From Alphaproteobacteria bacterium (GTDB lineage Bacteria > Pseudomonadota > Alphaproteobacteria > CADEGL01), in assembly GCA_046153685.1 (NCBI GenBank), contig JBJXGH010000180.1, positions 14,604 through 78,603 on the forward strand: a stretch of DNA of 64,000 nucleotides, written 5' to 3'. Below the pieces are notes generated by a model, which saw nothing but the letters and a program-made list of their open reading frames with translations, made no database searches and was not told the origin of the DNA. Shown in pieces: positions 1 through 64,000 of the stretch. How positions within the stretch are numbered: the stretch's first letter is position 1; every line of letters starts with the position of its first letter. The position numbers and the translations under genes were made by a program.

Positions 1-537
1 ACATCGACGGCATCGGGTCGCGGCGCGTAATGGGCCCGGTAATCCTCGCCGACGGCGTCCGACACCGCCACCATGCGGTCTGCGCGCGCCATTCGCGCGC
101 ACAACGCCCGATAAATCGGCCAGCCCTGGCGCACCTTGTCGAAGAACTCGTGCAGGGTCACGACGCTCGGGCACGCTAGGCCCCGGGGCGGCGGCGCATG
201 ATCGAGCAGATGCAGCACATCGAGCGGCGGCAGCTTCATGCCGAGTTCCGTTTCGGCGAATTGCACGAGCGTCAGGTATTTCCATCGCCGGTCGAGCGGC
301 GGACATAGCCCGCGCCAGCCCACGGCCGCGATTTCGTGGCGCGGCGCCGCGCGGACCAATTCCTCGACCGGGCGCGGCAAGGGTCCATGATCGACGAGCG
401 CGATCAACACGGCGTCGTCCGCAACGCGCGCAAGGCCGCGCCACAAGCTCTCGCAGACCATGCCCACGCCGCCCAAGGCGCCTTCGGGCGAGTTCCGGTA
501 GGCGCGTTGCAGCCAACGCAGATCAAGACCGATACGC
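1..537 (-). CDS. Glycosyltransferase family 4 (GT1-fold), N-terminal part; C-terminus lies beyond the window start
   Basis: Minus-strand translation from ATG 537..535 reads MRIGLDLRWLQRAYRNSPEGALGGVG..., a GT4-type N-terminal domain. It ends 4 bp before the flippase stop, so it looks operonic. Confidence 0.55.
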
Positions 538-540
538 ATC

Positions 541-1827
541 CTAACTCCGCCAGGCGCGCACGGCGTTCTGGACTTGCCGCCAATCCTCGGCGCGGGGTGT
601 CATCAAGGACACGAATGCGACGCCGTAGATTTTGCGCGCGCGCCAGGCCGCCGTGGCGGCACCGGCGCTCTGTGCGGCCACGAAGGACCAGGCTGCGCCG
701 CGTATCCCGAAAATCGGGACTAGCGCCGCCAATGCCAGAACGCTCACGACAACGGTCACGGATTCGATGCGCCCGATCGCGAGCGTCCGGTCATAGGCCT
801 TGGCTCCTTGAACCAAGAGTTGTTTCAGGCCATAGGGCACCGCGCCAAGGGCCAGAATCCGCACAACGGGAACGGCGTCGAGGAAAGCTAGACCGTACAA
901 GCTCTCGATGAGCAACGGCGCGAGCAAAGCCAGCGTTACCGCGATGATCGAGACGACGACGGCGGTCACGCGCAGAAAGCGTCCGAAGACCGCGGCGCGC
1001 GCGGCCGCGTCGGTTTCCGCCGCGACACGCGGCAAGGCGACCGCACCCAGCAAGCCGATTACGCCGCTGGCGGCTCCGGCAAGGCTGGCGCCGACGACAT
1101 AAAAGCCGAAACTGGCTTCGCTTTCCCATTGCGAAATCAACACCTGGTCGAGCCTTTCGCCCATCACCAGCAATGTGCTGCCGCCCGCGATGGGCAGGCC
1201 ATAGGCGAGGAAACGGCGCATAAGTGCGCGATCAGGCCGACAGCCGAACCAGCCCTCGCGCCCGACCAGCGCGGCCAACAGGCAATAGGTGAGCACGGCG
1301 CCGACCAGAGAGGCCAAGGCGAGAAACTCGACGGAAACCGCGCCGAACGCCCAGACGGCCAAGACGCAACCGAGATACAACAGAGCCGCGAAGACCCGCA
1401 TGGCGTTCCAGATCACGAAGCGCTGGCTGCCCTGAAACATCCCATTGGCGAATGTGGCGAGCATGATCGTCGGCACGATCAGGACGTAGAGATAACTCGT
1501 CTCGACGACTTCCGCGCGGAAATGGCCGTTGAAGAGCCAAACGAGAATCCCCGCCAGGGTCATCAACGGCAAGGAAATCGCAAGGCCGAGCGCTTGACCG
1601 GTGGCGAAGATTCTTGGCATCGGCGCGCCGCGCGCCGCCGCCGCTTGCACGATGGCATCGACCACGAGCGCGCCGCCAAGCGAGGCGAGAAGCTGCGGCC
1701 ATAACAAAATTGCGGCCAACTCGCCGCGCCCCACGGGCCCCAGCAGGCGCGCGGCCAGAATTCCCGTGATCAGGTTCGCGGCGGCGAGCAGCACGAAAGC
1801 TATGGCGGAAACAGCCAAATTTTTCAT
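541..1827 (-). CDS. Wzx-like polysaccharide/O-antigen flippase (MOP superfamily membrane protein)
   Basis: About 12 predicted TM helices starting MKNLAVSAIAFVLLAAANLITGILAARLLGP (polysaccharide biosynthesis protein family). Start re-anchored to ATG 1827, whose ATGA overlaps the upstream GT9 stop. Confidence 0.75.
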   Translation of the reverse strand: MKNLAVSAIAFVLLAAANLITGILAARLLGPVGRGELAAILLWPQLLASLGGALVVDAIVQAAAARGAPMPRIFATGQALGLAISLPLMTLAGILVWLFNGHFRAEVVETSYLYVLIVPTIMLATFANGMFQGSQRFVIWNAMRVFAALLYLGCVLAVWAFGAVSVEFLALASLVGAVLTYCLLAALVGREGWFGCRPDRALMRRFLAYGLPIAGGSTLLVMGERLDQVLISQWESEASFGFYVVGASLAGAASGVIGLLGAVALPRVAAETDAAARAAVFGRFLRVTAVVVSIIAVTLALLAPLLIESLYGLAFLDAVPVVRILALGAVPYGLKQLLVQGAKAYDRTLAIGRIESVTVVVSVLALAALVPIFGIRGAAWSFVAAQSAGAATAAWRARKIYGVAFVSLMTPRAEDWRQVQNAVRAWRS

Positions 1828-2900
1828 TGTGTCCGACCTGCCTCGGAACGCTCGACCGTGTCTAGGCGCGCGCGCGCGGCGGCGATCACGCCGTCGGGCG
1901 AAATGCCCTTCAAACATTCCTTGTCGCGCTCGACGCATACCGAGAGCTCGCATCCGAAACAATCGGTCTTGTTGTAGAACACCACATGGCCCGCGCCGTG
2001 CGGGAACCAGACTCCCGGCTTGTTGCGCGCGCTGAAAACGGCGACGGTCGGCGTGCCGACCGCGGCCGCGAGGTGCATGGGTCCGCTGTCATGGCCGAGA
2101 TATAACTTCGCGCCCTCGCGCACGAGAGCGCTCACTCTGGGTCTGGTAACGCCGGTGAGGTCGAGCACCGGCCCCGGCCAGGAGGACGCGACGGCGCGCG
2201 CGCGTTCGCCTTCGTCCGCCGAACCGATCAAAGCCAATCCCCAGCCTGGGCGCGCCAGGCCTCGAATGGTGCGAGTCCAATTCTCCGCGCCCCAGTCCTT
2301 GGCGTCGATCTTGGTCCCCACGCCGATCGCGAGATAACGCCCGGCTCCTGGCCAGGAGCCGAGCGCGCGGCAGGCGTCCGCCCGTTCCTCGCCATTGAAG
2401 CGCAAATCCCAGTTCTCGCGCCGGTCGAGGGCCGCATCGCCCAAAGGCGCCAGACAGCGCGCCAAACGCGCGGTTTCGCTTTCCCAACGCCCCTCCTTGG
2501 GCAGAAAGCGCGGTTCCGCCAAATCCTCGCTGGTGGGCGCGCCGATGATTTTCGGAATGGCGCAAGCGCGGAAGAAGGCGATATCGCGCCACGTAGCCGC
2601 ACGCCCGCGCGCCTCCGTCAGATAGACGAGCGCGGCGGGCGCGAAGGCGCGGATTTCGCGGCGCAGAGCGTAGAGCGCCGCGGCGCCGCGCGTGCCTTGG
2701 GGGTATCGGATATGGCCGTGGACAAGACCGCTCGCGCCTAGCACGTCCAAGACCGGCGTGGCTTTGGCCGCAACCGGAACATTGGTCAGAACGCGGCGCT
2801 CGGCATCGGGAAAGGCGCGGGCGACAAGATGAAAGCACGGCAGCGATACAACGGTATCGCCGAGGCTACCCATGCGGAAGATGAGGATACGCCGGACCAT
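1824..2900 (-). CDS. Glycosyltransferase family 9 (ADP-heptose:LPS heptosyltransferase-like)
   Basis: MVRRILIFRMGSLGDTVVSLP N-terminus and a C-terminal GHDSGPMHLAAAVGTPTVAVF motif are typical of RfaF/RfaC-type heptosyltransferases. Confidence 0.8.
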   Translation of the reverse strand: MVRRILIFRMGSLGDTVVSLPCFHLVARAFPDAERRVLTNVPVAAKATPVLDVLGASGLVHGHIRYPQGTRGAAALYALRREIRAFAPAALVYLTEARGRAATWRDIAFFRACAIPKIIGAPTSEDLAEPRFLPKEGRWESETARLARCLAPLGDAALDRRENWDLRFNGEERADACRALGSWPGAGRYLAIGVGTKIDAKDWGAENWTRTIRGLARPGWGLALIGSADEGERARAVASSWPGPVLDLTGVTRPRVSALVREGAKLYLGHDSGPMHLAAAVGTPTVAVFSARNKPGVWFPHGAGHVVFYNKTDCFGCELSVCVERDKECLKGISPDGVIAAARARLDTVERSEAGRTQ

Positions 2901-2907
2901 GGCGGGG

Positions 2908-4686
2908 TCAGACGCCGAACGAGCGGTGAACCAGCCGCGCCCAGCCGCGCAAGCCCCGCTCGCCGGAAAAATCTCCGCCCTCGCCCGCGAGCCACTCGCG
3001 CACCGGCGCCACGAAACCAGTTTTTTTCCTGCCGGCGATCTCGGCGGGAAGGGGGCGCGGCAAGGCCTCGATCATCTGCTTCTTACCGGGCGGATGGCGT
3101 CCCGCGATGGCGGGCGCCAAGCCCCAAAGCAGATGGGTGTCCACGAAGGGCACGCGAATCTCGACGCCGTGCGCCATCCCCGCCCAATCCGCATCGCGCA
3201 GCAAGCGGTCGCGCATGTACATGGCGAGCTCAAGCGCCGTGACCTTCTGCCGCGCGCGCGGCAGCGGCGATTCGATCTCCTTCAGCCGCATGATCGGATC
3301 CAGCGCCTTCCAGCCCTCGCGCACCAGATCGGGGTCGAGCAGGTCCGGCAATTCCCACGGCATGAACAATCCACGGCGCAACAGATAAGCGCCCGCATAG
3401 CTGCCGCCGTATTCGAGCAATCCGGCATATTTGGGCGAACTCATGTGGCGGAGTAAGGGCGCGCTCATGGCGCGAAAGCCGTGACCCAAAGCGGGGCAGG
3501 CGGCGATGGGGCGCAACCGGCGAACCGCCTTGGGGATTTGCGTGAAGCTCGGATAACCCGCGAACAGCTCGTCGCCGCCCAAGCCCGACAAGGCGACTTT
3601 GAGTCCGGCTTGCCTCGCCGCGCGCGCGACGAAATAGACGTTCACGCCATCGGTCGTAGGCTGATCCATGGCGGCAAACAGCGCGTCGCGCGCGGCCGCG
3701 AAATCCTGGCGCGCGATATGCGCTTCGTGATGCCGGGCGCCGAAGGCGCGCGCGACGCGTGCGGCCAGGGGCGCCTCGTCCGCGGGCGTGCCGCGGAATG
3801 CGTCGAAGCCCAGCGTCACGGTGCGCAAATCCGCGCCGCGTTCCTCGGCGGCAAGCGATGTCAGCGCGCCCGAATCGAGGCCGGCGGAAAGAAACACCCC
3901 GACCGGCGTGTCGGCGACGAAATGATGTTTCACGCTATCGGCCAGAATTGCGCCTAGGCGTTCGCGGTCGAGAGGCGCTGCCGGGCGGTCGAGCGTAGCG
4001 GTCAGGTCGAAGAAGGCGCGCGGCGTCCCGACGCCGTTCGAATCCGCCCACATTGTATGGCCCGCCGGCAGGGCCGCGATATCGCGGTGGAGCGTGTGCG
4101 GATCGGGCACGTGGCCCCACAGAAAGAATCCCACATGGCCCGCGGCCGAGGCGCCGTTGCCCGCGCGCCCGCCCGCGCGCAGCGCCTTCACCTGCGAGGC
4201 AACGCGCAGCGTCGCGCCGTCATCGGAATAATACAGCGGCTTGATCCCGAAGGGATCGCGCGCGAGCAACATGCCGCGCCGGCGCGCGTCCCAAATAGCG
4301 AAGGCGTACATGCCGCGCAGATGGCGCACGCAATCGGCGCCGTCGCGCTCGTACAGATGCAGCAGAACCTCGGTATCCGACTGGGTGACCAGAACGCGGC
4401 CTTGCGCTGCGAGCTCCGCGCGCAAGGCACGGAAATTATAAATCTCGCCATTGAAGGTGATTACGGCAGCGCCGTTCGCCAGGGCCATGGGCTGATGGCC
4501 ACCCAGCGACAGGTCGATGATCGCGAGACGGCGGTGACCGAACGCGACGCGGCCGTCCCCGGACGTCCAGATGCCGCGATCATCCGGTCCGCGCACGGCC
4601 ATGGCGTCGGTAATCCGGTCGAGCTCTCGCCCATCCACCGGACCCGCCGCGCCGCCATGGGCGAATAGGGCGGCGATCCCGCACAT
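2908..4686 (-). CDS. asnB: Asparagine synthase (glutamine-hydrolysing), AsnB/WbpS-like amidotransferase
   Basis: N-terminal nucleophile MCGIAALF (class II glutamine amidotransferase). The ...SGGLDS... PP-loop-type ATP-binding motif of the synthase domain follows. Start re-anchored to the internal MCGIA (TAATG overlap with the upstream gene). Confidence 0.85.
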   Translation of the reverse strand: MCGIAALFAHGGAAGPVDGRELDRITDAMAVRGPDDRGIWTSGDGRVAFGHRRLAIIDLSLGGHQPMALANGAAVITFNGEIYNFRALRAELAAQGRVLVTQSDTEVLLHLYERDGADCVRHLRGMYAFAIWDARRRGMLLARDPFGIKPLYYSDDGATLRVASQVKALRAGGRAGNGASAAGHVGFFLWGHVPDPHTLHRDIAALPAGHTMWADSNGVGTPRAFFDLTATLDRPAAPLDRERLGAILADSVKHHFVADTPVGVFLSAGLDSGALTSLAAEERGADLRTVTLGFDAFRGTPADEAPLAARVARAFGARHHEAHIARQDFAAARDALFAAMDQPTTDGVNVYFVARAARQAGLKVALSGLGGDELFAGYPSFTQIPKAVRRLRPIAACPALGHGFRAMSAPLLRHMSSPKYAGLLEYGGSYAGAYLLRRGLFMPWELPDLLDPDLVREGWKALDPIMRLKEIESPLPRARQKVTALELAMYMRDRLLRDADWAGMAHGVEIRVPFVDTHLLWGLAPAIAGRHPPGKKQMIEALPRPLPAEIAGRKKTGFVAPVREWLAGEGGDFSGERGLRGWARLVHRSFGV

Positions 4687-5423
4687 TATTTGACGGCCAC
4701 GGCCAGGAAGTTTTGGCTGAAAATGACATTGCCATCGAGATCGCCGGTTTCCACCGCGCGGTACAGGCGCAAAATCGTCCGAAAGAAATGCCAAAGTATC
4801 CAGCGCACGGCGCTTTTCGCGCCATGAGGAATCGGACGATCCTCGAAACATTCGACGCGCGCAAAACCCGAGGCGGTCAGCAATTGACCGATCGAGGCGC
4901 GGGTGAAGGCGATTTCATGGGTGAAGTCGCCGTATTGCGAGGCGCCCGAAAACGGTCCCTCGGCATTGCAGGTGTGCACGATGAAACGTCCGCCGGGCTT
5001 GAGTGTGCGCAGAACCCGATCGACGAAGACCACGATCTCGTCCTTGGTGAAGTGTTCGATGACGTCGAAGGCGATGATCGCGTCATAGGCGCGCTCGGGC
5101 GCGTTTGCCAACGCCTCCAGGACATCCCCCTCGCGCACGCCGACGATGCCCAGCTTGGCGGCGAGGGCGACCTGTTCGGGCGAGCGGTCGATGCCGGAGA
5201 TGTTCGTAAAGCCGAGGCCTCGCGCGAAATGGATGAGCGCGCCCGGACCGCAGCCGAGCTCGAGGATCGCGGCATTGCGCGCGGGCGGAAAATGGCGGCG
5301 CACGAGGCGCTCGAGATAGGGGCGGCGGGGCTCGAAATCGGCAAGCGTCGACCGGCCCGCTAAATCGCGGTGGCTTCGGACATAGGCCGCATAGATGCGC
5401 GCCCGGTAATTCTCTTGGCTCAT
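4686..5423 (-). CDS. Class I SAM-dependent methyltransferase
   Basis: ILELGCGPGALIHFARGLG (motif I) ... DAIIAFDVIEHF (motif II/III). Confidence 0.75.
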   Translation of the reverse strand: MSQENYRARIYAAYVRSHRDLAGRSTLADFEPRRPYLERLVRRHFPPARNAAILELGCGPGALIHFARGLGFTNISGIDRSPEQVALAAKLGIVGVREGDVLEALANAPERAYDAIIAFDVIEHFTKDEIVVFVDRVLRTLKPGGRFIVHTCNAEGPFSGASQYGDFTHEIAFTRASIGQLLTASGFARVECFEDRPIPHGAKSAVRWILWHFFRTILRLYRAVETGDLDGNVIFSQNFLAVAVK

Positions 5424-5575
5424 GGCGTCTCTCGGCCCTTTCGACGCAACCCACGTGCCATCGCAAGATTAGGCGGGGGAAGCGATTTTGTCACGATGTT
5501 TCAATAGTTTGCCTGAGATGGGGTGGTCTCCAAGGGGGTCCTGGGCCGGGGGGTGCGGGGCTGGTATGAAGGGGG

Positions 5576-6739
5576 ATGCGAATTCTACACGCGATTTCAA
5601 GCCTGGCGCCCGAGCTCGGCGGCCCGTCCAAGGCCTGTATCGAAATGGCGCGTGCGGTCGCGGCGCGCGGCCATGAGGTCGAGATCTATACGACCGACTG
5701 GGGTCTTGAGGGCAAGGTTTGCGCGGATGGCCGGGCGGTCGAGGACGGCGGCGTCGCCGTGCGCTCCTTCGCCGTGCACGCCCCGCGCTTCTGGAAAACC
5801 TCCCTGCCGATGTGCGCCGCGCTGCGGCGGGAAATCGCCACGTTCGACGTCGTCCATCTGCATTCGCTCTATCTGTTCCATGATTGGGCGGTACCGGCGT
5901 TATGCCGTCGCGGGGGCGTGCCTTATATCGTGCGGCCTCACGGCACGCTCGACCCCTATATTCGCCGGCGGCACCGCTGGCGGAAGGCGCTGGTGGAGGT
6001 TCTGTACCAGAATCGCGCCCTGCGGCACGCGGCGGCGATTCACTATACGACCGCGGAGGAAATGCGCTTGGCGACGCCGCACGCCCATGGTGCGCGGGGC
6101 GTGGTGGTGCCGAACGGCTTCGACCTCGACCAATTCGACCACATGCCGGACGGCAGCGGCTTCCGCGCGCGCTACCCCGAAACCGCTGGTCGGCGCATCG
6201 TCTTGTTCCTCGGACGGCTGCACGAGAAAAAAGGCCTCGACCTTCTGATCCCGGCCTTTGCGCGCACTTTGGCCGCGCGCCCCGATTTGCACTTGATCGT
6301 GGGCGGGCCCGATGACGGCATGGCGGCGGAACTTGGGCGCTGGGTCGCGCGCGAAGGCATCGCGGACCGGGTCAGCGCGATCGGCATGCTCGCGGGCGAG
6401 GACAAGAGGATGGCGCTCGCCGCCGCCGAGCTGTTCGTGTTGCCGTCCTATAGCGAGAATTTCGGCATCGCGGTGCTTGAAGCGATGGCGGCGGGTTTGC
6501 CGGTCCTGATTTCGGACCAGGTCAATCTGTGGCGCGAAGTCACCGATGCTTCGGCCGGCATCGTCGTCGCATGTCGCGCGGACGCGGTCGAGGCGGGCCT
6601 TGCGCGTCTGCTCGATGATCCTGACATGGCGCGGCACATGGGCCGGGCGGGTGCCGCGCTCGCGCGCGAGAAATTCGCTTGGCCGCTCGTGGCGGCGGCG
6701 CTTGAGGCGCTCTATGTTTCGGTGCGCGCAAGCAAATAA
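5576..6739 (+). CDS. Glycosyltransferase family 4
   Basis: MRILHAISSLAPELGGPSK N-terminus and a C-terminal ...SYSENFGIAVLEAMAAGLPVLISD (E-X7-E motif region); GGGGG SD-like tract upstream. Confidence 0.8.
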   Translation: MRILHAISSLAPELGGPSKACIEMARAVAARGHEVEIYTTDWGLEGKVCADGRAVEDGGVAVRSFAVHAPRFWKTSLPMCAALRREIATFDVVHLHSLYLFHDWAVPALCRRGGVPYIVRPHGTLDPYIRRRHRWRKALVEVLYQNRALRHAAAIHYTTAEEMRLATPHAHGARGVVVPNGFDLDQFDHMPDGSGFRARYPETAGRRIVLFLGRLHEKKGLDLLIPAFARTLAARPDLHLIVGGPDDGMAAELGRWVAREGIADRVSAIGMLAGEDKRMALAAAELFVLPSYSENFGIAVLEAMAAGLPVLISDQVNLWREVTDASAGIVVACRADAVEAGLARLLDDPDMARHMGRAGAALAREKFAWPLVAAALEALYVSVRASK

Positions 6740-8463
6740 TCGCCGAGCGCGAGGACGTCCATATTGGTGCGCAGGAAGCAGTCGAGCGCTTGCTCGGGCG
6801 TGCAGACGACCGGCTCGTTCTCGTTGAACGAAGTGTTCAGCACCATGGGTATGCCGGTCTCCGCGGCGAAGCTCGAAATCAGCCGGTGATAGCGCGGATT
6901 GGCCGCGCGCGTGACGGTTTGCAGCCGGCCCGAGCCGTCGACATGGCAGACGGCGGGAATGCGCTCGCGTTTCTCTGGCCGAATCTGGAAGACTTGCATC
7001 ATGAACGGCACGTCGTCGTCGGTCTCGAACCACGACGGCGCTTCCTCGCGCAATACCGAAGGCGCGAAGGGTCGGAAGGATTCGCGCCGCTTGATCTTGC
7101 GATTGAGGACGTCCTTCATGTCCGAACGGCGAGGGTCGGCGAGGATCGAGCGGTTGCCGAGCGCGCGCGGCCCCCATTCCATCCGCCCCTGGAACCAGCC
7201 GATGATCTTGCCGTCGGCGATGGCGCGCGCCACGCGCGCACAGAGCACGCCCTCGTCGCTTACGCGCTCGGGGCGGCAGCCGGATGCCTCGACTTCGCGC
7301 GCTCGCCCCGCCAGCGCCACGCGCACGGCTTCATCGTCGTATTCCGGTCCCCAATGGGCATGATCCATGACGAAGCGTCGAACGCCGCCCGTGCGCCGCC
7401 AGGTCTCGAACGCCGCCCCGACGGCGCCGCCCGCATCGCCCGCGGCCGCCTGGACATAGCAGTGTCGATACGGGGTTTGGCCGTACAATCTGCCATTGGC
7501 CACCGAATTGAAGCCGCAGCCGCCCGCGAGCGCGATATTGTCCGTGCCGTGGCGGCCGTGCAGGGCGCGGTAAAGCGTGAACACCGCTTCCTCGAACATG
7601 GCTTGGGCCGAACGCGCGATGTCGCGATGGCGATCCTCGAGCGGCGCATCCGGCGGCCGCGCGGGTCCAAGCAATTCCTCAAGCGCCGGCGTGAACAATC
7701 GGCCGCCGAATGGCGCGCCTCCAGACCACTCGTAACTCACTTTCTCGATGTGGTGCCGGAAATAACGTAAGTCCAATGCAAACGTGCCGTCGCGCGCCAC
7801 GCGCACGATGCGCCGCATGTCCTCGTGCCGTGCAGGCACGCCATAGGGCGCGAGGCCCATGACCTTGTATTCGTCGCCGTAATGCGGAAAGCCTAGATAC
7901 TGGGTGATCGCCTGATAAAAGATGCCGAGCGAGTGCGGAAACATCACCCCGCCCTCGACGCTCAGGGTCTGGCCTTGTCCCAAACCCCACGCGGCCGACG
8001 AGAAATCGCCGAAGCCGTCGATGGAGACGATGCTCGCGCGTTCGAAGGGCGAGACGAGGAAAGCCGAGGCCAGATGGCAAAGATGGTGCTCGATGTGATG
8101 CACCGTTCCGGAGAATGCCGCGTCCGGAAAGGCGCTGGCGAGTTCGGTTTCGATGCCCTGCCATTTTCGCGCATTGCGCAACCGCGCGGCCACGAGGCCG
8201 AGGCTCGGTCGGCGCAGGAGGGCATAGGCGATCTTGCGTCCGAGCCGGGCGCGCGGATCGCGGTTGATTGCAACATGGGTCAGGTCCTTGAGCGCGATGC
8301 CGCCCGCATCCAGGCAATAGGCGATGGCCTGGGCGGGAAAGCCCGCCCAATGCTTGATGCGCCGGAAGCGCTCTTCCTCGGCGGCCGCGACCAGCACTCC
8401 GTCGGTGACGAGGCAGGCCGAGGAATCGCCGTGATAGGCGTTGATGCCGAGGATGTGGACCAC
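6712..8463 (-). CDS. Carbamoyltransferase, NodU/CmcH family (sugar O-carbamoyltransferase)
   Basis: MVHILGINAYHGDSSACLV... HHLCHLASAF... matches the NodU/CmcH family. Its 3' end overlaps the convergent GT4 gene by 28 bp. Confidence 0.85.
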   Translation of the reverse strand: MVHILGINAYHGDSSACLVTDGVLVAAAEEERFRRIKHWAGFPAQAIAYCLDAGGIALKDLTHVAINRDPRARLGRKIAYALLRRPSLGLVAARLRNARKWQGIETELASAFPDAAFSGTVHHIEHHLCHLASAFLVSPFERASIVSIDGFGDFSSAAWGLGQGQTLSVEGGVMFPHSLGIFYQAITQYLGFPHYGDEYKVMGLAPYGVPARHEDMRRIVRVARDGTFALDLRYFRHHIEKVSYEWSGGAPFGGRLFTPALEELLGPARPPDAPLEDRHRDIARSAQAMFEEAVFTLYRALHGRHGTDNIALAGGCGFNSVANGRLYGQTPYRHCYVQAAAGDAGGAVGAAFETWRRTGGVRRFVMDHAHWGPEYDDEAVRVALAGRAREVEASGCRPERVSDEGVLCARVARAIADGKIIGWFQGRMEWGPRALGNRSILADPRRSDMKDVLNRKIKRRESFRPFAPSVLREEAPSWFETDDDVPFMMQVFQIRPEKRERIPAVCHVDGSGRLQTVTRAANPRYHRLISSFAAETGIPMVLNTSFNENEPVVCTPEQALDCFLRTNMDVLALGDYLLARTET

Positions 8464-8466
8464 GGC

Positions 8467-9243
8467 TCAATCGCCGCGCGCGAGTTCGCGGTCGATCAGA
8501 TAGAGCTTCAAGATGAACTCCGCCGCCGTGCGCTGGAAGCAATAGTGCAGGCCCGCGCGACCATCGAGGATGAGGCCGCGCACGAGCAACGCGTAGAAAA
8601 ACGTCACGAACGGCATGACATAGGTGCAGCGGCGCAGCCGGTCGGCCAGGCCCAATTCGCCGAACGCGGCATCGGCGAGCTTCGCCGCTTCGAGGCCCAT
8701 ATAGCGGTTTTGCGAGGCGACCCAATGGGCCAGCGGCTTGCGGTCGTCGTGCAGGATGGGATGGCGCAAATCGGCGACGGCGCCGTCGATTGCGACCTCG
8801 TCGGTATGGCCGTCCTGATGGAAGCGGCCGCGCGCGCGGCGAAAGAGTCGCGGGCGCGGCGGGTACAGCGTCGCGCGCAGCCGGCGGCCATGGACGCAAT
8901 ACACAAAGCGCGTGCGGTATGCGGCGATGTCGGGCCTAGGCGCCAACGCGCCGATTTCCGCCACCAGGCCCTCGGTCAGCACGTAATCGGCATCGAGCCG
9001 CATCATCCACTCGGTGCGGATGCCGGTTTCGGCCTGCCCGAAGGTCCATTGATTGGCGTGGTTGTCGAAAGGCCGGACAAAGACGCGCACATTGGAATAG
9101 CGCCGGGCGATGGCGAGCGTGTCGTCGGTGCTCGCGCTATCGACTACGACGATGTCGGGCGCCCAGGTCAGGCGATCGAGCGTGCGGCCGATATTCGGCG
9201 CCTCGTTATAGGTCAGAATGACCGGGGTGATCTGATCGTGCAC
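8467..9243 (-). CDS. Glycosyltransferase family 2
   Basis: ITPVILTYNEAPNIGRTLDRL...VVVDSASTDDT...RLDADY (GT2 DXD region). The listed ORF extends upstream through Arg-rich junk; start set at GTG 9243 (VHDQITPV) and remains uncertain. Confidence 0.65.
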   Translation of the reverse strand: MHDQITPVILTYNEAPNIGRTLDRLTWAPDIVVVDSASTDDTLAIARRYSNVRVFVRPFDNHANQWTFGQAETGIRTEWMMRLDADYVLTEGLVAEIGALAPRPDIAAYRTRFVYCVHGRRLRATLYPPRPRLFRRARGRFHQDGHTDEVAIDGAVADLRHPILHDDRKPLAHWVASQNRYMGLEAAKLADAAFGELGLADRLRRCTYVMPFVTFFYALLVRGLILDGRAGLHYCFQRTAAEFILKLYLIDRELARGD

Positions 9244-9434
9244 CGCGCAACTCCCGCGCGGGCCCTGATCGTGCCGCGCGCCCCAAGAGTAGGTGCGCGC
9301 CGCCTGTTCCCGCAAGCGCACTCGCGCGCCTCGCCGCCGACCGCCCCGCCGCCGACCATTTGGCCATCGATCATCGCGCCATAGCCGCCGCCGTGCCGCG
9401 CGGCTAAGGTGGCGCGGCTTCAAGGATAGCGACG

Positions 9435-10622
9435 GTGCGTCTGCTCATTCACGATTTCGCGGGGCATCCCTTCGCGGTGCAGCTCAGCCGGGCGCTCGCG
9501 CGCCGCGGCCATACGGTCCTGCATGTCTATGCCTCGGCCAATCCGACACCCAAGGGCGCGCTCGAGCTGAAGCCGGACGACCCCGCAGGCCTCGCCATGG
9601 AAGGTCTTGGCGTCGAAGGCCGCGGCGCCTATGCGCGCGATAATTTTTTCGGCCGCTATCGTTACGAACGCGCCTATGGCCGTGCCCTGGCCGCGCGCGT
9701 GCGCCTCTGGCGGCCCGAGGCGGTGGTGCTCTGCAATACCCCGCTCGATGTGCTGGCTCCCGCTTGCCGTGCCGGGCGCGAGGTCGGCGCGCGCACCGTA
9801 TTGTGGATGCAGGATTTGCTGGGTCTGGCGGCGTTTCGCATCCTCAGCCGCCGCCTGCCGATCCTCGGCGCGGCCATCGGCTGGTACCACATCCGGCGCG
9901 AACGCCGCCTGGCGCGCTCGGCCGATGCCGTGATCGCGATCACCGGGGATTTCGTGCCGGTCCTTGCCGGATGGGGCGTGCCGCGCGCGCGTATCGCGGT
10001 CATCGCCAATTGGGGGCCGCTCGGCGAAATCGCGCCGGGCCCGCGCGACAATGACTGGGCGCGCGCGCACGCCTTGGGCGCGCGGCCGGTGTTTCTCTAC
10101 ACCGGCATGATGGGCATGAAGCACGACCCTGGCCTGATCCTCGATCTTGCCCGGCATTTCGGCGCGCGCGCCGATATTGTCGTCGTGTCCGAGGGCCGCG
10201 GCGCCAATATTCTGCGCGCCGCCGCCGCAACGGAGGGTCTTGGAAATCTGCTGATCCTGCCCTTCCAGCCCTATGACAGGCTCGGCGAGGTCTTGGCTGC
10301 GGGCGATGTCATGCTGGCGGTGCTCGAGGCCGAGGCGGGCGCCTTCGCCGTGCCGTCCAAGGTCCTGGGGTATTTCTGCGCGGGCCGTCCGGTGCTGGCC
10401 GCAATCCCGATGGAAAATCTTGCCGCTCGGCTCATCGTCGAAGCCGGGGCGGGCGTGGTCGTGGCGCCGGGCGACCGGGATTCCTGGCTGACGCAAGCCG
10501 AGCGCCTTTTTGCGGATGCGCCCGCGCGCGCGCGCATGGCGCAAGCGGCACGCGCCCATGCCGAGGCGGCGTTCGATATCGAGGCGATTGCAGCGCGGTT
10601 CGAGGGCGTGCTCGGAGCCTAA
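9435..10622 (+). CDS. Glycosyltransferase family 4
   Basis: MRLLIHDFAGHPFAVQLSRALARRGHTV N-terminus; GT-B fold with a C-terminal nucleotide-sugar-binding region. Confidence 0.8.
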   Translation: MRLLIHDFAGHPFAVQLSRALARRGHTVLHVYASANPTPKGALELKPDDPAGLAMEGLGVEGRGAYARDNFFGRYRYERAYGRALAARVRLWRPEAVVLCNTPLDVLAPACRAGREVGARTVLWMQDLLGLAAFRILSRRLPILGAAIGWYHIRRERRLARSADAVIAITGDFVPVLAGWGVPRARIAVIANWGPLGEIAPGPRDNDWARAHALGARPVFLYTGMMGMKHDPGLILDLARHFGARADIVVVSEGRGANILRAAAATEGLGNLLILPFQPYDRLGEVLAAGDVMLAVLEAEAGAFAVPSKVLGYFCAGRPVLAAIPMENLAARLIVEAGAGVVVAPGDRDSWLTQAERLFADAPARARMAQAARAHAEAAFDIEAIAARFEGVLGA

Positions 10623-10720
10623 GCGTCGCGCCGGGGACTTTGGCCGGGCGGGCGAATCCGATATACCAAAGACATGAACGACGAACGCATACCCCACGCG
10701 GACAAGACAGGAGACGGGCG

Positions 10721-12184
10721 ATGACGCGGCGCTCGGATCTTGCGGCGCTGATCGAACGCCTGGGAGGCGTCGGCGTGCTGTGCGTCGGCGATGTCATGCT
10801 CGACCGTTATGTTTACGGCAAGGTCGAACGCATTTCGCCTGAAGCGCCCATCCCCGTTCTGCTGGTCGAGCGCGAGACCGCCATGCTGGGCGGCGCCGGC
10901 AACGTGGTGCGCAATCTGGTGGCGATCGGCGCGCACCCGACCTTCGTCTCGGTCGTCGGCAACGACCCGGCCGGGCGCGAGGTGAGCGGCCTCATCGCCG
11001 CGATCGACGGGGTCGAGCCCTATCTCAATGTCGAGCGAGGCCGCGTCACCACGATCAAGTCGCGCTACGTCGCCTTGAACCAGCAATTGCTGCGCGCGGA
11101 CCGCGAAACCGTGACGCCGATCGCGGTCTCGGTCGCCGATGATCTCCGCCGCATTGCCGAAAATGCGCTTCGCGAGATTTCGGCGGTGGTGCTATCGGAC
11201 TATGGCAAAGGCGTGCTGACCGCTGATTTGACGCGCGCCGTGATCGAGGCCGCGCGCGCGGTGGACAAACCCGTCATCGTCGATCCCAAGGGCAAGGATT
11301 TCGGCCGCTATCGCGGGGCGACGATTCTCACGCCCAATCGCGCCGAACTCGCCGAGGCCACGGGACGCGCGCTCAACGACGAGGCGGAAATCGTCGAGGC
11401 CGCGCGCGCGCTGGTGCGTGACTTCGCGCTGGGTGCGGTTCTGGTCACGCGCGGCGGCGACGGCATGACCCTGGTCGAGGGAGACAGCGCGCCCTTGCAC
11501 CTTGCCGCCGAGGCGCGTGAAGTGTTCGACGTGTCGGGGGCGGGCGATACGGTCGTGGCGATCCTCGCCGCTGCCATGGCGGCGGGCCTGGAGCTGGCCG
11601 ATGCCGCGCGTCTTGCGAATACGGCGGCCGGCATCGTCGTCGGCAAGATCGGCACGGCGGTGGCATCCGGCGCCGAAATCTACGGCGCGCTGCACGACCA
11701 GGATTTGCGTGCCGGCGAGGGCAAGTTTGCCGCCCATGCCGCGGCTCTTGCGCGCGTCGCGTCCTGGAGGGCCGAGGGCAACAAGATCGGCTTCACCAAT
11801 GGCGTGTTCGATCTGCTCCATCCCGGCCATGTCTCGCTTCTGACCCAGGCCAAGGCCGCGTGCGACAAATTGGTGGTCGGCTTGAACGGCGACGCTTCGG
11901 TTGCGCGCCTCAAGGGCCCGACGCGACCAATTCAGAACGAAGCGGCGCGCGCCGCCGTGCTCGCCTCGCTCGAATCGGTCGATCTCGTGGTGGTGTTTGG
12001 CGACGACACGCCGGAGACATTGATCGAGGAGATCCGCCCCGACGTGCTGGTCAAGGGCGCGGACTATCGCATGGATCAAGTTGTCGGCGCCGAGATCGTC
12101 GCCAAGCATGGCGGCAGGGTCGTGCTCGCTGAACTCGTGGCCGGACACAGTACGACCAATACCATCGCGAAAATGACGAAATGA
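10721..12184 (+). CDS. hldE: Bifunctional D-beta-D-heptose 7-phosphate kinase / D-beta-D-heptose 1-phosphate adenylyltransferase
   Basis: N-terminal ribokinase-like domain (GVLCVGDVMLDRYVYGKVERISPEAPIPV) and C-terminal cytidylyltransferase domain (GFTNGVFDLLHPGHVSLL). Start re-anchored to ATG 10721 (MTRRSDL), which has a GGAGACGG SD. Confidence 0.85.
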   Translation: MTRRSDLAALIERLGGVGVLCVGDVMLDRYVYGKVERISPEAPIPVLLVERETAMLGGAGNVVRNLVAIGAHPTFVSVVGNDPAGREVSGLIAAIDGVEPYLNVERGRVTTIKSRYVALNQQLLRADRETVTPIAVSVADDLRRIAENALREISAVVLSDYGKGVLTADLTRAVIEAARAVDKPVIVDPKGKDFGRYRGATILTPNRAELAEATGRALNDEAEIVEAARALVRDFALGAVLVTRGGDGMTLVEGDSAPLHLAAEAREVFDVSGAGDTVVAILAAAMAAGLELADAARLANTAAGIVVGKIGTAVASGAEIYGALHDQDLRAGEGKFAAHAAALARVASWRAEGNKIGFTNGVFDLLHPGHVSLLTQAKAACDKLVVGLNGDASVARLKGPTRPIQNEAARAAVLASLESVDLVVVFGDDTPETLIEEIRPDVLVKGADYRMDQVVGAEIVAKHGGRVVLAELVAGHSTTNTIAKMTK

Positions 12185-12206
12185 TCTGCCGCGAAGCGGC
12201 GGGTCG

Positions 12207-13709
12207 TCAGTCGGTATCGGCGCTGCCGTAAATCGTGCCCTCGAGCACGAAGCGTCCGAGTTCCGGCTGCATGCGGCGCTTCAGGGCGAATTCCTCGTCC
12301 ACGCCGAAATACGCGCGCGCCACCTCGCGCCGCTTGGCAATGAGCGCGCCACGGGCGGCCAAATAGGCCTCGCGCGGCTCTCCCGGCGCGCTATGACCCT
12401 CGACGAGAACCAGACGCCGCGCCGCGCCAGGCGCGCAATCGCCGTTCAACAGATACAAGCTCACGCAGGCAGGGCCGAAATTTCTCAGGTTCCAATACGC
12501 CACGGGGTCGGACAGGATCACGACATCGTCCGCGCCCGTATTGGCGGCGACGAAGGCGCGGATTTCCTCGAACGGCACCGCGGTGTTGCGCTTGAACGGC
12601 GTATCGTTGCCCCTGAGATTGGCAAGCGCGCCGAATGCGGTCACGAGCGCGACCGCGGCGAGCGCCGTCCGCGCGGCGCGGCGCGCGAGGAAATGATGGG
12701 CGAACAGGACCGAAAGCACGAGCGCGAGATAGGCGAAGGAGCGCGGCTTGGCGAAGCCGAGCGCGACCATGGCCACGAGGGCGGCGAATTGGAACGCGAG
12801 TACCCGTGTTTGACGGTCGCGCAGGCCGCGCGCGAGCACAAACGCCGCGAAGGCACCCAGCGGAACGAGCGCGATGGATTGCACGATGCCGAGGCTGTGG
12901 CCGCCGAGAAATCCGATCGCCGTTATCGCCGCCGCGGCGACGGGCCGGCTGCCCGCGAATTGCGAGGCCATGTAGTCCGTGGGCGCGCCCTGGAGGCCAC
13001 CTGCAAGGGTCACAAGACCGGGCAAGGCGAACGCCAAGCACAGCGCGCCCTGGCCGATTTCCCGGCGCCACCGAAACCGGCCGGACAATATCCGGTCGGC
13101 CGTCAGCAGCGGATAGACGAATACGCCGAGGAAATTGACCGAAACGAGCACGCCCGCCGCGGCGGACGACACGATGGCCGCGCGCCCGGCCGCGCGTTCG
13201 CGCACGTGAAAATACAGCGTCGCCATGAACACCAAGCCGTACATCGGGTACCAGCGGATCGCATCGCCCTGGCTCACCAGAAGCGGCGTGGTCGCCAGAA
13301 AGAGGAGGGCGATCAGGCGCTCGGCGGATGAAACGCCCGCATAACCTTGGCCGGACACATCGAGGCGCAGCAGAAGACGGTGGGCGATCGCCACCGCGCC
13401 CATGCTCATGGCCAGCGACAGCGCGCGCAGGCCCGCTTCGCCCGCGCCGGATACGTGCAGCAAATAGAAGGCGAGATAGGACAGCGGCGGATGGACGTCG
13501 TAGGCGCTGGCGAAGGCCTTGAGCAGCGCGAGCGCGCCCGTCACCTTCTCAAGCAGGTCGAGCGTGTAAATTTCGTCGTCGAAGGCCGGCCGAAACACCC
13601 GCCCGCCGAGCAGGGCGATCGCCGCGTGGGCGCAGGCGGCGAACGCGGTTTCGCCCCAGAAACCGCGCGCGCCCCGTGCGGCCGCGTCCGTTGCATCGTC
13701 CACTCTCAT
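12207..13709 (-). CDS. GT-C superfamily membrane glycosyltransferase (GT39/GT83, ArnT/PMT-like); candidate polyprenyl-phospho-pentose-dependent transferase
   Basis: Multi-TM protein; MRVDDATDAAARG...FDDEIYTLDLLEKV...DVHPPLSYLAFYLL is typical of PMT/ArnT-type lipid-linked-sugar transferases. Only the C-terminal 501 codons of the listed 947-aa ORF are coding. Start ATG 13709 has an ATGA overlap with the DprE2-like stop. Confidence 0.65.
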   Translation of the reverse strand: MRVDDATDAAARGARGFWGETAFAACAHAAIALLGGRVFRPAFDDEIYTLDLLEKVTGALALLKAFASAYDVHPPLSYLAFYLLHVSGAGEAGLRALSLAMSMGAVAIAHRLLLRLDVSGQGYAGVSSAERLIALLFLATTPLLVSQGDAIRWYPMYGLVFMATLYFHVRERAAGRAAIVSSAAAGVLVSVNFLGVFVYPLLTADRILSGRFRWRREIGQGALCLAFALPGLVTLAGGLQGAPTDYMASQFAGSRPVAAAAITAIGFLGGHSLGIVQSIALVPLGAFAAFVLARGLRDRQTRVLAFQFAALVAMVALGFAKPRSFAYLALVLSVLFAHHFLARRAARTALAAVALVTAFGALANLRGNDTPFKRNTAVPFEEIRAFVAANTGADDVVILSDPVAYWNLRNFGPACVSLYLLNGDCAPGAARRLVLVEGHSAPGEPREAYLAARGALIAKRREVARAYFGVDEEFALKRRMQPELGRFVLEGTIYGSADTD

Positions 13710-14446
13710 AGTTTTATCCGTTTGAAGACCGCTTCCGGAACCGCGCGTATGGCCAGCATGATCCAGAACCAGAAGCACGGCACATAGATCACGTCCTTGC
13801 GCCGCTCGATCGCGCGCAGAATAGCGGGGGCGAGGTTTTCCGGCTTGGCCCAAAGCGGTCCCTTGGAAAAATGCGCGGTCATGGGCGTATCGACGAATCC
13901 GGGCTTGATCGTGACCACCGCCACGCCGGCGCCGTGCAGGCGTTGGCGCAACCCGCCGAGAAAAACGCCGAGCGCCGCCTTGGCCGCGCCGTACACGTAA
14001 TTGCTGGCCCGGCCCCGATCGCCCGCGACCGAGGTAATGACCGCTATGCACCCGGCGCGCCTTGCCTCGAACCGCGAAGCCAGCGGCGTCAGAAGTGCGA
14101 TGGTGGACGACGCATTGATCGCGAGTTCGGCCAATGTGCGCTCGGCCGATTCTTCGCATTCGCGTTGATCGGGCAAGGTTCCGTGGGCGATGAAGGCAAG
14201 GTCCAGGCCGCCCAGTGCCGCCTCGGCGCGCGCGATCATCGCGCCGTGCGCCGCGATATCGTTCACATCCATGGTTTCGTGGCCGACGAAGCCGGCGCCT
14301 CGAATACGCAAATCCGCGGCAATGACATCGAGTTGCCGAGCATTCCGGCCGACGAGATAAAGCGAGTCGCCTTTCGCCGCCATGAGGCGCAGCACCGCGC
14401 CCGCGATCGCGGATGTCGCGCCGAAGACCAGAACGCGTCTCATCAT
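13706..14446 (-). CDS. Short-chain dehydrogenase/reductase, DprE2-like (decaprenylphospho-2-keto-pentose reductase homologue)
   Basis: MMRRVLVFGATSAIAGAVLRL (Rossmann), ...NYVYGAAKAALGVF (YxxxK), and a C-terminal tail VPCFWFWIMLAIRAVPEAVFKRIKL resembling mycobacterial DprE2 (...[22 protein letters not shown]). Confidence 0.75.
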   Translation of the reverse strand: MMRRVLVFGATSAIAGAVLRLMAAKGDSLYLVGRNARQLDVIAADLRIRGAGFVGHETMDVNDIAAHGAMIARAEAALGGLDLAFIAHGTLPDQRECEESAERTLAELAINASSTIALLTPLASRFEARRAGCIAVITSVAGDRGRASNYVYGAAKAALGVFLGGLRQRLHGAGVAVVTIKPGFVDTPMTAHFSKGPLWAKPENLAPAILRAIERRKDVIYVPCFWFWIMLAIRAVPEAVFKRIKL

Positions 14447-15744
14447 TGCGCCCCCTCGGTCGTGCGGCGCCAGAAATCGGAGGAGATGGCGGGATCGGCG
14501 CGCCGTGCCAATTCGCGCCATCCGGGATAGCTCTGCCGGAAGAAATCGCCCGCCATGCGCGCATCCTTCGCCGGATAGAGCCGCCCGCCAGCTTCACGCA
14601 CGATGACGTCCAGTCGATCGAACAGGGTCCGCGATCGTGCGCCGCGATTGGGGAAGTCCAAAGCGAGAGTCGGACCCGCCATGGGAAAGGACAACAGTCC
14701 CGGCGAGGACAGATCGCCGAACATCTTGAGCACACCGAGCGCGCAACACTCCCCCGAGCGGGCAACCTCTTCGAGGACGGCACGCACCGCCTCCTGCCCG
14801 ACGCTCGCCGGGAGGGCGCATTGGTACTGGAAGAACCCGGCTGGGCCGTAGAGCCGGTTCCAATCCGGCAGGCCGTCGAGGGGGTAGAAAAATCCGTCGT
14901 AATGGCGCCGCGTGGTCGTGCGTCGGGCGTGGCGTGCGCGCACGACGGCGTGGAAGGCGCGCAGCGCCGGGCGGCGCACCAGATTGAACGGCGCCGTCGC
15001 GTAGAGACGCAGCCCTCGCGCCCGCAGGCGGCCGTCTTCGCCAGGAACATGGTTGGCGCGCGAAAACACGCCGGGTGCGCCCGGGGTCATGGCGTCGATC
15101 CACGCCACGGTGTGTTCGTGGCTGGCGTCGGACGCGCGCGATAGGGCGAAGAACTCGCCGAGCGAGCCGAAGGGAATGGTCTCGACCTCGAGCCAAGGGC
15201 CTGGAATCCGGCGCAATTGCAGCTCGATCCAGACGATGGCACCTGTCAGGCCCAGCCCGCCGATGGTTGCCGCGAACAATTCGGGATTCTCGTCGGGTGC
15301 GCAGATCATACGCTCGCCGTCCGCGCGCGCGAGCTCGAACCGGCGCACGTGCCGACCGAACGTGCCCGCGACATGGTGATTCTTGCCGTGGACATCGTTG
15401 GCAAGGGCGCCGCCGAGCGTCACTTCCTTGGTGCCTGGCGTCACGGGCGGAAACCAGCGGCGCGGCACGGCGATCGCCAGAAGCGCGGCCAAGCGCATGC
15501 CCGCCTCGCAGCGCACGACGCCCGTTGCGTCATCGAAGGCGATGAAGTGATCGAGCGCCGCCATGTCCCAAAGCCCGCCATCCGCGTTCAGGCCGACATC
15601 GCCGTAACTTCGCCCGGCGCCGCGCGGCAAGTACCGGGAAATCCCGGCTGCCACGGGCAAGGGCGCCTCGCGGTTCAGCGGGCGCAGGACCTCGTGTTCG
15701 GCGTGTGTCACCCGGCCCCAGGTCGTGGCGACCTCGCGCATCAA
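14443..15744 (-). CDS. FAD-linked oxidase, DprE1-like (decaprenylphosphoryl-beta-D-ribose 2'-oxidase homologue)
   Basis: Strong colinear similarity to M. tuberculosis DprE1: GRSYGDVGLNADGG, PGTKEVTLGGALANDVHGKNHHVAGTFGRHV, NRLYGPAGFFQYQ, GRLYPAKDARM. The benzothiazinone-target Cys position appears to be replaced (..PTLALDFP..). Confidence 0.8.
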   Translation of the reverse strand: MMREVATTWGRVTHAEHEVLRPLNREAPLPVAAGISRYLPRGAGRSYGDVGLNADGGLWDMAALDHFIAFDDATGVVRCEAGMRLAALLAIAVPRRWFPPVTPGTKEVTLGGALANDVHGKNHHVAGTFGRHVRRFELARADGERMICAPDENPELFAATIGGLGLTGAIVWIELQLRRIPGPWLEVETIPFGSLGEFFALSRASDASHEHTVAWIDAMTPGAPGVFSRANHVPGEDGRLRARGLRLYATAPFNLVRRPALRAFHAVVRARHARRTTTRRHYDGFFYPLDGLPDWNRLYGPAGFFQYQCALPASVGQEAVRAVLEEVARSGECCALGVLKMFGDLSSPGLLSFPMAGPTLALDFPNRGARSRTLFDRLDVIVREAGGRLYPAKDARMAGDFFRQSYPGWRELARRADPAISSDFWRRTTEGAQ

Positions 15745-15747
15745 TCT

Positions 15748-17160
15748 TCAGACGGCAAGCAGCACGACCGCGCCCGAGACGCCGAGCACGACCAAGCTGA
15801 TCCAATCGCGCGCGGCGAACACGATCGGATCGTCGTGCATCGCGCCGCGATGGGCCTTCAGCCACATGCGACTGATCCAATAGAGCACCAGTACGCACAG
15901 CGCCCAAATCGCCTCGGGCAGGCGATACAATGCCTTGACCTCGGGCGAGTTGATGTAGAGAGCGAGGACCAGTACCGCGATAAAACCCGCCGAGATGCCG
16001 AGAGTTTGCAGGATCGCCAAATCCTGCACGAAATATCCCCGACTCGTCGCGTGCGATCGGCTCTCGCGGCCCAGCGCGTCGAGCTCGCCGTAGCGCTTGA
16101 GCGCCGCCAAGCTCAAGAACAGAAACATCGAGAACAGCAGAAGCCAGAACGACAGCGGCACGGCCGCGGCCACGGCGCCGGCGACGATGCGCACGGTATA
16201 AAGTCCCGCGAGGGTGAAGATGTCCACGAGCACGTAATGCTTGAAGACGAGGGAATAGGCGAGGGTTGCGGTGTAATAGGCGGCGAGGGCAAGTCCAAAC
16301 GCCTGGGGCAGAATCGCGCACAGCGCCGCCGCGCCCGCGAGCAGCAACGGCGCCAGGGCGAGTCCGAGTCCAAGGGACAAGGCCCCCGAGGCGAAGGGGC
16401 GATGGCGTTTGCGCGGGTGCGCGCGGTCGGCGGCGAGATCGAGCAGATCGTTCACGATGTAAACCGACGAGGCGCAAAGCCCGAAGGCGAGGAACGCGAT
16501 GAATGTTTGACCGAGTGCCTCGCCGTCCACGGCGCGGTGCGCCGCCAGCAGGGGAACGAAGATCAGCACGTTCTTGACCCATTGATAGACACGCGCGGCA
16601 GCGAAGATCGCGCGCCCATTGGCGCCTCGGCGCACGACAAGGCGCTCGATTTCGGCGATGCCGGCGGCCTTGCGGGCAAGGCTTTCCGTGCCGAAGACGA
16701 GCGCGCGCCGCGCGTGCCGCCAGACCGGCAAATCGGCGGCGCAATCGCCCGCGTAGTCGAAGCCCTTATCGCCGAAACGCTCGACGAGGCGGCGGGCTTT
16801 GGCTTCGCCCTTCAGGTTCTCGCCGCCCGTGCTCGAAATCGTGCCGTCGAACAGGCCGAGATGGCGCGCGATGGCTTCGGCGGTTCTTTCGTCCGCGGCC
16901 GTGACCAGCCATGTCGGCCGGCCCGCCGCTCGTGCCGCGCGCACGAGTTCAAGCACCGCTTCGTCATAGGGCAGGCTCGCTGGATTCAGATCCGCCCGCC
17001 GCGCAATCTCGGCCTTGAATGCGGCGCGGCCGCGTGCGAGCCATAGCGGCAGGCGCGCCAAATCCTGCGGCCGGCGCTTGACGAGCGCCAAGACCCCTTC
17101 GATCAAGCTGTCTGTGCGAATAAGCGTGCGATCGAGATCGACGCACAGGGCAATGGTCAT
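15748..17160 (-). CDS. Fusion protein: N-terminal HAD-like phosphatase domain + C-terminal UbiA-family prenyltransferase (phosphoribosyl-polyprenyl-phosphate synthase-like, Rv3806c homologue)
   Basis: N-terminus MTIALCVDLDRTLIRTDSL (HAD DxDxT motif). The C-terminal 280 aa are multi-TM with NDLLDLAADRAHPRKRHRPFASG (UbiA Asp-rich motif). Start taken at ATG 17160. Confidence 0.75.
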   Translation of the reverse strand: MTIALCVDLDRTLIRTDSLIEGVLALVKRRPQDLARLPLWLARGRAAFKAEIARRADLNPASLPYDEAVLELVRAARAAGRPTWLVTAADERTAEAIARHLGLFDGTISSTGGENLKGEAKARRLVERFGDKGFDYAGDCAADLPVWRHARRALVFGTESLARKAAGIAEIERLVVRRGANGRAIFAAARVYQWVKNVLIFVPLLAAHRAVDGEALGQTFIAFLAFGLCASSVYIVNDLLDLAADRAHPRKRHRPFASGALSLGLGLALAPLLLAGAAALCAILPQAFGLALAAYYTATLAYSLVFKHYVLVDIFTLAGLYTVRIVAGAVAAAVPLSFWLLLFSMFLFLSLAALKRYGELDALGRESRSHATSRGYFVQDLAILQTLGISAGFIAVLVLALYINSPEVKALYRLPEAIWALCVLVLYWISRMWLKAHRGAMHDDPIVFAARDWISLVVLGVSGAVVLLAV

Positions 17161-17235
17161 CGCGGCGCCCGCGGATGGCATGCCATGGCGGAGGCCAGGC
17201 TGGTCCTGGGCGCGAGAATCACGAACTCATTCCTT

Positions 17236-17290
17236 TTAGTCCTGGCCTTTTGGCCCCGGCCCTTTGGTCCTGGCCTTTTGGTCCTGGCCA
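17236..17290. repeat. Short tandem repeat, about 4 copies of a 14-bp unit (TTTTGGTCCTGGCC)
   Basis: tttagtcctggcc ttttggccccggcc ctttggtcctggcc ttttggtcctggcc read directly in the intergenic region upstream of the UbiA-fusion operon. Confidence 0.6.
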
Positions 17291-17502
17291 CCATCGCCTG
17301 GAGCCCATGGCGCCGCGCCCGATCCATTCACATGTGCCCCGCATCTCCCGCACCCATCATGACCATCCTATAGGGTTGGAACAAATCGGGTCCACCCATG
17401 GTCGGCTCGGCCGTTATGGCCTGGTAGTTGCAGCAATTGGGCCGAACCTTGTGATAATCTTCTTGGCGTCCGGGGAAGATTCGCCAGCGAGAGGGGATGG
17501 AT

Positions 17503-17712
17503 ATGGCACAAGACGCTGATCGGCAACAAGAGTTGGGGTCGGTTGTGGATCTTCAACGCCGCCGCGCTCTGGCGCGCCTGGGCCTTGCAATCGGCGCGGC
17601 CTATGTCGCGCCTGTCATTTTGCATCTCGAGCGCGAAGCCAAGGCCATGGCGCCGAAGTCGCCGTGTCCGCCGCCCGGTACCGTCCCTTGTCCTTCAGGT
17701 TGCAGGTGCTAG
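17503..17712 (+). CDS. Candidate small Cys-rich peptide (69 aa): RR-containing hydrophobic N-region and C-terminal CPPPGTVPCPSGCRC
   Basis: Strong SD (GAGAGGGGA) 7 nt before ATG 17503. Translation MAQDADRQQELGSVVDLQRRRALARLGLAIGAAYVAPV...SPCPPPGTVPCPSGCRC. Codon third positions are less GC-rich than in neighbouring genes, so coding status is uncertain. Confidence 0.3.
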   Translation: MAQDADRQQELGSVVDLQRRRALARLGLAIGAAYVAPVILHLEREAKAMAPKSPCPPPGTVPCPSGCRC

Positions 17713-18039
17713 GCCCGGACGGCTGAATCGCGCTTTTTGTCCCGCCTGGCTCGCGACTTCCTTGTTTTAAATCCCGGTCTTGAATCTCGGGCGCGCCCGA
17801 TCGGCGCGCCGCGATCTCTGTTCCGTCGTCTTCCCGCTGCCGCGAGAACGGCGACGCCTAGATTTCCTGTGCGATAAACCGGCTTGCCGGCGACGATCGT
17901 CGCCCGCACAAGCAGCGCGCCCATGATGGCTGTTTGTGGCCGGCGCTCCACAATCAGCAATCATGGCCATCGGCAGATGACGCGGCTTGCGCGCCGCGTT
18001 ATGTAGGGCCTTCGCCCGTTCGAGGGCAGGGGGGACCGC

Positions 18040-19182
18040 ATGAGTTATCCGGACTGGGACACGATCCGCAATTCGACCTTCGTGCGCCATCGCTATTTCC
18101 CGCGACTGGCCGAGGAAACACCGTCATTCATGGGCCTGCCAATCGCGAGCACGCCCGAGGAGCTCAAGGGCGCGGACGCCGTCATCATCGGCGCGCCCTA
18201 TGCGGTGGGCTGGGGCTCGCAATACGCGGGCGTCGATAAGAGCCAATGGCTGGCCTCGCCGCAACGCGTGCGCCAGCAATCGATCCGCTATGGCTCAGGC
18301 TATATCCAGGATTTCAACCTCAACGTCTTCGAGCATCTGAAGGTGGTCGATTTCGGCGACGCCAATATCCCGCCCGAGGCGAACGACCAGCCGACGGTCG
18401 CGAACGTCCTGCGCGCGCAGGCGGCGGTCGAGGAAAAGGTCAACCAGGCCCTCGATGCCGGCGCCATTCCCATCGTCATCGGCCAGAACAGCCCGTGCGG
18501 CTCGTACGCCATCGGCAAGCCCATCGCCGAACGCACCAAGGGCAAGGTCGGCTGCATCTCGCTCGACACCCATTGGGACGCGGCACGCCTCGACAACGCG
18601 ACGCGCGATCCGCGCATCGCCGGCAGCGGCAGCTGGAAGCACAAGCTGTACGAGCACTTCCCGAACTACGATCCGAAAAATCTCGTCGAGATCGGCGAGC
18701 GCGGCATGCTGGAGAATCAAAACATCGTGCGCTGGTGGCTCGACCACGGCGCGAAATTTTATCCCATGTGGCGCGTGCGCACCGAACTCGGCATCGAGGG
18801 CCTGGTCAAGGAATTGCGCCACGCCTACGAGGGCACCAAGAACGTCTACGTCCATTTCGACATGGACGTGCTCGGCGGCGCGGGCCCCACATCCGGCGAC
18901 ATCCTGGGCGAACTCGCCGAACCCATCGGCATGACCGATTACGAGGTCATTCGCATCGCCCACGAAATCGGCAAGCGCGGCCTGGCCGGGTTCTCGTTCA
19001 TCTGCATCCCGCCCGGCTCGGCGGTGATCTATCGCACGATCGTCTATGTCATCATGTACATGCTCGCCGGTATCGCGGTATCGCGCATCGGCGCGGACAA
19101 ATCGGGCGCGGACAAATCGGGCGCGGGCAAGGCGGGGGCCGGAAAGGCGGCGGGCAAGGCCAAAGCCAAGGCGCGGCGCTAG
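18040..19182 (+). CDS. Arginase/agmatinase/formiminoglutamase-fold (ureohydrolase family) protein with Lys/Ala-rich C-terminal tail
   Basis: Ureohydrolase-family layout (IIGAPYAVGWG..., SLDTHWDA, VHFDMDVLGG). The canonical GGDHS motif reads GQNSPCGS and the third Asp of DxDxxDP appears to be Gly. C-terminus GADKSGADKSGAGKAGAGKAAGKAKAKARR is encoded by a direct DNA repeat. Confidence 0.65.
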   Translation: MSYPDWDTIRNSTFVRHRYFPRLAEETPSFMGLPIASTPEELKGADAVIIGAPYAVGWGSQYAGVDKSQWLASPQRVRQQSIRYGSGYIQDFNLNVFEHLKVVDFGDANIPPEANDQPTVANVLRAQAAVEEKVNQALDAGAIPIVIGQNSPCGSYAIGKPIAERTKGKVGCISLDTHWDAARLDNATRDPRIAGSGSWKHKLYEHFPNYDPKNLVEIGERGMLENQNIVRWWLDHGAKFYPMWRVRTELGIEGLVKELRHAYEGTKNVYVHFDMDVLGGAGPTSGDILGELAEPIGMTDYEVIRIAHEIGKRGLAGFSFICIPPGSAVIYRTIVYVIMYMLAGIAVSRIGADKSGADKSGAGKAGAGKAAGKAKAKARR

Positions 19183-19197
19183 GCGGCAATCGCTGCC

Positions 19198-20121
19198 GTG
19201 CCGGCGCGCGCTGTACCGCTCGGCCTCACCGGCTATCTCGCGGCGGCGGGTTTCGAGGCCGCGCTTGAGCACGAATTGGGCGTGGTCGAATGGCGCCACG
19301 GGCGGCTTTTGTTTGCGCCCGGGCCCGCGCGTGCTTCGGCATGGGCCGAGAATATCTGGCACGATCCGATCGCGCTCGCGGTCGAATCCATCGGCGAGGC
19401 GGCCAAGGCCTTGCGCGCCATCCAGCGCAATTGGTCGTGCTACGTCCCGCATTTTCATCGCCGCGCGGCGCTCATCGCCCAAAAATTGCCGAAGGTCTCC
19501 GCCAAGCCCCTGGTGTTTCCGGCACCGGCACCCGCCGCGCCGCTCGGCGCTTGGACCTTGCGCGACCCGCGAACCGTGATCGCCGCCGCGCGCACCTCCA
19601 GCCCCTTTCCGAACGGCGCGGCGGAATTCGTCGCGGATAAATCAGGCCCGCCCAACCGGGCCTATCTCAAGCTGTGGGAGGCGTTTACCGTGGCCGGGCG
19701 ATGGCCGCGCCCGGGCGAACGCTGCCTCGATCTCGGAGCTTCGCCCGGCGGTTGGACCTGGGTTTTGGCCAAGCTCGGCGCGCGGGTGATCGCGGTCGAC
19801 AAGGCACCGCTCGCGCCGCGCGTCGCCGCCATGGCGGGGGTGGAAATGCGCCGGATAAGCGCCTTCGCGCTCGACCCGGCCGAAATCGGACCCGTCGATT
19901 GGCTGTGTTCGGATATCGCGTGTTATCCCGAACGCCTCCATCGCTTGCTAAGCGCATGGATCGCGGCGGGGACGTGCCGCAATATCGTGGCGACCGTCAA
20001 GTTTCAGGGCGAAACCGATTTTGCCGCCCAGGCGCGCCTTGCCGCCTTGCCCGGCGCGCGCCTCGTCCACCTTCATCACAACAAGCACGAATTGACATTC
20101 CTGCGCCTGGCACCGGAATGA
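19198..20121 (+). CDS. rlmM: RlmM-like 23S rRNA (cytidine 2'-O)-methyltransferase (FtsJ-fold MTase with N-terminal THUMP-like domain)
   Basis: NRAYLKLWEAF...LDLGASPGGWTWVL...WLCSDIACYPERL aligns with E. coli RlmM (SRSTLKLEEAF...VDLGACPGGWTYQL...WMVCDMVEKP). Confidence 0.6.
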   Translation: MPARAVPLGLTGYLAAAGFEAALEHELGVVEWRHGRLLFAPGPARASAWAENIWHDPIALAVESIGEAAKALRAIQRNWSCYVPHFHRRAALIAQKLPKVSAKPLVFPAPAPAAPLGAWTLRDPRTVIAAARTSSPFPNGAAEFVADKSGPPNRAYLKLWEAFTVAGRWPRPGERCLDLGASPGGWTWVLAKLGARVIAVDKAPLAPRVAAMAGVEMRRISAFALDPAEIGPVDWLCSDIACYPERLHRLLSAWIAAGTCRNIVATVKFQGETDFAAQARLAALPGARLVHLHHNKHELTFLRLAPE

Positions 20122-20204
20122 TCCGCCGATACCCGCCGTCATCGGCGCGGCGAGTCGCGAATCTCTTGCCCGCGATCGGCGGCTCGATGCGGCCGCTCCG
20201 CGCC

Positions 20205-20810
20205 CTAGACGAGGCCTTCGGCCAGCAGCGCGTCGCGCACGCCCGGGCGCGCGCCGAGGCGCTCCACATAGGCCGCGAGCACGGGCCATTTGCCGAGATC
20301 GATATTCGTGTACTTGGTCCAGCCGAGAATGGTGAACAGATAGGCGTCCGCGACGGTGAAGAGATCGCCCGCGAGGAATTGCCTGCCCTCGAGCGCTTTC
20401 GACAGATGGTCGAGGCGTACGCCGAGCGCACCCTTCGCCGCCGTCTTCGTGTCTTCGGAGCTCTGCGAATTCCACAGCGGGTCGAACCCCTTGTGCACTT
20501 CGCTCGCGATGTAGTTCAGCCATTCGAGCACGCGCCAGCGCGCCAGCGTGCCGTGCGCCGGCATCAGCTTCGCCTCCGGCTTGCGGTCGGCGATGTATTG
20601 CAGCACCACCGCCACCTCGGTCAGGATCTGACCGTCGTCCATCTCGATGGCGGGTACGCCGCCCTTGGCGTTGATCGCCCGGTAATCGGCGCCCGCCCCT
20701 GTCTTCTTGGTCTTGAGATCGACCGTCACCGCGTCGAATGCCAGGCCGGCTTCCTTGAGCGCGATATGCGGGGCGAGCGAGCACGCGCCCGGGGAATAAT
20801 AGAGTTTCAT
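20205..20810 (-). CDS. gstA: Glutathione S-transferase, beta class (GstA-like)
   Basis: MKLYYSPGACSLAPHIALKEAGL...WLNYIASEVHKGF...TVADAYLFTILGW aligns nearly colinearly with E. coli GstA. Confidence 0.85.
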   Translation of the reverse strand: MKLYYSPGACSLAPHIALKEAGLAFDAVTVDLKTKKTGAGADYRAINAKGGVPAIEMDDGQILTEVAVVLQYIADRKPEAKLMPAHGTLARWRVLEWLNYIASEVHKGFDPLWNSQSSEDTKTAAKGALGVRLDHLSKALEGRQFLAGDLFTVADAYLFTILGWTKYTNIDLGKWPVLAAYVERLGARPGVRDALLAEGLV

Positions 20811-20977
20811 GGAGATCTCCTTTCGAGGGGGCGGGGGATGGCATCGCCGATGAATGGGTTTGCGCCCCGGGCGGCGTCCGGCTCCGAATCTGCGTGAGGC
20901 GCGATGTCCGGGCCGGCATCTCCGTCCGACATGGCGCCGCCGCGCCTAGCGATGCGATCGTTTCTCCGCACGCGAAG

Positions 20978-22087
20978 CTATTTTACCTCGTACAGCGGCC
21001 GGCCGAGCACCTTCATGATCGGCTCGACGCCCAGGCCCGGCACGGGCAGCGAGGCCGCTTCGCCGTTCTTCGGGAAAGGCGCGCCCGTCGCCGTGCGGAA
21101 CGCGAGCTTCACGTTCGCCAGCGTGACTGAAAAGCGCAGCGCCTCGGGCGTGGAATGGGCAAGCGCCGCGACGGCCGCGGCCGTGATATCGGTGCAGGCG
21201 GTATCCTCGATGGTGGTGGCGATGCCGTTGGCGTTGGCGACGTCGCGGATGAGACGCGCGCGCGACAGGCCGCCGAATTTCGACAGCTTGATGTTGATCG
21301 CATCCATCGCGCCATCGGCGATGCCGCGCTGCAACGCGCTCAGGGAATCGATCGATTCGTCGAGCACGAATGGCCGCGCCGTGCGCTGGCGAATGGTCAG
21401 ATTTTCCTCGTAGCTCTGGCAGGGCTGCTCGATCACGACATCGAGATCACGCACGGCATCGACGACGCGCGCCGCCTCGTGCGGCAGCCAGCCGCCATTG
21501 GCGTCCGCGACCAAGCGGTCGCCGGGCTTCACCGCCTTGGCGGTCGCGCGGATGCGCGCGATGTCGAGATCGGGTTCGCCGCCGACCTTGAGCTGGAAGG
21601 TGCGGTAGCCCTGGGCGCGGAATCCCTTGATAAGCCGCGCCATGGCGGCGGGCGTGTCCTTGGTGATCGAGCGATAGAGCTTGATCGTTTTGCCGAACCG
21701 GCCACCGAGCAAAATGGCGACCGGCAATCCCGCCTTGCGCCCGAGGATGTCCCAGCACGCGATGTCGATCGCGGTTTTCACGTAAGGGTGGCCCTTGAGC
21801 GCGAGGTCCATCTCGCCATTGATGCGTGCGAGTTCGGTTGCGTCGAGGCCGAGAAGGCGGGGTGCTATTTCCTTGATGCCGGTGCGCGCGCCCGCGGTGT
21901 ACGAGGGCAAGTAATTATTGCCGAGCGGCGTGACCTCGCCCCAGCCGACGAGACCGTCCTTGGTCTCGACGCGCGCGATCGTGGTGTCGAAGGCGTCGAG
22001 CGCGCGCCCCCCCGACATGGTGTAGACGCCTTCCTTGATCGGCACTTGGACGGCATAGACGGAAATCTTGGTGATCGCGCTGGTCAT
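20978..22087 (-). CDS. Enolase-superfamily enzyme (mandelate racemase/muconate lactonizing family; possible proline-derivative epimerase/dehydratase)
   Basis: MTSAITKISVYAVQVPIKEG... QLKVGG (KxK), ...VADANGGW (metal Asp), ...DESIDS. Only the last 369 codons of the listed 564-aa ORF are coding; start at ATG 22087. Confidence 0.75.
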   Translation of the reverse strand: MTSAITKISVYAVQVPIKEGVYTMSGGRALDAFDTTIARVETKDGLVGWGEVTPLGNNYLPSYTAGARTGIKEIAPRLLGLDATELARINGEMDLALKGHPYVKTAIDIACWDILGRKAGLPVAILLGGRFGKTIKLYRSITKDTPAAMARLIKGFRAQGYRTFQLKVGGEPDLDIARIRATAKAVKPGDRLVADANGGWLPHEAARVVDAVRDLDVVIEQPCQSYEENLTIRQRTARPFVLDESIDSLSALQRGIADGAMDAINIKLSKFGGLSRARLIRDVANANGIATTIEDTACTDITAAAVAALAHSTPEALRFSVTLANVKLAFRTATGAPFPKNGEAASLPVPGLGVEPIMKVLGRPLYEVK

Positions 22088-22141
22088 GGGGCACCTACCC
22101 TTTCGGGGTTTTGGCTGTTTCGTCCGCGCCGCGCGCGTATC

Positions 22142-23404
22142 ATGCTTGCGCGACGAGAGGGGGCTGCATTGGCGCATCGCATCGAGGACATCGTCAAGGG
22201 CGGGTTGTGCATTGGCTGCGGGCTGTGCGCAAGCCTGGCCGGGCCGGCGCGCGTCGAGATGCGCTGGACGCAAGCGGGCCGGCTGCGCCCCGTGGTCAAG
22301 GCGGCGCTCGACACGGCGACCCTCGATCTCATCAACACCACCTGTCCGGCTCTCGGAACCGACGGCATGGACGCGGCGATGGCGGGGTCCGGCGCCGATT
22401 TCGATCCCGTATTCGGCTATGCCCAGGCGGGCTGGATCGGTTGGGCGAACGATCCGGAGATTCGCTTTCGTGCGGCGACGGGCGGCGCGCTCACCGCGCT
22501 TGCCGTGCATCTGCTCGAAACCCGGGCGGTCGAATTCGTCGTCCATGTGCGTTCGCCCGACGAGGCGCCCGTGCGCAACCTGCCCCATGTCAGCCGCAAC
22601 CGCGCCGAGGTCTTGGCCGGCATGGGCTCGCGCTATTCCCCGGTGGCGCCCCTGCTTCATCTCGACGAACATCTCGCTGCCGGTCGGCCATTTGCCATCA
22701 TTGCCAAGCCCTGCGACGTGGCGGCGGTGCGCCGTCTCGCCAAGCGCGACCCGCGCGTCGATGAATGCGTCAAATACCTTATGTCGATCTCCTGCGGCGG
22801 CGCGCCGACGCTCGATATGACGTGGCGTCTGATGAAGCCCTTTCCCATAGCCGAGGCCGATCTATCGCTCTTTCGCTTTCGCGGCCACGGCAATCCCGGC
22901 CGAATCCGCATGGAAACCAAGAGCGGCCGCGCCTACGAGCGCGCCTATAACGACGCCTGGGGCGACAAGGATCTTTGGCACCTCAATTTCCGCTGCAAGG
23001 TGTGCATGGATCCGGTGGGCGAGCAGGCCGATATCATCGCCTATGATGTCTGGCCGGGCGGCTCGCCCACGGGCGAGGATGCGGGCATCAACGGCATCAC
23101 CGCGCGCACCTTGCGCGGCCGCGCCTTGGTCGAGGGCGCGATCGCCGCCGGCGCGCTCGTCGTCCAACGCTCCGTCGGCCTCGAAATCCTCGCCGACACC
23201 CAGCCCCACCAGACCTGGAAGAAGATGGGCATGCTCGGCCGCCAATGGGGGCTCGCGCTCACGGGGCGGATCGCGCCGCGCTTTCCGGGCTTGCGCGTCT
23301 TTCGCATGGCGCGCGCGGCGGGGTTGCGCCACGTGCTTAAGAACATGTTCGGCACGATGCGCCGGGCGCGCGCGGGCGGGGTGGACGAGCCGCCTGCGGG
23401 TTGA
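22142..23404 (+). CDS. Coenzyme F420 hydrogenase/dehydrogenase beta-subunit-like (FrhB/FdhB family) Fe-S flavoprotein
   Basis: N-terminal GGLCIGCGLCASL (4Fe-4S ferredoxin-like Cys motif) followed by an FrhB-type domain. Start at ATG 22142 inside the listed 749-aa ORF; divergent from the enolase-superfamily gene across a 54-bp spacer. Confidence 0.6.
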   Translation: MLARREGAALAHRIEDIVKGGLCIGCGLCASLAGPARVEMRWTQAGRLRPVVKAALDTATLDLINTTCPALGTDGMDAAMAGSGADFDPVFGYAQAGWIGWANDPEIRFRAATGGALTALAVHLLETRAVEFVVHVRSPDEAPVRNLPHVSRNRAEVLAGMGSRYSPVAPLLHLDEHLAAGRPFAIIAKPCDVAAVRRLAKRDPRVDECVKYLMSISCGGAPTLDMTWRLMKPFPIAEADLSLFRFRGHGNPGRIRMETKSGRAYERAYNDAWGDKDLWHLNFRCKVCMDPVGEQADIIAYDVWPGGSPTGEDAGINGITARTLRGRALVEGAIAAGALVVQRSVGLEILADTQPHQTWKKMGMLGRQWGLALTGRIAPRFPGLRVFRMARAAGLRHVLKNMFGTMRRARAGGVDEPPAG

Positions 23405-23407
23405 GGC

Positions 23408-24772
23408 TTAGGTCGCGAGCCCCATGCGCCGACGAATGGCGCGCGCGGCCAATTGGCCCGAGCGCACGGCGGCGTCCGTCGAGGGGTACTCGATCCAGTC
23501 GCCCGCGAAGAAGATATTGCCGAACGGGCGCGCAAGCGCATCTTGGCGGCCAAGACGTCCGGGCGCCCAGAACGGATAGCCGTGCGGGATGCGGCGAATC
23601 CAAGTCTCGTCGATAAGGCCCTGGAGCGCCGGGAAAACCGCGTGGACATCGTCGAGGAACAGGCGACGAATCTCGTCGTCGGAGGCCGAAAGAAGTGCTG
23701 CGGCGCGGTCCCCGCCCGCGTACATCATCAGCGTGCCACCCGGAGTGCGCGCAACTCCGGGCACGCGCAGCGGATTAACCGTGTTGAAGATCATCGCGAG
23801 CGTGCGGCCGCCGAGCGCGACCGCGTACAGATCGTCATGCGCCATGGGGCCGGGCTCGCGCGTCGTCGCGGCCATGACGACATAGGGGCCGTAGCGCACA
23901 TGGCCGAGCGCCTCGGCCTTGTCCGCGGGCAAATCCGCGATGACCTCCCGCGCGGCGATGGCGGTCGCGGCGAACACGCAAAAGCGCGCGCGCAAACTAT
24001 GCGGTTCGCCGTGGCGCTCGAACGTGATCTCGACGCCATCTTCGCGCGCGGCCACGCGGCGCACGCGCGCGCCGGTCGTCACGCAACCGCCCACGCGTTC
24101 GGCCAGGCACCGCGCGATCTCGCCGAGCCCGCCCTCGACGGTCATGACGTATCGCCGCTTGCTCACCCATAGACTGCCGATCGCGTTCGCGCCGAAATGG
24201 CCGGACAATTGCCCAGGCTCGGCCGAGAGTCGGTTCGCGGCGGTGCGGTAAAGCGCGGCCACTTCGGGGTGGGCGCTGCCGACGATGTCGGCGAAGCTTT
24301 TGCGGTCGAGCGCCGCGTCGCCCTCGACGGTTGGATATTCACCCGCGAATTCGCGATTGCCGTGGGTCATGTCGGGGGTTGCGGCGGCGGCCCGCAAGGC
24401 CGCGCGGCGCAGGCGCAAGCCCGTGCGAACGAGCGAAAGACGCGCGCGCGGTGACAGCGCCAGGCGAAAGGGCGCGAACTCGGGCCTGCCGCCGCGCACC
24501 AATCGTTTGCCCGTGAACATGGCCATGGTATCGCCGGGAATGGGCGCCAGGCGCAGCCCGAATTCCTGGGCGAGCTTGCCCATCGGCGAATCGGGCCCGC
24601 CCAGGATATGGGCGCCCACGCTCAGCCAATACGGCTGGCGGCGCTGGCTGAAGACGCGCCCGCCAATGCGCTCGTCGGCTTCGAGCAGGACGACGTCGCG
24701 GTCCCTGAGGGCGTCGGTGGCGGCCAGGCCCGCAAGACCTCCGCCGATGACGACGATCTCGCAGCTTTTCAC
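23408..24772 (-). CDS. FAD-dependent oxidoreductase (amine-oxidase/protoporphyrinogen-oxidase-like fold)
   Basis: VKSCEIVVIGGGLAGLAATDAL...LLEADERIGGR (dinucleotide-binding GxGxxG + amine-oxidase motif). GTG start 24772 has a GGGAGG SD 7 nt upstream and sits 14 bp below the upstream gene stop. Confidence 0.65.
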   Translation of the reverse strand: MKSCEIVVIGGGLAGLAATDALRDRDVVLLEADERIGGRVFSQRRQPYWLSVGAHILGGPDSPMGKLAQEFGLRLAPIPGDTMAMFTGKRLVRGGRPEFAPFRLALSPRARLSLVRTGLRLRRAALRAAAATPDMTHGNREFAGEYPTVEGDAALDRKSFADIVGSAHPEVAALYRTAANRLSAEPGQLSGHFGANAIGSLWVSKRRYVMTVEGGLGEIARCLAERVGGCVTTGARVRRVAAREDGVEITFERHGEPHSLRARFCVFAATAIAAREVIADLPADKAEALGHVRYGPYVVMAATTREPGPMAHDDLYAVALGGRTLAMIFNTVNPLRVPGVARTPGGTLMMYAGGDRAAALLSASDDEIRRLFLDDVHAVFPALQGLIDETWIRRIPHGYPFWAPGRLGRQDALARPFGNIFFAGDWIEYPSTDAAVRSGQLAARAIRRRMGLAT

Positions 24773-24786
24773 CGTGCCCCTCCCGC

Positions 24787-26385
24787 TCAGGCCGCGCGGC
24801 GTTTCAAATCGCGGATCACGCGCTTGGCCGCGTTGTGGCCGGGCGCGCCGGACACGCCGCCGCCCGGATGCGCGCCCGAGCCGCACAGATACAGGCCCGC
24901 CACCGGCGTGGCGTAGCGCGCCGCGCGCGGATGGGGGCGAAGGCTGAAGATCTGATCGAGATCGTGGCGGCCGTGGAAGATATCGCCCTCGGTCAGGCCG
25001 AAGACGCGCTCGAGATCGAGGGGCGAGAGCACCTGGCGGCCGACAACGAGAGCGGACAATCCCGGCATGTGTGCTTCGACGGCGGCGAGAATCGAATCGG
25101 CGACCTGTTCCTTGATCGCATCCCAGCTGCGCCCACCGGACAGATGGTAGGGGTAGTATTTGCACAGCAAGGACATGACGTGATGGCCCGGCGGCGCGAG
25201 ATCGGGATCGAGCGCCGAGGCAAGCTGCATGTTGATGTAGGGGCGTTCGGGCATCTCGCCGAGGCGCGCGGCCTGATAGCACCGCTCGACCGTTTCCGGA
25301 TCGGCGATCATGGTGATGGCGCAGCCCAGCGCGAAATCGCTATCCGACGCCGACAGACCCACGATTGTCGGCGCGCCCTTGAGCGCGAGATTCATGCGCA
25401 GCGAGGCGTGACCCATGCGCAGCCGCTCGATGTGATCGGCGAATTCGGGGTCGAGATGCTCGCGGCCCACGAAGCCGAGAAAGGTGCGCTTGGGGTCGGT
25501 GTTGGCCAGAACGACGCGCGCGGGAATTTCCTCGCCTGATTCGAGACGCACCCCGACCGCGCGGCCTCTGTCCATGACAATGCGCGAAACCGGCGCGGCC
25601 GTGCGGATCTCCACGCCTTGCTCGCGACAAAATGCCGCCATGGCCTGGGTGATGGCGCCCATGCCGCCCTTGGGTATGCCCCATTTGTAGCGCACGCCGT
25701 CGAGCTCGCCGAGCACGTTGAGGAAATAGGGCACGGCGGAGCCGGGTTGATGCAGGCTCGAAAAATTGCTCGATACGCAATGGACCGCGTAAATCGTCTT
25801 CATCACCGGGCTTTCGAACCAGCGCGAGAAGAAGTCGTGGGCGCTCATGGTGAAGGCCTGCGTCAGGAACAGCCGGTCCTCGAGCGCGAGCTTGCGCAAT
25901 TTGTTCACGGTGCCGAGGCTCGAGAAAATCGCCTCCCAGCCGCCCGCCAGATCCGGCGGCGGACGCAGCCATTGGTCGCGAATGATGTCGCCCACGCGCA
26001 GGAGCTGCGCGCGCAGACGCTTGGCCGCATCGTAATCGCGATTCGAGAATTGCCCGATCGTCGCCTGGTCGCGCGCCTCCTCGCCGGTGAACAGAATCGC
26101 GCGGCCGTCGTTCATGAGTTCGAGCGAACCCCGATAGGGGGTCGTGCGCAGGCCATGGCGCTTCAATTCGAGATCGCGGATGACCTCGCCGCGCAGGATT
26201 CCCATGGTGTAGGAGGCGATCGAGTTGCGGTAGCCCGGATGGAATTCCTCGGTCACGGCGGCGCCGCCGACCACCGCCCGGCGTTCGAGCACCAAGGTCT
26301 TGACCCCGGCCTTGCCGAGATAGCCGGCCGCGGTCAGCCCGTTATGGCCGCCGCCGATGACGATCGCGTCGTAAGTGCCGACCAT
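24787..26385 (-). CDS. Phytoene-desaturase-family (CrtI-like) NAD(P)/FAD-dependent oxidoreductase
   Basis: MVGTYDAIVIGGGHNGLTAAGYLGKAGVKTLVLERRAVVGGAA at the N-terminus. C-terminal ...LYLCGSGAHPGGGVSGAPGHNAAKRV is the characteristic CrtI-family tail. Confidence 0.7.
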   Translation of the reverse strand: MVGTYDAIVIGGGHNGLTAAGYLGKAGVKTLVLERRAVVGGAAVTEEFHPGYRNSIASYTMGILRGEVIRDLELKRHGLRTTPYRGSLELMNDGRAILFTGEEARDQATIGQFSNRDYDAAKRLRAQLLRVGDIIRDQWLRPPPDLAGGWEAIFSSLGTVNKLRKLALEDRLFLTQAFTMSAHDFFSRWFESPVMKTIYAVHCVSSNFSSLHQPGSAVPYFLNVLGELDGVRYKWGIPKGGMGAITQAMAAFCREQGVEIRTAAPVSRIVMDRGRAVGVRLESGEEIPARVVLANTDPKRTFLGFVGREHLDPEFADHIERLRMGHASLRMNLALKGAPTIVGLSASDSDFALGCAITMIADPETVERCYQAARLGEMPERPYINMQLASALDPDLAPPGHHVMSLLCKYYPYHLSGGRSWDAIKEQVADSILAAVEAHMPGLSALVVGRQVLSPLDLERVFGLTEGDIFHGRHDLDQIFSLRPHPRAARYATPVAGLYLCGSGAHPGGGVSGAPGHNAAKRVIRDLKRRAA

Positions 26386-26746
26386 TTGCATCCCCCCGAT
26401 ATTGTTTGATGGCTTAGCGCGGCCCGCTCCAGCTGTCATCCCCGGCATCCATTGGCTGGCCGATCGCCGGAAATATCGTTCGAAGGCGGCGCGAGGCGGG
26501 GGCTCTACATGGGCTTGGCTGGGAATCCAAACCTCAATCCCTAGGGCTGGGTGAAGGTTTGGACGATATATTTTGTATTCTGGCCCAGATATCGAATTGC
26601 GCCCCCGGAATCAGGGATAAGTCATAAATGATTGTTTCTACACAATTATTTACATTGACCCTGCTGGCGATATCGGGGGATTTCCCGTATAAGGAAAGAC
26701 ACATGAAGCGGCGCGGCGATGGTCTGCCGCCGAGCTATGAACGGCT

Positions 26747-27892
26747 ATGAAATCCGAACGCCTGATCGAAATGCTCAAGGTCCGTGCCAAGCCTGCGCTC
26801 GCCCTTGCGGTGCTGGCGGCGGGCGCGCTCGGCTATTGGCAATTCATCGGCTTCGGTCCCAAGGCCGCGAAGGAAGGCGGCGAGCGCGGGCCTGCGCCCG
26901 TCCTTGTCGCCGAAGCCGCGCGTCAAGATATGGCGGTGACCGCGGAGACGATCGGCAGCGTGCAGGCGTTCACCTCCGTCGCGATCAAGTCGCAGGTTGA
27001 CGGCCAAGTGACCGGCGTGCATTTCCGCGAAGGCCAGATGGTGAAGAAGGGCGAATTGCTTTTCTCCATCGACCGTCGGCCCTTCGAGGCGGCGCTGCGT
27101 CAGGCCGAGGCCAATCTCGCGCGCGACAGCGCGATGTGGGAGAAGGCCAAGCTCGATCTCGCGCGCTACCAGGAACTGGTCACTCGCGGCGTGGTGGCGA
27201 AACAGCAATTCGAAACCGCGCGGGCCAGCGCCGACAGCGCGGGCGCGACCGTCAAGGCCGACGAAGCCGCGGCGGAACGCGCGCGGCTCGAACTCGCCTA
27301 TGCCCAGATCCGTGCGCCCGTTCAGGGACGCACCGGCAATGTGCTGATCCAGCAAGGCAATGTGGTCAAGGCCAATGACGATAATCCGCTGGTTGTGATC
27401 AATCAGGTGCAGCCGATCTTCGTGGCGTTCTCGGTGCCCGAGCGCCTGATGCCGGGGATTAAAAGCCGCATGACCAAGGGTGGGCTTGCGGCGCAGGCGA
27501 CGGCACAAGGCGATAGCGGCGCGCCGCTCGTGGGCCGCGTCGAATTCATGAACAATTCCGTCGATGCCTCCACCGGCATGATCCAGCTCAAGGCCGTTTT
27601 CGAGAACGTCAACGAACGTCTGACGCCGGGCCAATCGGTCAACGTGCTGTTGACGCTCGGCACCATGTCCGAGGCCGTGACCGTGCCGTCTTCGGCCGTG
27701 CTCAACGGCCCCAAGGGCGCGTATGTCTATGTCGTCAAGGACGACATGACCGTCGAGCACCGCTTGGTTTCGGCCAGCGTCGCGCGCGAGGGCAAGACGG
27801 TCATCGATAAGGGCGTGGATGCGGGCGAAAAGGTCGTGACCGAGGGCCAGTTGCGCCTGTTCCCCGGCGCCAAGATCAAGTTGCCGTCGTGA
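26747..27892 (+). CDS. Efflux RND transporter periplasmic adaptor (membrane fusion protein, HlyD family)
   Basis: Signal/TM then a coiled-coil (LRQAEANLARDSAMWEKAKLDLARYQELV) and beta-barrel/MP domains; immediately upstream of the RND permease. Confidence 0.85.
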   Translation: MKSERLIEMLKVRAKPALALAVLAAGALGYWQFIGFGPKAAKEGGERGPAPVLVAEAARQDMAVTAETIGSVQAFTSVAIKSQVDGQVTGVHFREGQMVKKGELLFSIDRRPFEAALRQAEANLARDSAMWEKAKLDLARYQELVTRGVVAKQQFETARASADSAGATVKADEAAAERARLELAYAQIRAPVQGRTGNVLIQQGNVVKANDDNPLVVINQVQPIFVAFSVPERLMPGIKSRMTKGGLAAQATAQGDSGAPLVGRVEFMNNSVDASTGMIQLKAVFENVNERLTPGQSVNVLLTLGTMSEAVTVPSSAVLNGPKGAYVYVVKDDMTVEHRLVSASVAREGKTVIDKGVDAGEKVVTEGQLRLFPGAKIKLPS

Positions 27893-27929
27893 GCGGGCGC
27901 GGATCGTCGGAAACGCGCGGGATGATGCG

Positions 27930-30900
27930 ATGACCCTGCCCGAGCTGTCCATCCGTCGGCCGGTGATGACGACGCTGCTCATGGCGGCACTTTTGCTGTT
28001 CGGCGCCTTTGCCTATCGCGGATTATCGGTCAGCGAACTGCCAAACGTCGATTTCCCGACCATTCAGGTGTCCGCGCGCCTTCCGGGCGCGGCGCCCGAA
28101 ACCATGGCATCCTCGGTCGCCCAACCGCTCGAGGCGCAGTTCTCGCGCATACCGGGCGTCGAGACGATGAGTTCGACCAGCGCCCTTGGTCTGACCCAGA
28201 TCACGCTGACTTTCGCGCTCAACCGGGATATCGACGGCGCGGCGCAGGACGTGCAGACGGCGATCTCGTCCGCCGCCCGGTCCTTGCCGCAGGAAATGCC
28301 CTACCCGCCGTCCTTCCGAAAGGTCAATCCGGCGGACTTCGCCGTTCTTCTTTTGGCGATGCAGTCTTCCACCCTGCCGCTTTCGACTGTCAATGCCTAT
28401 GCCGAGTCCATCCTGGCCCAGCGCGTATCGACCATAGCCGGCGTGGCGCAGGTCACGGTCTTTGGCTCGCAAAAATACGCCGTGCGCGTCCAGGTCGATC
28501 CCAACGCCATCGCGGCGCGCGGCATCGGTGTCGATGAGGTGATCGACGGCATCAAGCGCGCGAACCAGAACCAGGCGACCGGCACGCTCGACGGCCCCAA
28601 CCAGACGGTGACGATCCGCTCGACGGGTCAGTTGACCAATGCCGAGCAGTACAACCGGCAGATCGTGGTGTGGCGCAACGGCAATCCCGTTCGCGTGCAG
28701 GATATTGGCCAGGCGGTGGACGCGGTCGAGAACGACAAGCTCGCGAGCTGGTACAACGCCGAACGCGGCATCGTGCTTGGCATCTATCGCCAGCCGGGGT
28801 CGAACACGGTGGAAACCGTCGAGGCAATCAAGAAAATCTTGCCGCAGTTCGGCCAATCGCTTCCTGCCGCGATCAGCTTGGACATTCTCTACGACCGCAC
28901 GCAGACGATCCGCAACGCCATCCACGATGTGCAGTTCACTCTCGGCCTCGCCGCGGCGCTCGTCGTCATGGTCATCTTCGTGTTCTTGCGCAACGTATCC
29001 GCGACGATCATCCCGTCACTCGCGCTGCCGATCTCGGTCATCGGCACTTTCGCGGTGATGTGGTATTTCGGCTACTCGCTGAACAATCTCACGCTCATGG
29101 CGCTTACTTTGTCCGTCGGCTTCGTGGTCGACGACGCGATCGTCATGCTCGAAAACATCGTCCGCCACATGGAGAAGGGCAAATCCGCGTTCCGTGCCGC
29201 GGTCGAGGGCGCGCGCGAAGTCGGCTTCACGATCATCGCCATGACGGTATCGCTAGCCGTCGTGTTCGTGCCGTTGATCTTCATGGGTGGGATTCTCGGG
29301 CGGCTGCTGCACGAATTCGCCGTCACGATTTGCGCCGCGATCGTCGTTTCGGGCATCGTGTCGCTCACGCTCACGCCCATGCTGTGCAGCCGCTTCGTGC
29401 GCCCCGATCATGGGCCGGCTTCGTCGCGCGGCCGGCTGTTCCGTGCGTCCGAGCGTGCCTTCGCGGCTCTCAATCGCGGCTATGAACGCTCGCTCGATTG
29501 GTGCCTGAAGCACCACCGGCTCACCTTCGCGGCGTTTTTGGCCACGGTTGCGGGGACAGTCATGCTGTTCTCGGTCGTGCCCAAGGATCTGCTTCCCAGC
29601 GAGGATTCGAACCAGCTCATCGGCTATACCGAGGGCGCGCAGGACGCGTCGTTCGAGGCCATGGTGCGCAATCAGCAAATCGTCAAGGACATCCTTCTCA
29701 AGGATCCGAACGTCGATGGGCTCATGTCATCGGTCGGCACGGGCGGCTCGCGCGCGACAGGCAATTCGGGGTTTTTATTCTTGCGCCTGAAGCCTCGCGC
29801 CGAGCGCGAGCTTTCGGCCGAGCAATTGGTTCACATGTTCCGAAAAAAAACCGCGGCCGTGCCGGGCATCCGGGTGTACTTCCAGAATCCGCCGCCCATT
29901 CGCATCGGCGGGATGTTCACCAAGGCCCAGTATCAATACACGTTGCAGGACATCGATCTCGAGACGCTCTACAAATCGGCCGGCACCATGCAGTCCGCGA
30001 TGTTGAAGCTCGACATCCTGCGCGACGTGACGACCGACATGTACCTGACCAGCCCCAATCTGGTGGTCAATATCGACCGCGATCGCGCGGCCGCGCTGGG
30101 CATTTCGGTCGAGCAGATTCAGACGGCGCTCGGCTCGGCGTTCGGCGCGCAGCAGATCTCGACGATTTACACGCCCTTCGAGCAGTACCAGGTCATCGTC
30201 GAGCTCAAGGATGAATTCCAGCGCGATTCATCCGCGCTCGGCAAGCTCTACATCCGCGCCACATCCGGCGCGCTCGTGCCCTTGCTCGCGCTCGCCGAAA
30301 TGAAACCGGCCATCGGACCGCTGACCGTGAATCATCTGGGCCAGCTGCCCTCGGTCACCATTTCCTTCAATTTGGCGTCAGGGCAATCACTCGGCACCGC
30401 GATCGCGGCGATCAAGGCCATCGAGCGCGACACGCGCCTGCCTTTGACGACGGCCACGGGCTTTCAGGGCGCGGCGAAGGCATTCGAGGCGTCGTTCAGG
30501 GGCATGGGCCTGCTCGTGGTCATGGCCCTGCTCGCCGTTTATATCGTGCTCGGCATTCTCTACGAAAGTTTCGTCCATCCGCTCACGATTCTCTCTGGCT
30601 TGCCCTCGGCCAGTCTTGGGGCCCTACTTACGCTCTACCTTTTCAACGTACCGCTCAGTCTCTATGCCTTCGTCGGCATCATCATGCTGATCGGTATCGC
30701 CAAGAAGAACGCGATCATGATGATCGACTTCGCGTTGATGTCCCAGCGCGACCATGCCCAAAGCCCGGCCGCCGCGATACGCGAGGCATGTCTGGTGCGT
30801 TTCCGGCCGATCATGATGACGACGATGGCGGCGCTCATGGGCGCCATTCCGATTGCGATCGGGCTCGGGACGGGTGCTGAATCGCGCCGGCCGCTCGGAT

Positions 30901-31118
30901 TGACGGTGGTGGGCGGATTGGTTCTGTCCCAGGTGCTGACGCTCTATCTCACGCCGGTGATCTATATCTATCTCGACCGCATCCAGAGCCTTGCGCTATT
31001 TCGCCGCTTGGCCATTTCCCCAGAGGGCGAGACACCTATTGCCGACAGCACCGCCGTGGTCATCGCGCCCGAGCCCGGGGCCGCACGCCTGCGCCGCGTC
31101 GGCGGCGCCGACGATTGA
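27930..31118 (+). CDS. Efflux RND transporter permease (HAE1, AcrB/MdtB/C-like), 1062 aa
   Basis: MTLPELSIRRPVMTTLLMAALLLFGAFAYRGLSVSELPNVDFPTIQVSARLPGAAPETMASSV... is the canonical AcrB-family N-terminus; 12 TM helices and two large periplasmic loops. Confidence 0.9.
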   Translation: MTLPELSIRRPVMTTLLMAALLLFGAFAYRGLSVSELPNVDFPTIQVSARLPGAAPETMASSVAQPLEAQFSRIPGVETMSSTSALGLTQITLTFALNRDIDGAAQDVQTAISSAARSLPQEMPYPPSFRKVNPADFAVLLLAMQSSTLPLSTVNAYAESILAQRVSTIAGVAQVTVFGSQKYAVRVQVDPNAIAARGIGVDEVIDGIKRANQNQATGTLDGPNQTVTIRSTGQLTNAEQYNRQIVVWRNGNPVRVQDIGQAVDAVENDKLASWYNAERGIVLGIYRQPGSNTVETVEAIKKILPQFGQSLPAAISLDILYDRTQTIRNAIHDVQFTLGLAAALVVMVIFVFLRNVSATIIPSLALPISVIGTFAVMWYFGYSLNNLTLMALTLSVGFVVDDAIVMLENIVRHMEKGKSAFRAAVEGAREVGFTIIAMTVSLAVVFVPLIFMGGILGRLLHEFAVTICAAIVVSGIVSLTLTPMLCSRFVRPDHGPASSRGRLFRASERAFAALNRGYERSLDWCLKHHRLTFAAFLATVAGTVMLFSVVPKDLLPSEDSNQLIGYTEGAQDASFEAMVRNQQIVKDILLKDPNVDGLMSSVGTGGSRATGNSGFLFLRLKPRAERELSAEQLVHMFRKKTAAVPGIRVYFQNPPPIRIGGMFTKAQYQYTLQDIDLETLYKSAGTMQSAMLKLDILRDVTTDMYLTSPNLVVNIDRDRAAALGISVEQIQTALGSAFGAQQISTIYTPFEQYQVIVELKDEFQRDSSALGKLYIRATSGALVPLLALAEMKPAIGPLTVNHLGQLPSVTISFNLASGQSLGTAIAAIKAIERDTRLPLTTATGFQGAAKAFEASFRGMGLLVVMALLAVYIVLGILYESFVHPLTILSGLPSASLGALLTLYLFNVPLSLYAFVGIIMLIGIAKKNAIMMIDFALMSQRDHAQSPAAAIREACLVRFRPIMMTTMAALMGAIPIAIGLGTGAESRRPLGLTVVGGLVLSQVLTLYLTPVIYIYLDRIQSLALFRRLAISPEGETPIADSTAVVIAPEPGAARLRRVGGADD

Positions 31119-31615
31119 GGATGCGCGCGGCCGCACGGCTCGTGCGCGCGGCGCTGGTTTTTTCCACGCTGTTTTGGCTGGGCGGTTGCTACGAACTCGC
31201 CGAATCGGCGATCGATTTGCGCGACGCGCGCGAATTGCCGTGGATCGAGGGCGAGTGGGTTTTTGGCGGGCGGCGGGTTTTTGTTTTTGCCGGCGATAGC
31301 GCCAAGGAGTACCGCTACCGCGAAATCACCGGCACCAACATCGCCACGGGGACCCTCCGCGCCGTCCCCTTGGGGGCCGAGTTGTTTTTGGTTCAAGCGC
31401 GCGAGGACAGCGGCACGATCGTCGCGTTATTCTACCGCTTGCGCCCGGACGGCGGCGCCGACGAGCTTGAGCCCAATGACCGGGTGGCCGAATTGGCGCG
31501 GCGCTTCGGCGTTTCGATCGGCGACGATATCGATCCGGTCCTATCGGGCTCGAGGGGCGATGTGCGCGCTTTTCTTCTGGCCCATACTTGGGAGCATTTT
31601 CACCGGCCGCGCTGA
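31115..31615 (+). CDS. Small putative lipoprotein (166 aa) translationally coupled to the RND permease
   Basis: ATGA overlap with the RND stop. N-terminus MRMRAAARLVRAALVFSTLFWLGGCYE is a signal peptide plus L-G-G-C lipobox. No recognisable family. Confidence 0.5.
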   Translation: MRMRAAARLVRAALVFSTLFWLGGCYELAESAIDLRDARELPWIEGEWVFGGRRVFVFAGDSAKEYRYREITGTNIATGTLRAVPLGAELFLVQAREDSGTIVALFYRLRPDGGADELEPNDRVAELARRFGVSIGDDIDPVLSGSRGDVRAFLLAHTWEHFHRPR

Positions 31616-31630
31616 AGTCGCGCGCGGCCC

Positions 31631-32422
31631 TCAGGGCGCGGGGAAGAACGCGGCGCTGCGCCCCGTGGCGGCATAGGCCGCAAGACCGAGCCATTCGCGC
31701 AAACCCGCGCCGAACAGGGCAAGGGAATGACCGATATGGGGGTGGATTCCAAACTCGACGCGCCTGCCGTAGCGATAGACCTCGGGATAGGGCACGACCT
31801 CCCAGCCCGCCTGGCGGAAGACGCCGACCGAACGCGGCACATGCATGGCCTGGGTGATCAGAAGCCAGACTTCTCCCGGCTTGGGCCGCGCGAGTTCCTT
31901 GGCGAAGGCGACATTCTCGTGGGTGTTGCGCGATTTGCCTTCGAGGACGACGCGGCTGGCATCGAAGCCTTGCTGTTCGAAGAACAGGCGCAAGGTTTCG
32001 GCCTCGCTCGCCTTGGGGTCGAGGATATCGCCCGAGCCGCCCGCGAAGATAAGTTTTGCTTCGGGAAAGCGCCGCGCCAGCCACATAAAACTCGTAACCG
32101 TGTTGGCCGCGCCGTTGAGCGCGGGCGTGCCGTATTCGCGCGTCATCGACGGAACTTGGGCACCACCCAACAAGACGATGCCGTCCACGCGCGCGGGCAA
32201 GGGGTCGGGGCGGGCAAAGCGCTGTTCGAGCGGCTGAATGAGGAGCTGCGGCAGGGGCAGAAGCGCGAGGGCGAGAATGAACGAGGCGACCGTGATGAAG
32301 ATTCGCCGCGCCGTCCGCACCCTGCCAAGAAGCAATAGAAGCGTCGCCAAGCATACCGCGACGGCCAGCACATTGGTCGGCTCGACCAGCCACCACAAGA
32401 TCTTGGATGCAAAGAAGAACAT
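31631..32422 (-). CDS. YdcF/DUF218 family protein
   Basis: MFFFASKILWWLVEPTNVLAVAVCL...IVLLGGA...HVPRSVGVF is typical of DUF218. Start re-anchored to ATG 32422; the listed ORF's first 97 codons are Arg-rich junk. Confidence 0.65.
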   Translation of the reverse strand: MFFFASKILWWLVEPTNVLAVAVCLATLLLLLGRVRTARRIFITVASFILALALLPLPQLLIQPLEQRFARPDPLPARVDGIVLLGGAQVPSMTREYGTPALNGAANTVTSFMWLARRFPEAKLIFAGGSGDILDPKASEAETLRLFFEQQGFDASRVVLEGKSRNTHENVAFAKELARPKPGEVWLLITQAMHVPRSVGVFRQAGWEVVPYPEVYRYGRRVEFGIHPHIGHSLALFGAGLREWLGLAAYAATGRSAAFFPAP

Positions 32423-32441
32423 GGCGCGGTGCGAGCCTTCG

Positions 32442-34493
32442 TCAAAAGTCCTTTGCCAGGCGCAAGGAATCGTAGATCGCCGCGTGGATATTGCGCGAGG
32501 CGACCGCATCGCCGACGCGGAACAACGCGAATGTTCCCGCGGGATTCTTTGCCAGCACCCGGGCCTGGCCTTCGGCAAGTCCGCGCAAATCGATTTCGCC
32601 GCGATTGCTCGAACGCTCCTTGAGCGCGAAGTATAGCTCCGCGCGCGGCAAGGTTCCGTGCTCGGCGACCACCTGATCGACCAAGCGCTCCTCCTCGGCC
32701 AAGGTGTATTCATTGCGCAGCACCGCCAGCAAACGATTGCCCTCGCGGCTCACGCGCACAAGACGCACATTCGGTGTCATCACCACGTCGCGCTTGTAGA
32801 GTTCGCGAAAATGCACGGGAAAATTCGTCCCGCCCACCTCGATGCCGAGATAGCGCTCGGGCGTCGCGACCTCGACCCGAGCGCCGCGCGCGGCGAGAAA
32901 TTCCGCAACCGATGGACCCGCGTGCCCGCCTTGATCGTCGAATACCAAAATCGATTCGGCGGGTTGCGCCCGGCCGCCGAGTACGTCCCAGGTTGAAACC
33001 GCCAGTTCCCGGCCCTCGAACGCGCCCTTGTTCGGCGCGCCGCCGGTGGCGATCACGACCACGTCCGGCGATTCGGCTAGAACGCGCTCGGCGTTCGCTT
33101 GCGTGCCCAGGTGCAATTCGACGCCGAGCTTGCGCACCTGGCCATCGAGCCAGCGATTGATGCCCGATAGGCCCTCTCGCCACGTCGCCTTCGCGGCGAG
33201 ATTGAGCTGTCCGCCGGTTACGCCGTCTGCCTCGAACAACACCACCCGATGGCCGCGCATCGCCGATACGCGCGCGGCCTCGAGCCCCGCCACGCCCGCG
33301 CCCGCGACCACCACGGTCTTGCGCCCGACGGCCTTGGGCACGACATGGGGCATGGTTTGTTCGCGCCCGGTCGCCGGGTTCTGGATGCACAGCGCATCGC
33401 CGCCGACATAGATGCGGTCGATGCAATAATTGGCGCCGACGCATTGGCGGATATCGTCCTCGCGGCCCTCGACCATCTTGCGCACGAAGTGCGGATCGGC
33501 GATGTGCGCGCGGGTCATTGCCACCATGTCGAGATGGCCCTCGGCGACGGCGCGCGCGGCGGTGGCGGGGTCGGGAATGCGTCCGGCATGGAAGACCGGC
33601 AGATCGATCGCCGCCTTGATCGCGCTGGCGAGGTGCAGATAGGGCGCGACCGGAAACGACATGTTGACCGTGCTCATGGAGCTCGAACGCCAATCGCGTG
33701 GTTGGCTGGTCATCACGCTCAGATAATCGATATAGCCCGAGCGCGCGAGCCGGCGTGCGATCTCGACGCATTCATCCGGCGCCAAGCCATCGGCGATGAG
33801 TTCGTCGGAGGTGATGCGCACGCCGAGAATGAAGTCCCGCCCCACCTGGGCGCGCACATCCTCAAGACATTCAAAACCGAAGCGCATGCGATTTTCGAGG
33901 CTGCCGCCGTATCGGTCGGCGCGGGTATTGGCCGAGGGTGACCAGAATTGGAGCATCAGATGGCCGCCCGCATAAAGCAGTTCGACGCCGTCGATGCCAC
34001 CGTCCTTCACGCGCCGTGCCGCCTGGCCGAAGTCGGCGCGAATGCGATCGAAGTCCCAGTCCTCCATTTCCTTCGGGAACGGCCGATGCTCGGGTTCGCG
34101 GATGGCGGACGGCGCCACGGGTGCCAGCCAATGGCCTCGGTCCCAGCGCGTGCGGCGGCCTGAATGCGAGATCTGACAGAAGGTCGCCGCGCCGTGCCGG
34201 TGGATGCGTTCGGCCATGCGCCTCAAATACGGCACCACCGAATCGTCCGCGACCGAAAGCTGGCCAAAGGTCGGCGGACATTCGATCGCGACCGTCGAGG
34301 AGCCGCCAAAGATCGTGAGGCCCAGCCCGCCCTTGGCCTTTTCCTCGTGATAGGCCTGATAACGCTCGCCTGGCATGCCGGCCTCGCCATAGGCGGGCGA
34401 GTGCGCCGTGCTCATGACCCGGTTGCGAATCGTCAAGCCCTTGATGACGAGCGGCTTGAGCAAGGCGTCGATTTGGCCCATATTGGGTTCCAC
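32442..34493 (-). CDS. Two-domain flavoenzyme: N-terminal Old-Yellow-Enzyme-like FMN TIM barrel + C-terminal FAD/NAD(P)-binding domain (2,4-dienoyl-CoA reductase / N-methylamine demethylase-like)
   Basis: LTIRNRVMSTAHSP...GGLGLTIFGG...GVELLYAGGHLMLQFWSPSANTRADRYGGSLENRMRF (OYE core), then VVAGAGVAGLEAARV (GxGxxG). Confidence 0.8.
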   Translation of the reverse strand: MEPNMGQIDALLKPLVIKGLTIRNRVMSTAHSPAYGEAGMPGERYQAYHEEKAKGGLGLTIFGGSSTVAIECPPTFGQLSVADDSVVPYLRRMAERIHRHGAATFCQISHSGRRTRWDRGHWLAPVAPSAIREPEHRPFPKEMEDWDFDRIRADFGQAARRVKDGGIDGVELLYAGGHLMLQFWSPSANTRADRYGGSLENRMRFGFECLEDVRAQVGRDFILGVRITSDELIADGLAPDECVEIARRLARSGYIDYLSVMTSQPRDWRSSSMSTVNMSFPVAPYLHLASAIKAAIDLPVFHAGRIPDPATAARAVAEGHLDMVAMTRAHIADPHFVRKMVEGREDDIRQCVGANYCIDRIYVGGDALCIQNPATGREQTMPHVVPKAVGRKTVVVAGAGVAGLEAARVSAMRGHRVVLFEADGVTGGQLNLAAKATWREGLSGINRWLDGQVRKLGVELHLGTQANAERVLAESPDVVVIATGGAPNKGAFEGRELAVSTWDVLGGRAQPAESILVFDDQGGHAGPSVAEFLAARGARVEVATPERYLGIEVGGTNFPVHFRELYKRDVVMTPNVRLVRVSREGNRLLAVLRNEYTLAEEERLVDQVVAEHGTLPRAELYFALKERSSNRGEIDLRGLAEGQARVLAKNPAGTFALFRVGDAVASRNIHAAIYDSLRLAKDF

Positions 34494-34612
34494 CTTTGTG
34501 CTTTGCCGTCCGGCGTTCTTGCCTAAGGGTGGATCGACCGGCGGGCGGACCGAACTGCATATACCGCCCGTTCGGATTTTGCGCCACGCCCGGCGCTATC
34601 GGGGGAAATGCG

Positions 34613-36166
34613 ATGCGCAAGACGTTGCCCGAACTCGACGGCCAAAGCTTCGACGTGTTGATCGTCGGCGGCGGCATCAGCGGCGCGAGCGCGGCGCAGC
34701 ACCTCGCCTCTGCCGGCTACTCGGTCCTTCTGGCGGAGAAGGGTGATCTCGCTTCGGCGGCGACCAGCCGGTCGAGCCGCATTCTCCATTGCGGCCTGCG
34801 CTATCTCGCGCCGAGCCGCACGATCTTCGAATTTCTCTGGCACCCGCGCAAATTCGCGACCGCCCTCGGCACCGCGCGGCGCTCGGTGCGGGCGCGGGCG
34901 CATTTTCTTGCCGAATCGCCCGAGCGCTTGCGGCCGTTGCGCCTCCACATTCCCGTTTACCGCGATGCGGCCTACAAGGGATGGCAAGTCGATCTCGGCG
35001 CACGGCTATTGGAGGCGATGAATCCGTCGCCGGTGAAGCTCGGCTATCGGCGAATGGCGGCGGCGGAAGCGCGCGCTCTGCCGCTGGTCGGCTGGCTGCG
35101 CGATCCCGAACGCATCGACAGCGTGGCGGTATTCGACGACCACCAATTCCATTGGCCCGAGCGGCTGTGCATCGACGCCGCGCTCGACGCCGAGCGCCTG
35201 GGCGCCGAGATTCGCAACTACACCGCCGTCACCAAGATCGCGCGCACCACGGGCGGGGCGTGGGCGCTCGATCTCGAGGACGCACAGGCGCCCGGCATGC
35301 GCGCCCGCGTCGAGGGCGCGTTCCTGCTCAACACCGCGGGCGCATGGGTGGACCGCATGAACGAGATGGCCGCGCCCGCCGCCAAGCCCGCGCGCAAGAT
35401 CGTCGCGGTCAAGGGCGTGCACATCGCCGTGCGCTTGCCGTCCGAATGCCGCGGCTATGCGGTTGCGGGCTGGAATCGCGAGGGCGAGCATATCTTCTGC
35501 ATGCCGTGGAACGATCTGCATTACATCGGGCCGACCGAAACCGTGTACGACGGCGATATCGGCGATGTCCGCCCCGAGGAAGCGGACATTCGCTTCCTTC
35601 TCGACGAGATCAACCACCTGCTGCCGGCGGCGAACTTGAAGCGCGCCGATGTCGCGTTGAGCTGGGCGGGCGCGCGGGCCATCACCCACGATGCCAAGCG
35701 CCCCAAGGGAAGGCGCATGCCGTTCGGCGTGGTTTACGACTTGGCCGACGAAGGCGTGCCCAATGCGGCGACGATCAGCTGGGCGACCATCATGTTCCAC
35801 CGCCAATCCGCCGCCGAGATCGCGGGGATCGTCGCGCGCCGCCTGCGGCCGTCCGGCGCGCCCCGGCCCTTGTCCCATGCCGCGAGGCGCTTTCCCGAAA
35901 ACCAGAATTCCCCGCCGCTGCTGGCATCCGACGCCGAGGTGAAACTCTCGGACTTGCGGCACGCCGCGGCGAACGAACGCCCCGCGCATCTCGTCGATGT
36001 GCTGTTCCGGCGCACGGGACTTTCTTGGCGCACGCCCGTAAACGATGACGGCGCGCGCCGCGCGGCGGAAGCGATCGCCGATATTCTGGGATGGGACGAG
36101 GCGCGGATCGCCGATGAGGTCGCGCTCTACGGCGAATACGTGCGCCGCTTTCACCTCCAGACCTAG
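34613..36166 (+). CDS. FAD-dependent glycerol-3-phosphate dehydrogenase/oxidase-like oxidoreductase (GlpD family)
   Basis: MRKTLPELDGQSFDVLIVGGGISGASAAQHLASAGYSVLLAEKGDLASAATSRSSRILHCGLRYL is the DAO/GlpD N-terminus. Start at ATG 34613 after a GGGGGAAA SD. Confidence 0.7.
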   Translation: MRKTLPELDGQSFDVLIVGGGISGASAAQHLASAGYSVLLAEKGDLASAATSRSSRILHCGLRYLAPSRTIFEFLWHPRKFATALGTARRSVRARAHFLAESPERLRPLRLHIPVYRDAAYKGWQVDLGARLLEAMNPSPVKLGYRRMAAAEARALPLVGWLRDPERIDSVAVFDDHQFHWPERLCIDAALDAERLGAEIRNYTAVTKIARTTGGAWALDLEDAQAPGMRARVEGAFLLNTAGAWVDRMNEMAAPAAKPARKIVAVKGVHIAVRLPSECRGYAVAGWNREGEHIFCMPWNDLHYIGPTETVYDGDIGDVRPEEADIRFLLDEINHLLPAANLKRADVALSWAGARAITHDAKRPKGRRMPFGVVYDLADEGVPNAATISWATIMFHRQSAAEIAGIVARRLRPSGAPRPLSHAARRFPENQNSPPLLASDAEVKLSDLRHAAANERPAHLVDVLFRRTGLSWRTPVNDDGARRAAEAIADILGWDEARIADEVALYGEYVRRFHLQT

Positions 36167-36170
36167 GCGC

Positions 36171-37424
36171 TCAGCGCAGTGGCGGATCGGGGTTCCAGCC
36201 CAGGACCGCCAACATGACCAAAAAGCCGGAGATATAGGCGAGCGGCACATGCCAGCCCGCGCGCAGCCAGCGCACGACCGAGCGCGCCTCGATGAATTGA
36301 CTGGCAAGGGCAATGCCGGCGGAAGAGCCGAACCAGATCATCGAGCCGCCATAACCCACGGCATAGGCGAGGAAGCCCCAATCATAGCCGCCCTGTTCGA
36401 GCGCGAGTTTGGTGAGGGGAATGTTGTCGAACACCGACGACACGAAACCCAAGCCGAGCGCGGTTTGCCACGAGGCGTCGGGCAGGTGTTGGACCGGCAT
36501 CATCGAGGCAATGGTCACGAGCGATAGCAGGAAGACCGCGCCCTTGAAGGTCTCGGGCAATGCCTGCCAATCGGGCCGGCGCAAGGGGGCGGTGACGAGG
36601 ATCGCAGCCCAGACGGCAAGGCCGATCACGGGCAGGGCATCCAACATCGCGGGCGCGCGAAGATTTGCCGCGACATTGGCGCCGACGGCGCAGACGAGGA
36701 TGAGCGCCACGATGGCGAGGCGCACCCAATCGATGCGCGCGCCGGGAATCGCGTCTTTCACGATCGGCGCGTGGGCGTGCTGCTGGCGCGCGGCGAAATA
36801 CCCGGAGACGGCGAGGGCGACCGTCGCGGCGACAAAGGCCTCGATCACCGAGAGCGGACTTACCCCGGAAATCCACATCATGGTGGTGGTCGTGTCGCCG
36901 ACCACGCTGCCCGCGCCGCCGGCGTTCGCCGCGGCGACGATGGCGGCGAGGTAGCCGATGTGCACGCGATCACGGAACACGGTCTTGGCGATCATCCCGC
37001 CGATCAGCGCGCTGGCGATATTGTCGAGCAAGGCCGAAAGCACGAACACGATGGCGAGTAGGGCAAATCCGCCCGTCCAGTCATCGGGAAGCACGGCGGG
37101 CATGGCCTCCGGCACGCCGCTTTTCTCGAAATGGCGCGACAGCAGCGCAAAGCCCATGAGCAGGCAGAACAGATTCGCCAAAATGACCCATTCGTGGATC
37201 ATGTGATCGAGTAGCCCGCCAAATCCGGGGCCGCCGGAAAATCCGGTGAAGACGAGTTTGTAGGCCACGACCGCGCCGAGCCCCGACAGCGCCAACGCCA
37301 GGGTATGGCGGTGGAAGAACGCGATGCCGGCGAGCGTCGCCGCGAACAGGATGAAGTCGACCGGGACGGGGCCGATCATCACGGGTTGAATGTCGGGAAG
37401 TTCCATCGTGGCTGCCGACGTCAT
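36171..37424 (-). CDS. Ion-transporter superfamily permease (ArsB/NhaD/citrate-transporter-like)
   Basis: 417-aa polytopic membrane protein with an internal two-fold repeat, Gly-rich helices and ...DNIASALIGGMIAK... Confidence 0.6.
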   Translation of the reverse strand: MTSAATMELPDIQPVMIGPVPVDFILFAATLAGIAFFHRHTLALALSGLGAVVAYKLVFTGFSGGPGFGGLLDHMIHEWVILANLFCLLMGFALLSRHFEKSGVPEAMPAVLPDDWTGGFALLAIVFVLSALLDNIASALIGGMIAKTVFRDRVHIGYLAAIVAAANAGGAGSVVGDTTTTMMWISGVSPLSVIEAFVAATVALAVSGYFAARQQHAHAPIVKDAIPGARIDWVRLAIVALILVCAVGANVAANLRAPAMLDALPVIGLAVWAAILVTAPLRRPDWQALPETFKGAVFLLSLVTIASMMPVQHLPDASWQTALGLGFVSSVFDNIPLTKLALEQGGYDWGFLAYAVGYGGSMIWFGSSAGIALASQFIEARSVVRWLRAGWHVPLAYISGFLVMLAVLGWNPDPPLR

Positions 37425-37543
37425 GGGCCCTCTAAGCGGCGGGTGAGGCCGACGCGCGCGCTGTCCTTGCCTGCGTGCCCGCGATTTGCATCGCGAACCG
37501 GCCGGGTGGAATCAGCAAGGCCGGATGCGGAAAATTGCGCACT

Positions 37544-38392
37544 CTAGGCGCGCCAGACCACGGGGAACAATTCGCTGTCGAGCGCGTCGCCGGGTTTCAG
37601 CGCATGGCCGGTGAAGCTGGGCGAGGTGCCCTCGGGCCGTTCGATATAGCGGACATCCTCGCCCGCGAATCGAAAGGTGGTGGCGCGCAAAGCCCTGCCC
37701 GTGGATTTGTTGCCGGGCGCGCCGTGCAGGGCGTAGCCGTGAAAGACGATGCAATCGCCCGGCTCCATCGCCCAGCGCAGAACATTCTCCGCCTCGGGCC
37801 CGGTTTCGAGATCGGGAATGTCCTTGGCGTCGGGTCGGTCGGGGGCCGCGAAATGCGCCGATTTGCCGCCGTCGCGGAAGCTCAGGCGCTTGAAGCGGCC
37901 CATGCGGTGCGAACCGCGATAGAAGGACAGCACGCTATCGAGCGGTGCCTCGTCGAGCGGCAGCCACACGCTTGCCACGGTGTCGCCCTCGACCGGCCAA
38001 TAGGGCATGTCCTGGTGCCAGGGCGTCGGTTGATCGAGGCCGGGTGTGCGATAGAACACGCCGTCCCAGAGAAGATTTATCTTGCGCGACCGCGTAAAGC
38101 GCGCCGCCATTTCCGCGGCGCCCGATTCCCAGATGAAACGCCGGAACGCCGCGATGCGCGGCCAGCTGTACGAGACATTGAAGAACACGTTCGCCTGACC
38201 CGGACCGCCCGCATACCAATGGGTGTCGGCGGCGGGATCGCTGCGCGATTGCTCCGCTCCCTCGCGCAATTCCGCGATCCAATCGGCGTCGAACGCGCCG
38301 CGCAAGCATACCGCGCCGTCGCGCCAGTACGCGGCGATGTCTTCATCCGTCGCCAGCCGCGCGGGCGAAAGCGGTCGCGCCGCCATGTTCAT
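37544..38392 (-). CDS. Phytanoyl-CoA dioxygenase (PhyH) family Fe(II)/2-oxoglutarate oxygenase
   Basis: ...TPWHQDMPYWP... (HxD) ... IVFHGYALHGAPGN (distal His) is the PhyH fold; ectoine-hydroxylase-type enzymes belong here. Confidence 0.75.
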   Translation of the reverse strand: MNMAARPLSPARLATDEDIAAYWRDGAVCLRGAFDADWIAELREGAEQSRSDPAADTHWYAGGPGQANVFFNVSYSWPRIAAFRRFIWESGAAEMAARFTRSRKINLLWDGVFYRTPGLDQPTPWHQDMPYWPVEGDTVASVWLPLDEAPLDSVLSFYRGSHRMGRFKRLSFRDGGKSAHFAAPDRPDAKDIPDLETGPEAENVLRWAMEPGDCIVFHGYALHGAPGNKSTGRALRATTFRFAGEDVRYIERPEGTSPSFTGHALKPGDALDSELFPVVWRA

Positions 38393-38520
38393 GCCGCTTC
38401 TCCCCGAAGGCCTGTCGATCAGGCGACCGAATTATAGGGCCGAAACCGGACCGCCGCGAGAGCGCGCGTCGCGCCGCCTTGCCGGGGCGAGAGGGCGGAT
38501 CGTTATCGTGCGGTTCCCGC

Positions 38521-38571
38521 GTCGCGTCACCCCCAGTCGCGTCACCCCCAGTCGCGTCACCCCGAGTCGCG
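38521..38571. repeat. Tandem repeat, 3 copies of a 15-bp unit (GTCGCGTCACCCCCA)
   Basis: gtcgcgtcaccccca gtcgcgtcaccccca gtcgcgtcaccccga read directly, in the divergent promoter region between the PhyH gene and the double-EctC gene. Confidence 0.6.
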
Positions 38572-38629
38572 CGGGATCGCACGGTGCGTCATAATCCCTG
38601 TCTTGGCGCAGGGGATGGGGGGAAACGAT

Positions 38630-39457
38630 ATGTTCATTCGCACGCTCGACGGGCTTCGGGCCGAGGGCCGGATCAAATCCCTGGTTGGCGACACCACGCG
38701 CTCGGCGCGCTTTCTGGTGGCCGCGGACGGCTTGGGCTTTTCCTACAACGACAACCGGGTTGCCAAGGGTTCGGACACGAATCTTTGGTACAAGAATCAC
38801 TGGGAAGCCAATTACATCGTCGCGGGCGGCGCCGAGGTCACGGACTATGCCACCGGCCAGGTTCATGCGCTGGGGCCCGGCGATCTTTACACCGTCGGTC
38901 CGAACGACCGGCACCGCTTCCGCGTGACCGAGGATGAACACCATGTGAGCGTGTTCTGCCCGCCCTTGCGCGGCGACGAACGCCATGACGCAGATGGCGG
39001 GTACGAGGGCCACGCGCCCGGACCCAAGACCGCGCGGCGCATGTTCGTCAAACGCGGCGCGGAGATGCGTGCCGCCGGCCAGGAACTGATCTTCGCGGAC
39101 GGCAAGGACCGGACGCTGCGGATGTTGACCCAGGCGGACGATCTCGGCTTCGGCTTCTCCGACGTGCACTTCACCGCCGGCGCCGATACCGTGATCTGGT
39201 TCAAGCACCATTGGGAGGCGAACCACATCCTCTCCGGCACGCTCGAGGTCACCGAATTGACCACGGGCAAGGTGCACCGGGTGGAGCCGGGCATGGCTTA
39301 TAATGTCGGGCCCAAGGACCGCCACCGCCTGCACGCGCTTAGCGACGTGCACCTCATCAGCATTTTCTGCCCGGCCTTGCGCGGCGACGAAACCCATGAC
39401 GCGGACGGCTCGCTCTCGCCGAGCGGCCCCGTGCCGCCCGGCCCGAAGGGTGGCTGA
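38630..39457 (+). CDS. Tandem double EctC-like (ectoine-synthase-fold) cupin protein
   Basis: Two consecutive about 130-aa modules. Each matches EctC: MFIRTLDGL...WYKNHWEANYIVAGGAEV...VFCPPLRGDERHDADG and MFVKRGAEM...WFKHHWEANHILSGTLEV...IFCPALRGDETHDADG, against EctC's HYKHHFEAVYCIEGEGEV...VFTPGLTGNEVHREDG. Confidence 0.7.
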   Translation: MFIRTLDGLRAEGRIKSLVGDTTRSARFLVAADGLGFSYNDNRVAKGSDTNLWYKNHWEANYIVAGGAEVTDYATGQVHALGPGDLYTVGPNDRHRFRVTEDEHHVSVFCPPLRGDERHDADGGYEGHAPGPKTARRMFVKRGAEMRAAGQELIFADGKDRTLRMLTQADDLGFGFSDVHFTAGADTVIWFKHHWEANHILSGTLEVTELTTGKVHRVEPGMAYNVGPKDRHRLHALSDVHLISIFCPALRGDETHDADGSLSPSGPVPPGPKGG

Positions 39458-39610
39458 AGAACCGGCCTCGCGGGGATTTGCGCTGGGTTACGGGTCGGGC
39501 GTGATCGAGGATCGGGCGCGGGTGCGCATCATTGGCCAGCGGCGCGCAAGCCGCGATTGGAATTTCGCAATCATCGAGAAATAAGGAAAAGAGAAAAGAA
39601 AGGAACTCCC

Positions 39611-39913
39611 ATGTTCGCACGCATCAATCGCTTCGAGGTCGCCGACAACAAGGAGGCCGAACTGACCGCTGCGTACCGCAAGACCATCGAGGTGGTGAAA
39701 GCCGAGCCCGGCTTTCTTGAAGCCGTACTGATGATCGAGCCAGGGACCCAACAGGCCGTGTCGGTCACGTTCTGGGACACGAAGGAAAACATGGAACGCA
39801 CGGGCAAGGCGGGCCAGGGCTCCATGCTCGAAAAAATCCTGCCCATCGTGCGGCCATTCCAAAAGGCCCCGCCTGTGCACAAGCACTACGAGGTCAAGTT
39901 GCGGATGAAGTAG
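39611..39913 (+). CDS. Antibiotic-biosynthesis-monooxygenase (ABM/Dabb) domain protein
   Basis: MFARINRFEVADNKEAELTAAYRKTIEVVKAEPGFLEAVLMIEP...SVTFWDTKENMERT is a ferredoxin-like ABM fold. Purine-rich SD (AAGGAAAAGAGAAAAGAAAGGAA) upstream of ATG 39611. Confidence 0.6.
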   Translation: MFARINRFEVADNKEAELTAAYRKTIEVVKAEPGFLEAVLMIEPGTQQAVSVTFWDTKENMERTGKAGQGSMLEKILPIVRPFQKAPPVHKHYEVKLRMK

Positions 39914-40265
39914 GGCTAGGGCGCGGGGTCGGGGCGGCGGAACCGGCCAGGCGTGTCCCCGACCGCCGCCGCTTGCAGCCAGGCGGGGCGATTGCGACGC
40001 CGTCCGGTCACGCAGCGCGATCGGTAATCTGCCACCGGTTCGCGCCAAGCACGACATTCCGGCGATGCAAAGGGATGCCACGCCCGGTCGGGGGATCCGG
40101 TCGCGCGCTTTGCGCGCCGATCATCCCATTGCGCCGCCGTCCGGACAGGCGCGAACGCGGAACGGATTGTGCCGATCATTGGATGAAAGTTGGCGATCGG
40201 ATTGGCGTTCGGGCGCTGGTCACGGCCGTTGTTCTTCCATTGCTTGAGGGTATATTGCCGCGGCC

Positions 40266-40886
40266 ATGTTCAAGCGGTCAATCTGGCAGAGGCGCGGCAG
40301 GTGTTGCTTCGCACTCTTCGGCCTCCTGCCGTTCATCCTCTGGAGCGCTCCCGCTTCCGCCCATCCCCATATCTGGATTGATGCTTCGGCGACCTTCATC
40401 TTTGCCCAGGGCAGACTCACCGCGCTGCGCATGGAATGGGCCTTCGATCCCTTGTTCAGCGATTTCTTGCGCCAGAAATTCGATCCCAAGCGCACAGGGA
40501 AATTCGACGAGGCGACGCTGAACCAGATGAAGGTCGATCTCAACGGCGCGCGGGAGGACGGCTATTTCATCCATCTGCGCCTTGGCGATGCGCCCCAGAA
40601 GATCGATCGGCTCGCCGATTTCGCGGCGTCCTACCGCGACAAGCAGATAGTCTATCGTTTCGTCGTGCCGCTGGCCGCGCCGGCCGATCCCGTCGCCACG
40701 CCGGTGACGCTCAAGCTCTACGATTCGTCGTTCTATGTGGACGTTGGGCTGGACAAGTCCGACCCCGTTCGCTTCGAAGGCGAACGGCCGGGGTGCGTGT
40801 TCGATATCCGCGAGGACAAGGCGAATCCGATCTATTTCGGCCTCGTCTTTCCTCAGCGCATCGAGCTCAAGTGCAAGAAGACATGA
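40266..40886 (+). CDS. DUF1007 family periplasmic protein (COG3683-like; partner of RcnA/NicO-type metal transporters)
   Basis: Signal peptide then HPHIWIDASATFIF...LKLYDSSFYVD, characteristic of DUF1007. Translationally coupled (ATGA) to the downstream permease. Confidence 0.65.
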   Translation: MFKRSIWQRRGRCCFALFGLLPFILWSAPASAHPHIWIDASATFIFAQGRLTALRMEWAFDPLFSDFLRQKFDPKRTGKFDEATLNQMKVDLNGAREDGYFIHLRLGDAPQKIDRLADFAASYRDKQIVYRFVVPLAAPADPVATPVTLKLYDSSFYVDVGLDKSDPVRFEGERPGCVFDIREDKANPIYFGLVFPQRIELKCKKT

Positions 40887-41683
40887 GCCTGCCCCTTCTA
40901 TCTGTCGCGGACGGAGGGCTATTGTCCTGGCTCGTCCGTTCCGCCATCGCCTTCCAGCGCGTCGCCAATGAGGAGATCGCGGCGCGCATGGGCGCCGTCG
41001 CCGATGGCGGGTCGGCCTCGGCCCTGCTCACGGCAATAGGTCTCGGATTGCTCTACGGCGCGATCCACGCCGCCGGGCCTGGGCACGGCAAGCTGGTGGT
41101 CGTCAGCTATTTTCTTGCCGAGCGGGCGGCCATCTGGCGCGGACTCCTCATGGGCGCGCAGATCGCATTTTTCCATGTCGTCTCCGCGGTCATCGTGGTC
41201 GGGCTCGCCGACGTCCTCATGCGCCAAAGCTTCGGTCGTCCGCCGGAGGAGATCGCGGGCGTCCGCATCGCCAGCTACGTCGCCATCATCTCCATAGGCC
41301 TCGCCCTTCTCGTTCGCGCGACCCTGCGCCTGCGTCACCGCCATGATCATGGCTGCCATCACGGCCATTCCCATGGCGGTCAAGGGCTGCTGGCGCTGGC
41401 CGTGGGCATGGTGCCCTGCACCGGCGCGGTGCTGGTGATGCTTTACGCCTTGGCGAACGGGATCGTCCTGGCGGGCATGCTAGTGACCATCGCCATCGGC
41501 ATTGGCATGGCGGTGAGCATGGGCCTCATGGGGATCGCCGCCGTGGTGGCGCGCGCGGCCGCAAGCCGTTGGATCGAGCGCGGGGGCCGGCCCGTCTGGG
41601 GGAGCGTCATCGAGATCGCCGGCGCCCTGGCCGTCACGGCTCTGGGCGCTTTTTTGCTCGCAGGGACGATTCTTTCTCGGTAG
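40884..41683 (+). CDS. Nickel/cobalt transporter-like permease (RcnA/NicO, COG2215) with His-rich loop
   Basis: ...AIHAAGPGHGKLVVVSYF... (NicO signature) and a His-rich loop RLRHRHDHGCHHGHSHGG. Start at ATG about 40884 inside the listed out-of-frame ORF. Confidence 0.7.
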
Positions 41684-41743
41684 GTCAGGTCTTTCTCGGT
41701 AGGTCGGCCCCTCGGTAGGTCGGACCTTTCTCGGTAGGTCGGG
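41670..41743. repeat. Tandem repeat, about 4 copies of an 18-19-bp unit (TTTCTCGGTAGGTCGG)
   Basis: ctttctcggtaggtcag gtctttctcggtaggtcgg cccctcggtaggtcgg acctttctcggtaggtcgg, starting in the last codons of the RcnA-like gene. Confidence 0.6.
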
Positions 41744-41864
41744 CGAAAAAGCACGCGGGGGGGAAAACTCCAGCCTCGATCGCGGCGCCTCTTTTGCGAC
41801 AATCGGGCTTGGAAAAACCGAGATACCGGAGGCACTAGGCCGGCCTACTACGCGCGTTCCGGTC

Positions 41865-42030
41865 AATCGCGGCCTGCCTGTGCGACCGAAACGCCGCGAT
41901 CTTTGACCAGTCTAACCGCCTCGAGCTTGAACTCGCGGCTGAAGCTTCTTCTCTGCGCCATGATCGTCCTCCAGTTCCAGTGTGACACCTATCTTTGTGT
42001 CCACGGAACCCGGAGCAGCCCAACCAGCTT
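41865..42030 (-). mobile_element. IS3-family insertion-sequence remnant (left end + truncated orfA N-terminus)
   Basis: Minus-strand GGAGGACgatcATG followed by MAQRRSFSREFKLEAVRLVKDRGVSVAQAGRD*, the IS3-family OrfA N-terminal HTH, truncated by a stop. About 60 bp of upstream sequence is repeated at 43098-43165. Confidence 0.5.
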
Positions 42031-42049
42031 GACGCGGTTGCTCATGTCA

Positions 42050-42589
42050 TCAGCCAGTAGACGGGGCGGTGCAACTGGCTCCGTTGCCACCCACGGGAAC
42101 TGTATCCTCAGGTTCGCCGACCTCGAGAGGCTTCTCCACGAGTGTGCCGATGATGCTGCCAAGGGTCAGGTCGTCGACATGACCGAAGCGCTGAAATCGG
42201 TGGAAACCGTTGCGGTCGATCACCACGAGCGTTGGCGTCCCCTGCATGTTGTAGGCGGTCATCGTCACCGGCAGACGGCCATCCTGCCGGTCGATGCCGA
42301 TCGGGAAACTCAGGCGGTATTCATGAGCGAATGCGGTGAGGGCCGCGTGCGTACCTTGCACCTCGTGATGTTCGAAGACCGTGTGAAGACCGATCACCGC
42401 GACATGGTCGCTCGGGAACACTTGAGCGATGCGCTGCGCTTGCGGCAAGCCGTGCGAGACGCAGCCTGGGCAAAGCATCTGGAAGGCTTCGATGATGAGG
42501 ACGCGGCCTCGGAAGTCAGGAATGTCGAGGGACTTGTTGGCATTGAGCCATCCACTGGTCTGGAGTGGCGGCGCACGATGCGGGGTCAT
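42050..42589 (-). CDS. Thioredoxin-fold redoxin (CPGC active site; AhpC/TSA/TlpA-like)
   Basis: ...GRVLIIEAFQMLCPGCVSHGLPQ...GTPTLVVIDRNG is a thioredoxin fold with a CxxC motif. Confidence 0.65.
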   Translation of the reverse strand: MTPHRAPPLQTSGWLNANKSLDIPDFRGRVLIIEAFQMLCPGCVSHGLPQAQRIAQVFPSDHVAVIGLHTVFEHHEVQGTHAALTAFAHEYRLSFPIGIDRQDGRLPVTMTAYNMQGTPTLVVIDRNGFHRFQRFGHVDDLTLGSIIGTLVEKPLEVGEPEDTVPVGGNGASCTAPSTG

Positions 42590-43059
42590 GGTGGGCGGTT
42601 CCTTTTCGCCTGATGAAGGTCCGGGCTCCCCGAGGGAGGGCCAGGCTGGGTTCGGATCATGCCACCCGCTTCAACTGGACGGCTGGAAAATCGATCGGAA
42701 CGTCCAGTGCCGTGAAATCGCGCCCAATCGTGACCCCGCCCGCGAAGCCATATAACGCATTGCATTGATTGCAGGATAGTCGAATTCGGTGAAGTCGCGT
42801 TTCGCGTCCAACCGCGACGCCTCCCAGCCACTCGATCCGATTGTTCCATCAACGAATTGGCGCCATCTGGTGGTGGGATCACGATTGGGCGCGATTTTAT
42901 ACCTTGTCGATCCGCTTCAATGTGGCCGACGCCGCGCGCCTCGGATGCTTCGACCGGTCCGTCGGCGTAGGGCCAGTTCATCCTACGTCGTCAGCTGCGC
43001 GAACCAAACACCGCGATCACTACGCGGGTCGTCCGTATTTCACAACGGTGTCGCCGTGC

Positions 43060-43165
43060 CGGCCGTTACGGATTGGCAATCCTGTATTTCACTCGTCGTC
43101 CAGCCATGACCGTCTTCCAGCTCCAAAGTGACAGCTAGCTCGGTGTCCGTGGAACCCGCCTGCCC
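43060..43165 (-). mobile_element. Second, more degraded copy of the IS3-family left-end remnant
   Basis: gggttccacggacac...tgtcactttggagctggaagacggtcATGgctgg is about 75% identical to the 41951-42025 copy. The short ORF MAGRRVKYRIANP* has diverged from MAQRRSFSREFK. Confidence 0.4.
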
Positions 43166-43360
43166 GCTCCAGGCAATTTGGAGCAATTAGGGCTCTGTTG
43201 TATAAGTAAATAGGTAATTTTTGGGAACCGTTCGGGCATAAGCGGGTCATAACGCCAGACCGTTTCCGGGGCAGTCGCACCTCTTTCCCCCTTTTCTTTT
43301 TGGAGACGGCCAATTTCGAACGCCACGCATGCCTCGCTAGGACGCGGCATCGCGATCACG

Positions 43361-44191
43361 ATGCTCGCGTGGTCGATCTTTCCGTCGCTCGATGCGATCT
43401 CAAAGTTCCTTGCCGACGGCTATAATGTTTACTTCGTGCTGTGGGCCCGGTTCGCCGCCCAGCTCCTGGTCGGCGTGTTGATCGTGCTGCCGCGCGGCTT
43501 GATCGGCACGGCCCGAACGCCCTTTCTGAGCCAGCAGCTGCTTCGCTCCGGCGGCTTCACCGCCCACACCGTCATATTCATCCTGGGCATCCTCACTTTG
43601 CCGCTGGCCGAGGGCAGCGCCCTGCTTTTCACGGGGCCAATCATGCTGGCCGCGCTTTCGGTGCCTCTCCTGAACGAGCGGGTGGACCGCGCCACCTGGA
43701 TCGCCGTGCTGGCCGGCTTCGCCGGTGCCATGGTCGTGATTCGCCCCGGCCTCGACTTCGCCAATTGGGGCGCCCTGCTGGTGCTGCTATCGACGCTCTG
43801 CTTCGTGCTTTACCAGATCGCCACGCGCTCGCTGGCGCAGCGCGAGAATCCCTACACGACTCTTCTTTACACGCCGGCGGTCGGCGCGGTCGCCCTGGGC
43901 CTGTGCTTGCCCTGGACCTGGTCGGCGCCCAGCATGCATGACGCCGCGTTGATGGGGCTGATGGGCCTGGTTGGCGCGGTGGGCCATTTGATGCTGATCA
44001 AGGCTTATGAAAACGCAGGCGCTGCCCAGCTCGCGCCCTACAGCTACGTGCATATCCTTTCGGCGGCTCTGCTGGGATATGCCGTCTTCGGCGACGTGCC
44101 AGATCTGTGGGCCGCGGCCGGTGCCGCGATCATCGCAGTTAGCGGGCTGTGGCTGGCCTGGCGCAAGGGCGTCACGGGCCGAGTCGCCTAG
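43361..44191 (+). CDS. DMT-superfamily (EamA-like) transporter
   Basis: 10-TM EamA-type architecture with two repeats (...LFTGPIMLAALSVPLLNERV..., ...GLMGLVGAVGHLMLIKAYE...). No in-frame start exists upstream before a stop, so the N-terminus may be slightly truncated by the adjacent IS remnant. Confidence 0.65.
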   Translation: MLAWSIFPSLDAISKFLADGYNVYFVLWARFAAQLLVGVLIVLPRGLIGTARTPFLSQQLLRSGGFTAHTVIFILGILTLPLAEGSALLFTGPIMLAALSVPLLNERVDRATWIAVLAGFAGAMVVIRPGLDFANWGALLVLLSTLCFVLYQIATRSLAQRENPYTTLLYTPAVGAVALGLCLPWTWSAPSMHDAALMGLMGLVGAVGHLMLIKAYENAGAAQLAPYSYVHILSAALLGYAVFGDVPDLWAAAGAAIIAVSGLWLAWRKGVTGRVA

Positions 44192-44580
44192 CTGATCCGG
44201 CGCCCGAATCGACGTGACCGAAGCGGCGTATTGTCGCCGGCGCCGGGAGTATGGCGCGCTAAAGGTTGCGCGGGCGTCGCGGATGAAGGTGCTGGCGGAA
44301 AAAACTCGCGGCTTCACAAGTCGGTATCGAACTTGACGCTGGGCGCACCAATCCTGAAATGAAGTGATTGACGAAAAGTTCAAAACTCCTCGCGGCGCCG
44401 TGCGTGGCGTATGATCGGCAGGCACCGTTCGACCCAGCGCAATCCCGCCCGGCCACGATTCGGCTAGCAACGCTTGTACGAGGTATTGAAGAAGCTCTTC
44501 GTCGTTCTCCAAGTATTGGTCACGGATTGCTCGCCGAAATACGGTGCCGCTGCTTGCGTTCTCGGAACATAAAACCACCA

Positions 44581-44680
44581 TGCGCTGTCGATGGCGCAAC
44601 AACCAAGTCGAGAATTCGCATCAGTTGACCCGGCGAAGAGAACGCAAGATGCAAGAATTCAAGAGCCCGGGCTCTGACCG
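44581..44680 (+). mobile_element. Possible IS6-family transposase C-terminal fragment
   Basis: Translation RCRWRNNQVENSHQLTRRRERKMQEFKSPGS resembles the conserved IS6-family transposase C-terminal motif (LNNRAENSHQPTRRRE..M..FKS). Low-GC surroundings; no intact transposase present. Confidence 0.35.
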
Positions 44681-44766
44681 ACCCCCACCGAGTGTAAAAT
44701 CGCCACTCAGGGAGTCATTATTGAAAGTGATTTTACAAGGGGGCGTTCCAACGGTAATTTTTCCGC

Positions 44767-45666
44767 ATGAGTTATTGCGTCTTCATGCATCGGGCGGACT
44801 CGATTTACGACGACAGCCCCGCCGAGCGATACCAGTTCCCTAAGCAGTATCTGAGCCGGGCAAACGGCAGCATTGGAGATTGGGTCGTATATCTTGAGCC
44901 TTCACGAATACCTGGCACGCGCGGTTATTTTGCGATCGCGCGGGTGCAGCAGATCATTCCCGATCCCAAAGCTCCCAGCATGTATCTGGCGCTCATTGAG
45001 CCTGGTTCCTATCTCGATTTCGCGCGCCCCGTGCCATTCAATGAAAGGGATGGTCCGATTGAGCGAGGGTTGCTGAACACGCACGGCAATCTTTCGGGGC
45101 GCGTACAAGCAGCAGTGCGCCCAATCTCTCCGCAAGACTTCAACCGGATCATTGAACGCGGAATCGATGATCAGGAACCATTGCTCCCGCGCGTCGCAGA
45201 TTCGGAATCAGTTACGGGCTTCGAAGACGGTCAAACGCCGTATATCCTCGAACAACCCAGAGACAGGGTTCGGTTCCTGACATCGCGCGTTGTGCGCGAT
45301 CGTGTTTTTCGCAAGATTGTCCTTCGCGCCTATGACGAGCGTTGCGCGATTAGTGGCCTGAAGATCGTTAATGGTGGCGGTAGAGCGGAGGTCGATGCCG
45401 CACATATCCAACCAGTGCAGCACAAAGGCCCTGACATCCTCCATAACGGCATCGCCTTGTCGGGTACAGCGCATTGGATGTTTGATCGTGGCCTCATAAG
45501 CCTTTCGGACGATCTTGAGATTCTCATTTCCCGTCAGACCAACGATGTCGCCAGCGTGCAATCTTTCATCAACAAGGGTGGCCGCGCCACGCCGCCGCTA
45601 CGTGTCGCGGATCGGCCGCATCCGCACTTTCTAAAGTGGCACCGCGACAACTGTTTCAAAAGTTGA
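44767..45666 (+). CDS. HNH_2 (COG3440-type) endonuclease with about 190-aa N-terminal domain; candidate modification-dependent (type IV) restriction enzyme
   Basis: C-terminal CAISGLKIVNGGGRAEVDAAHIQPVQHKGPDILHNGIALSGTAHWMFDRGLISL matches the HNH_2 pattern C.I.G...L.AAHI.P....D...NG..L....H..FD.GLI. N-terminal domain of unassigned family. Lies in the lower-GC island. Confidence 0.7.
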   Translation: MSYCVFMHRADSIYDDSPAERYQFPKQYLSRANGSIGDWVVYLEPSRIPGTRGYFAIARVQQIIPDPKAPSMYLALIEPGSYLDFARPVPFNERDGPIERGLLNTHGNLSGRVQAAVRPISPQDFNRIIERGIDDQEPLLPRVADSESVTGFEDGQTPYILEQPRDRVRFLTSRVVRDRVFRKIVLRAYDERCAISGLKIVNGGGRAEVDAAHIQPVQHKGPDILHNGIALSGTAHWMFDRGLISLSDDLEILISRQTNDVASVQSFINKGGRATPPLRVADRPHPHFLKWHRDNCFKS

Positions 45667-45857
45667 GTCTTCGGGAGAACGCCCGGCTCAAACGGCTGGA
45701 GGCAGATCTCTCGCTCGAGAAGCAGGCGCTCAAGGATATTGCCTCGGGAAGCTTGAAAGGCCCGAACGGCGTTGGCGGGCGGCGGATGAATTCGGCCTTG
45801 TAGATGCCGCCGATCATTCATGGGCGCGCCGCCGCTCTTCGTCTGACTAATTGGCAT

Positions 45858-46424
45858 TCAGATGTTGCGGCTATCGTAGGCCCAGTGCAGCAAGGCCTGT
45901 CGCTGGCGCGGTCTGCAAAAGGGATCGCCTGGTTCGCAGTTCTGTTTGATCTGCGCGATGTGTCGCCGGAACGCCTTCCAGCGCTTGATCTGGCGCTTGT
46001 CTTCCTGGGGCAGCCGCCGCCCCATGAAATAACGGCAGTACCACTGGAACCAGCCGCGCGGATCGTCGTCGTGAAGCCAACCGTTCCGACGCCACACCGA
46101 GAGAGGCTGGCTCGCATCGACACCGAAATAGTTGAGGGCGTCATTCCTGCCGGACAGCGACAGCTTGGCGTGCGTGAACCAGCTCGGGGGAAATTCCCTT
46201 CGGCAGTCAGTCAGGTACTTGCCGCCGAAAACACCGAGCGTCAGCATGTCCTTGGGTGTGAGTTCAGGGCGGAATTCCGGGTCGAAATTGCGCCCGAGCG
46301 GTTCCGTCAGGATGTAACGGTATCCCCGCTGCATCGTGTCGTTGACGATCACGCGCCTGACTCGATATCGCTTGGAGCTTTCCGCTCGATCCTGCGAATT
46401 CGATCTATCCATGACCGCGAACAC
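45858..46424 (-). CDS. Hypothetical protein (188 aa, basic, Trp/Arg-rich)
   Basis: Complete ORF convergent with the HNH gene; ...TLGVFGGKYLTD...WFQWYCRYFMGRRLPQEDKRQIKRWKAFRRHI. No family recognised by eye. Confidence 0.4.
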   Translation of the reverse strand: MFAVMDRSNSQDRAESSKRYRVRRVIVNDTMQRGYRYILTEPLGRNFDPEFRPELTPKDMLTLGVFGGKYLTDCRREFPPSWFTHAKLSLSGRNDALNYFGVDASQPLSVWRRNGWLHDDDPRGWFQWYCRYFMGRRLPQEDKRQIKRWKAFRRHIAQIKQNCEPGDPFCRPRQRQALLHWAYDSRNI

Positions 46425-46534
46425 TCGTTGCGTTGCGACTTGATCTGACGCGCATCGCGAGCCGGATAACGGGGCTCATTCTCAGACCCGTTTCCCGCCC
46501 AGGCGGTAAACCCGTGCCGCATCCAGCCGGTACG

Positions 46535-46594
46535 CCATGGCCCCCGTTGCCATGGTCCCCGTTGCCATGGTCCCCGTTGCCATGGTCCCCGTTG
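46535..46594. repeat. Perfect tandem repeat, 4 copies of a 15-bp unit (CCATGGTCCCCGTTG)
   Basis: ccatggcccccgttg ccatggtccccgttg x3, read directly. It encodes (QRGPW)4 in the minus frame of a doubtful 158-aa ORF. Confidence 0.7.
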
Positions 46595-46712
46595 AATGAG
46601 CTTGGCCGCTAGGATGCCGGATTCGAGCGTCTTACCCAAGCCAGTTGGACCCGCAATCAAAATACGCCGCCTTGGCTGCCTGAGCGCATGCGGTGCCGGG
46701 CCCAACCGGCGC

Positions 46713-46900
46713 TGACCTGCGCCCGCAGGACTCCTCCGGATTTGAGTAGAGTCCGTCGAGCAGGGAAAAGGGACGATGAAGGCGGGCCGGTTTGCGAAAG
46801 AGCACATCATCGCGATCTTTCGCAAGTAAGAGGCGGGAGCGAATGCGGCGGATGTGTCCGGTCTGCAGGGGATCAGCGGGGCGGCGTTTGATCCGAGCCT
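46713..46900 (+). mobile_element. IS3-family (IS407-group-like) left end with frameshifted orfA remnant
   Basis: TGACCTGCGCCC... terminal-IR-like start at 46713. ATG 46776 encodes MKAGRFAKEHIIAIFRK* then a shifted-frame EAGANAADVSGLQGISGAAFDPS (compare IS407-group OrfA ...EEQIIGFLKQAEAGMAVKDLCRKHGFSDATFY). It abuts a truncated ABC-ATPase gene. Confidence 0.45.
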
Positions 46901-46956
46901 CGACTTTCATCCCAATCAGCGCGTCTGTCGCTGGCGGACAAGGTGGTTGGCATGGG

Positions 46957-47280
46957 TCAATGCGATTCCTCGCGCGCGCCCAACGCTTGCTTGGCGGGAA
47001 CTCGATCGGCGTGTGCGATTGGGCCGTCAATGACGATGCGCAAGCCGCCATGCTGGGAATCGGTCAAGGGGCGCGCGGCGATCCGGAACACCCTTGCAAT
47101 GGCCTCGGCGGTGAAGACGGCGGATGGCGGCCCTGCCGCGGCTATCCGGCCGTTGAGGGCGATGACGGTCGTCGCGTATCGCGCGGCAAGGTCGATATCG
47201 TGCAAGACCGCCACGACCAACGCGTCCGAGTGGGCGAGTGAGACGCAGTGCGCCATGAGGTTGTGCTGAATCAGCCCGGC
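46957..47280 (-). pseudogene. Truncated ABC-transporter ATP-binding protein (FecE/HmuV-like), C-terminal fragment only
   Basis: ...LIQHNLMAHCVSLAHSDALVVAVLHDIDLAARYATTVIALNGRIAAAGPP... matches the H-loop/C-terminal region of iron-siderophore/haem ABC ATPases. Walker A/B, signature and start are missing; an in-frame stop sits at about 47280. Confidence 0.5.
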
Positions 47281-47331
47281 ATAGAGGATTTAGTCGCCTC
47301 CAGCGTCCGATCCGATGGGCGATCCGTCTCC

Positions 47332-48482
47332 TCAGTTGAGGCCGGAGAGCACCTTGAGTCCCCAACTGCCGCCAGCCGTCAGGATCACCACGAGCCAAGG
47401 CGGAATCTTCCGAAAAACCAAAAGCGCGAACGCGGCCAGCGCGAGGGCAAAATCGCCGGGCGAGAGAATGCCGCTCGTCCAAACCGGATTGTATAGCGCG
47501 GCGAGCAGAATCCCGACCACGGCGGCATTGATGCCGAGCAACGCCTTCTGGACGAGACGCGATTGGCGCACGGTGTCCCAGAATGGCAGCGCCCCCACGA
47601 TCAGTAAGAAGGACGGCGCGTAAATCGCGGTCAGACAGATCAAAGCGCCGAGCCATCCATTCGGCGCCGGTCCCATCACGGTGCCGAGATAGGCCGCGAA
47701 GGTGAACAACGGGCCCGGAACGGCCTGCGCCGCGCCGTAGCCGGCGAGAAAGGCGTCGTTCGACACCCATCCAGGCGGCACGACCGCGGACTGAAGCAGA
47801 GGCAGCACGACATGGCCGCCGCCGAAGACCAGGGCGCCCGAGCGGTAGAAGTTGTCGATGAGCGCCAGAGTCTGCGAGGGATAGGCGGAAGCGAGTATCG
47901 GCCGGCCGATCAGCAGCGCGAAGTACAGCGCCAGCGCCGTAAGGGCAACGCACTTACCGACTTCAATGCCCAGCGTGACCTGGCGCGAATTCATTTCGGC
48001 GCGCAGAAATGCGATCCCCATCAACCCGCCGGCGATGATGACGGCGATCTGGGCGAACGGCGTCGGCGCGGCGAGCACCGCGCCCGCGCCATTCCCCAGA
48101 CCGCCAGGGCAACGACCGCGACAGCGACCACCTTCAGGCCGTGCAGCACGGCGCCGGGAATCGCGTCGTGAAAAGCCGCCATGCCGTAGCCGAAGGCCAG
48201 GAGGGAGAGCGCCTATGGCATGGAGAAGGCGAACCAGGCGGCGAACGCTCCCGGCAGCCCCGCCTTGGCAAGCCCGATTCCGATCCCGACCTGGCTCGAT
48301 GCCGGCCCGGGAAGGAACTGGCACAACGCGACCAAGTCGGAGTAAGCGCGACCGTCGATCCAGCGGCGGCGCTTCACGAAGGCGTCGCGAAAATATCCGA
48401 GATGTGCGACCGGCCCGCCGAACGAGGTGAAGCCGAGCTGGAGGAAGGCGAGGAAGACGGCCGCGACCGGCTCGCGCTGCAT
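47332..48482 (-). pseudogene. chrA: Chromate transporter ChrA, disrupted (in-frame stop plus frameshift)
   Basis: N-terminal half ...FLAFLQLGFTSFGGPVAHLGYFRDAFVKRRRWIDGRAYSDLVALCQFLPGPASSQVGIGIGL... ends at an in-frame TAG (48213-48215), followed directly by ChrA-like ALSLLAFGYGMAAFHDAIPGAV... A frame change near 48060 leads into the C-terminal half. Confidence 0.6.
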
Positions 48483-48774
48483 CTGCCGATCCGGCTTGGC
48501 GGCCTCGTCCGCATCGCGCATCGGACTTGGCCCCACCCGATTTATCGATTCATGATTCGAACCTCGACCTTTCGCGCGGCGGGGTCAAGCGCGGCGAAAC
48601 CGGTGCGGCGCCTCCCGCCGTCCATAACGGTTCATTTTCTCGACGCAAGCGACGAAGCTCGACCGCGTAACCATGTCGGCGCCGCGCGCGCCGCAACACG
48701 GAAGGCCAGATCCGAATTGCGCGCCAAGCGCTCCAATCCCCCGGCCTGTGCGATGGCTCTTCAAGCCTTCCGCC

Positions 48775-49872
48775 ATGCTTCGAATGTTTCCGTGCGCGCC
48801 ACCCTTGCGGACTTATCCGAAGGAGCGCACAATTTTCGGGCTCTGGAACGGCGATCGAGTGGTAACGCAGGTGACGGATTCGGTTCTTGCCGGTAAAGTG
48901 AACACCGGCGGGTGGGCTCCTCCGGAAGGAGTCGTCTCGCCGCCGCTGTTCGTATGGCCGCCCAGGCCGGTGGCCCTTCTGCGATGGCTGTTCAGCGTGC
49001 CGGGCTATCTGTTCCCGTGGAACGTGTTCTACATCGGCACCGCGCTTCTCGTGTGGATGTTCCTTATCCCCGAGATGGCGGCGATGAAGACTTTAGAATT
49101 CGGCTGGATCGCGCGTCTTTTCGCCATCAACGCGGCCTTGGTCTTCGTCTTCACCAGCGCATGGCATGTGCGGCTTTACACCCAGCGCGCACAGGACGTC
49201 ACGTTCAAGTTCGACGAGCAGTGGCCCAAATCGAACTCGTCCTTTCTCTTCGGCAATCAGCACTTCGATAACATGATCTGGACGATGCTGAGCGCCGTTC
49301 CGGTGATGACGGCCTATCTGGCGGTCATTCTGTGGGCGATGGCGAACGGCTTTGTGCCTTATGTGGAATGGGCCGACCAGCCGATCTATCTCGGCCTCGT
49401 CATGCTGGCTACGCAAGTGTTCCGCGACGTGCATTTCTACTGCATTCACCGGCTGATCCACTGGCCGCCGCTCTATCGCTGGATACACAGCCTTCATCAT
49501 AAGAACTCGAACCCCGGTCCGTGGTCGGGGCTGGCGATGCACCCGGTCGAGCACGTCCTGTATTTTTCCAGCCTGCTGATCCACTGGGTGGTGCCGTCCC
49601 ATCCGCTGCTGGTCCTTTATCACATGGTGGCTTCCGCCTTTGGGCCGTCGCGGGACCATTGCGGCTTTTCCTCGGTGGTGATCGGCGGCAAGGCGCGAAT
49701 CCCCGCGGCCTCGTACATGCATTATCTGCATCACCGATATTTCGAGGTGAACTACGGCGACAGCATCACGCCGATCGATCGGTGGTTTGGTACGTGGCAC
49801 GATGGCTCGCGCGTCGCGCACGCGGCGATGAAGCGGCGCATGATCAGGAATAAAACGCGCGGTGCCGCCTGA
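48775..49872 (+). CDS. Fatty-acid-hydroxylase superfamily membrane protein (sterol-desaturase family; di-iron His-box enzyme)
   Basis: His boxes HRLIHW...HSLHHK...HYLHHRY in a multi-TM protein. Start uncertain (ATG 48775 chosen; the listed ORF begins at 48673). Confidence 0.65.
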   Translation: MLRMFPCAPPLRTYPKERTIFGLWNGDRVVTQVTDSVLAGKVNTGGWAPPEGVVSPPLFVWPPRPVALLRWLFSVPGYLFPWNVFYIGTALLVWMFLIPEMAAMKTLEFGWIARLFAINAALVFVFTSAWHVRLYTQRAQDVTFKFDEQWPKSNSSFLFGNQHFDNMIWTMLSAVPVMTAYLAVILWAMANGFVPYVEWADQPIYLGLVMLATQVFRDVHFYCIHRLIHWPPLYRWIHSLHHKNSNPGPWSGLAMHPVEHVLYFSSLLIHWVVPSHPLLVLYHMVASAFGPSRDHCGFSSVVIGGKARIPAASYMHYLHHRYFEVNYGDSITPIDRWFGTWHDGSRVAHAAMKRRMIRNKTRGAA

Positions 49873-50144
49873 CGCGCCGCATGACTCTTGATGCCGATAT
49901 CCCAGATCATGCGCGCCCGCCCAAGCGATGCCCAAGAGCCGATCCCAACGGAGGGCGCTGTCTTGGATGCGGCGATGGAGCGCGGCGACGACGAGACGCG
50001 GAGGGCCGGGGAAGATTTTCATCGGCTTCGGCCCTGATGGTTTGGAAGCTGGTCTTTCCATGATTTGGCCACGCCGGTGCGGCGGGGCACTCGCCCGGGC
50101 CTTGCGCTATGATATGTGCCGCGCGGAAAAGACGAGAGGTCAGA

Positions 50145-51080
50145 ATGCTCGACAATCCCATCCCCTGGCCGAACGGCGCGCGCTGCGCGGTCGCGATCAC
50201 GTGGGACGTCGATTGCGATAGTGGGCTCAACTATTACAATCCCGAACGCGCGGACAATCTTGTCGCGTCCCAATCCCAGGTCCGCTACGACGCGGCGGTC
50301 GCGGTGCCGAGGCTGGTGAAGTTGCTAAAGCGCCTCGAGATGCGCCAGACCTTCTTCGTGCCCGGCTGGTGCATCGAGAAATTCCCGGCCAGCATGGACT
50401 CGCTCATCGCGGGTGGCCACGAACTGGCGCTCCATGGCTATCTGCACGAACGGCCGAACGAATTGTCGCCGGAGGAAGAACTTCGCGTCCTGCGCTTCGG
50501 CGTCGAGGCGTTCCGGCGCCATACCGGCGCGCGGCCGCGCGGCTGGCGCGCGCCCAGTTTCGCGTTCTCGAAGCACTCGCTCGGCTATCTCATCGCCGAG
50601 GGCTTTACCTACGATTCCTCGCTGATGGGCGACGATGTGCCCTATGTGCTTCGGCACGAGACCGGCAGTTTGTTGGAGCTGCCGACCGAATGGTGCCTCG
50701 ACGACTGGCCGCATTACGTCCACAACCGAGATTTCCGCCACCAGATGCCGATTTCGCCGCCCAGCCGGGCCATCGAGGTGTTTCGGGCCGAGTTCGACGC
50801 GGCGTGGAAGCACGGCGCGCTTTGGGTCAGTGTCTGGCACCCCTTCGTCAGTGGGCGGCTGTCCCGGCTCGAGGCCGTCATCGGCCTCATCGAATACATG
50901 CAGTCCAAGGGGAATGTGTGGTTCGCAACCCTGGGCGAAATCGCCGACCACGTGAAAGCCCTCGCCGATGGCGGACGGTGGATGCCGCGCGTGGACAATC
51001 TGCCCTACTACACGAGCCCGATCCCGGAAATAGCCAAACCGGCGATCGTCGCGTCCGCGCCGCGCAAACGCGGCACTTAA
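50145..51080 (+). CDS. Polysaccharide deacetylase (NodB-homology, CE4) family protein
   Basis: ...CAVAITWDVDCDSG...TFFVPGW...HGYLHE... contains the NodB motifs (TxDxD, H-x-x-H). Start at ATG 50145 with a GAGAGG SD. Confidence 0.75.
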   Translation: MLDNPIPWPNGARCAVAITWDVDCDSGLNYYNPERADNLVASQSQVRYDAAVAVPRLVKLLKRLEMRQTFFVPGWCIEKFPASMDSLIAGGHELALHGYLHERPNELSPEEELRVLRFGVEAFRRHTGARPRGWRAPSFAFSKHSLGYLIAEGFTYDSSLMGDDVPYVLRHETGSLLELPTEWCLDDWPHYVHNRDFRHQMPISPPSRAIEVFRAEFDAAWKHGALWVSVWHPFVSGRLSRLEAVIGLIEYMQSKGNVWFATLGEIADHVKALADGGRWMPRVDNLPYYTSPIPEIAKPAIVASAPRKRGT

Positions 51081-51134
51081 GCCGCCACCGGCGGGGCGAT
51101 CGAGGGCCGCGATCGGCCATGGGGAGGGGAAGAC

Positions 51135-51962
51135 ATGCCGAAGATGTTGTCGCCGGCGGCCGTAAGCCAATTCCATGACCACGGCTATCTCTCGCCGGTG
51201 GCCGCATTGTCGCCCGACGAGGTCGCGCGCAACCGGCTTTCCCTCGCTTCGTTCGAAGCGCGCGAGGGCGGCAAGCTCGCGGGTGCCGCGCGAAACAAGT
51301 CGCACCTGTTCCTGCGCTGGCTCTACGACCTTGCCCGTCATCCCAAGATCCTCGACGCCGTCGAGGATCTGATCGGGCCGGACATCCTGCTGTATCACGC
51401 CCAATGGTTCATCAAGGAGCCGCACACCCCGCACTTCGTCTCGCTCCACCAGGATTCGGCCTATTGGTCCCTGGCCTCGCCGCAGGGCTTGTCGGCCTGG
51501 ATTGCTTTCGAGGATTGCGACGCCGAGAACGGCTGCATGCGCGTGATTCCGGATACCCATCGCGACGCCCTGGCGCACGTGGACAGGCAGGCGCCCGACA
51601 ATCTGTTGTGGCGTGGCCAGACGGTGGCAGCGGAGATCGACGAAGCGAGGGCGGTGGAGATGCCGCTTCGGGCCGGCGAAATGTCTCTGCACCATGCGCG
51701 CATCGTCCATGGCTCGGGGCCCAATCGCTCGCCGCGCCGGCGCATCGGCTATTCCCTGCGCTATATCCCGACCTCGATCGCGCGCAACGGGCCGCGCGAC
51801 AGCGCCATGCTCGTGCGCGGGGTCGATCGCTACCATCATTTCGACTTGGAACCCGCGCCCGGCGCTGATTACGAGCCGACGGCCGTGGCGCTTCATGCCG
51901 AGATCAACCGGCGCTTCATGGAGCACTACACCGCCGCCACGCCCGAGAGGGCGGCGCAATAG
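51135..51962 (+). CDS. Phytanoyl-CoA dioxygenase (PhyH) family Fe(II)/2OG oxygenase (second copy in window)
   Basis: ...FVSLHQDSAYW... (HxD) ... LHHARIVHGSGPN (distal His). Tight spacing to flanking genes suggests an operon. Confidence 0.75.
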   Translation: MPKMLSPAAVSQFHDHGYLSPVAALSPDEVARNRLSLASFEAREGGKLAGAARNKSHLFLRWLYDLARHPKILDAVEDLIGPDILLYHAQWFIKEPHTPHFVSLHQDSAYWSLASPQGLSAWIAFEDCDAENGCMRVIPDTHRDALAHVDRQAPDNLLWRGQTVAAEIDEARAVEMPLRAGEMSLHHARIVHGSGPNRSPRRRIGYSLRYIPTSIARNGPRDSAMLVRGVDRYHHFDLEPAPGADYEPTAVALHAEINRRFMEHYTAATPERAAQ

Positions 51963-51981
51963 GCAATTCAAGAGAACGGCG

Positions 51982-52788
51982 ATGATGCGCGCGTGGCAAT
52001 CGAAGGCAGAGGCGGAGCTCGGCGCCGCAACCCTGCAAGCGCTGTTCGACAACCGGATCCCGGCCATCCGGATCAAGGACTTTGCGACCGAGGAGGAGTG
52101 CCGGCGCTTTGCCGCCGCTGTCACGGAGGCCGAACAACATCCCATCGTCTTCGCCTCGAAGGACGGCGAGGCGCTGTCGAAACCTAAGATCGGTTATATC
52201 GGCATCTTCCAGCATTTTTACCGGCACAGGGACAAAAGCGCCTATTTCGCCGATGTGGCGGCGGCGCAAGCGCGGCTGCGCGAAATTTTCGCGCGCTCGT
52301 TCGACCCCATCGCGCGCATGCAAGACTTGTTGCGCGTATACGCCCAGGCTTCCGTCGCGATCGCGGACGAGGGCGAAGGCTACGGGTGCTATTATGCCGG
52401 CATCGTCCGCGCAATGACGGTTGGCGCCGATCTCCATTGCGACTACCACCCCTATTATGCGCGCCCCTACCGGATCGGCCGGATCGATGCCCAGATTGGC
52501 TGGAACATTTACGCTTCTGGCCGGGGGGGCGGGGGCGAGCTCGTGGTCTACAACAATCCCTGGACGCCCCAGGTTAGGGGCGATGAAATCCCCGAGAGCT
52601 TTCCCCTGCCGCGCAGCTCGACCGAGGGCGCGGAACGATTCGTGATCGAGATCAGGGCGGGCGATGTCGTCCTGTTCAACACCCGCAATCCGCACGAAAT
52701 CCTGCCCTCCAAGGGTGACGAGCCGCGCATCTCGCTCGGCACCTTTCTCGGCCGTTTGCCGGAAGGCAATCTGTTGATGTGGTCCTAG
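51982..52788 (+). CDS. Putative 2-His-1-carboxylate (2OG/Fe(II)-oxygenase-like) protein
   Basis: ...GADLHCDYHPYY... (HxD) ... VLFNTRNPHEILPS (distal His) ... RISLGTFLG. Start at ATG 51982 inside a longer listed ORF. Family assignment tentative. Confidence 0.45.
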   Translation: MMRAWQSKAEAELGAATLQALFDNRIPAIRIKDFATEEECRRFAAAVTEAEQHPIVFASKDGEALSKPKIGYIGIFQHFYRHRDKSAYFADVAAAQARLREIFARSFDPIARMQDLLRVYAQASVAIADEGEGYGCYYAGIVRAMTVGADLHCDYHPYYARPYRIGRIDAQIGWNIYASGRGGGGELVVYNNPWTPQVRGDEIPESFPLPRSSTEGAERFVIEIRAGDVVLFNTRNPHEILPSKGDEPRISLGTFLGRLPEGNLLMWS

Positions 52789-52922
52789 AGCGGAGGGAAT
52801 TGCCGGGCGAGGGCTGCGCCCGGGGCCATCGCGCGGACCCGAAAGGCGGACTCAGAAAAATTGGGCCACGATCCAGGCCGTCCGCCCTTTTCGCGCCCGG
52901 TCCGATGCCCTAGATATCGTGC

Positions 52923-53513
52923 ATGACTCAATCCGGTTCCGAATCGCCCGTGTCCAAACCCCCCATGTCCAAGCCCAAGGCCCAATTGCGGCCCTTGCCG
53001 CGCCTGATCTTCGCGTCCCGCTGGTTGCAACTGCCGCTCTATCTGGGTCTGATTGTCGCGCAATGCGTCTATGTCGTGCTGTTCCTCAAGGAGTTGCTGC
53101 ACCTCGTGACGCACAGCTTCTCGTTCAGCGAGCAGCAGATCATGCTGGTCGTGCTCGGCCTCATCGACGTCGTGATGATCTCGAATCTTCTGATCATGGT
53201 GATCGTGGGCGGCTATGAAACCTTCGTCTCGCGGCTTGAGCTCGAAAACCACCCCGATCAGCCGGAATGGCTGAGCCATGTGAACGCCAGTGTCCTCAAG
53301 ATCAAGCTGGCCATGGCGATCGTCGGCATTTCCTCCATCCACCTGCTGCGCACCTTCATCGAGGCGGGCAATCTCGGCAGCGATCGCACGATCTATACCG
53401 AGAACGGCGTCATGTGGCAGGCGATTATTCACGCCCTGTTCATTGCCTCCGCGCTCGGCATCGCGATGGTGGATAGAATCGGCCAAGCCCCGGGCGATAG
53501 CCGGTATCGGTGA
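52923..53513 (+). CDS. YqhA/UPF0114 family membrane protein
   Basis: ...[20 protein letters not shown]...[13 protein letters not shown]... is typical of the UPF0114 (YqhA) family. Confidence 0.6.
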
Positions 53514-53547
53514 GGCGCGGCCGAGGCGGGGCGCAGGACCCGGCGCG

Positions 53548-53856
53548 TCACATCTTGGGCGGACGGGTTTCGCGGGCCCGCATGACATAGCCAGTGAAGC
53601 TCGGGCGCTGCTTCTGATAGGGCGCCACCAGCGCGATCGCCGTTTCGATGAAATCGCCCTTGGCGGTTGCGTCCGCGTCTTCCTTGGTTTCCCACAGCGT
53701 GATCGACAGCGCCGAACCGGTGCCGGGCTCGATGTACAGCGTGCCCTCGCGGAAGCCCTTTTGCACCGTGAACGGGGCGAGGGCCTTCTTGTAGGCGGCG
53801 GTCAACTCGCTCTCCTTGCCTTCGACCACGTCGAAACGGCCGATGCGTGCGTACAT
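53548..53856 (-). CDS. ABM-domain monooxygenase-like protein (paralogue of 39611..39913)
   Basis: MYARIGRFDVVEGKESELTAAYKK...ALSITLWETKEDADAT parallels MFARINRFEVADNKEAELTAAYRK...AVSVTFWDTKENMERT. Confidence 0.6.
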   Translation of the reverse strand: MYARIGRFDVVEGKESELTAAYKKALAPFTVQKGFREGTLYIEPGTGSALSITLWETKEDADATAKGDFIETAIALVAPYQKQRPSFTGYVMRARETRPPKM

Positions 53857-53921
53857 GAACGTTCTCCCTTGGATGGACCGCGACGCGCCCCGATTTGGGT
53901 GCGTTCACGGTCGCTCGATTG

Positions 53922-55580
53922 TCATGGCGCGTTCTCGCGCAACAGATTGCGCCCGCAAAGATAACCCCAGGTCAAATGGGGTCCCAGCGTCGTGCCGACG
54001 GCGACGCCCGCGGTGCCAAAGAAATTGGCCATCAACGAGCCCGCGCAATACAGCCCGGCTATGATCGTGCCATCCGCGCGCAGGGCCTGGCCACGATCGT
54101 TCGTCCGCGGTCCGCCCTTGGTGCCGAGAATGCCGAGATAATAGGGCGTGGCGTAGAACGGCGGGGTTTCGATCGCGCCGCGCGTCTTGGACCACGGCGC
54201 CGGGCCGGCGCCGGTCGGGGGATCGTGGCGGCCGAAATCCTCGTCTAAGCCCGCTCGCGCGAAGCGATTGAAGCGCGCGAGCGTGGCGACGAGGGCGTCG
54301 GGATCGACATCGATCGTGCGCGCCAAGGCGGCGGGCGAGCGTGCCTTGCGCACCTTGCCCGGAATCCAATTCGCCATCCGGACCGCGAATGCGTTTTGCC
54401 GCGCAAAGCGCGCGTCGAAGATTCGCCAGGCGGGGGCGTGGCGCGACGCGCCCGATTGCGGGTCGCGCGCGGCCATGGCCAGGGCGATGGCGTTGCGGTC
54501 GGATTCGCCGACGAAGCGCTGGCCGTGGCGATCCACCAGGATGCAATGGGGAAAATCGAGCAGGCTCACGGGAATGGCGTGGTGACGACCTTCGTATTCG
54601 ACGGTCGATACCGGATAGATGGTCGCCTGATCCATGCGGGCGAATGCGGCGCCCGCGCTCGCCGCCATGCGGTGGCCATCGCCGGTATTGGTGCTCGGGC
54701 TGCCGAGCAGAAGCCAATCGGTGGGAAAGTATTTTCCGAGCAGGGCGCGATCCCATTCGTAGCCGCCCGTCGCGAGCACGACGCCCAGGCGCGCGCGAAT
54801 GCGCTTGCGTTCGCCCCCGATTGTCGCGCATAGGCCGAGCACGCGCCCCGAGCCTGCATCGCCGGCACTCGTCGCGTCGGAAATGAGTTCTTCCGCCGCC
54901 GCATTCACCTCGATTTCGCAGCCGTGTTCGAGGCAACCCCCGACCAGGCCCACGACCAGCGCCGCGCCTACGCCGACCTTCCGCCTTGCCAAGCGATGGA
55001 GCAGGCGGGGCGCCATGAGGATGGCCGTGCGCGCGGGATGGCGCATCAAGGGGCCGAGAATGATTTCGTCGAAGGTGAAGATTTGCGGCCGGATGGATTT
55101 GCGGATTCGGTCGCGCCAAGGGCCGAGCGTATTGCGGCTGATGAGCTCGGGGCTCAGCAGCCGTCCGAAGGCCTTGCCGCCCGGCGCGCGCGGATCGAGA
55201 TCGGGTAGATCGATGAGCGAGAAGCGCAACGCGGTATGGCGCTCGACGAATTTTAGCATCTCCGGCGCTTGGGTGACGAAGCTCCGCCAGCGCGCCTCCT
55301 CGTCCTTCGCCCAAGATGCGGGCATCATGGCGCGGATATAGGCGAGCGCCTCCTCGGGCGTGTCGGGATGGCCCGCGGCGATCATGCGATGATTGGCCGG
55401 AATCCAGGTGCCGCCGCCCGACATCGCGGTCGTGCCGCCGAGCACGCCGGCCTTCTCCAGGATGAGAACCCGCGCCCCGCCGATCGCGGCGCTCAGCGCC
55501 GCGGACAGGCCGGCGGCGCCCGAACCGACGACGACGACATCGGTCTCGATATCCCAATCGCGCGCAGAAGCCATCGCCAT
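53922..55580 (-). CDS. FAD-binding dehydrogenase (3-ketosteroid-delta1-dehydrogenase / fumarate-reductase-flavoprotein-like)
   Basis: DVVVVGSGAAGLSAALSAAIGGARVLILEKAGVLGGTTAMSGGGTW at the N-terminus and a C-terminal ...GLYCAGS... FAD-binding_2 signature. Confidence 0.75.
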   Translation of the reverse strand: MAMASARDWDIETDVVVVGSGAAGLSAALSAAIGGARVLILEKAGVLGGTTAMSGGGTWIPANHRMIAAGHPDTPEEALAYIRAMMPASWAKDEEARWRSFVTQAPEMLKFVERHTALRFSLIDLPDLDPRAPGGKAFGRLLSPELISRNTLGPWRDRIRKSIRPQIFTFDEIILGPLMRHPARTAILMAPRLLHRLARRKVGVGAALVVGLVGGCLEHGCEIEVNAAAEELISDATSAGDAGSGRVLGLCATIGGERKRIRARLGVVLATGGYEWDRALLGKYFPTDWLLLGSPSTNTGDGHRMAASAGAAFARMDQATIYPVSTVEYEGRHHAIPVSLLDFPHCILVDRHGQRFVGESDRNAIALAMAARDPQSGASRHAPAWRIFDARFARQNAFAVRMANWIPGKVRKARSPAALARTIDVDPDALVATLARFNRFARAGLDEDFGRHDPPTGAGPAPWSKTRGAIETPPFYATPYYLGILGTKGGPRTNDRGQALRADGTIIAGLYCAGSLMANFFGTAGVAVGTTLGPHLTWGYLCGRNLLRENAP

Positions 55581-55764
55581 TCACCCTTCCCGCCAGCCGA
55601 CGATGCACGGGACGGACAGCGTCGCACGATCGCGCGGTCATCCGCCACGCTTCCCTTCCCCTGAGACCGGGCCGAACGCCACGCCGCCCCGATGGCGATC
55701 GCGCGCTTCCCCTTAACGGGGCATTGCGCCATCCTGGTGCGGCAAGTGGAAAGTCGCGCGCCAT

Positions 55765-56827
55765 CATGAATCGAAGCGACGAGGATTTGGCCCAAACGCG
55801 GCGGCGCTGCGCGCTCGCGACGCGGCTCTGGGATCGCATGTTTTCCGCCCTGACCTGCATCGCCTATCGCGCGCACGGCGAGGAGGGCATGCGGTCTCTG
55901 TGGTTCGCGATGCTATCGAACCACCAGGGCGGGCATTATCGCGACGGCCTGAAGCTTCTTGGCATCGACAAGGATCCGCCCGCGATCGCCGCCGCGAAAT
56001 ACCACTATCTTTCGAATCAAATCGGCGAGCGCCGGATGGCCTATATCGAGGAATCGCCGAAGAAGGTGTGGATTCGGTACATGGCGCCCGTGTGGATGTA
56101 CGACGGCGTATCCCTTTTGGCCTTGCCTCGGAGTTCGCGCCGCATGGTGCTCACGGTATGGCACCCGCGGAACGGACCGATGATGGGCTGCGCGCGTCTA
56201 GGCTATGTCGCGACCAAGTTCATCACCGAAGGCGAGCCCTACGACGAAGGCTATTTCATCGAGCACGACCGCGATCTGGCTCCGGCGGAAACGCTGAAAT
56301 TCGAAACCGCGCGCCATACGCCCGAATTCGATCCCGCCAAGGCGCCGAAGCTTGATCCTGCGGCATGGCCCGAGGCGCGAGTCTTGAAGGCGCGGCGGAA
56401 TTTCGCCGGCGGATACGTGACGACGGCGATCGAGGTATTGACGTCCGCCTACGGCGAGGGCGCGACGGCCGCGCTGGTGGCGGAGGCCATGGACGGCCTT
56501 GCCGTGCAATACGTCCACGAATTGCGCGACATGGCCGGCATTGCGGGTACGGGGGCCGGGGCGATTGCCGCGCTGTTCGCGGCCTTGCTTGAAGCCTGTT
56601 ATCAGGAGTTTTCGGTGGAAAGCGCGAGCGCAGCCCATCATCGGATCGTCCTGAAAACCTTCCGCCCGTTTTCCGGCACGGTGTCCGAGGCCCTGCGGGC
56701 GGCATTCTTCCGCTTCCCGTTCATGGCCACGCGCGTGCTCGATGGCCGGATATCGGCATCCCGCCAAGCCGGGGCGGACGGCACGGAGATTTGGGATTTC
56801 AAGGACGCCGGGCGCTGGCTCTGGTAG
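55765..56827 (+). CDS. Hypothetical protein (about 354 aa)
   Basis: Complete ORF with genome-typical codon bias. No family recognised by eye. Start chosen at ATG 55765 (MNRSDEDL). Confidence 0.4.
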
Positions 56828-56855
56828 CAGGCCGGGGGGGCGCCAAGCGCGATCC

Positions 56856-58436
56856 ATGAACGCAATTCCCGACGACACCACGATTCGACAAAGCCTCGAA
56901 AGCCAGGCGCGCGCGACTCCGAACCGAGTCTATTTGCGGTTCGAGGAATCCGAGTTCACCGTTTTGGCGTTCGATCGGCGGGTCAATCGCCTTGCGAACG
57001 CCTTGGCCGATTTGGGCCTTCGGCCCGGCGACCGCGTGGCGGTCATGCTCGGCAATCACCCCGACCATGTCGCGACGTTTCTTGCCGGCGCGAAACTTGG
57101 CTTGGTGCAGGTTCCGGTGAACGTCCATCTGCGCGGCGCGAGTCTCGAATACCTTCTCGCGCACGCCGCGCCGCGGGCCGCGATCGCGGATTTTTCGTTC
57201 GCCGATGTTCTCGTGCCCGCCTTGACCCGGGCCCGGTGCGACATTGTCTTGTGGCGCGAAGGGCTGGGCGTCGTTCCCGGCGCGGCCGGACATCGCTTCG
57301 AGGACGCGCTGGCCGCAGGCGCGGAGGCCGCCCCGCCATTCGCGCCCCGATCCCAGGACACCCTGGCCATTTGCTACACCTCGGGTACGACCGGCCCGCC
57401 CAAGGGCGTGACGGTCACCGACAAGATGTGCCGGGCGGCCGCGGCGGGTGCCGCCACGGCGGCGGATTTTCAACCGGGCGACGTTCAATTCCTGTGGGCG
57501 CCGTTGTTTCACATCGGCGGCATTCAAACCCTCATCGCGGCCGTCCAGAACGACATCACCCTTGCCCTGGCGGAGCGATTCAGCGCGTCGCGGTTTTGGC
57601 ATCAGGTCCGCAAATACCGGGCGACGAAGATCCACTATGTCGGCGGGGTGGTGGGGATTCTGCTGAAGCAGCCGCCGCGCGACGACGACGCGCAAAGCGG
57701 TGCGAAAATCGCCTGGGGCGGCGGCGCGCCCGCGAATCTGTGGCGGCCGTTCATGGACCGGTTCAAACTGCGAATCCATGAAATCTACGGCATGACCGAA
57801 TGTTCGAGCATCAGCCACGTGAACAGCGAGGGCCTCGTCGGCTCGGTTGGCAAGGTGCTGCCGTACTTCGAGGCGCGCATCCTGGGCGAGGACGCAAGGC
57901 CCTTGGCGTTCGGTGAGATCGGAGAGATCGCGTTGCGCGCGCGCGTGCCGGGTTTGATCACGAAGGAATATTTCCGCGATCCCGAGGCCTCGGCCCAGGC
58001 GCTTAGGGACGGCTGGTTGCACACGGGCGATCTTGGCAGCGTCGATGGCGACGGATTCTTCCGCTATCTCGGCCGGCGCAAGGACAGCATCCGGCGTCGC
58101 GGCGAAAATGTGTCCGCCTGGGAGGTCGAGCGCGTGTTGCAGACCCATCCGGCGGTCGAGGAATGCGCGGTGATCGGCGTGGACGCCGAGATCGGCGATC
58201 AGGATATTTTGGCGTTCGTGAAGCCGGTGGCCGGGCAGGCTCCCGAACCCCTCGACCTTATCCGCCATTGCGAAAGCGCGCTCGCGTACTTCCAGATCCC
58301 CCGTTATCTCGCTTTCGTTGCCGAATTCCCGAAGACGCCGACCCATCGCATTCGCAAGGACGCGTTGCCCCGGACATTGGACGGGTGCTGGGATCTGGAT
58401 CGCTCGGGGTACACATTGCGGCGATCGGAGCGGTGA
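56856..58436 (+). CDS. AMP-dependent synthetase/ligase (acyl-CoA synthetase family)
   Basis: ...ICYTSGTTGPPKGV (AMP-binding motif I), ...GEIGEIALRAR..., ...WLHTGDLGSVDGDGFFRYLGRRKDSIRRRGENV (motifs II/III). Confidence 0.8.
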   Translation: MNAIPDDTTIRQSLESQARATPNRVYLRFEESEFTVLAFDRRVNRLANALADLGLRPGDRVAVMLGNHPDHVATFLAGAKLGLVQVPVNVHLRGASLEYLLAHAAPRAAIADFSFADVLVPALTRARCDIVLWREGLGVVPGAAGHRFEDALAAGAEAAPPFAPRSQDTLAICYTSGTTGPPKGVTVTDKMCRAAAAGAATAADFQPGDVQFLWAPLFHIGGIQTLIAAVQNDITLALAERFSASRFWHQVRKYRATKIHYVGGVVGILLKQPPRDDDAQSGAKIAWGGGAPANLWRPFMDRFKLRIHEIYGMTECSSISHVNSEGLVGSVGKVLPYFEARILGEDARPLAFGEIGEIALRARVPGLITKEYFRDPEASAQALRDGWLHTGDLGSVDGDGFFRYLGRRKDSIRRRGENVSAWEVERVLQTHPAVEECAVIGVDAEIGDQDILAFVKPVAGQAPEPLDLIRHCESALAYFQIPRYLAFVAEFPKTPTHRIRKDALPRTLDGCWDLDRSGYTLRRSER

Positions 58437-58464
58437 CGTTCGGCGTCGCCGACGCCCGTGCCTG

Positions 58465-59286
58465 TCAGGCGGGACCCGGCGGCACGGGCCCGCTCGGCGG
58501 CAGCGAGCCGTCCGCGTCGTGCCGCTCATCGCCCCTCAAGGGCGGACAGAAGATGCTCAACAGGTGCACCGCGCTGCGCGCGCGAATCTTGTGCCGGTCT
58601 TTGGGTCCCACGCAGTAGATCATGTCCGGTTCGAGAGTCCAGATCTTGCCCGTGGCCAAATCCTCGACCTCGAGCGTGCCGGACAGAACGTGGTTCGCCT
58701 CCCAATGGTGCTTGTACCACAGCACGGATTCGGCCCCCGCCTTCACGCGCACGTCCGAGAGGGTAAAGCCCACGCCATCATCCTGGGTCAGCATGCGGAT
58801 TACCTTCGAATTGCCGGTAACGCTGGTTTTCTCGTAACCAGCCGCGCGCAATTCGTCGATCGTCTTCACGAACATGCGTCCATCGGTTCTTGCGATTGGC
58901 CCGCTCGGCTCGAAGGCGCCGTCGGCGTCGTGCCGTTCGTCGCCGCGAAGGGCGGGGTGGAAGACGCTGACGTGATGCTCGGCCCCGGGCGTGTGCAACA
59001 CATGGTGGTCATTGGGCCCCACGACATAGAGGGAGCCCGGCGCGAGCGTCCAGCTCCGACCGCCGGACAGCTCGGTCAATTCGGCCTTGCCCTCGACGAT
59101 GTAGTTCGCTTCCCAGTGGTTCTTGTACCAGATGGTCGCGGTCGAGCCGGCGTCGCAGCGTGCATCGCTGTAGGAGAATCCCACTCCGTCCGCGGCGACT
59201 AGAAACCGCGCGGCGTGCGTGGTGCCATTCACGAGGGACAGCGTGCGACAGAGGGCCGCGACGTCTGCGAGCGTGCGGACGAACAT
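58465..59286 (-). CDS. Tandem double EctC-like cupin protein, second paralogue
   Basis: MFVRTLADV...WYKNHWEANYIVEGKAEL...VFHPALRGDERHDADG then MFVKTIDEL...WYKHHWEANHVLSGTLEV...IFCPPLRGDERHDADG. About 60-65% identical to the 38630..39457 protein by eye. Confidence 0.7.
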   Translation of the reverse strand: MFVRTLADVAALCRTLSLVNGTTHAARFLVAADGVGFSYSDARCDAGSTATIWYKNHWEANYIVEGKAELTELSGGRSWTLAPGSLYVVGPNDHHVLHTPGAEHHVSVFHPALRGDERHDADGAFEPSGPIARTDGRMFVKTIDELRAAGYEKTSVTGNSKVIRMLTQDDGVGFTLSDVRVKAGAESVLWYKHHWEANHVLSGTLEVEDLATGKIWTLEPDMIYCVGPKDRHKIRARSAVHLLSIFCPPLRGDERHDADGSLPPSGPVPPGPA

Positions 59287-59379
59287 GGCGTGACCTCCGA
59301 ACCGCCGCGATGAATTCGCGTGCCGCGAGATTAAGCGAGGACGCGCGTCCGCGCCAGATGGCGGGCGGAGGCGCGCCGT

Positions 59380-60096
59380 TCAACGCAGGGCGTCGTATTC
59401 GCCGTGCGCCTTCAGCTTGGTGATGTTTTCAATGTGAACCACCCGGCCGCGCGTCTGCACGCCGAACGGCTTCAGCGCAGCGAACGCCCGCGAAAGCGTT
59501 TCCGGCGTCATGCCAAGGCGCGCCGCCAGAAGGCGCCGCTCCTCGCCGAGCCGCACAACCGCCGCGCCGGCGCGCATGTCGGCCATGCCGAGAAGGTGTG
59601 AAGCCAGGCGCTGGGTGGAATTGCGCAGCTTCAGATCCTTGATCTGAATCACGAGACCCCGCCAATGGCGCGCCAGGGTTTCGCCGACGGCGATGGCGAG
59701 TTTATGATCACGCGACACTGCGCGGCGGAATTCATCGGCCGGAATCAGAACGATGCGCGCCTCGACGGTCACGCGGCCATCGAGCAGATAGGGCCGCTTT
59801 AGCAACGCGGCGGGCGCCAGGACCGCCTCGCCCGCGCCGAAAACCTCGACCACGGTCGGTTCGTGCCCTGGGTTTTGCGCAAACAGCCCGACACGCCCGC
59901 CGAGAATGACATGAAGAAATTCCGCATCCGTGCCCTGTTCGAACAAGACCGCGCCGCGCGGCAGGGTCTGCACGAAGGCGGCGCGCGCGAGTCGCTCGGC
60001 CTCAGGCGAACCTCGAAACAGCGCGGATCGCTTCAGGGCTTCCAAATCGGTCGGTCGCACGACGATCCCCGTTCCACCACAATTGATGCCGATCAA
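59380..60096 (-). CDS. Crp/Fnr-family transcriptional regulator (Dnr/NnrR-like; no FNR-type N-terminal Cys cluster)
   Basis: cNMP-binding-like domain (...ALFRGSPEAERLARAAFVQTLPRGAVLFEQGTDAEF...) and C-terminal HTH (RRLLAARLGMTPETLSRAFAALK). The listed ATG overlaps a perfect FNR box, so the true start may be a few codons downstream. Confidence 0.7.
   Translation of the reverse strand: MIGINCGGTGIVVRPTDLEALKRSALFRGSPEAERLARAAFVQTLPRGAVLFEQGTDAEFLHVILGGRVGLFAQNPGHEPTVVEVFGAGEAVLAPAALLKRPYLLDGRVTVEARIVLIPADEFRRAVSRDHKLAIAVGETLARHWRGLVIQIKDLKLRNSTQRLASHLLGMADMRAGAAVVRLGEERRLLAARLGMTPETLSRAFAALKPFGVQTRGRVVHIENITKLKAHGEYDALR
60083..60096. promoter_or_regulatory. Perfect FNR/Dnr-type box TTGAT-N4-ATCAA
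   Basis: TTGATgccgATCAA read directly at 60083-60096, between (and overlapping the annotated start of) the Crp/Fnr regulator gene and narK1. Confidence 0.55.
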
Positions 60097-60175
60097 GTCT
60101 ATTCTTGCGCTCGGTCATGTGTCTACTTGAGCGATTCGGGGTAATGCGCTCCTTCTCGCGCCAACTCCCAGCGCG

Positions 60176-60189
60176 CTTGATCTATCTCA
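60176..60189. promoter_or_regulatory. Second FNR-like box (one mismatch): TTGATctatCTCAA
   Basis: Read directly, 60-130 bp upstream of the candidate narK1 start codons. Confidence 0.4.
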
Positions 60190-60247
60190 ACTGCCACCTT
60201 CGCCGCCGCGGCGACTATCGCTCTGTCGCGGATGGGCCGCGTGTTCG

Positions 60248-61618
60248 TTGGTGGGGGACGGCGTGAAGGGCGGCGGGAACACAAGCGGGCGGACGACGGC
60301 CCTGACGATGAGCACGGTGGCTTTCACCGCGTGCTTTGCGGTTTGGACGATCTTTTCGATCATCGGCGTCCAGATCAAAAAGGATTTGGGCCTCAGCGAT
60401 ACCCAGTTCGGTCTGTTGGTTGGAACCCCCATCCTGACGGGTTCTCTCATCCGCCTGGTGCTAGGCATTTGGACCGACCAATATGGCGGCCGCATCGTTT
60501 ACGTCATTGTCATGGTCTCGGCGGCGATCGCGACTTGGCTTTTGTCCTATGCCGATGACTACGAGACCTTTCTGATCGCGGCCCTTGGCGTCGGCATCGC
60601 GGGCGGCGCCTTCGCGGTTGGCATCGCCTATGTCTCGCGCTGGTATCCGAAGGAGCGCCAAGGCACGGCGCTCGGTATATTCGGCATGGGCAATGTGGGC
60701 GCGGCGGTCACCAAATTCGCCGCCCCCTTCGTCATGGTGGCCTTCGGCTGGCAGGCGGTGGCGCAGATCTGGTCCGTGGCGCTGGCCGTCATGGCGGTCA
60801 TATTCTTTTTCTCGACCAAGGACGATCCGGCCCTGGCCGAGCGCCGCCGCCTCGGTGCCAAGCCCGTGCCCTTCGCCGCTCAACTCGCGCCGCTGCGCAA
60901 TCTCCAGGTCTGGCGATTCTCGCTCTATTACTTCTTCGTCTTCGGCGGCTTCGTCGCCTTGGCGCTCTGGCTGCCGCGCTATTATGTCGGAGTTTACGGC
61001 CTCGACATCATGTCGGCCGGAATGCTCGGCGCGGCCTACTCGATTCCGGGCAGTTTGTTTCGCGCGACGGGCGGCGTGCTGTCCGATAAGTACGGCGCGC
61101 GCCGGGTCATGTACTGGACATTCATCGCTTCGGTCATTTGCACCTTCCTGTTGTCCTATCCCGCGACCGAATACACCGTTGCCGGCATCAAGGGGCCGAT
61201 TCACTTCACGATCGCCATCGGCTTCGTGCCGTTCACGATCCTCACCTTCATTCTCGGCTTCTTCATGTCCCTCGGCAAAGCCGCGGTTTACAAGCACATT
61301 CCGATTTATTACCCCGGCCATGTCGGCTCGGTCGGCGGCATCGTCGGGCTTATTGGCGGCCTGGGCGGATTCGTGCTGCCAATCGCCTTCGGTGCGATGA
61401 ACGACTTCATCGGCATCTGGACGAGCTGTTTCATGTTGCTGTTCCTCGTCGTTGCGGTCTCGCTGCTGTGGATGCATGTGGCGATCGTGCACATGGAACG
61501 CGCGCGCGCGCCCGAACTGCGCGGTCCGAAGGACTTTCCGGAAATCGACATGCTCGGCCCGGTTCTGCCCGCCCGCGACGGCGAGATGCGGCGGAACAAG
61601 GCCGGCATGGTCACATGA
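60248..61618 (+). CDS. narK: Nitrate/nitrite transporter, MFS NNP family (NarK1-type)
   Basis: ...TMSTVAFTACFAVWTIFSIIGVQIKKDLGLSDTQFGLLVGTPILTGSLIRL... is the NarK-family N-terminus; 12 TM. The start could also be the internal MSTVAF (60308). Confidence 0.8.
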   Translation: MVGDGVKGGGNTSGRTTALTMSTVAFTACFAVWTIFSIIGVQIKKDLGLSDTQFGLLVGTPILTGSLIRLVLGIWTDQYGGRIVYVIVMVSAAIATWLLSYADDYETFLIAALGVGIAGGAFAVGIAYVSRWYPKERQGTALGIFGMGNVGAAVTKFAAPFVMVAFGWQAVAQIWSVALAVMAVIFFFSTKDDPALAERRRLGAKPVPFAAQLAPLRNLQVWRFSLYYFFVFGGFVALALWLPRYYVGVYGLDIMSAGMLGAAYSIPGSLFRATGGVLSDKYGARRVMYWTFIASVICTFLLSYPATEYTVAGIKGPIHFTIAIGFVPFTILTFILGFFMSLGKAAVYKHIPIYYPGHVGSVGGIVGLIGGLGGFVLPIAFGAMNDFIGIWTSCFMLLFLVVAVSLLWMHVAIVHMERARAPELRGPKDFPEIDMLGPVLPARDGEMRRNKAGMVT

Positions 61619-61643
61619 CGGCTAGGAAGGCGGAATCACGGCC

Positions 61644-62996
61644 ATGAGCAAACCAAATCCCAATTCCGCGCCCGGCGGCACGTGGCTATCGGAATGGAAT
61701 CCCGAGGACGCGGCATTCTGGGAGCGCACGGGACGCGCCCGGGCCTGGCGCACGCTCGCCATCACCACGGCCAATCTCATCATGGCCTTCATAGTCTGGT
61801 TCATGGTCAGCGCGCTCGTCGTGCGCCTGCCGGCGGTCGGCTTCAAGATGACGACGACGCAACTGTTCTGGCTGGCCGCCATGCCGGGTCTCGCGGGCGG
61901 CTCGTTGCGCATCGTCCACACTTTCATGGTGCCGTTGTTCGGCACGCGCCACGTGATCAGCATGGCAACTCTGTCCCTAATCGTGCCTGTGGTCGGCTGG
62001 TTCTATGCCGTGCAGGATCCGGAGACGCCGTATTGGATGCTCATGGGGCTCGCCTTCCTGGCGGGCCTTGGCGGCGGAAATTTCTCGTCCTTCATGCCCT
62101 CGACCAGCCTGTTTTTCCCCAAGCGCCTTCAGGGCACTGCGCTCGCCATCCAGGCGGGTATCGGAAATTTCGGCGTGAGCGTGGTGCAGTTCGTTACGCC
62201 CTGGATCGTCAGCTTTGCGCTGTTGGGCACGCTCGCGGGCGAAGCGCAGATCTACACCAAGGGCGCGGTGTCGAAGCCCATCTGGCTGCAAAACGCCGCG
62301 CTCATCTATTTGCCCTTCATCGTGGTGTTCGGCGTGCTCGCCTGGGCGGGGCTCAGAAGCGTGCCGGTGCGCGCGAATTTCCGCGCGCAGCTCGACATCT
62401 TCGGCGAGAAGCATACTTGGATCATGACCTCGCTCTATCTCATGACCTTCGGTTCGTTTTCGGGCTTCTCCGCGACCTTCCCCCTGCTCATCAAGCAGAT
62501 TTTCGGCAAGCTCGAAGGTGCGCCCGATCCCTTGGCCTTTGCCTTTCTCGGCCCGCTCGTGGGCTCGGCCGTGCGCGTGATCGCCGGCCCGGCCGCCGAT
62601 CGCTGGGGAGGCGCCATGATCACCCAAATCTCGGGTATCGGCCTCGTCGCCTGCGCCCTTGCGGTCACCTTTCATACCGCACCCGAATCGATGGCGGAAT
62701 TTCCCGTCTTTGTCGCCATCATGCTCGGCCTGTTCTTCTTCGCCGGCATCGGCAACGCCTCGACCTTCAAGCAGATGCCGATGATCTTCCCGCCGCGCCA
62801 GGCGGGCGGGGTAATCGGCTGGACGGGCGCAATCGCGGCCTTCGGGCCGCTCCTCTTCGGGGCCTTCCTTGGCTGGGCCTTCGCCGCCACGAACTCGCCG
62901 AACGTCTTCTTCCATGGTTTGGCGGTGTTCTACGCGCTCAATGTCGTCCTCAATTGGTTTTTCTACGCCCGCAGGGGCGCGCCCAAGCCGTGCTGA
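61644..62996 (+). CDS. narK: Nitrate/nitrite antiporter, MFS NNP family (NarK2-type)
   Basis: Colinear with E. coli NarK: WNPEDAAFWERTGRARAWRTLAITTANLIMAFIVWFMVSALVVRLPAVGFKMTTTQLFWLAAMPGLAGGSLR, against WRPEDPAFWQQRGQRIASRNLWISVPCLLLAFCVWMLFSAVAVNLPKVGFNFTTDQLF... Confidence 0.85.
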   Translation: MSKPNPNSAPGGTWLSEWNPEDAAFWERTGRARAWRTLAITTANLIMAFIVWFMVSALVVRLPAVGFKMTTTQLFWLAAMPGLAGGSLRIVHTFMVPLFGTRHVISMATLSLIVPVVGWFYAVQDPETPYWMLMGLAFLAGLGGGNFSSFMPSTSLFFPKRLQGTALAIQAGIGNFGVSVVQFVTPWIVSFALLGTLAGEAQIYTKGAVSKPIWLQNAALIYLPFIVVFGVLAWAGLRSVPVRANFRAQLDIFGEKHTWIMTSLYLMTFGSFSGFSATFPLLIKQIFGKLEGAPDPLAFAFLGPLVGSAVRVIAGPAADRWGGAMITQISGIGLVACALAVTFHTAPESMAEFPVFVAIMLGLFFFAGIGNASTFKQMPMIFPPRQAGGVIGWTGAIAAFGPLLFGAFLGWAFAATNSPNVFFHGLAVFYALNVVLNWFFYARRGAPKPC

Positions 62997-63012
62997 TCCA
63001 GCGGAGATCCTT

Positions 63013-64000
63013 ATGAGCCATTTTCTCGACCGCCTGCAATTCTTCCGCCGGAACGTAGAAGCGTTCTCGCACGGCCACGGCACGGTGACGAACGAGTCGC
63101 GCGACTGGGAGGATTCCTACCGTCAGCGTTGGGCGCACGACAAAATCGTGCGCTCGACCCACGGCGTAAACTGCACGGGATCGTGCTCGTGGAAGATCTA
63201 CGTGAAGGGCGGAATCGTCACCTGGGAAACTCAGCAGACCGATTACCCGCGCACGCGACCCGATTTACCCAATCACGAGCCGCGCGGCTGTGCGCGCGGC
63301 GCCAGCTATTCCTGGTATCTCTACAGCGCCAATCGGCTGAAATACCCGATGATTCGCGGTCGATTGCTGCGTGCCTGGCGCGCCGCCAAGGCCAAGCACG
63401 GCGATCCTGTCCTGGCCTGGCGCGCCATCGTGGACGATCCGGTGGCCGCGCGCGAATACAAGAGCGTGCGCGGGCAGGGTGGTTTCGCGCGCGCGAGTTG
63501 GGAGGAAGCCGAGGAAATCATTGCCGCGGCCAATATCCACACGGTCAAGACGCATGGTCCGGACCGCGTCATCGGCTTTTCGCCGATCCCGGCCATGTCG
63601 ATGGTCTCCTATGCGGCGGGTGCACGCTATCTGTCGCTACTCGGCGGCGCGTGCCTGAGCTTCTACGACTGGTACTGCGATCTGCCTCCATCCTCGCCGC
63701 AGACCTGGGGCGAGCAAACGGACGTGCCCGAAAGCGCCGATTGGTACAACTCGACCTTTCTCATGCTGTGGGGTTCGAATGTGCCGCAGACGCGCACGCC
63801 CGACGCGCACTTCCTCACCGAGGTTCGTTACAAGGGCGCGAAAGCCGTCGTCGTCACGCCCGATTACAGCGAGGCCTCGAAATTCGCCGATCTGTGGCTT
63901 GCGCCCAAGCAAGGCACCGACGCCGCGCTCGCCATGGCCATGGGCCACGTCATCCTCACGGAATGGCACCGCGACGGCAAAAGCAAATATTTCAACGACT
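63013..64000 (+). CDS. narG: Respiratory nitrate reductase alpha subunit NarG, N-terminal 329 codons (continues beyond window end)
   Basis: Translation from ATG 63013 (GGAG SD) reads MSHFLDRLQFFRRNVEAFSHGHGTVTNESRDWEDSYRQRWAHDKIVRSTHGVNCTGSCSWKIYVKGGIVTWETQQTDYPRTRPDLPNHEPRGCARGASYSWYLYS..., the canonical NarG N-terminus with the H-x3-C-x3-C Fe-S motif. It is absent from the ORF track because no stop falls inside the window. Confidence 0.9.
   Translation, partial: MSHFLDRLQFFRRNVEAFSHGHGTVTNESRDWEDSYRQRWAHDKIVRSTHGVNCTGSCSWKIYVKGGIVTWETQQTDYPRTRPDLPNHEPRGCARGASYSWYLYSANRLKYPMIRGRLLRAWRAAKAKHGDPVLAWRAIVDDPVAAREYKSVRGQGGFARASWEEAEEIIAAANIHTVKTHGPDRVIGFSPIPAMSMVSYAAGARYLSLLGGACLSFYDWYCDLPPSSPQTWGEQTDVPESADWYNSTFLMLWGSNVPQTRTPDAHFLTEVRYKGAKAVVVTPDYSEASKFADLWLAPKQGTDAALAMAMGHVILTEWHRDGKSKYFND

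What the first reader, a model, noticed from the sequence alone, without database searches (positions are those of the whole stretch)
15748..17160. HAD-phosphatase fused to the UbiA phosphoribosyl-polyprenyl transferase
In the mycobacterial pathway the 5-phosphate of decaprenyl-phospho-5-phosphoribose is removed by a separate PAP2 phosphatase (Rv3807c). Here an N-terminal HAD-fold domain (DLDRT motif) is fused directly to the UbiA enzyme, and no PAP2 gene is present in the cluster. This is a plausible non-orthologous replacement of the dephosphorylation step by a fused HAD domain. It would turn the enzyme into a two-step synthase/phosphatase.
Basis: inference. Interest (0 to 1): 0.5.

Follow-up and report, generated by a model that had tools for sequence, protein, structure and literature searches.

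The report
Fused phosphatase-phosphoribosyltransferase for lipid-linked arabinose
The gene really does encode a HAD phosphatase fused to a UbiA-type lipid phosphoribosyltransferase, heading an operon that should make a lipid-linked D-arabinofuranose donor for a cell-surface glycan, but this fusion was shown experimentally in Citrobacter in 2024 and is very common, so this is an ordinary new member of a known kind.

Summary

It heads a translationally coupled operon: HAD-UbiA, DprE1-like oxidase, DprE2-like reductase, then a GT-C-fold glycosyltransferase. The operon lies in an LPS/polysaccharide gene cluster. No PAP2 gene was found in the window.

Kelly et al. (PNAS 2024, PMC11127046) showed that Citrobacter youngae ORF15, with the same architecture, makes polyprenyl-P-ribofuranose and that its HAD nucleophile removes the 5-phosphate. 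They also noted DprE1/E2 partners in Araf systems. The ORF15 catalytic residue numbers match ours with a constant offset of 3.

The fusion is a curated NCBIfam family (NF006088). It occurs in at least 7,750 protein clusters and at least 591 species genomes. DprE1 and DprE2 follow it directly in 52 of 62 loci.

Modestly new side points: the GT-C partner belongs to a small family with no Pfam model; syntenic relatives carry an unfused UbiA plus a flippase-like gene instead; no flippase gene lies in this operon.

The parts
15748..17160 (-). Gene for the bifunctional HAD phosphatase / UbiA-type polyprenyl-phosphate 5-phosphoribosyltransferase (470 aa; an upstream in-frame ATG at 17181 would give 477 aa).
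16606..17160 (-). N-terminal HAD-IB (phosphoribose phosphatase, 'PRP') domain, about aa 1-185 of the 470-aa form. Motif I is D8-L-D10-R-T12, motif II T87, motif III K121, motif IV G138-D-x-x-x-D143.
15751..16605 (-). C-terminal 9-helix UbiA-fold phosphoribosyltransferase domain carrying N237-D238-x-x-D241-x-x-x-D245 and the K/R cluster.
14443..15744 (-). DprE1-like FAD-dependent polyprenyl-phospho-ribose 2'-oxidase (433 aa). Its start lies 3 nt after the stop of the fusion gene.
   Evidence: Pfam FAD_binding_4. Best NCBIfam hit is NF053785 DprE1, 318 bits, below the 500-bit cut-off. Full-length match to M. tuberculosis DprE1 structures at E 8e-64, against 1e-13 for the next oxidase.
13706..14446 (-). 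DprE2-like SDR reductase (246 aa). Its start overlaps the DprE1 stop (ATGA).
   Evidence: Pfam adh_short. NCBIfam NF005489 at 308 bits (cut-off 267), and DprE2 model NF053786 at 170 bits (cut-off 250). Best PDB match is DprE2 21gq_C at E 5e-29, against 1e-14 for other SDRs.
12207..13709 (-). GT-C-fold membrane glycosyltransferase (500 aa), the presumed periplasmic arabinofuranosyltransferase. Its start overlaps the DprE2 stop (ATGA).

Best explanation
The ORF is a bifunctional polyprenyl-phospho-ribofuranose synthase of the C. youngae ORF15 type. Its membrane UbiA-fold domain transfers 5-phosphoribose from PRPP to a polyprenyl phosphate (probably undecaprenyl phosphate) at the cytoplasmic face. 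The cytoplasmic N-terminal HAD domain, with nucleophile Asp8 (Asp15 in 477-aa numbering), then hydrolyses the 5-phosphate to give polyprenyl-P-beta-D-ribofuranose. The two co-translated downstream enzymes, a DprE1-like FAD oxidase and a DprE2-like SDR reductase, epimerise C2' to give polyprenyl-P-D-arabinofuranose. After flipping by a transporter that is not encoded in the operon, the fourth gene product, a GT-C glycosyltransferase, transfers D-Araf to a periplasmic acceptor, most likely LPS or another surface polysaccharide given the surrounding genes. Shown here: the domain architecture, the catalytic residues, the folds, the operon structure and the conservation of the cassette. Inferred by homology: all enzymatic activities, the lipid carrier, Araf as the product and the acceptor.
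Against: There is no biochemical or glycan-structure evidence for this organism. I could not align the protein directly to ORF15 because that sequence was not retrievable. The DprE1 and DprE2 homologues score below the NCBIfam equivalog cut-offs (318/500 and 170/250), and the UbiA half is below the 'decaprenyl-phosphate phosphoribosyltransferase' cut-offs (152/207). Rv3806c Q135 (ribose O3 contact) is T here. No flippase (GtrA, SMR/ArnEF-type or PF03706) is encoded near the operon. The phosphatase step may be redundant: ORF15 D18A and the noeN deletion are leaky, and syntenic operons with an unfused UbiA show no phosphatase among their listed operon genes other than the heptose-pathway HAD/SIS gene.
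Confidence: 0.82

Rival explanations
1. The HAD domain is a phosphatase for a different substrate, or is purely structural or regulatory. Candidate substrates would be recycling of polyprenyl diphosphate to the monophosphate acceptor, hydrolysis of PRPP or a sugar phosphate, or phosphoserine as the JGI name suggests. In this reading an unlinked enzyme removes the 5-phosphate.
For: Structurally the domain is nearest to generic HAD-IB/SerB phosphatases, and substrate specificity cannot be read from the sequence. Syntenic operons work without any fused HAD. Removing the dedicated phosphatase only reduces the product in ORF15 D18A and in the noeN mutant.
Against: In ORF15, D18A switches the main product from farnesyl-P-Ribf to farnesyl-P-Rib-5-P. 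This HAD subtype is found almost only fused to this UbiA clade: nearly all listed plasmid hits of the HAD domain alone fall under genes annotated as UbiA family prenyltransferase, and the few exceptions are unannotated records, two hypothetical proteins and one weak hit (27.6% identity) to a stand-alone HAD hydrolase. The catalytic motifs and the spacing to the PRTase motif are conserved.
Confidence: 0.07
2. The operon's end product is not D-arabinofuranose. It could be ribofuranose or another pentofuranose epimer or keto-sugar, with the FAD oxidase/SDR pair doing different chemistry from mycobacterial DprE1/E2.
For: Both enzymes score below the curated DprE1/DprE2 equivalog cut-offs. The same fusion is paired with other redox enzymes elsewhere, for example a NAD-dependent epimerase on pNGR234a, and with none in 9 of 62 loci. 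Kelly et al. show that an SDR epimerase diverts the pathway to Xylf.
Against: There are full-length, specific matches to solved DprE1 (8e-64) and DprE2 (5e-29), about 15-50 orders of magnitude better than to other oxidases or SDRs. The paired-gene arrangement matches mycobacteria and the rhizobial noeC/noeH arabinosylation genes. Kelly et al. found DprE1/E2 homologues specifically in loci of Araf-containing glycans.
Confidence: 0.09
3. The protein is an aromatic prenyltransferase (4-hydroxybenzoate polyprenyltransferase) fused to a phosphoserine phosphatase, as automated JGI annotation names it.
For: JGI names for many homologues. Generic UbiA and HAD Pfam hits.
Confidence: 0.02

Closest known systems
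Citrobacter youngae O1 ORF15 (PRP-PPPRS, polyprenyl phosphoribofuranose synthase; Kelly et al., PNAS 2024, PMC11127046)
   Different: ORF15 works with no epimerase (O1, Ribf) or with an SDR epimerase (O2, Xylf), a small ArnEF-like flippase and a GT136 GT-C carrying a CBM. Here the partners are DprE1/DprE2 homologues, no flippase gene is in the operon, and the GT-C belongs to an uncurated family with a different C-terminal domain. I did not align the two sequences directly.
Mycobacterium tuberculosis Rv3806c (DPPR synthase) plus Rv3807c (PAP2 phosphatase), DprE1/DprE2
   Same: The chemistry is the same: PRPP plus polyprenyl-P, dephosphorylation, 2'-epimerisation, then GT-C transfer. The fold and the PRPP/Mg-binding residues match, as do the DprE1/DprE2 homologues.
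   Different: In mycobacteria the phosphatase is a separate PAP2 membrane protein unrelated to HAD. The lipid is decaprenyl-P, the flippase candidate is GtrA-like Rv3789, and the acceptors are galactan and lipomannan. The window protein fails the NCBIfam DPPR synthase cut-offs and belongs to the sister family NF006088.
Rhizobial Nod-factor arabinosylation operons noeCHOP (Azorhizobium caulinodans) and noeCNHOP (Rhizobium sp. IRBG74) (PMC5080398)
   Same: They are alphaproteobacterial operons encoding DprE1-like (NoeC), DprE2-like (NoeH), UbiA-like (NoeO), a transferase (NoeP) and a proposed phosphatase (NoeN) for D-Araf addition.
   Different: There the phosphatase candidate is a separate gene and the acceptor is a lipo-chitooligosaccharide. 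Here the operon lies among LPS/polysaccharide genes with no nodABC. I did not test homology of NoeN and NoeP to the HAD domain and the GT-C here.
Pseudomonas aeruginosa PA7/Pa5196 pilin D-Araf pathway (unfused PPPRS, separate phosphatase, DprE1/E2, TfpW GT-C)
   Same: It is a Gram-negative polyprenyl-P-Araf donor pathway with a GT-C transferase.
   Different: The PPPRS is unfused and the acceptor is type IV pilin. According to Kelly et al., a P. syringae homologue carries the PRP domain.
Syntenic operons in uncultured relatives (loci L083, L084, L087, L088)
   Same: They have the same GT-C family (44-47% identity), DprE1 (41%), DprE2 (51%), HldE (46%) and GT2 neighbours in the same order.
   Different: The first gene is an unfused 291-aa UbiA that passes the NCBIfam DPPR synthase cut-off and is only 32-36% identical to the window's UbiA half. 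A PF03706 flippase-like protein follows it, or is fused to it. There is no HAD domain.

Membership tests
PRP-PPPRS bifunctional polyprenyl-P-ribofuranose synthase (C. youngae ORF15 type; NCBIfam NF006088/PRK08238) | One polypeptide with an N-terminal soluble HAD-fold domain followed by a 9-TM UbiA-fold domain | tested here: met
PRP-PPPRS bifunctional polyprenyl-P-ribofuranose synthase (C. youngae ORF15 type; NCBIfam NF006088/PRK08238) | HAD loop-I nucleophile Asp (ORF15 D18) and the remaining HAD motifs II-IV | tested here: met
   D8/D10/T12, T87, K121 and G138...D143 are invariant in 22 sequences. DxDx[T/S] is present in 78 of 78 complete genome homologues.
PRP-PPPRS bifunctional polyprenyl-P-ribofuranose synthase (C. 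youngae ORF15 type; NCBIfam NF006088/PRK08238) | PPPRS loop II N-D-x-x-D-x-x-x-D and loop IV R-x-x-E at the ORF15 positions (N247, D248, D251, D255, R366, E369) | tested here: met
   N244, D245, D248, D252, R363 and E366 in 477-aa numbering, a constant offset of 3 from the numbers in the paper.
PRP-PPPRS bifunctional polyprenyl-P-ribofuranose synthase (C. youngae ORF15 type; NCBIfam NF006088/PRK08238) | Direct sequence homology to ORF15 (AWU66546.1) | not tested
   The ORF15 sequence is not in any collection I could query by name. Only residue numbers from the paper were compared.
PRP-PPPRS bifunctional polyprenyl-P-ribofuranose synthase (C. youngae ORF15 type; NCBIfam NF006088/PRK08238) | PRPP-dependent formation of polyprenyl-P-Ribf, with the 5-phosphate intermediate accumulating in the HAD Asp mutant | not testable with these tools
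   This needs a membrane enzyme assay with TLC and MS as in PMC11127046.
Rv3806c-type decaprenyl-phosphate phosphoribosyltransferase (NCBIfam NF008976-8) | UbiA fold with the PRPP, 5'-phosphate and Mg binding residues R22, K28, Y70, N73, D77, K87, R90, Q135, Y138, K143, Y157 | tested here: met
Rv3806c-type decaprenyl-phosphate phosphoribosyltransferase (NCBIfam NF008976-8) | Score above the curated equivalog cut-off | tested here: not met
   152 against 207, 139 against 234 and 130 against 474 bits. The unfused UbiA of syntenic relatives does pass (265 against 234). The window protein works like Rv3806c but belongs to the sister family NF006088.
DprE1/DprE2 2'-epimerase pair | Adjacent FAD_binding_4 oxidase and SDR reductase that are specifically most similar to DprE1 and DprE2 | tested here: met
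   PDB DprE1 at 8e-64 and DprE2 at 5e-29, both far ahead of other family members. The genes are adjacent and translationally coupled.
DprE1/DprE2 2'-epimerase pair | Score above the NCBIfam equivalog cut-offs (NF053785, NF053786) | tested here: not met
   318 against 500 and 170 against 250 bits. The SDR passes NF005489 (308 against 267).
Three-component extracytoplasmic pentofuranose glycosylation system (Kelly et al. 2024) | A lipid-donor synthase (PPPRS) and a GT-C glycosyltransferase encoded together | tested here: met
   The fusion gene and the GT-C-fold protein are in one operon.
Three-component extracytoplasmic pentofuranose glycosylation system (Kelly et al. 2024) | A dedicated small flippase (ArnEF/'MATE'-like, SMR or GtrA) in the locus | tested here: not met
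   No GtrA or PF03706 homologue was found by tblastn, and there is no small multi-TM ORF near the operon. The only candidates are a Wzx-like gene at 541-1962 and a distant EamA gene at 43361-44191.
Three-component extracytoplasmic pentofuranose glycosylation system (Kelly et al. 2024) | The GT-C belongs to CAZy GT136 | not tested
   No GT136 sequence was available. The window's GT-C has no Pfam, NCBIfam or PDB sequence match. It lacks the 150-aa CBM described for ORF12.
Rv3807c-type PAP2 phosphatase route | A PAP2 (KxxxxxxRP / PSGH / SRxxxxxHxxxD) membrane phosphatase encoded in the cluster | tested here: not met
   No co-located motif set in any of the six frames. No PAP2 Pfam hit in the 40 ORFs scanned.

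The most novel reading that the evidence does not exclude
The fourth gene (12207-13709) may found an undescribed GT-C family that adds D-arabinofuranose to LPS core or O-chain in Hyphomicrobiales. The family has about 100 clusters at 50% identity with E<=1e-30 among 1.84 billion representatives, and no Pfam, NCBIfam or PDB sequence match. The same operon frame exists in two interchangeable donor-synthesis versions: 'HAD-UbiA without a flippase gene' (this window) and 'unfused UbiA plus PF03706 flippase-like protein without a phosphatase' (L083, L087, L088). That would mean both the 5-dephosphorylation and the flipping of polyprenyl-P-pentose can be supplied in trans or by unrecognised activities, and that PF03706 proteins are polyprenyl-P-pentofuranose flippases.
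Probability: 0.35. Interest if true: 0.4.

Novelty: new member of a known kind. Interest (0 to 1): 0.2.

Why it matters
The finding shows that a first-pass reader can infer a real bifunctional enzyme correctly from raw sequence. The biology itself is established. The HAD ('PRP')-UbiA fusion is the experimentally characterised entry point of a widespread pathway for periplasmic pentofuranose decoration of bacterial glycans.

The practical value is in annotation. Thousands of homologues, including genes on Rhizobium, Sinorhizobium, Azospirillum and Burkholderia replicons, are still labelled only 'UbiA family prenyltransferase' or '4-hydroxybenzoate polyprenyltransferase/phosphoserine phosphatase'. 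The tight HAD-UbiA/DprE1/DprE2 cassette (52 of 62 loci here) predicts D-Araf-containing surface glycans in many Gram-negative lineages where none has been described.

The variable GT-C partner and the HAD/PF03706 module swap are leads for finding new arabinofuranosyltransferases and the missing flippase.

Tried and rejected
(1) I looked for a PAP2 gene with a six-frame motif scan and with Pfam on the operon, its neighbours and the multi-TM ORFs found by the hydropathy scan. None was found.

(2) I looked for a flippase near the operon by tblastn with GtrA-like and PF03706-like neighbours from other loci and with a hydropathy scan. None was found. The Wzx-like gene at 541-1962 remains only a candidate.

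(3) I tested whether the window's GT-C is related to the uncharacterised membrane proteins next to the fusion gene in R. etli IE4771 and S. fredii NGR234 by hhalign. There was no significant similarity (probability below 2%).

(4) I ran Pfam on distant members of the GT-C family. The only hit was one sub-threshold PMT_2 match (22 bits against 26).

(5) Foldseek against afdb50 was unavailable.

(6) The promoter/terminator scan of 12000-18100 gave nothing above shuffled expectation.

(7) I could not retrieve C. youngae ORF15/ORF12, NoeN or NoeP sequences, so those comparisons rest on published residue numbers and descriptions only.

(8) The aromatic prenyltransferase/phosphoserine phosphatase reading was considered and rejected (see rivals).

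Full report
**The observation**

The window is GC-rich (about 65%). On the minus strand there is one uninterrupted ORF, 15748..17181 (477 aa). The nearest database homologue (P0001, 92% identical, 470 aa) starts there too.

Pfam finds a HAD domain (PF12710, aa 15-153, E 1e-10; PF00702, 3e-08) and a UbiA domain (PF01040, aa 212-445, 5e-17), all above their gathering scores. NCBIfam model NF006088 (PRK08238, blandly named 'UbiA family prenyltransferase') matches end to end (6-477 against 8-480 of 482; 635 bits, cut-off 351). So the fusion is real, and it is already a curated family.

**The HAD half**

A 22-sequence alignment (53-92% identity to the query) has the following invariant residues in 470-aa numbering:
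- motif I: D8, D10, T12
- motif II: T87
- motif III: K121
- motif IV: G138...D143

Among the 79 homologues from different species genomes, 78 are complete. All 78 have DxDx[T/S] 223-233 residues upstream of the UbiA NDxxDxxxD motif, most often 229-230. The one exception is cut off by a contig end.

**The UbiA half**

The Rv3806c structure paper (PMC10994848) lists the Mg/PRPP ligands and says the phosphoribose-binding residues are not shared with the rest of the UbiA superfamily. Mapping through the phmmer alignment gives:
- conserved: R22, K28, Y70, N73, D77, K87, R90, Y138, K143, Y157
- changed: Q135, which is T here

This is therefore a PRPP-dependent polyprenyl-phosphate phosphoribosyltransferase, not a 4-hydroxybenzoate prenyltransferase as JGI's automatic names say. 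It does fail the NCBIfam 'decaprenyl-phosphate phosphoribosyltransferase' cut-offs (152 against 207 bits). I file it under the sister family NF006088, not as an Rv3806c equivalog.

**The surroundings**

The gene heads a four-gene operon on the minus strand.
- 15744-14443: a FAD_binding_4 oxidase. Its best NCBIfam hit is DprE1 (318 bits, below the 500-bit cut-off). It matches solved DprE1 structures over its full length at E 8e-64, against 1e-13 for the next oxidase.
- 14446-13706: an SDR whose start overlaps the previous stop (ATGA). It hits the DprE2 model (170 bits, cut-off 250), passes NF005489, and matches PDB DprE2 at 5e-29, against 1e-14 for other SDRs.
- 13709-12207: again an ATGA overlap. 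This encodes a 500-aa membrane protein with no Pfam, NCBIfam or PDB sequence match.

Around the operon lie these genes:
- HldE (10640-12184)
- GT4 (9435-10622)
- GT2 (8467-9423)
- a carbamoyltransferase (6712-8463)
- GT4 (5576-6739)
- a methyltransferase
- an asparagine-synthase-like gene
- a GT9 heptosyltransferase (1824-2900)
- a Wzx-like Polysacc_synt protein (541-1962)

This is an LPS/polysaccharide locus.

No PAP2 gene is present. The six-frame scan found no co-located PAP2 motif set, and none of the 40 ORFs put through Pfam, including the multi-TM ORFs found by the hydropathy scan, is PAP2.

**What is already known**

Kelly, Duong, Nothof, Lowary and Whitfield (PNAS 2024; PMC11127046) characterised C. 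youngae O1 ORF15.
- It has an N-terminal HAD 'phosphoribose phosphatase' (PRP) domain and a C-terminal UbiA-type polyprenyl-phosphate phosphoribosyltransferase domain.
- Membranes with PRPP and farnesyl-P gave farnesyl-P-Ribf, confirmed by MS and NMR.
- The D18A variant (HAD nucleophile) gave mainly farnesyl-P-Rib-5-P.
- Mutations at N247, D248, D251 and D255 abolished or reduced activity.
- The authors state explicitly that Rv3807c is an unrelated phosphatase doing the same step in mycobacteria.
- They state that loci for Araf-containing glycans carry DprE1/E2 homologues next to the PPPRS (SI Fig. S11), and that ORF15 homologues are widespread.

Rhizobial Nod-factor arabinosylation operons (noeCHOP and noeCNHOP) are an older alphaproteobacterial precedent. 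There, a separate gene, noeN, was proposed as the phosphatase, and deleting it reduces arabinosylation but does not abolish it (PMC5080398).

**How common it is**

- The protein search returned 7,750 clusters at E<=1e-5 out of the 8,000 candidates scored, typically 470-480 aa with both domains.
They span Alpha-, Beta- and Gammaproteobacteria plus Verrucomicrobia, Nitrospirae, Acidobacteria and others.
- The nearest is a MAG named Rhizobium sp. Q54. It is 93% identical to the window at the DNA level, with the same operon and neighbours.
- Of the 62 loci with at least 2.3 kb on both sides, 52 have DprE1 and DprE2 homologues directly downstream in the same order. One has DprE1 only and nine have neither.
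- Ninety plasmids or chromids matched the query, and in 80 of them one match covers at least 80% of it. Nearly all the annotated genes under the listed matches are called just 'UbiA family prenyltransferase'.
- The HAD domain searched alone lands almost exclusively inside such genes. The few exceptions are unannotated records, two hypothetical proteins and one weak hit to a stand-alone HAD hydrolase.

Other contexts show the modularity Kelly et al. describe:
- R. etli IE4771: fusion, GtrA, FAD oxidase, SDR, two unannotated ~520-aa proteins, then GT87.
- pNGR234a: fusion, a NAD-dependent epimerase, a 658-aa unannotated protein, and nearby an SMR family transporter gene next to a small hypothetical gene.
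- Many Xanthomonadales and Burkholderiales add a PF03706 flippase-like gene upstream, and an Epimerase-family gene, an amine-oxidase-like flavoprotein and GtrA downstream.

**What is a little unusual here**

1. The GT-C partner belongs to a small family. A word-indexed search found 66 clusters. An exhaustive profile search of 1.84 billion representatives found 608 at E<=1e-3 and 100 at E<=1e-30. No Pfam model covers it; one distant member gives a sub-threshold PMT_2 hit. It is unrelated in sequence to the membrane proteins in the R. etli and NGR234 loci.

2. Members of this GT-C family at 44-47% identity lie in a syntenic operon with GT2, DprE1 (41% identical to the window's), DprE2 (51%) and HldE (46%). 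There, however, the first gene is an unfused 291-aa UbiA that passes the NCBIfam DPPR synthase cut-off and is only 32-36% identical to the window's UbiA half. It is followed by, or in L084 fused to, a PF03706/TIGR00374 flippase-like protein. So the same operon frame carries either 'HAD-UbiA' or 'UbiA + flippase-like'.

3. The window and its 94% and 63% relatives have no flippase gene in the operon. The syntenic relatives show no phosphatase among their listed operon genes other than the heptose-pathway HAD/SIS gene. Together with the leaky D18A and noeN phenotypes, this suggests both steps can be supplied in trans.

**Mechanism and verdict**

The most likely pathway has five steps:
1. PRPP and polyprenyl-P give polyprenyl-P-Rib-5-P (UbiA half, cytoplasmic face).
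2. The HAD half hydrolyses the 5-phosphate.
3. The DprE1-like and DprE2-like pair oxidise and then reduce C2', giving polyprenyl-P-D-Araf.
4. An unidentified transporter flips the donor to the periplasm.
5. The GT-C enzyme transfers Araf to a surface glycan.

Architecture, residues, folds, operon structure and cassette conservation are shown here. The activities, the lipid carrier, the product and the acceptor are inferred from the C. youngae and M. tuberculosis work.

I rate it a new member of a known kind, of low interest. The GT-C family and the HAD/PF03706 module swap are minor leads.

Noticed in passing
window 17232-17289: A 14-nt tandem repeat of 4.1 copies (GGCCAGGACCAAAA on the gene's strand) lies 50-130 nt upstream of the fusion gene's start. 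The 93%-identical relative L001 has no such array at the same position, so it is a lineage-specific insertion or expansion in the operon's leader or promoter region.
   Followed up: partly
L083 4059-9509; L084 4058-9509; L087 3977-9470; L088 4046-9464: Syntenic operons in uncultured relatives have the same GT-C family, DprE1, DprE2, GT2 and HldE. Their first gene, however, is an unfused 291-aa UbiA (32-36% identical to the window's UbiA half; it passes the NCBIfam DPPR synthase cut-off), followed by a PF03706 flippase-like protein. In L084 the two are fused into one 606-aa protein. No HAD domain and no PAP2 gene is listed. This looks like a module swap between 'HAD-UbiA' and 'UbiA + flippase-like'.
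   Followed up: partly
proteins P0098, P0104 (Methylomonas paludis), P0109 (Methylomonas sp.), P0063, P0071, P0101: About 790-aa three-domain variants carry an N-terminal PF03706 (LPG_synthase_TM, flippase-like) domain in front of HAD-UbiA. In 22 of 80 genome loci a separate PF03706 gene sits directly upstream of the fusion gene. This suggests PF03706 proteins flip polyprenyl-P-pentofuranose.
   Followed up: partly
window 12207-13709 (-): The GT-C-fold protein belongs to a small family with no Pfam, NCBIfam or PDB sequence match (608 representatives at E<=1e-3 among 1.84 billion). Invariant residues are FDDE, DVHPP, GDAxRWYP, KPR, PxKR and two Cys. More distant members (for example P0143, 36% identical) are not next to a donor-synthesis cassette.
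   Followed up: yes
window 541-1962 (-) and 43361-44191 (+): No GtrA, SMR/ArnEF or PF03706 flippase is encoded near the operon. The only transporter candidates in the window are a Wzx-like Polysacc_synt protein at the far end of the polysaccharide cluster and an unlinked EamA-family protein.
   Followed up: partly
L082 (S. fredii NGR234 pNGR234a 299625-306503) and L081 (R. etli IE4771 pRetIE4771d): On the NGR234 symbiosis plasmid the fusion gene is followed by a NAD-dependent epimerase instead of DprE1/E2, then a 658-aa unannotated protein, with a GMC oxidoreductase and an SMR family transporter gene next to a small hypothetical gene nearby. On the R. etli plasmid it is followed by GtrA, DprE1-like, DprE2-like, two unannotated ~520-aa proteins and a GT87 gene. 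All the fusion genes are annotated only as 'UbiA family prenyltransferase'.
   Followed up: partly
genome loci L003-L078 (clusters 5-7): In about 30 of 80 loci, mainly Xanthomonadales and Burkholderiales, the HAD-UbiA/DprE1/DprE2 cassette is extended by an Epimerase-family NAD protein, an amine-oxidase-like flavoprotein and a GtrA-family protein in a fixed order. The product of this larger conserved cluster is unknown to me.
   Followed up: partly
window 6712-8463 (-), 2908-4851 (-), 4686-5423 (-): The surrounding polysaccharide cluster encodes a NodU-like O-carbamoyltransferase (far below the NodU equivalog cut-off), an asparagine-synthase-like amidotransferase and a SAM methyltransferase. 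The glycan may therefore also be carbamoylated, amidated and methylated.
   Followed up: no

Follow-up and report, generated by a model that had tools for sequence, protein, structure and literature searches.

The window analysed here, a 64,000-nucleotide stretch of an alphaproteobacterial contig, carries on its forward strand, from 38630 (ATG) to 39457 (TGA), a gene for a 275-aa protein in which two EctC-like cupin modules are fused in one chain (the bicupin). An exact-sequence look-up identified it as NCBI record MFN0044587.1, named 'ectoine synthase'. The mechanically called ORF opens at TTG 38603; ATG 38630 was taken as the start because the MF(I/V)R start of all homologues maps there. The features of the locus are collected in Table 1. 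Two paralogues elsewhere in the window had been overlooked by the preliminary description of this DNA: a second bicupin, downstream of a Crp-family regulator and converging on an AMP-dependent ligase gene, and a second ABM-fold gene, downstream of an FAD_binding_2 oxidoreductase.

Table 1. Features of the bicupin locus and its paralogues in the window (positions numbered from the first letter of the window).
Feature	Position	Strand	Details
Fused double EctC-like protein gene	38630..39457	+	ORF list; PF06339 in two stretches, E 1.5e-61; MFN0044587.1
N-terminal EctC-like cupin module	38630..39031	+	residues 1-134; 117.8 bits alone on PRK13290
Linker end A135-R137	39032..39040	+	before invariant Met138; alignment A1
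C-terminal EctC-like cupin module	39041..39454	+	residues 138-275; 100.4 bits alone on PRK13290
N-half triad codons	E59 38804-38806, Y87 38888-38890, H95 38912-38914	+	
C-half triad codons	E196 39215-39217, Y224 39299-39301, H232 39323-39325	+	
N-half pocket residues			T23, S25, R27, N40, N42, Y54 of the window bicupin
C-half pocket residues			D160, T162, R164, S177, V179, F191 of the window bicupin
PhyH-family Fe/2-oxoglutarate dioxygenase	37544..38392	-	282 aa, divergent; PF05721, E 2.2e-23
15-bp tandem repeat	38521..38571	.	GTCGCGTCACCCCCA, 3.4 copies; bicupin/PhyH intergenic region
ABM-fold protein	39611..39913	+	100 aa, 153 bp downstream of bicupin; PF03992, E 7e-8
Second ABM-fold paralogue	53548..53856	-	102 aa, 44% identical to first
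Second double EctC-like paralogue	58465..59286	-	273 aa, 61% identical; MFN0044605.1

The Pfam model Ectoine_synth and the NCBIfam model PRK13290 each matched the bicupin in two stretches, and the halves aligned to each other without gaps at 48% identity over 123 residues (E = 7e-44), in line with the preliminary description, which had read the protein as two complete EctC-like cupin modules in tandem. Of the hallmark motifs that it quoted, the first half has WYKNHWEA...VFCPPLRGDERHDADG and the second WFKHHWEA...IFCPALRGDETHDADG. The linker is the former C-terminal tail of the first module, T134, R137, M138 and F139 are invariant in alignment A1 of the family, and the C-terminal module, which begins at invariant Met138 (ATG 39041-39043), ends in a conserved SGPVPPGP tail. 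The invariant Met-Phe-Val with which this second module still opens suggests that an EctC-type cupin gene was duplicated in tandem and the copies fused in frame to give the single-chain bicupin, and the Met138 ATG is likely a relic start codon. Across the family the two halves are about equally conserved (mean pairwise identity 70% and 73%), which argues that both are functional.

The EctC iron triad (Glu57/Tyr85/His93 in S. alaskensis numbering) is kept in both halves, and both triads are invariant in 31/31 family members; these were the metal-binding residues that the preliminary description had left to be checked. The equivalents of EctC R25 are likewise present in both halves of 31/31 members, Ser/Thr23 and Phe107 are retained, Tyr52 mostly so, as are the E115 and H117 equivalents, and the C-terminal lid motif F-x-P-x-L-x-G-x-E-x-H-D is kept in both modules. 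The pockets are altered at other positions. In EctC, Trp21, Ser23, Arg25, Asn38, Thr40, Tyr52 and Phe106/107 contact substrate or product, and Trp21 is reported as invariant among 437 bona fide EctC proteins and as conserved, too, among 145 orphan proteins of the EctC type, where it is sometimes shifted by two residues (PMC6344544). The equivalent bicupin position is Thr in 25/31 N-halves and Ala in 23/31 C-halves and is never Trp, with none at or near it in either window half (GDTTRSARF, DGKDRTLRM). At the Thr40 position, Asn (29/31) occupies the N-half and Val (30/31) the C-half; at the Asn/His38 position, Asn is kept in the N-half and replaced by Ser in the C-half; the Cys105 position is Ser in both. 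These substitutions are conserved and half-specific across the family. For comparison, P. lautus EctC retains 9.7% of its activity as W21A and about 60% as C104S (PMC6344544). Since most ligand contacts besides Trp21 and Thr40 are kept, weak or even real activity on N-gamma-acetyl-diaminobutyrate (N-gamma-ADABA) may remain.

Profile scores shed light on the public name. The curated ectoine synthase cut-off of PRK13290 is 128 bits, and each half alone falls below it (Table 1), whereas the whole bicupin reaches 213.7 bits and S. alaskensis EctC 188.2 bits; the name 'ectoine synthase' thus arises because two sub-threshold halves sum above the cut-off. A scan of about 40 ORFs in the window for ectA/ectB found no class-III aminotransferase or GNAT gene, and none of 69 bicupin loci has an ect cluster beside it, which upholds the earlier observation that ectA and ectB are missing; the 127 flanking genes at the 68 other loci include two class-III aminotransferases, neither of them in an ect cluster. 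Because Trp21 and Thr40 are replaced, the halves score below the cut-off and ectA/ectB are not linked, the window bicupin is probably not a true ectoine synthase. Judged by its pocket residues, it probably acts on a substrate other than N-gamma-ADABA, as had been proposed.

An AlphaFold (AF2) model of the window protein predicted a compact bicupin with high confidence (pLDDT 93.8, pTM 0.92). Foldseek returned whole-chain matches to solved bicupins (probability 1.00, TM 0.55-0.72), the best being the YlbA-like structures 1sef and 1rc6 (TM 0.72, rmsd 3.7-3.8), with quercetinases and oxalate decarboxylase also among them, while by sequence the only solved relatives were the EctC structures 5bxx and 5onm (E about 1e-21). 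The confident model and the whole-chain matches fit the idea, put forward in the preliminary description, that the fusion would form an obligate pseudo-dimer; the predicted barrels would pack in the manner of the paired subunits in EctC's head-to-tail dimer.

The bicupin belongs to a family of 589 protein clusters, found at no fewer than 172 loci in species-level genomes, mostly of soil and marine Alphaproteobacteria, with desert and soil bacteria included. Neither this family size nor the public name had been noted in the preliminary description. Full-text literature searches yielded no published description or characterised fused or bicupin EctC-like member. In some genomes as many as six copies stand in tandem; the paralogues in such arrays are 33-61% identical and nearly all keep both triads while varying at pocket positions, as expected for substrate diversification. 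A few divergent members have lost some triad residues, in the C-half (P0140, P0143, P0157) or the N-half (L062_9521). In a neighbour-joining tree, built on 137 columns only, the bicupin halves separated from single-domain EctC-type proteins and fell into two sister groups, one of N and one of C halves, with moderate bootstraps (58, 85 and about 50 of 100) from a run in which distances were capped and the most divergent sequences left out.

The divergent PhyH and downstream ABM genes that had been reported to flank the bicupin were both confirmed by Pfam. Their proposed role as dedicated hydroxylation partners did not hold up, with PhyH found near 5/69 loci (within 4-5 kb) and ABM near 7/69 (within 5 kb); a conserved pathway built on the two was rejected, both being rare neighbours and the window PhyH giving no match to the ectoine hydroxylase (EctD) model TIGR02408. 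PhyH is a local neighbour of the bicupin, not a conserved partner. A 96%-identical relative has only the bicupin-ABM pair in common with the window, a dimethylglycine-dehydrogenase-like gene replacing PhyH upstream, and DNA similarity between the window and locus L001 is limited to 38560-39458 and 39593-39916. In the closest relatives, ABM travels with the bicupin as a two-gene module, and the window bicupin may act as a two-gene unit with this small ABM-fold protein. The 15-bp repeat lies 60-110 bp upstream of the bicupin start codon, and the similarity to L001 starts within its last copy. No enrichment of its motif was found elsewhere in the window, so no regulon was inferred. A scan of 37400-40400 found no promoter-like site and one terminator-like match, which lies inside the ORF and is probably due to chance.

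Gene context varies greatly among the relatives, the 127 flanking genes representing 126 Pfam families, and no single conserved operon partner was found among these genes; a single true single-domain EctC-type ORF occurred among the 81 sequences examined. Certain neighbour types recur, namely N-demethylases, DoeA-like and DoeB-like hydrolases, M20 deacylases and TauD. By raw count, a gene of amine- or osmolyte-catabolic type lies within 4 kb of the bicupin at 28/69 loci, 11 of which have DoeA-like M24, DoeB-like AstE or M20 deacylases; GbcA-like Rieske oxygenases occur at 10 loci, dimethylglycine-dehydrogenase-like/GcvT-like genes at six and TauD at six, and trimethylamine-dehydrogenase-type OYE flavoenzymes in the window and at L039. 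Tight operons join EctD-like, DoeA-like, dehydrogenase, bicupin and Rieske genes (L059), place the bicupin between two dimethylglycine-dehydrogenase-like genes (L018, L023), or run AstE-like, bicupin, M20, AstE-like (L047, L049). The direct neighbours of the window copy are PhyH, ABM, a transporter and flavoenzymes, with no Doe-like or demethylase gene adjacent. Creatinine- or creatine-type ring chemistry, considered in view of M24 and sarcosine-dehydrogenase-like neighbours, was left as speculation, the M24 proteins scoring best on ectoine hydrolase models and not on creatinase.

Our preferred reading, to which we assign a probability of about 0.5, is that the bicupin derives from EctC and is a metalloenzyme with two sites, its reaction being the opening or closing of a ring in a compound that is either ectoine-related or an N-acyl amino acid. 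Each Glu/Tyr/His site would hold one metal ion, presumably Fe2+ by analogy with EctC. Each barrel retains the carboxylate-anchoring Arg and the lid motif along with its triad, so both are likely catalytic. The pockets have been remodelled, differently in each half, so the protein is most probably no ectoine synthase with N-gamma-acetyl-diaminobutyrate as its substrate. Its chemistry is more likely that of an EctC-type hydro-lyase, a reversible ring closing or opening by elimination or addition of water at an amide or amidine, directed at a related carboxylate-bearing nitrogen compound; EctC has been reported to hydrolyse ectoine analogues, a precedent for such reversibility (PMC6344544). Its setting would probably be a pathway that takes up and breaks down osmolyte-like or N-acylated amino compounds, rather than one that makes osmolytes de novo. 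The pathway envisaged in the preliminary description thus survives in part: a cyclo-condensation or hydrolytic reaction on a different substrate is favoured by the altered pockets, and the literature searches turned up no characterised member, whereas its PhyH and ABM hydroxylation partners are not retained. A bolder version, tentative and in our judgement rather doubtful, is that these proteins form a new family with two different active sites per chain, acting on cyclic amidine or N-acyl amino compounds that have gone unrecognised as bacterial osmolytes or nutrients, with the arrays covering a range of such compounds.

Other chemistries have to be weighed against ring opening and closing. 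The nearest structural relatives of EctC are the degradative cupins KdgF and DddK (PMC6344544), and N-demethylation enzymes (GbcA-like Rieske, dimethylglycine-dehydrogenase-like/GcvT-like, TauD, OYE) are frequent neighbours, which would suit a cupin lyase or isomerase whose chemistry has nothing to do with amidine ring closure and whose products feed those N-demethylases, for instance by C-N or C-S elimination on a betaine-like zwitterion, as in the DMSP lyase DddK, or by opening of a non-nitrogen ring, as in KdgF. We consider this unlikely, as the kept Tyr metal ligand, lid motif and Arg25 suggest that substrate is handled as in EctC, known DMSP or uronate genes are linked to no member, and the demethylase association holds in a minority of loci by raw count. 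The least probable alternative is a non-catalytic ligand-binding or regulatory bicupin, or one catalytic barrel joined to a pseudo-site of structural or regulatory function. It would be in keeping with the single metal site that many bicupins use, with the systematic differences between the two pockets and with the loss of triad residues in the divergent members named above; yet in the core family neither the triad nor the lid motif varies in either half and the halves are equally conserved, a pattern difficult to account for unless selection acts on both sites.

A genuine fused ectoine synthase, its two barrels replacing the homodimer and cyclising N-gamma-acetyl-diaminobutyrate that is either made by EctA/EctB from genes elsewhere or imported from the environment, as has been suggested for the solitary Pseudomonas syringae EctC, would account for the whole-protein score (213.7 against 128 bits) and the NCBI name, for the retained equivalents of the triad, R25, S23, Y52, F107, E115 and H117, and for desert and soil hosts to which ectoine would be of help; a solitary EctC has also been reported to yield ectoine in a heterologous host (PMC5924519). 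We nevertheless regard it as very unlikely: Trp21, whose replacement in EctC W21A leaves 9.7% activity (PMC6344544), is missing from 62/62 half-sequences, Thr40 is substituted in both halves, each half scores under the curated cut-off, no ect cluster adjoins any of the 69 loci, and up to six divergent tandem copies would make no sense for a single biosynthetic step.

These results bear on how ectoine producers are counted. EctC is used as a diagnostic marker of such producers in genome and metagenome surveys (PMC5924519), and the fused family is auto-named 'ectoine synthase' at its 172 or more loci; naming by summed sub-threshold domains can thus lead surveys, above all those of soil data sets, to overestimate the number of ectoine producers. 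The family offers cultured hosts (Dongia deserti, with orthologue WP_119304606.1, and Taklimakanibacter lacteus, with WP_162913948.1), and the Doe-like hydrolase and N-demethylase operons, together with the clear pocket differences, can guide substrate screens. It would also exemplify the evolution of a homodimeric cupin into a single-chain bicupin with two diverging sites. Should the bolder version with two different active sites prove true, soil and marine Alphaproteobacteria would turn out to have a hitherto unknown branch of small-molecule nitrogen metabolism, and the role of 'orphan' EctC-type proteins would be explained.

Among the closest known systems is EctC itself (EC 4.2.1.108; 5ONM/5ONN/5ONO of Paenibacillus lautus, 5BXX/5BY5 of Sphingopyxis alaskensis), with which the bicupin has in common the PF06339 domain, about 40% identity of each half over the whole cupin, the unusual Glu/Tyr/His triad, Arg25, Ser23, Tyr52, Phe107 and the C-terminal lid motif. 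EctC is a head-to-tail dimer, to which the two-barrel unit predicted for the fused protein would be equivalent. Unlike EctC, the bicupin is one 275-aa chain in place of two chains of about 130 aa, has Trp21 and Thr40 replaced and Cys105 always as Ser, shows HHWEAN and VGPxDRH where EctC has NH(L/V)EAV and ALDxHD(R/K)H, carries a conserved SGPxP tail after each module, and lacks both an ectA/ectB neighbourhood and halves that pass the NCBIfam threshold. Orphan EctC-type proteins (Pseudomonas syringae B728a; Czech et al. 2018, groups 1-3) likewise lie outside ect clusters, commonly have Ser at position 104/105 and are frequent in Alphaproteobacteria, as are bicupins, and the single-domain P0182, P0225 and P0237 have S-x-V and EAN features in common with bicupin halves. 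The orphans described so far are single-domain and reported with a Trp21 equivalent, whereas the bicupins lack the Trp and form their own tree group; the literature searched mentioned no fusion. Generic bicupins, such as the YlbA/ureidoglycine aminohydrolase-like 1RC6, 1SEF and 1SFN, the quercetin dioxygenase YxaG, the oxalate decarboxylase OxdC and pirin, resemble the modelled protein in having two cupin barrels per chain in a pseudo-two-fold arrangement, but they are just 11-18% identical to it, have His-rich metal ligands in place of Glu/Tyr/His, and came from duplication events independent of the one behind the EctC-like bicupin.

The bicupin at 38630-39457 is a conserved single-chain protein derived from EctC, with two intact metal-binding triads, two distinct non-EctC pockets and no ect linkage; its surroundings across genomes are variable and mostly catabolic, and its public name is misleading. 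The fused double EctC-like architecture proposed in the preliminary description was borne out far beyond chance, and both motifs cited there were found in the protein. PF06339 (Ectoine_synth) matched two separate stretches (Pfam, E = 1.5e-61), PRK13290 did likewise (NCBIfam), and residues 1-134 aligned to residues 135-275 with 48% identity over 123 residues without gaps (E = 7e-44). The mechanical ORF opens with TTG at 38603; because all homologues begin with Met-Phe-(Ile/Val)-Arg, we set the start at the downstream ATG, giving 275 aa.

Both halves were placed on EctC numbering, and conservation was counted over 31 family members. The EctC iron ligands Glu57, Tyr85 and His93 correspond to E59, Y87 and H95 in the N-half and to E196, Y224 and H232 in the C-half, and both triads were invariant in these members, as were the Arg25 equivalent, Phe107 and the lid motif P-x-L-x-G-x-E. 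Conservation was about the same in the two halves (mean pairwise identities of 70% and 73%), and neither looks, from its sequence, like a decaying copy; a bicupin with one or no catalytic site is very unlikely. Residues that hold N-gamma-acetyl-diaminobutyrate and ectoine in Paenibacillus lautus EctC were kept only in part: Trp21 is mostly Thr in the N-half (25/31) and Ala in the C-half (23/31) and never Trp in either, Thr40 is Asn (29/31) and Val (30/31), Asn/His38 is Asn (26/31) and Ser (30/31), and Cys105 is Ser in both halves of all 31. Trp21 has been reported to be invariant among 437 bona fide EctC proteins and to be conserved too, at times with a two-residue shift, among 145 orphan proteins of the EctC type, and the EctC mutants W21A and C104S retain 9.7% and ~60% of activity, respectively (PMC6344544). 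The half-specific substitutions therefore indicate two pockets unlike EctC and unlike each other, with the differences conserved. That the protein is nonetheless a true fused ectoine synthase, as its public records have it (MFN0044587.1, 'MAG: ectoine synthase [Alphaproteobacteria bacterium]', from a contig of 99.5 kb; the isolates' bicupins, WP_119304606.1 and WP_162913948.1, are named alike, and MFN0044605.1 is a further record of the family), we consider quite unlikely. The halves alone scored 117.8 and 100.4 bits against PRK13290, whose curated cut-off is 128 bits, compared with 188.2 for Sphingopyxis alaskensis EctC; the whole bicupin (213.7 bits) passes only because two sub-threshold domains sum, and the name is therefore a scoring artefact and no evidence of function. 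Among the ~40 window ORFs scanned, no EctB-type aminotransferase or EctA-type acetyltransferase was found, in agreement with the preliminary description.

Gene context was compared across 69 loci, among which no universal partner gene was found, and the 127 genes directly flanking the family fell into 126 Pfam families. The PhyH and ABM proteins put forward earlier as partners did not generalize, with PhyH nearby at 5 of 69 loci and ABM within 5 kb at 7, all close relatives. The recurrent neighbours were of catabolic types: GbcA-like Rieske oxygenases (10 loci), dimethylglycine-dehydrogenase-like or GcvT-like proteins (6), TauD dioxygenases (6), AMP-dependent ligases (6), M24 hydrolases scoring best on ectoine hydrolase DoeA models but under their cut-offs (5), AstE/AspA-family proteins weakly like the deacetylase DoeB (5) and M20 deacylases (3). 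A catabolic-type gene lay within 4 kb at 28 of 69 loci (raw count, uncorrected for background), a trend rather than proof. Several arrangements look operon-like, of which the most informative for guessing the substrate is a tight same-strand run at L059 encoding an EctD-like dioxygenase (TIGR02408, 177 bits, under cut-off), a DoeA-like M24 hydrolase, a DRL/SAF oxidoreductase, the bicupin and a GbcA-like Rieske oxygenase. Two Dongia loci (L018 and L023) have the bicupin between two dimethylglycine-dehydrogenase-like genes, L047 and L049 read AstE-like, bicupin, M20, AstE-like, and at L064-L076 a Rieske oxygenase precedes the bicupin with TauD genes divergent. In cultured Dongia deserti (L018) the flanking genes encode ~810 aa and are followed by dienelactone-hydrolase/SnoaL and HpcH-aldolase/SDR fusions. 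A cupin lyase or isomerase of different chemistry, feeding the N-demethylases, is an unlikely reading, though the least so of the alternatives weighed here. By sequence, the solved relatives of the bicupin are ectoine synthases only (S. alaskensis 5bxx and P. lautus 5onm/n/o, E ~1e-21).

Coordinates of the bicupin genes and associated features
Locus	Feature	Coordinates	Strand or placement
window	polysaccharide-type cluster	5576-12184	
window	PhyH-family dioxygenase	37544-38392	upstream of bicupin, divergent
window	15-bp tandem repeat	38521-38571	PhyH/bicupin intergenic region
window	bicupin, 275 aa	38630-39457	+
window	ABM-fold protein, 100 aa	39611-39913	downstream of bicupin, same strand
window	DUF1007 and NicO-like genes	40266-41683	just 3' of ABM gene
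window	low-GC stretch	44001-46000	
window	ORF, 299 aa	44767-45666	+
window	tailoring-type genes	48673-52788	between both bicupin loci
window	second ABM-fold gene, 44% identical to first	53548-53856	-
window	unannotated ORF, 367 aa	55724-56827	
window	second bicupin, 273 aa, 61% identical to first	58465-59286	-
L018	Dongia deserti run	205-6135	
L029	array, three copies	35-3379	
L035	array, three copies	9150-12506	
L054	split double EctC-like gene	10001-10780	
L058	array, four copies	1187-5189	
L059	operon-like run	6641-11858	same strand
L062	array, six copies	7415-13656	

Within the window, the PhyH protein gave no match to the ectoine hydroxylase model, and beyond it lie an NhaD-like permease, a glycerol-3-phosphate-dehydrogenase-like flavoprotein and a 683-aa OYE/FadH-type flavoenzyme. 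The ABM gene is followed by an unrelated DUF1007/NicO metal-transport pair, a redoxin and an EamA transporter; the pair (4-bp overlap, nickel/cobalt-type) probably serves metal uptake, and any part for it in loading the bicupin with metal is purely speculative. In the nearest relative (L001, 96% protein identity), DNA similarity (92%) was confined to the bicupin and ABM genes, with a dimethylglycine-dehydrogenase-like gene upstream in place of PhyH; the pair therefore behaves as a two-gene module in differing surroundings. That similarity begins inside the last copy of the intergenic repeat (GTCGCGTCACCCCCA, 3.4 copies, 97% matches), which may be where a regulator binds or a scar left by recombination. 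A second bicupin and ABM gene lie ~20 kb from the first pair, with a Crp-family regulator, an AMP-dependent ligase, the 367-aa ORF and an FAD_binding_2 oxidoreductase; a bicupin convergent with an AMP ligase was seen at four to five other loci (L009, L021, L026 and L048; ~3 kb away at L059). Between the two loci are a fatty-acid-hydroxylase family gene, a polysaccharide deacetylase and a WelO5-like Fe/2-oxoglutarate enzyme. The low-GC stretch (0.58 vs ~0.65 elsewhere), which holds an ORF with sequence resembling an HNH-type nuclease motif, may be a foreign insertion. The polysaccharide-type cluster (two GT4 glycosyltransferases, a carbamoyltransferase and a PfkB kinase/cytidylyltransferase fusion) is unrelated to the bicupin.

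A 90%-clustered protein database held 589 relatives (E <= 1e-5), the best 120 of which were nearly all 271-278 aa with the identical two-domain layout and 63-96% identity; at 50% clustering, just 513 of 1.84 billion clusters were related, single-domain EctC included. A signature scan using one genome per species returned at least 172 loci, most in soil and water MAGs of Alphaproteobacteria (Stellaceae, Dongiaceae, Hyphomicrobiales, Rhodospirillales and Parvibaculaceae) and some in bins labelled Rokubacteria, Binatia, Acidobacteriota, Desulfobacterales and Gammaproteobacteria; two of the hosts, Dongia deserti and Taklimakanibacter lacteus, are desert isolates in culture. Among 81 sequences examined, 102 ORFs carried two EctC-type domains versus one genuine single-domain ORF. 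At L054 the double gene is broken into two single-domain ORFs, probably a frameshift or assembly error rather than a true single-domain form. Tandem arrays of three to six copies occurred in marine Rhodospirillaceae-type MAGs, with copies 33-61% identical, both triads in nearly all and variable pocket positions, a sequence pattern that fits an enzyme family diversified over related substrates and not a single biosynthetic step. The six-copy array adjoins two AstE/AspA-family genes, a small cupin and a GcvT-like gene.

An AlphaFold2 model from a 30-sequence alignment gave one confident globule (mean pLDDT 93.8, pTM 0.92), and Foldseek against the PDB matched it along its entire chain to solved bicupins, among them YlbA-like 1sef, 1rc6 and 1sfn (highest TM 0.72, rmsd 3.7-4.3) as well as quercetin dioxygenases, oxalate decarboxylase and pirin. 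Both modules retain the N-terminal strand (MFIRT / MFVKR) together with the PG-x-x-Y-x-V strand, whose equivalents build the head-to-tail dimer interface of EctC (PMC6344544), and the two barrels may be arranged as in that dimer. Met138, which opens the second module, does not vary within the family and is most simply read as the relic start codon of a tandem gene pair that fused. A neighbour-joining tree of the separated halves, 30 single-domain representatives and two crystallised EctCs (137 columns) gathered all halves into a single group separate from the single-domain proteins, with core-family N-halves and C-halves as sister groups; bootstrap values were moderate (58/100 for halves versus singles, 85/100 for N-halves, ~50/100 for C-halves). 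A single old duplication and fusion, after which the halves diverged together, would fit this topology. Three single-domain proteins (P0182, P0225 and P0237) share S-x-V and H-x-EAN features with the halves and may resemble the ancestor.

We propose that both barrels bind Fe2+ and that the bicupin would perform EctC-type water elimination or addition, closing or opening a ring at an amide or amidine, on a carboxylate-bearing nitrogen compound other than N-gamma-ADABA, probably in the use of osmolyte-like or N-acylated amino compounds; a reverse reaction on ectoine analogues has been reported for EctC (PMC6344544). Solitary proteins of the EctC type have been described, and what they do is acknowledged to be an open question (PMC5924519, PMC6344544); full-text literature searches turned up no account of a fused or bicupin EctC, and no solved structure of a double EctC-like protein was found. 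The bicupins are a real, widespread and uncharacterised family whose likely systematic over-annotation misleads surveys of ectoine producers, and they offer a practical route into the orphan-EctC problem. Their fold and probable chemistry lie near those of a well-studied enzyme: compared with EctC, the fold is of the same type, whereas the Trp21 and Thr40 equivalents are replaced and two modules are joined in one chain.

Follow-up and report, generated by a model that had tools for sequence, protein, structure and literature searches.

A 6.7-kb stretch of insertion-sequence remnants and decayed genes carrying a homologue of type IV restriction endonucleases

Introduction

The closest described counterparts of the nuclease gene considered here encode the EVE-HNH enzymes of the VcaM4I/TspA15I group (PDB 6yex; PMC7897488, PMC6765204). 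With 309 aa, VcaM4I is similar in size to our 299-aa protein and comprises an EVE domain (residues 1-147), a linker (148-178) and an HNH domain (179-309) (PMC7897488), an order and a set of lengths that recur in the 299-aa protein. Its aromatic/hydrophobic pocket for the flipped modified base is formed by VcaM4I residues P24, W82 and Y130. PUA-HNH genes seldom adjoin methyltransferase genes (PMC6765204), and the VcaM4I group and the 299-aa protein are alike in being encoded by solitary genes with no methyltransferase gene alongside; at our locus, no methyltransferase domain was found in any frame from 41.7 to 48.7 kb. The two differ in that the 299-aa protein belongs to a clade apart from the VcaM4I/TspA15I group and that no similarity to the VcaM4I EVE domain could be detected in the sequence of its own.

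The SRA-HNH type IV enzymes of the TagI/ScoA3IV group (PDB 6ghs), whose HNH domain is homologous to that of the 299-aa protein (E 1e-5), follow the same logic of a reader domain joined to HNH. SprMcrA-type phosphorothioate-dependent HNH enzymes (NCBIfam NF045808) match the C-terminal 130 aa (E 1e-28), but at 100 bits this match stays far under the 180-bit cutoff and covers the HNH half only, the sulfur-binding domain being unmatched.

The surroundings of the gene have a known counterpart as well. Alphaproteobacterial genomes and plasmids have IS-rich variable or 'junkyard' regions in which IS3 and IS6 copies are nested and truncated, adjacent genes are cut short and a small cargo gene of foreign origin is present. 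The same features were found in the interval described below (positions 41865-48550 of the window, i.e. of the whole 64-kb stretch of DNA that was analyzed), with the difference that all transposases are dead here and the region is no longer active.

Results and Discussion

Content of the interval

The 6.7-kb interval is an ordinary accumulation of fragmented insertion sequences (IS) and dead genes (Table 1). Decay and IS scarring are real: besides six IS fragments, the interval holds three unambiguous remnants or pseudogenes and a DMT transporter gene damaged at its 5' end. An earlier note on this DNA had counted four IS remnants; IS debris is indeed present, but the scraps number at least six, five of the IS3 family and one of IS6. 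The note had further named the HNH nuclease gene and a convergent gene for a 188-aa protein as those remaining intact, which is correct for both, but the intact or nearly intact ORFs in the interval are four. That no intact transposase survives was borne out: no transposase-sized DDE ORF was present in six frames, and a six-frame Pfam scan of positions 41701-48700 found no full DDE domain, integrase or recombinase.

Table 1. Features of the interval, with positions in the 64-kb window
Feature	Position	Strand	Remarks
IS3-family left end with first 32 orfA codons (41865-41960), truncated	41865-42025	-	HTH_Tnp_1 E 9e-6, profile positions 1-31
Redoxin/thioredoxin-like ORF, 179 aa, intact, CPGC motif	42050-42589	-	AhpC-TSA E 1e-5, Redoxin E 8e-5
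MITE-like 183-bp element	42715-42897		Bounded by 26-bp terminal inverted repeats
Second IS3 left-end copy	43098-43165	-	Reaches the orfA ATG, no orfA after it
DMT/EamA transporter gene, compromised 5' end	43361-44191	+	EamA E 8e-16
IS3 orfA internal fragment B	44214-44303	+	~codons 37-66 of Bradyrhizobium BTAi1-plasmid IS3; tblastn E 8e-4
Low-GC insert of 1,376 bp splitting IS3 orfA	44296-45671	+	GC 0.550; contains IS6 scrap and EVE-HNH gene
IS6-family transposase internal scrap	44571-44666	+	~32 aa of DDE domain; DDE_Tnp_IS240
EVE-linker-HNH protein, 299 aa, intact	44767-45666	+	Homologue of type IV (modification-dependent) restriction endonucleases
IS3 orfA 3' fragment C	45672-45800	+	~codons 65-106, through frameshift region
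Conserved protein, 188 aa, intact	45858-46424	-	Convergent with HNH gene
15-nt tandem repeat, 4.1 copies	46534-46594		TRF score 115, 97% matches, one mismatch; at broken end of helicase scrap
SNF2/DEAD-type helicase remnant, ~41 aa	46590-46712	-	Motif I region only
IS407-like (IS3-family) left end with decayed orfA	46713-46940	+	Starts TGACCTGC
Heme/siderophore-type ABC ATPase remnant	46957-47256	-	C-terminal 99 aa; 5' two-thirds deleted
chrA (chromate efflux) pseudogene	47332-48536	-	Two Chromate_transp halves in different frames

The two copies of an IS3-family left end reported earlier were recovered and are identical at 45 of 56 positions of their ungapped core. The IS407-like left end with a broken orfA was likewise found as described, position 46713 being the exact start of the alignment to an intact annotated IS3-family element of Rhizobium sullae, while orfA codons 1-38 (46776-46889; 53% identical, E 1.5e-7) contain an in-frame stop. 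What had been taken for an IS6-like transposase tail is an IS6 scrap but not a tail; since its match (E 3e-4, 21 bits, short of the gathering score) falls inside the DDE_Tnp_IS240 profile, at positions 86-118 of 139, and it has no terminal repeat, it is an internal piece. Fragments B and C of an IS3 orfA had been overlooked. Fragment C is 74% identical to an annotated IS3 transposase and reached a DNA alignment score of 115 versus a shuffle maximum of 25; fragment B alone is weak, with a DNA score of 29 that falls inside the shuffle range and the protein match given in Table 1. No credible orfB match was present in the 64-kb window, the best one being 17 aa long (E 0.064) at 44390-44440; if true, this match would mean that fragments B and C derive from two different IS3 copies. 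A functional IS3 element has orfA (HTH) and orfB (DDE), linked via a programmed frameshift and enclosed by two terminal inverted repeats; left ends and orfA pieces only were found here.

Among the genes, the truncated ABC ATPase, the possibly 5'-truncated DMT transporter and the chrA gene broken by a TAG and a frameshift all proved to be as previously described. The ABC remnant aligns to positions 188-253 of the 261 positions of a heme ABC ATPase model (E 3e-13). Homology of the DMT gene, whose GC3 of 0.84 is host-like, to DMT genes of Azospirillum and Microvirga extends 8 codons further upstream than the first available start codon, and at their N-termini the homologues are longer by 21 residues or more. 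A functional ChrA is encoded by one uninterrupted frame with two Chromate_transp domains; comparison with Methylobacterium ChrA revealed that a TAG (CTA on the + strand, 48213-48215) replaces a conserved Ser and that the frame switches between query residues ~130 and 157, near 48.09-48.11 kb. The redoxin-like ORF (GC3 0.73, codon z -1.8) and the SNF2 helicase scrap, which is 63% identical to annotated plasmid SNF2-related/DEAD-box helicases (E 7e-8), were absent from the earlier note.

The inverted-repeat arms of the MITE-like element are 92% complementary (fold z -4.5); their motif occurs at these two sites only (0 expected), and the element is present in a single copy in the 64-kb window. 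Instead of the two perfect tandem repeats claimed before, an exact scan located one in the interval, consisting of three perfect copies of the 15-nt unit at 46542-46586.

A probable foreign insertion within an IS3 orfA

The noticeably lower GC attributed to the interval (0.615 versus 0.651 for the whole window) could be assigned to the 1,376-bp insert only. None of 546 windows of equal size taken from outside the interval reached so low a GC (minimum 0.609; GC outside the interval 0.656 +/- 0.020). The interval without the insert, at 0.62-0.64, did not conform to the description. Codon usage followed the same division. The HNH block, with a GC3 of 0.60 versus 0.81 +/- 0.02 and a codon-usage z of -4.2, contains the sole outlier gene of the interval, and the redoxin-like, DMT, 188-aa and chrA genes (z -1 to -2) resembled the flanking NicO and fatty-acid hydroxylase genes.

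Fragments B and C, between which the insert lies, are adjacent in the reference IS, where DNA alignment placed them at nt 1798 and 1801. With an IS3 orfA interrupted by it, the HNH block would be the most recent insertion, and from this nesting together with the composition we infer that the entry of the foreign segment into the orfA of one IS3 copy was the last event. An 8-bp target duplication made by IS6 at the insert ends was considered and discarded as too degenerate, CGGAAAAAAC and CGGGAGAACG sharing 7 of 10 positions, and the IS6 scrap is internal and lacks terminal repeats. Nor did comparison with four other loci, at 67-82% nucleotide identity, define the ends of any mobile cassette containing the HNH gene. 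In all four, the alignable sequence ends no more than 12 bp from the ORF; non-coding flanks are not alignable at this divergence anyway.

The EVE-HNH protein

The 299-aa protein is a solitary homologue of type IV (modification-dependent) restriction endonucleases, as its EVE (PUA-like) reader, linker and HNH domain reproduce the VcaM4I architecture. The C-terminal domain matched HNH_2 of Pfam with 35.6 bits versus a cutoff of 21, the HNH half is homologous to that of VcaM4I (E 1.6e-6), and the catalytic His, Asn and His (H213, N227 and H236), which 39 homologues share without exception, line up with those of VcaM4I and TagI. The N-terminal domain has the PUA-superfamily (EVE) fold; it had no match to the Pfam EVE model and is 11% identical to the VcaM4I domain in a structural alignment. 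Phenylalanine, tyrosine and tryptophan residues of the EVE half are invariant in the homologues (F6, Y14, Y22, F24, W39, Y54, F55, F85 and F91), an identity of 11% precluding their residue-level superposition on the VcaM4I pocket. The structure model is of low confidence (pLDDT below 50) at residues 135-231, which comprise the linker and the first part of the HNH domain.

The clade to which the protein belongs is mostly alphaproteobacterial and tightly conserved, with 69-83% identity across genera, and no characterised member was found. The contexts of the homologues are mobile or defence-related: the Agrobacterium gene is accompanied by part of a recombinase gene and by a gene for a BrnA antitoxin, and that of Rhizobium sp. 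AB2/73 by AbiE and a type I R-M system. Exact-protein look-ups with the HNH and 188-aa products returned no identical entry.

The earlier note had argued that the HNH and 188-aa genes are intact and therefore under selection. Both are intact, and both proteins keep every family-invariant residue without excess changes at conserved sites (zero deviations in the 188-aa protein), which fits function. For the HNH gene, however, recent arrival explains intactness equally well because the block would be the youngest insertion, and the conserved sites lend weak support to the view that the two genes may be under selection. A promoter and terminator scan around both genes gave nothing above background.

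Origin of the interval

We consider it probable that IS elements repeatedly inserted among host-like accessory genes here and mediated deletions, leaving a scar field and not one coherent mobile element, with the HNH segment arriving last. Several IS3-family elements and one IS6 element landed in the interval and were afterwards reduced to scraps of 60-230 bp. These events truncated putative resident genes, cutting the SNF2 helicase down to motif I and the ABC ATPase to its last 99 aa and removing the 5' end of the DMT transporter gene. Inactivation of chrA by one nonsense mutation and one frameshift was separate and more recent. Finally, the foreign segment with its solitary EVE-HNH gene would have entered the IS3 orfA.

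That the whole 6.7 kb was instead acquired as one old genomic island, now decaying around genes kept by selection, was the proposal of the earlier note. Its decay component stands, and IS debris is clustered here together with pseudogenes and genes of accessory type, with an overall GC below that of the window and no other IS scrap detected across the 64 kb. We nevertheless regard a single island as unlikely, since only the 1.4-kb HNH block is foreign in the composition and codon-usage check and the remainder matches the flanking genes, and since the parts are of unequal age, the IS scraps being almost erased versus two lesions only in chrA. The marks of a classical island, namely an integrase or recombinase at one end, a tRNA/tmRNA site with direct repeats and a composition shift across the whole element, were absent as well: no integrase or recombinase was encoded in any frame, no tRNA, tmRNA or Rfam match was present in the 64 kb, and the two borders share no word of at least 12 bp. 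A search for the same gene order in relatives found no close relative, the best NicO matches being 55% identical (185,579 species genomes) and 52% identical (JGI metagenomes); these relatives share no genes downstream, synteny ending at DUF1007-NicO. An exact-protein look-up placed NicO on two short contigs only, and a 'Derxia' MAG contig (L032) holds just its last 189 bp, at the contig end.

It is very unlikely that the helicase (DISARM/Dpd-like), the EVE-HNH protein and the 188-aa protein are the remains of a defence island, i.e. a past or present anti-phage module. The best matches of the helicase scrap are indeed DrmD/DpdE-type models (E 3e-5 and 8e-6 for DrmD), the plasmid-borne Rhizobium homologue of the HNH gene has defence neighbours, and one 188-aa homologue adjoins a RecD2-like helicase gene. 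However, the helicase survives as ~41 aa only, the HNH block entered an IS at a later time and has a GC3 of 0.60 versus 0.76 for the 188-aa gene, and the 188-aa protein has no PADLOC match. Its homologues lie in four unrelated neighbourhoods, none with an HNH gene, and no gene neighbourhood is conserved; the 188-aa gene is an unrelated stand-alone conserved gene and a neighbour of the nuclease gene by chance. Misassembly is typical at repeated IS ends, but a patchwork made by assembly or chimera formation is barely conceivable given that NicO, the IS3 orfA scrap (called there as the same gene) and the first part of the redoxin gene recur, 100% identical, on an independent metagenome contig (L041), that a 293-aa protein on another contig differs from the HNH protein of the window by one residue, and that the scrap copies have diverged instead of forming identical repeats.

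Predicted activity and significance

By homology with VcaM4I and TagI, a modified base of incoming DNA, most likely 5-methyl- or 5-hydroxymethyl-cytosine, would be flipped out by the N-terminal EVE domain and kept in a pocket, whereupon the C-terminal HNH domain (beta-beta-alpha-metal), probably as a dimer, would cut the DNA. Such an enzyme could restrict phages and plasmids with modified bases and would need no partner methyltransferase; its dependence on base modification we infer from homology. The region may serve as an example of a putative solitary type IV restriction gene arriving as a gene-sized foreign block within IS debris, and it draws attention to an uncharacterised, tightly conserved, mostly alphaproteobacterial EVE-HNH clade. 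It matters little outside annotation and has no bearing on a long-standing open question.

The 188-aa protein

The 188-aa gene survives beside the putative type IV nuclease gene and the SNF2 helicase scrap. Its product had no Pfam, NCBIfam, PADLOC, PHROG or PDB match; in the PDB, neither its sequence nor two profiles found more than chance-level matches to bL35m (E 0.1), the AF2 model (pLDDT 48) was too poor for a fold search, and nothing was found in the literature on its GWFQWY motif. It is highly improbable that the protein is the first noticed member of a large unannotated family whose survival amid defence debris reflects a function in defence or in the modification or repair of nucleic acids, for instance by acting on the type of modified DNA sensed by the nuclease. 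The ORF does point to a very large, strongly conserved family that carries no annotation in any library searched, with more than 8000 matches (the best 120 at 71-83% identity and with no Pfam domain among those 120) that form 2394 clusters at 50% identity. Rare members of this family are fused to polynucleotide-kinase-like P-loop domains.

Content and composition of the interval

The roughly 6.7-kb interval 41865-48550 is best read as a field of IS scars and not as a coherent island, and its explanation is an ordinary one. The observation made in the earlier note was real and mostly accurate: all four IS remnants it listed were found, as were the last 99 aa of the truncated ABC ATPase, both chrA lesions and the two intact convergent genes encoding the HNH nuclease and a 188-aa protein. 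Its view that no intact transposase survives agrees with six-frame Pfam scans of the interval, which revealed neither a transposase-sized DDE region nor domains beyond those listed in the table. Not on its list were two further fragments of IS3 orfA and one of an SNF2 helicase, and a redoxin-like ORF is likewise intact. Just one of two claimed perfect tandem repeats is present, and the IS6 piece, taken for a transposase tail, is an internal scrap without terminal repeat.

Features of the interval 41865-48550
Feature	Position	Strand	Remarks
IS3-family left end and first 32 orfA codons, then stop	41865-42025	-	HTH_Tnp_1, E 9e-6
Redoxin-like ORF, 179 aa	42050-42589	-	intact
Element with 26-bp terminal inverted repeats	42715-42897		183 bp
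Second copy of same IS3 left-end sequence	43098-43165	-	core 45/56 identical
DMT/EamA transporter gene	43361-44191	+	
IS3 orfA piece, codons about 37-66	44214-44303	+	
IS6 DDE-domain scrap	44571-44666	+	about 32 aa
HNH nuclease gene	44767-45666	+	299 aa
IS3 orfA piece, codons about 65-106	45672-45800	+	74% identity to annotated IS3 transposase
188-aa gene	45858-46424	-	
15-nt repeat	46534-46594		4.1 copies
SNF2/DEAD helicase scrap, motif I	46590-46712	-	63% identity to plasmid SNF2 proteins, E 7e-8
IS407-like left end and decayed orfA	46713-46940	+	in-frame stop
Heme/siderophore-type ABC ATPase	46957-47256	-	last 99 aa
chrA, broken	47332-48536	-	stop and frame switch

Closer examination of the damaged features revealed that a TAG replaces a conserved Ser of chrA at 48213-48215, with the frame switch near 48.09-48.11 kb. 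A chrA homologue on the Bosea vaviloviae plasmid NZ_CP017148.1 (locus L043, 2982-3496), split over two frames and without an annotated CDS, appears to be an independent pseudogene. Similarity of the DMT gene to its homologues persists for 8 codons ahead of the first candidate start codon (ATG, GTG or TTG), and intact homologues are longer by at least 21 N-terminal residues; it follows that the start has been lost from this gene, bearing out earlier doubts about its 5' end. Homology of the IS407-like left end to an intact Rhizobium IS3-family element starts exactly at TGACCTGC. The 183-bp element, single-copy in the window, looks MITE-like, its inverted repeats being 92% complementary (fold z -4.5).

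The lower GC reported for the interval as a whole holds for 44296-45671, the block containing the HNH gene, which supplies almost all of the deficit, and not for the remainder (0.621 to the left of the block, 0.640 to the right). At 0.550, this block lies below all 546 equal-sized windows outside the interval (mean 0.656, sd 0.020, minimum 0.609), in a window of about 65% GC. Third-position GC of the HNH gene is 0.60, compared with 0.81 +/- 0.02 for 28 confident window genes, and its codon-usage log-likelihood falls 4.2 sd under that of host genes. The redoxin, DMT, 188-aa, ABC and chrA sequences are at -1 to -2 sd, as are the flanking NicO-type transporter and hydroxylase genes. The sole other window site as low in GC (0.52-0.53 over 300 nt), at 26400-26850 between divergent ORFs 24787-26448 (-) and 26747-27892 (+), is probably a promoter region.

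Probable insertion of the nuclease block into an IS3 copy

In an alignment to an intact IS3-family element of the Bradyrhizobium BTAi1 plasmid, the last IS nucleotide matched by the orfA piece upstream of the block is 1798 and the first matched by the downstream piece is 1801. Since these ends abut, the two pieces are most simply taken as halves of one orfA with the 1,376-bp low-GC block between them. Of these, the downstream half aligns unequivocally (score 115 versus a shuffle maximum of 25), while the upstream half is weak in DNA alignment and rests on a protein match (E 8e-4) and the exact abutment. Only one observation speaks against a single split orfA, a faint orfB-like match (44390-44440, E 0.064).

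The right junction of the block lies at most 5 bp from the HNH stop codon, and at four other homologue loci (67-82% nucleotide identity) similarity breaks off no more than 12 bp from the ORF. Those homologues (loci L001, L044, L088 and L089) have GC3 values of about 0.58-0.64 regardless of host GC. Because GC3 stays in this range across hosts and DNA similarity stops so near the ORF ends, the gene appears to behave as a gene-sized mobile unit without recognisable cassette ends.

Identity of the nuclease

Pfam recognised HNH_2 alone (residues 193-246). Across the C-terminal 130 residues there is a match to the HNH half of a phosphorothioate-dependent restriction model, well under its cutoff; in the PDB the same residues match TagI and VcaM4I, both modification-dependent enzymes. 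Domain order and lengths are the same as in VcaM4I, which consists of an EVE domain (1-147) that flips 5mC or 5hmC into a hydrophobic pocket, a linker helix (148-178) and an HNH domain (179-309) through which it dimerises (PMC7897488). With 39 homologues as input, AlphaFold modelled residues 1-133 confidently and residues 135-231 poorly. PUA-HNH genes usually stand by themselves, at a distance from any methyltransferase gene (PMC6765204), and this one is likewise solitary. Full-length homologues (69-83% identity) from Hyphomicrobium, Chelatococcus, Methylobrevis, Parvibaculum, Bradyrhizobium and Bosea sit in variable or defence contexts; on an Agrobacterium plasmid a homologue neighbours a recombinase scrap and a BrnA antitoxin gene, and on a Rhizobium plasmid one has AbiE on one side and a type I R-M system on the other. 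Catalytic H213, N227 and H236 are invariant, and the window's protein has no surplus of changes at conserved positions. Based on its domain layout, HNH and PDB matches, solitary gene, homologue contexts and conserved residues, we filed the protein as a predicted new EVE-HNH type IV restriction endonuclease homologue.

Origin of the interval

The earlier note had proposed an old, horizontally acquired island undergoing decay. A scar field is preferred because neither integrase nor border repeats were found by six-frame Pfam scans and border comparison of the interval, no tRNA that could have served as target lies within the 64-kb window (which is also without Rfam matches), and the parts are of unequal age: the IS scraps are almost erased, chrA carries two lesions alone, and the HNH block retains foreign composition inside an IS, into which it would have been inserted late. 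That the SNF2 helicase, the type IV nuclease and the 188-aa protein worked together in a defence island, since decayed, is an alternative with little support, as the HNH gene was never beside a 188-aa homologue in the four contexts examined, each with different neighbours, and the juxtaposition of the two genes here looks accidental. The selection previously argued from intactness is a weak inference in the case of the nuclease, whose recent arrival would explain it equally, and a somewhat better one for the 188-aa gene. In the window the latter has host-like GC3 (0.76) and zero deviations at conserved sites.

The 188-aa family

Of the points left over, the unannotated 188-aa family alone is of wider interest. 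It is very large (more than 8000 matches in a word-indexed search, the best 120 of them sharing 71-83% identity; 2394 clusters at 50% identity in an exhaustive search) and strongly conserved, with motifs including DPRGWFQWYCRY..GRR and RPRQRQALL.WAYD. No match was obtained in Pfam, NCBIfam, PADLOC, PHROGs or PDB, and the AlphaFold model was of too low quality for use. Rare members are fused to an AAA_33/polynucleotide-kinase-like P-loop domain or DUF5872, which hints at a possible role in nucleic-acid metabolism; such fused relatives (P0390, P0304 and P0334) include one embedding in a 1696-aa multi-kinase protein. In one lineage (loci L002-L006) the 188-aa homologue shares 4 bp with a 95-aa ORF upstream of it, and a gene for a 735-aa RecD2-like helicase comes next, an arrangement absent in the three other contexts.

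Flanks and relatives

The interval is flanked by ordinary metabolic and transport genes, encoding an FAD oxidoreductase, a PhyH dioxygenase, a double ectoine-synthase-like cupin, an ABM monooxygenase, DUF1007 and the NicO-type transporter on the left, and a fatty-acid hydroxylase, a polysaccharide deacetylase and a second PhyH dioxygenase on the right. With the NicO protein as probe, no close relative was found among 185,579 species genomes (nearest match 55% identity) or JGI metagenomes (52%), and synteny with its relatives does not extend past the DUF1007-NicO pair. Identical DUF1007-NicO genes occur on two short metagenome contigs, one of which runs from NicO across the first IS3 scrap and enters the redoxin gene; this junction is therefore no assembly artefact. 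Directly after the NicO stop codon, four copies of CTCGGTAGGTCGG (41676-41742) are spaced at 19, 16 and 19 nt, where 0.06 would be expected by chance. The two tandem cupin domains are encoded by one 284-aa ORF (38603-39457), adjoining the PhyH dioxygenase and ABM monooxygenase genes.
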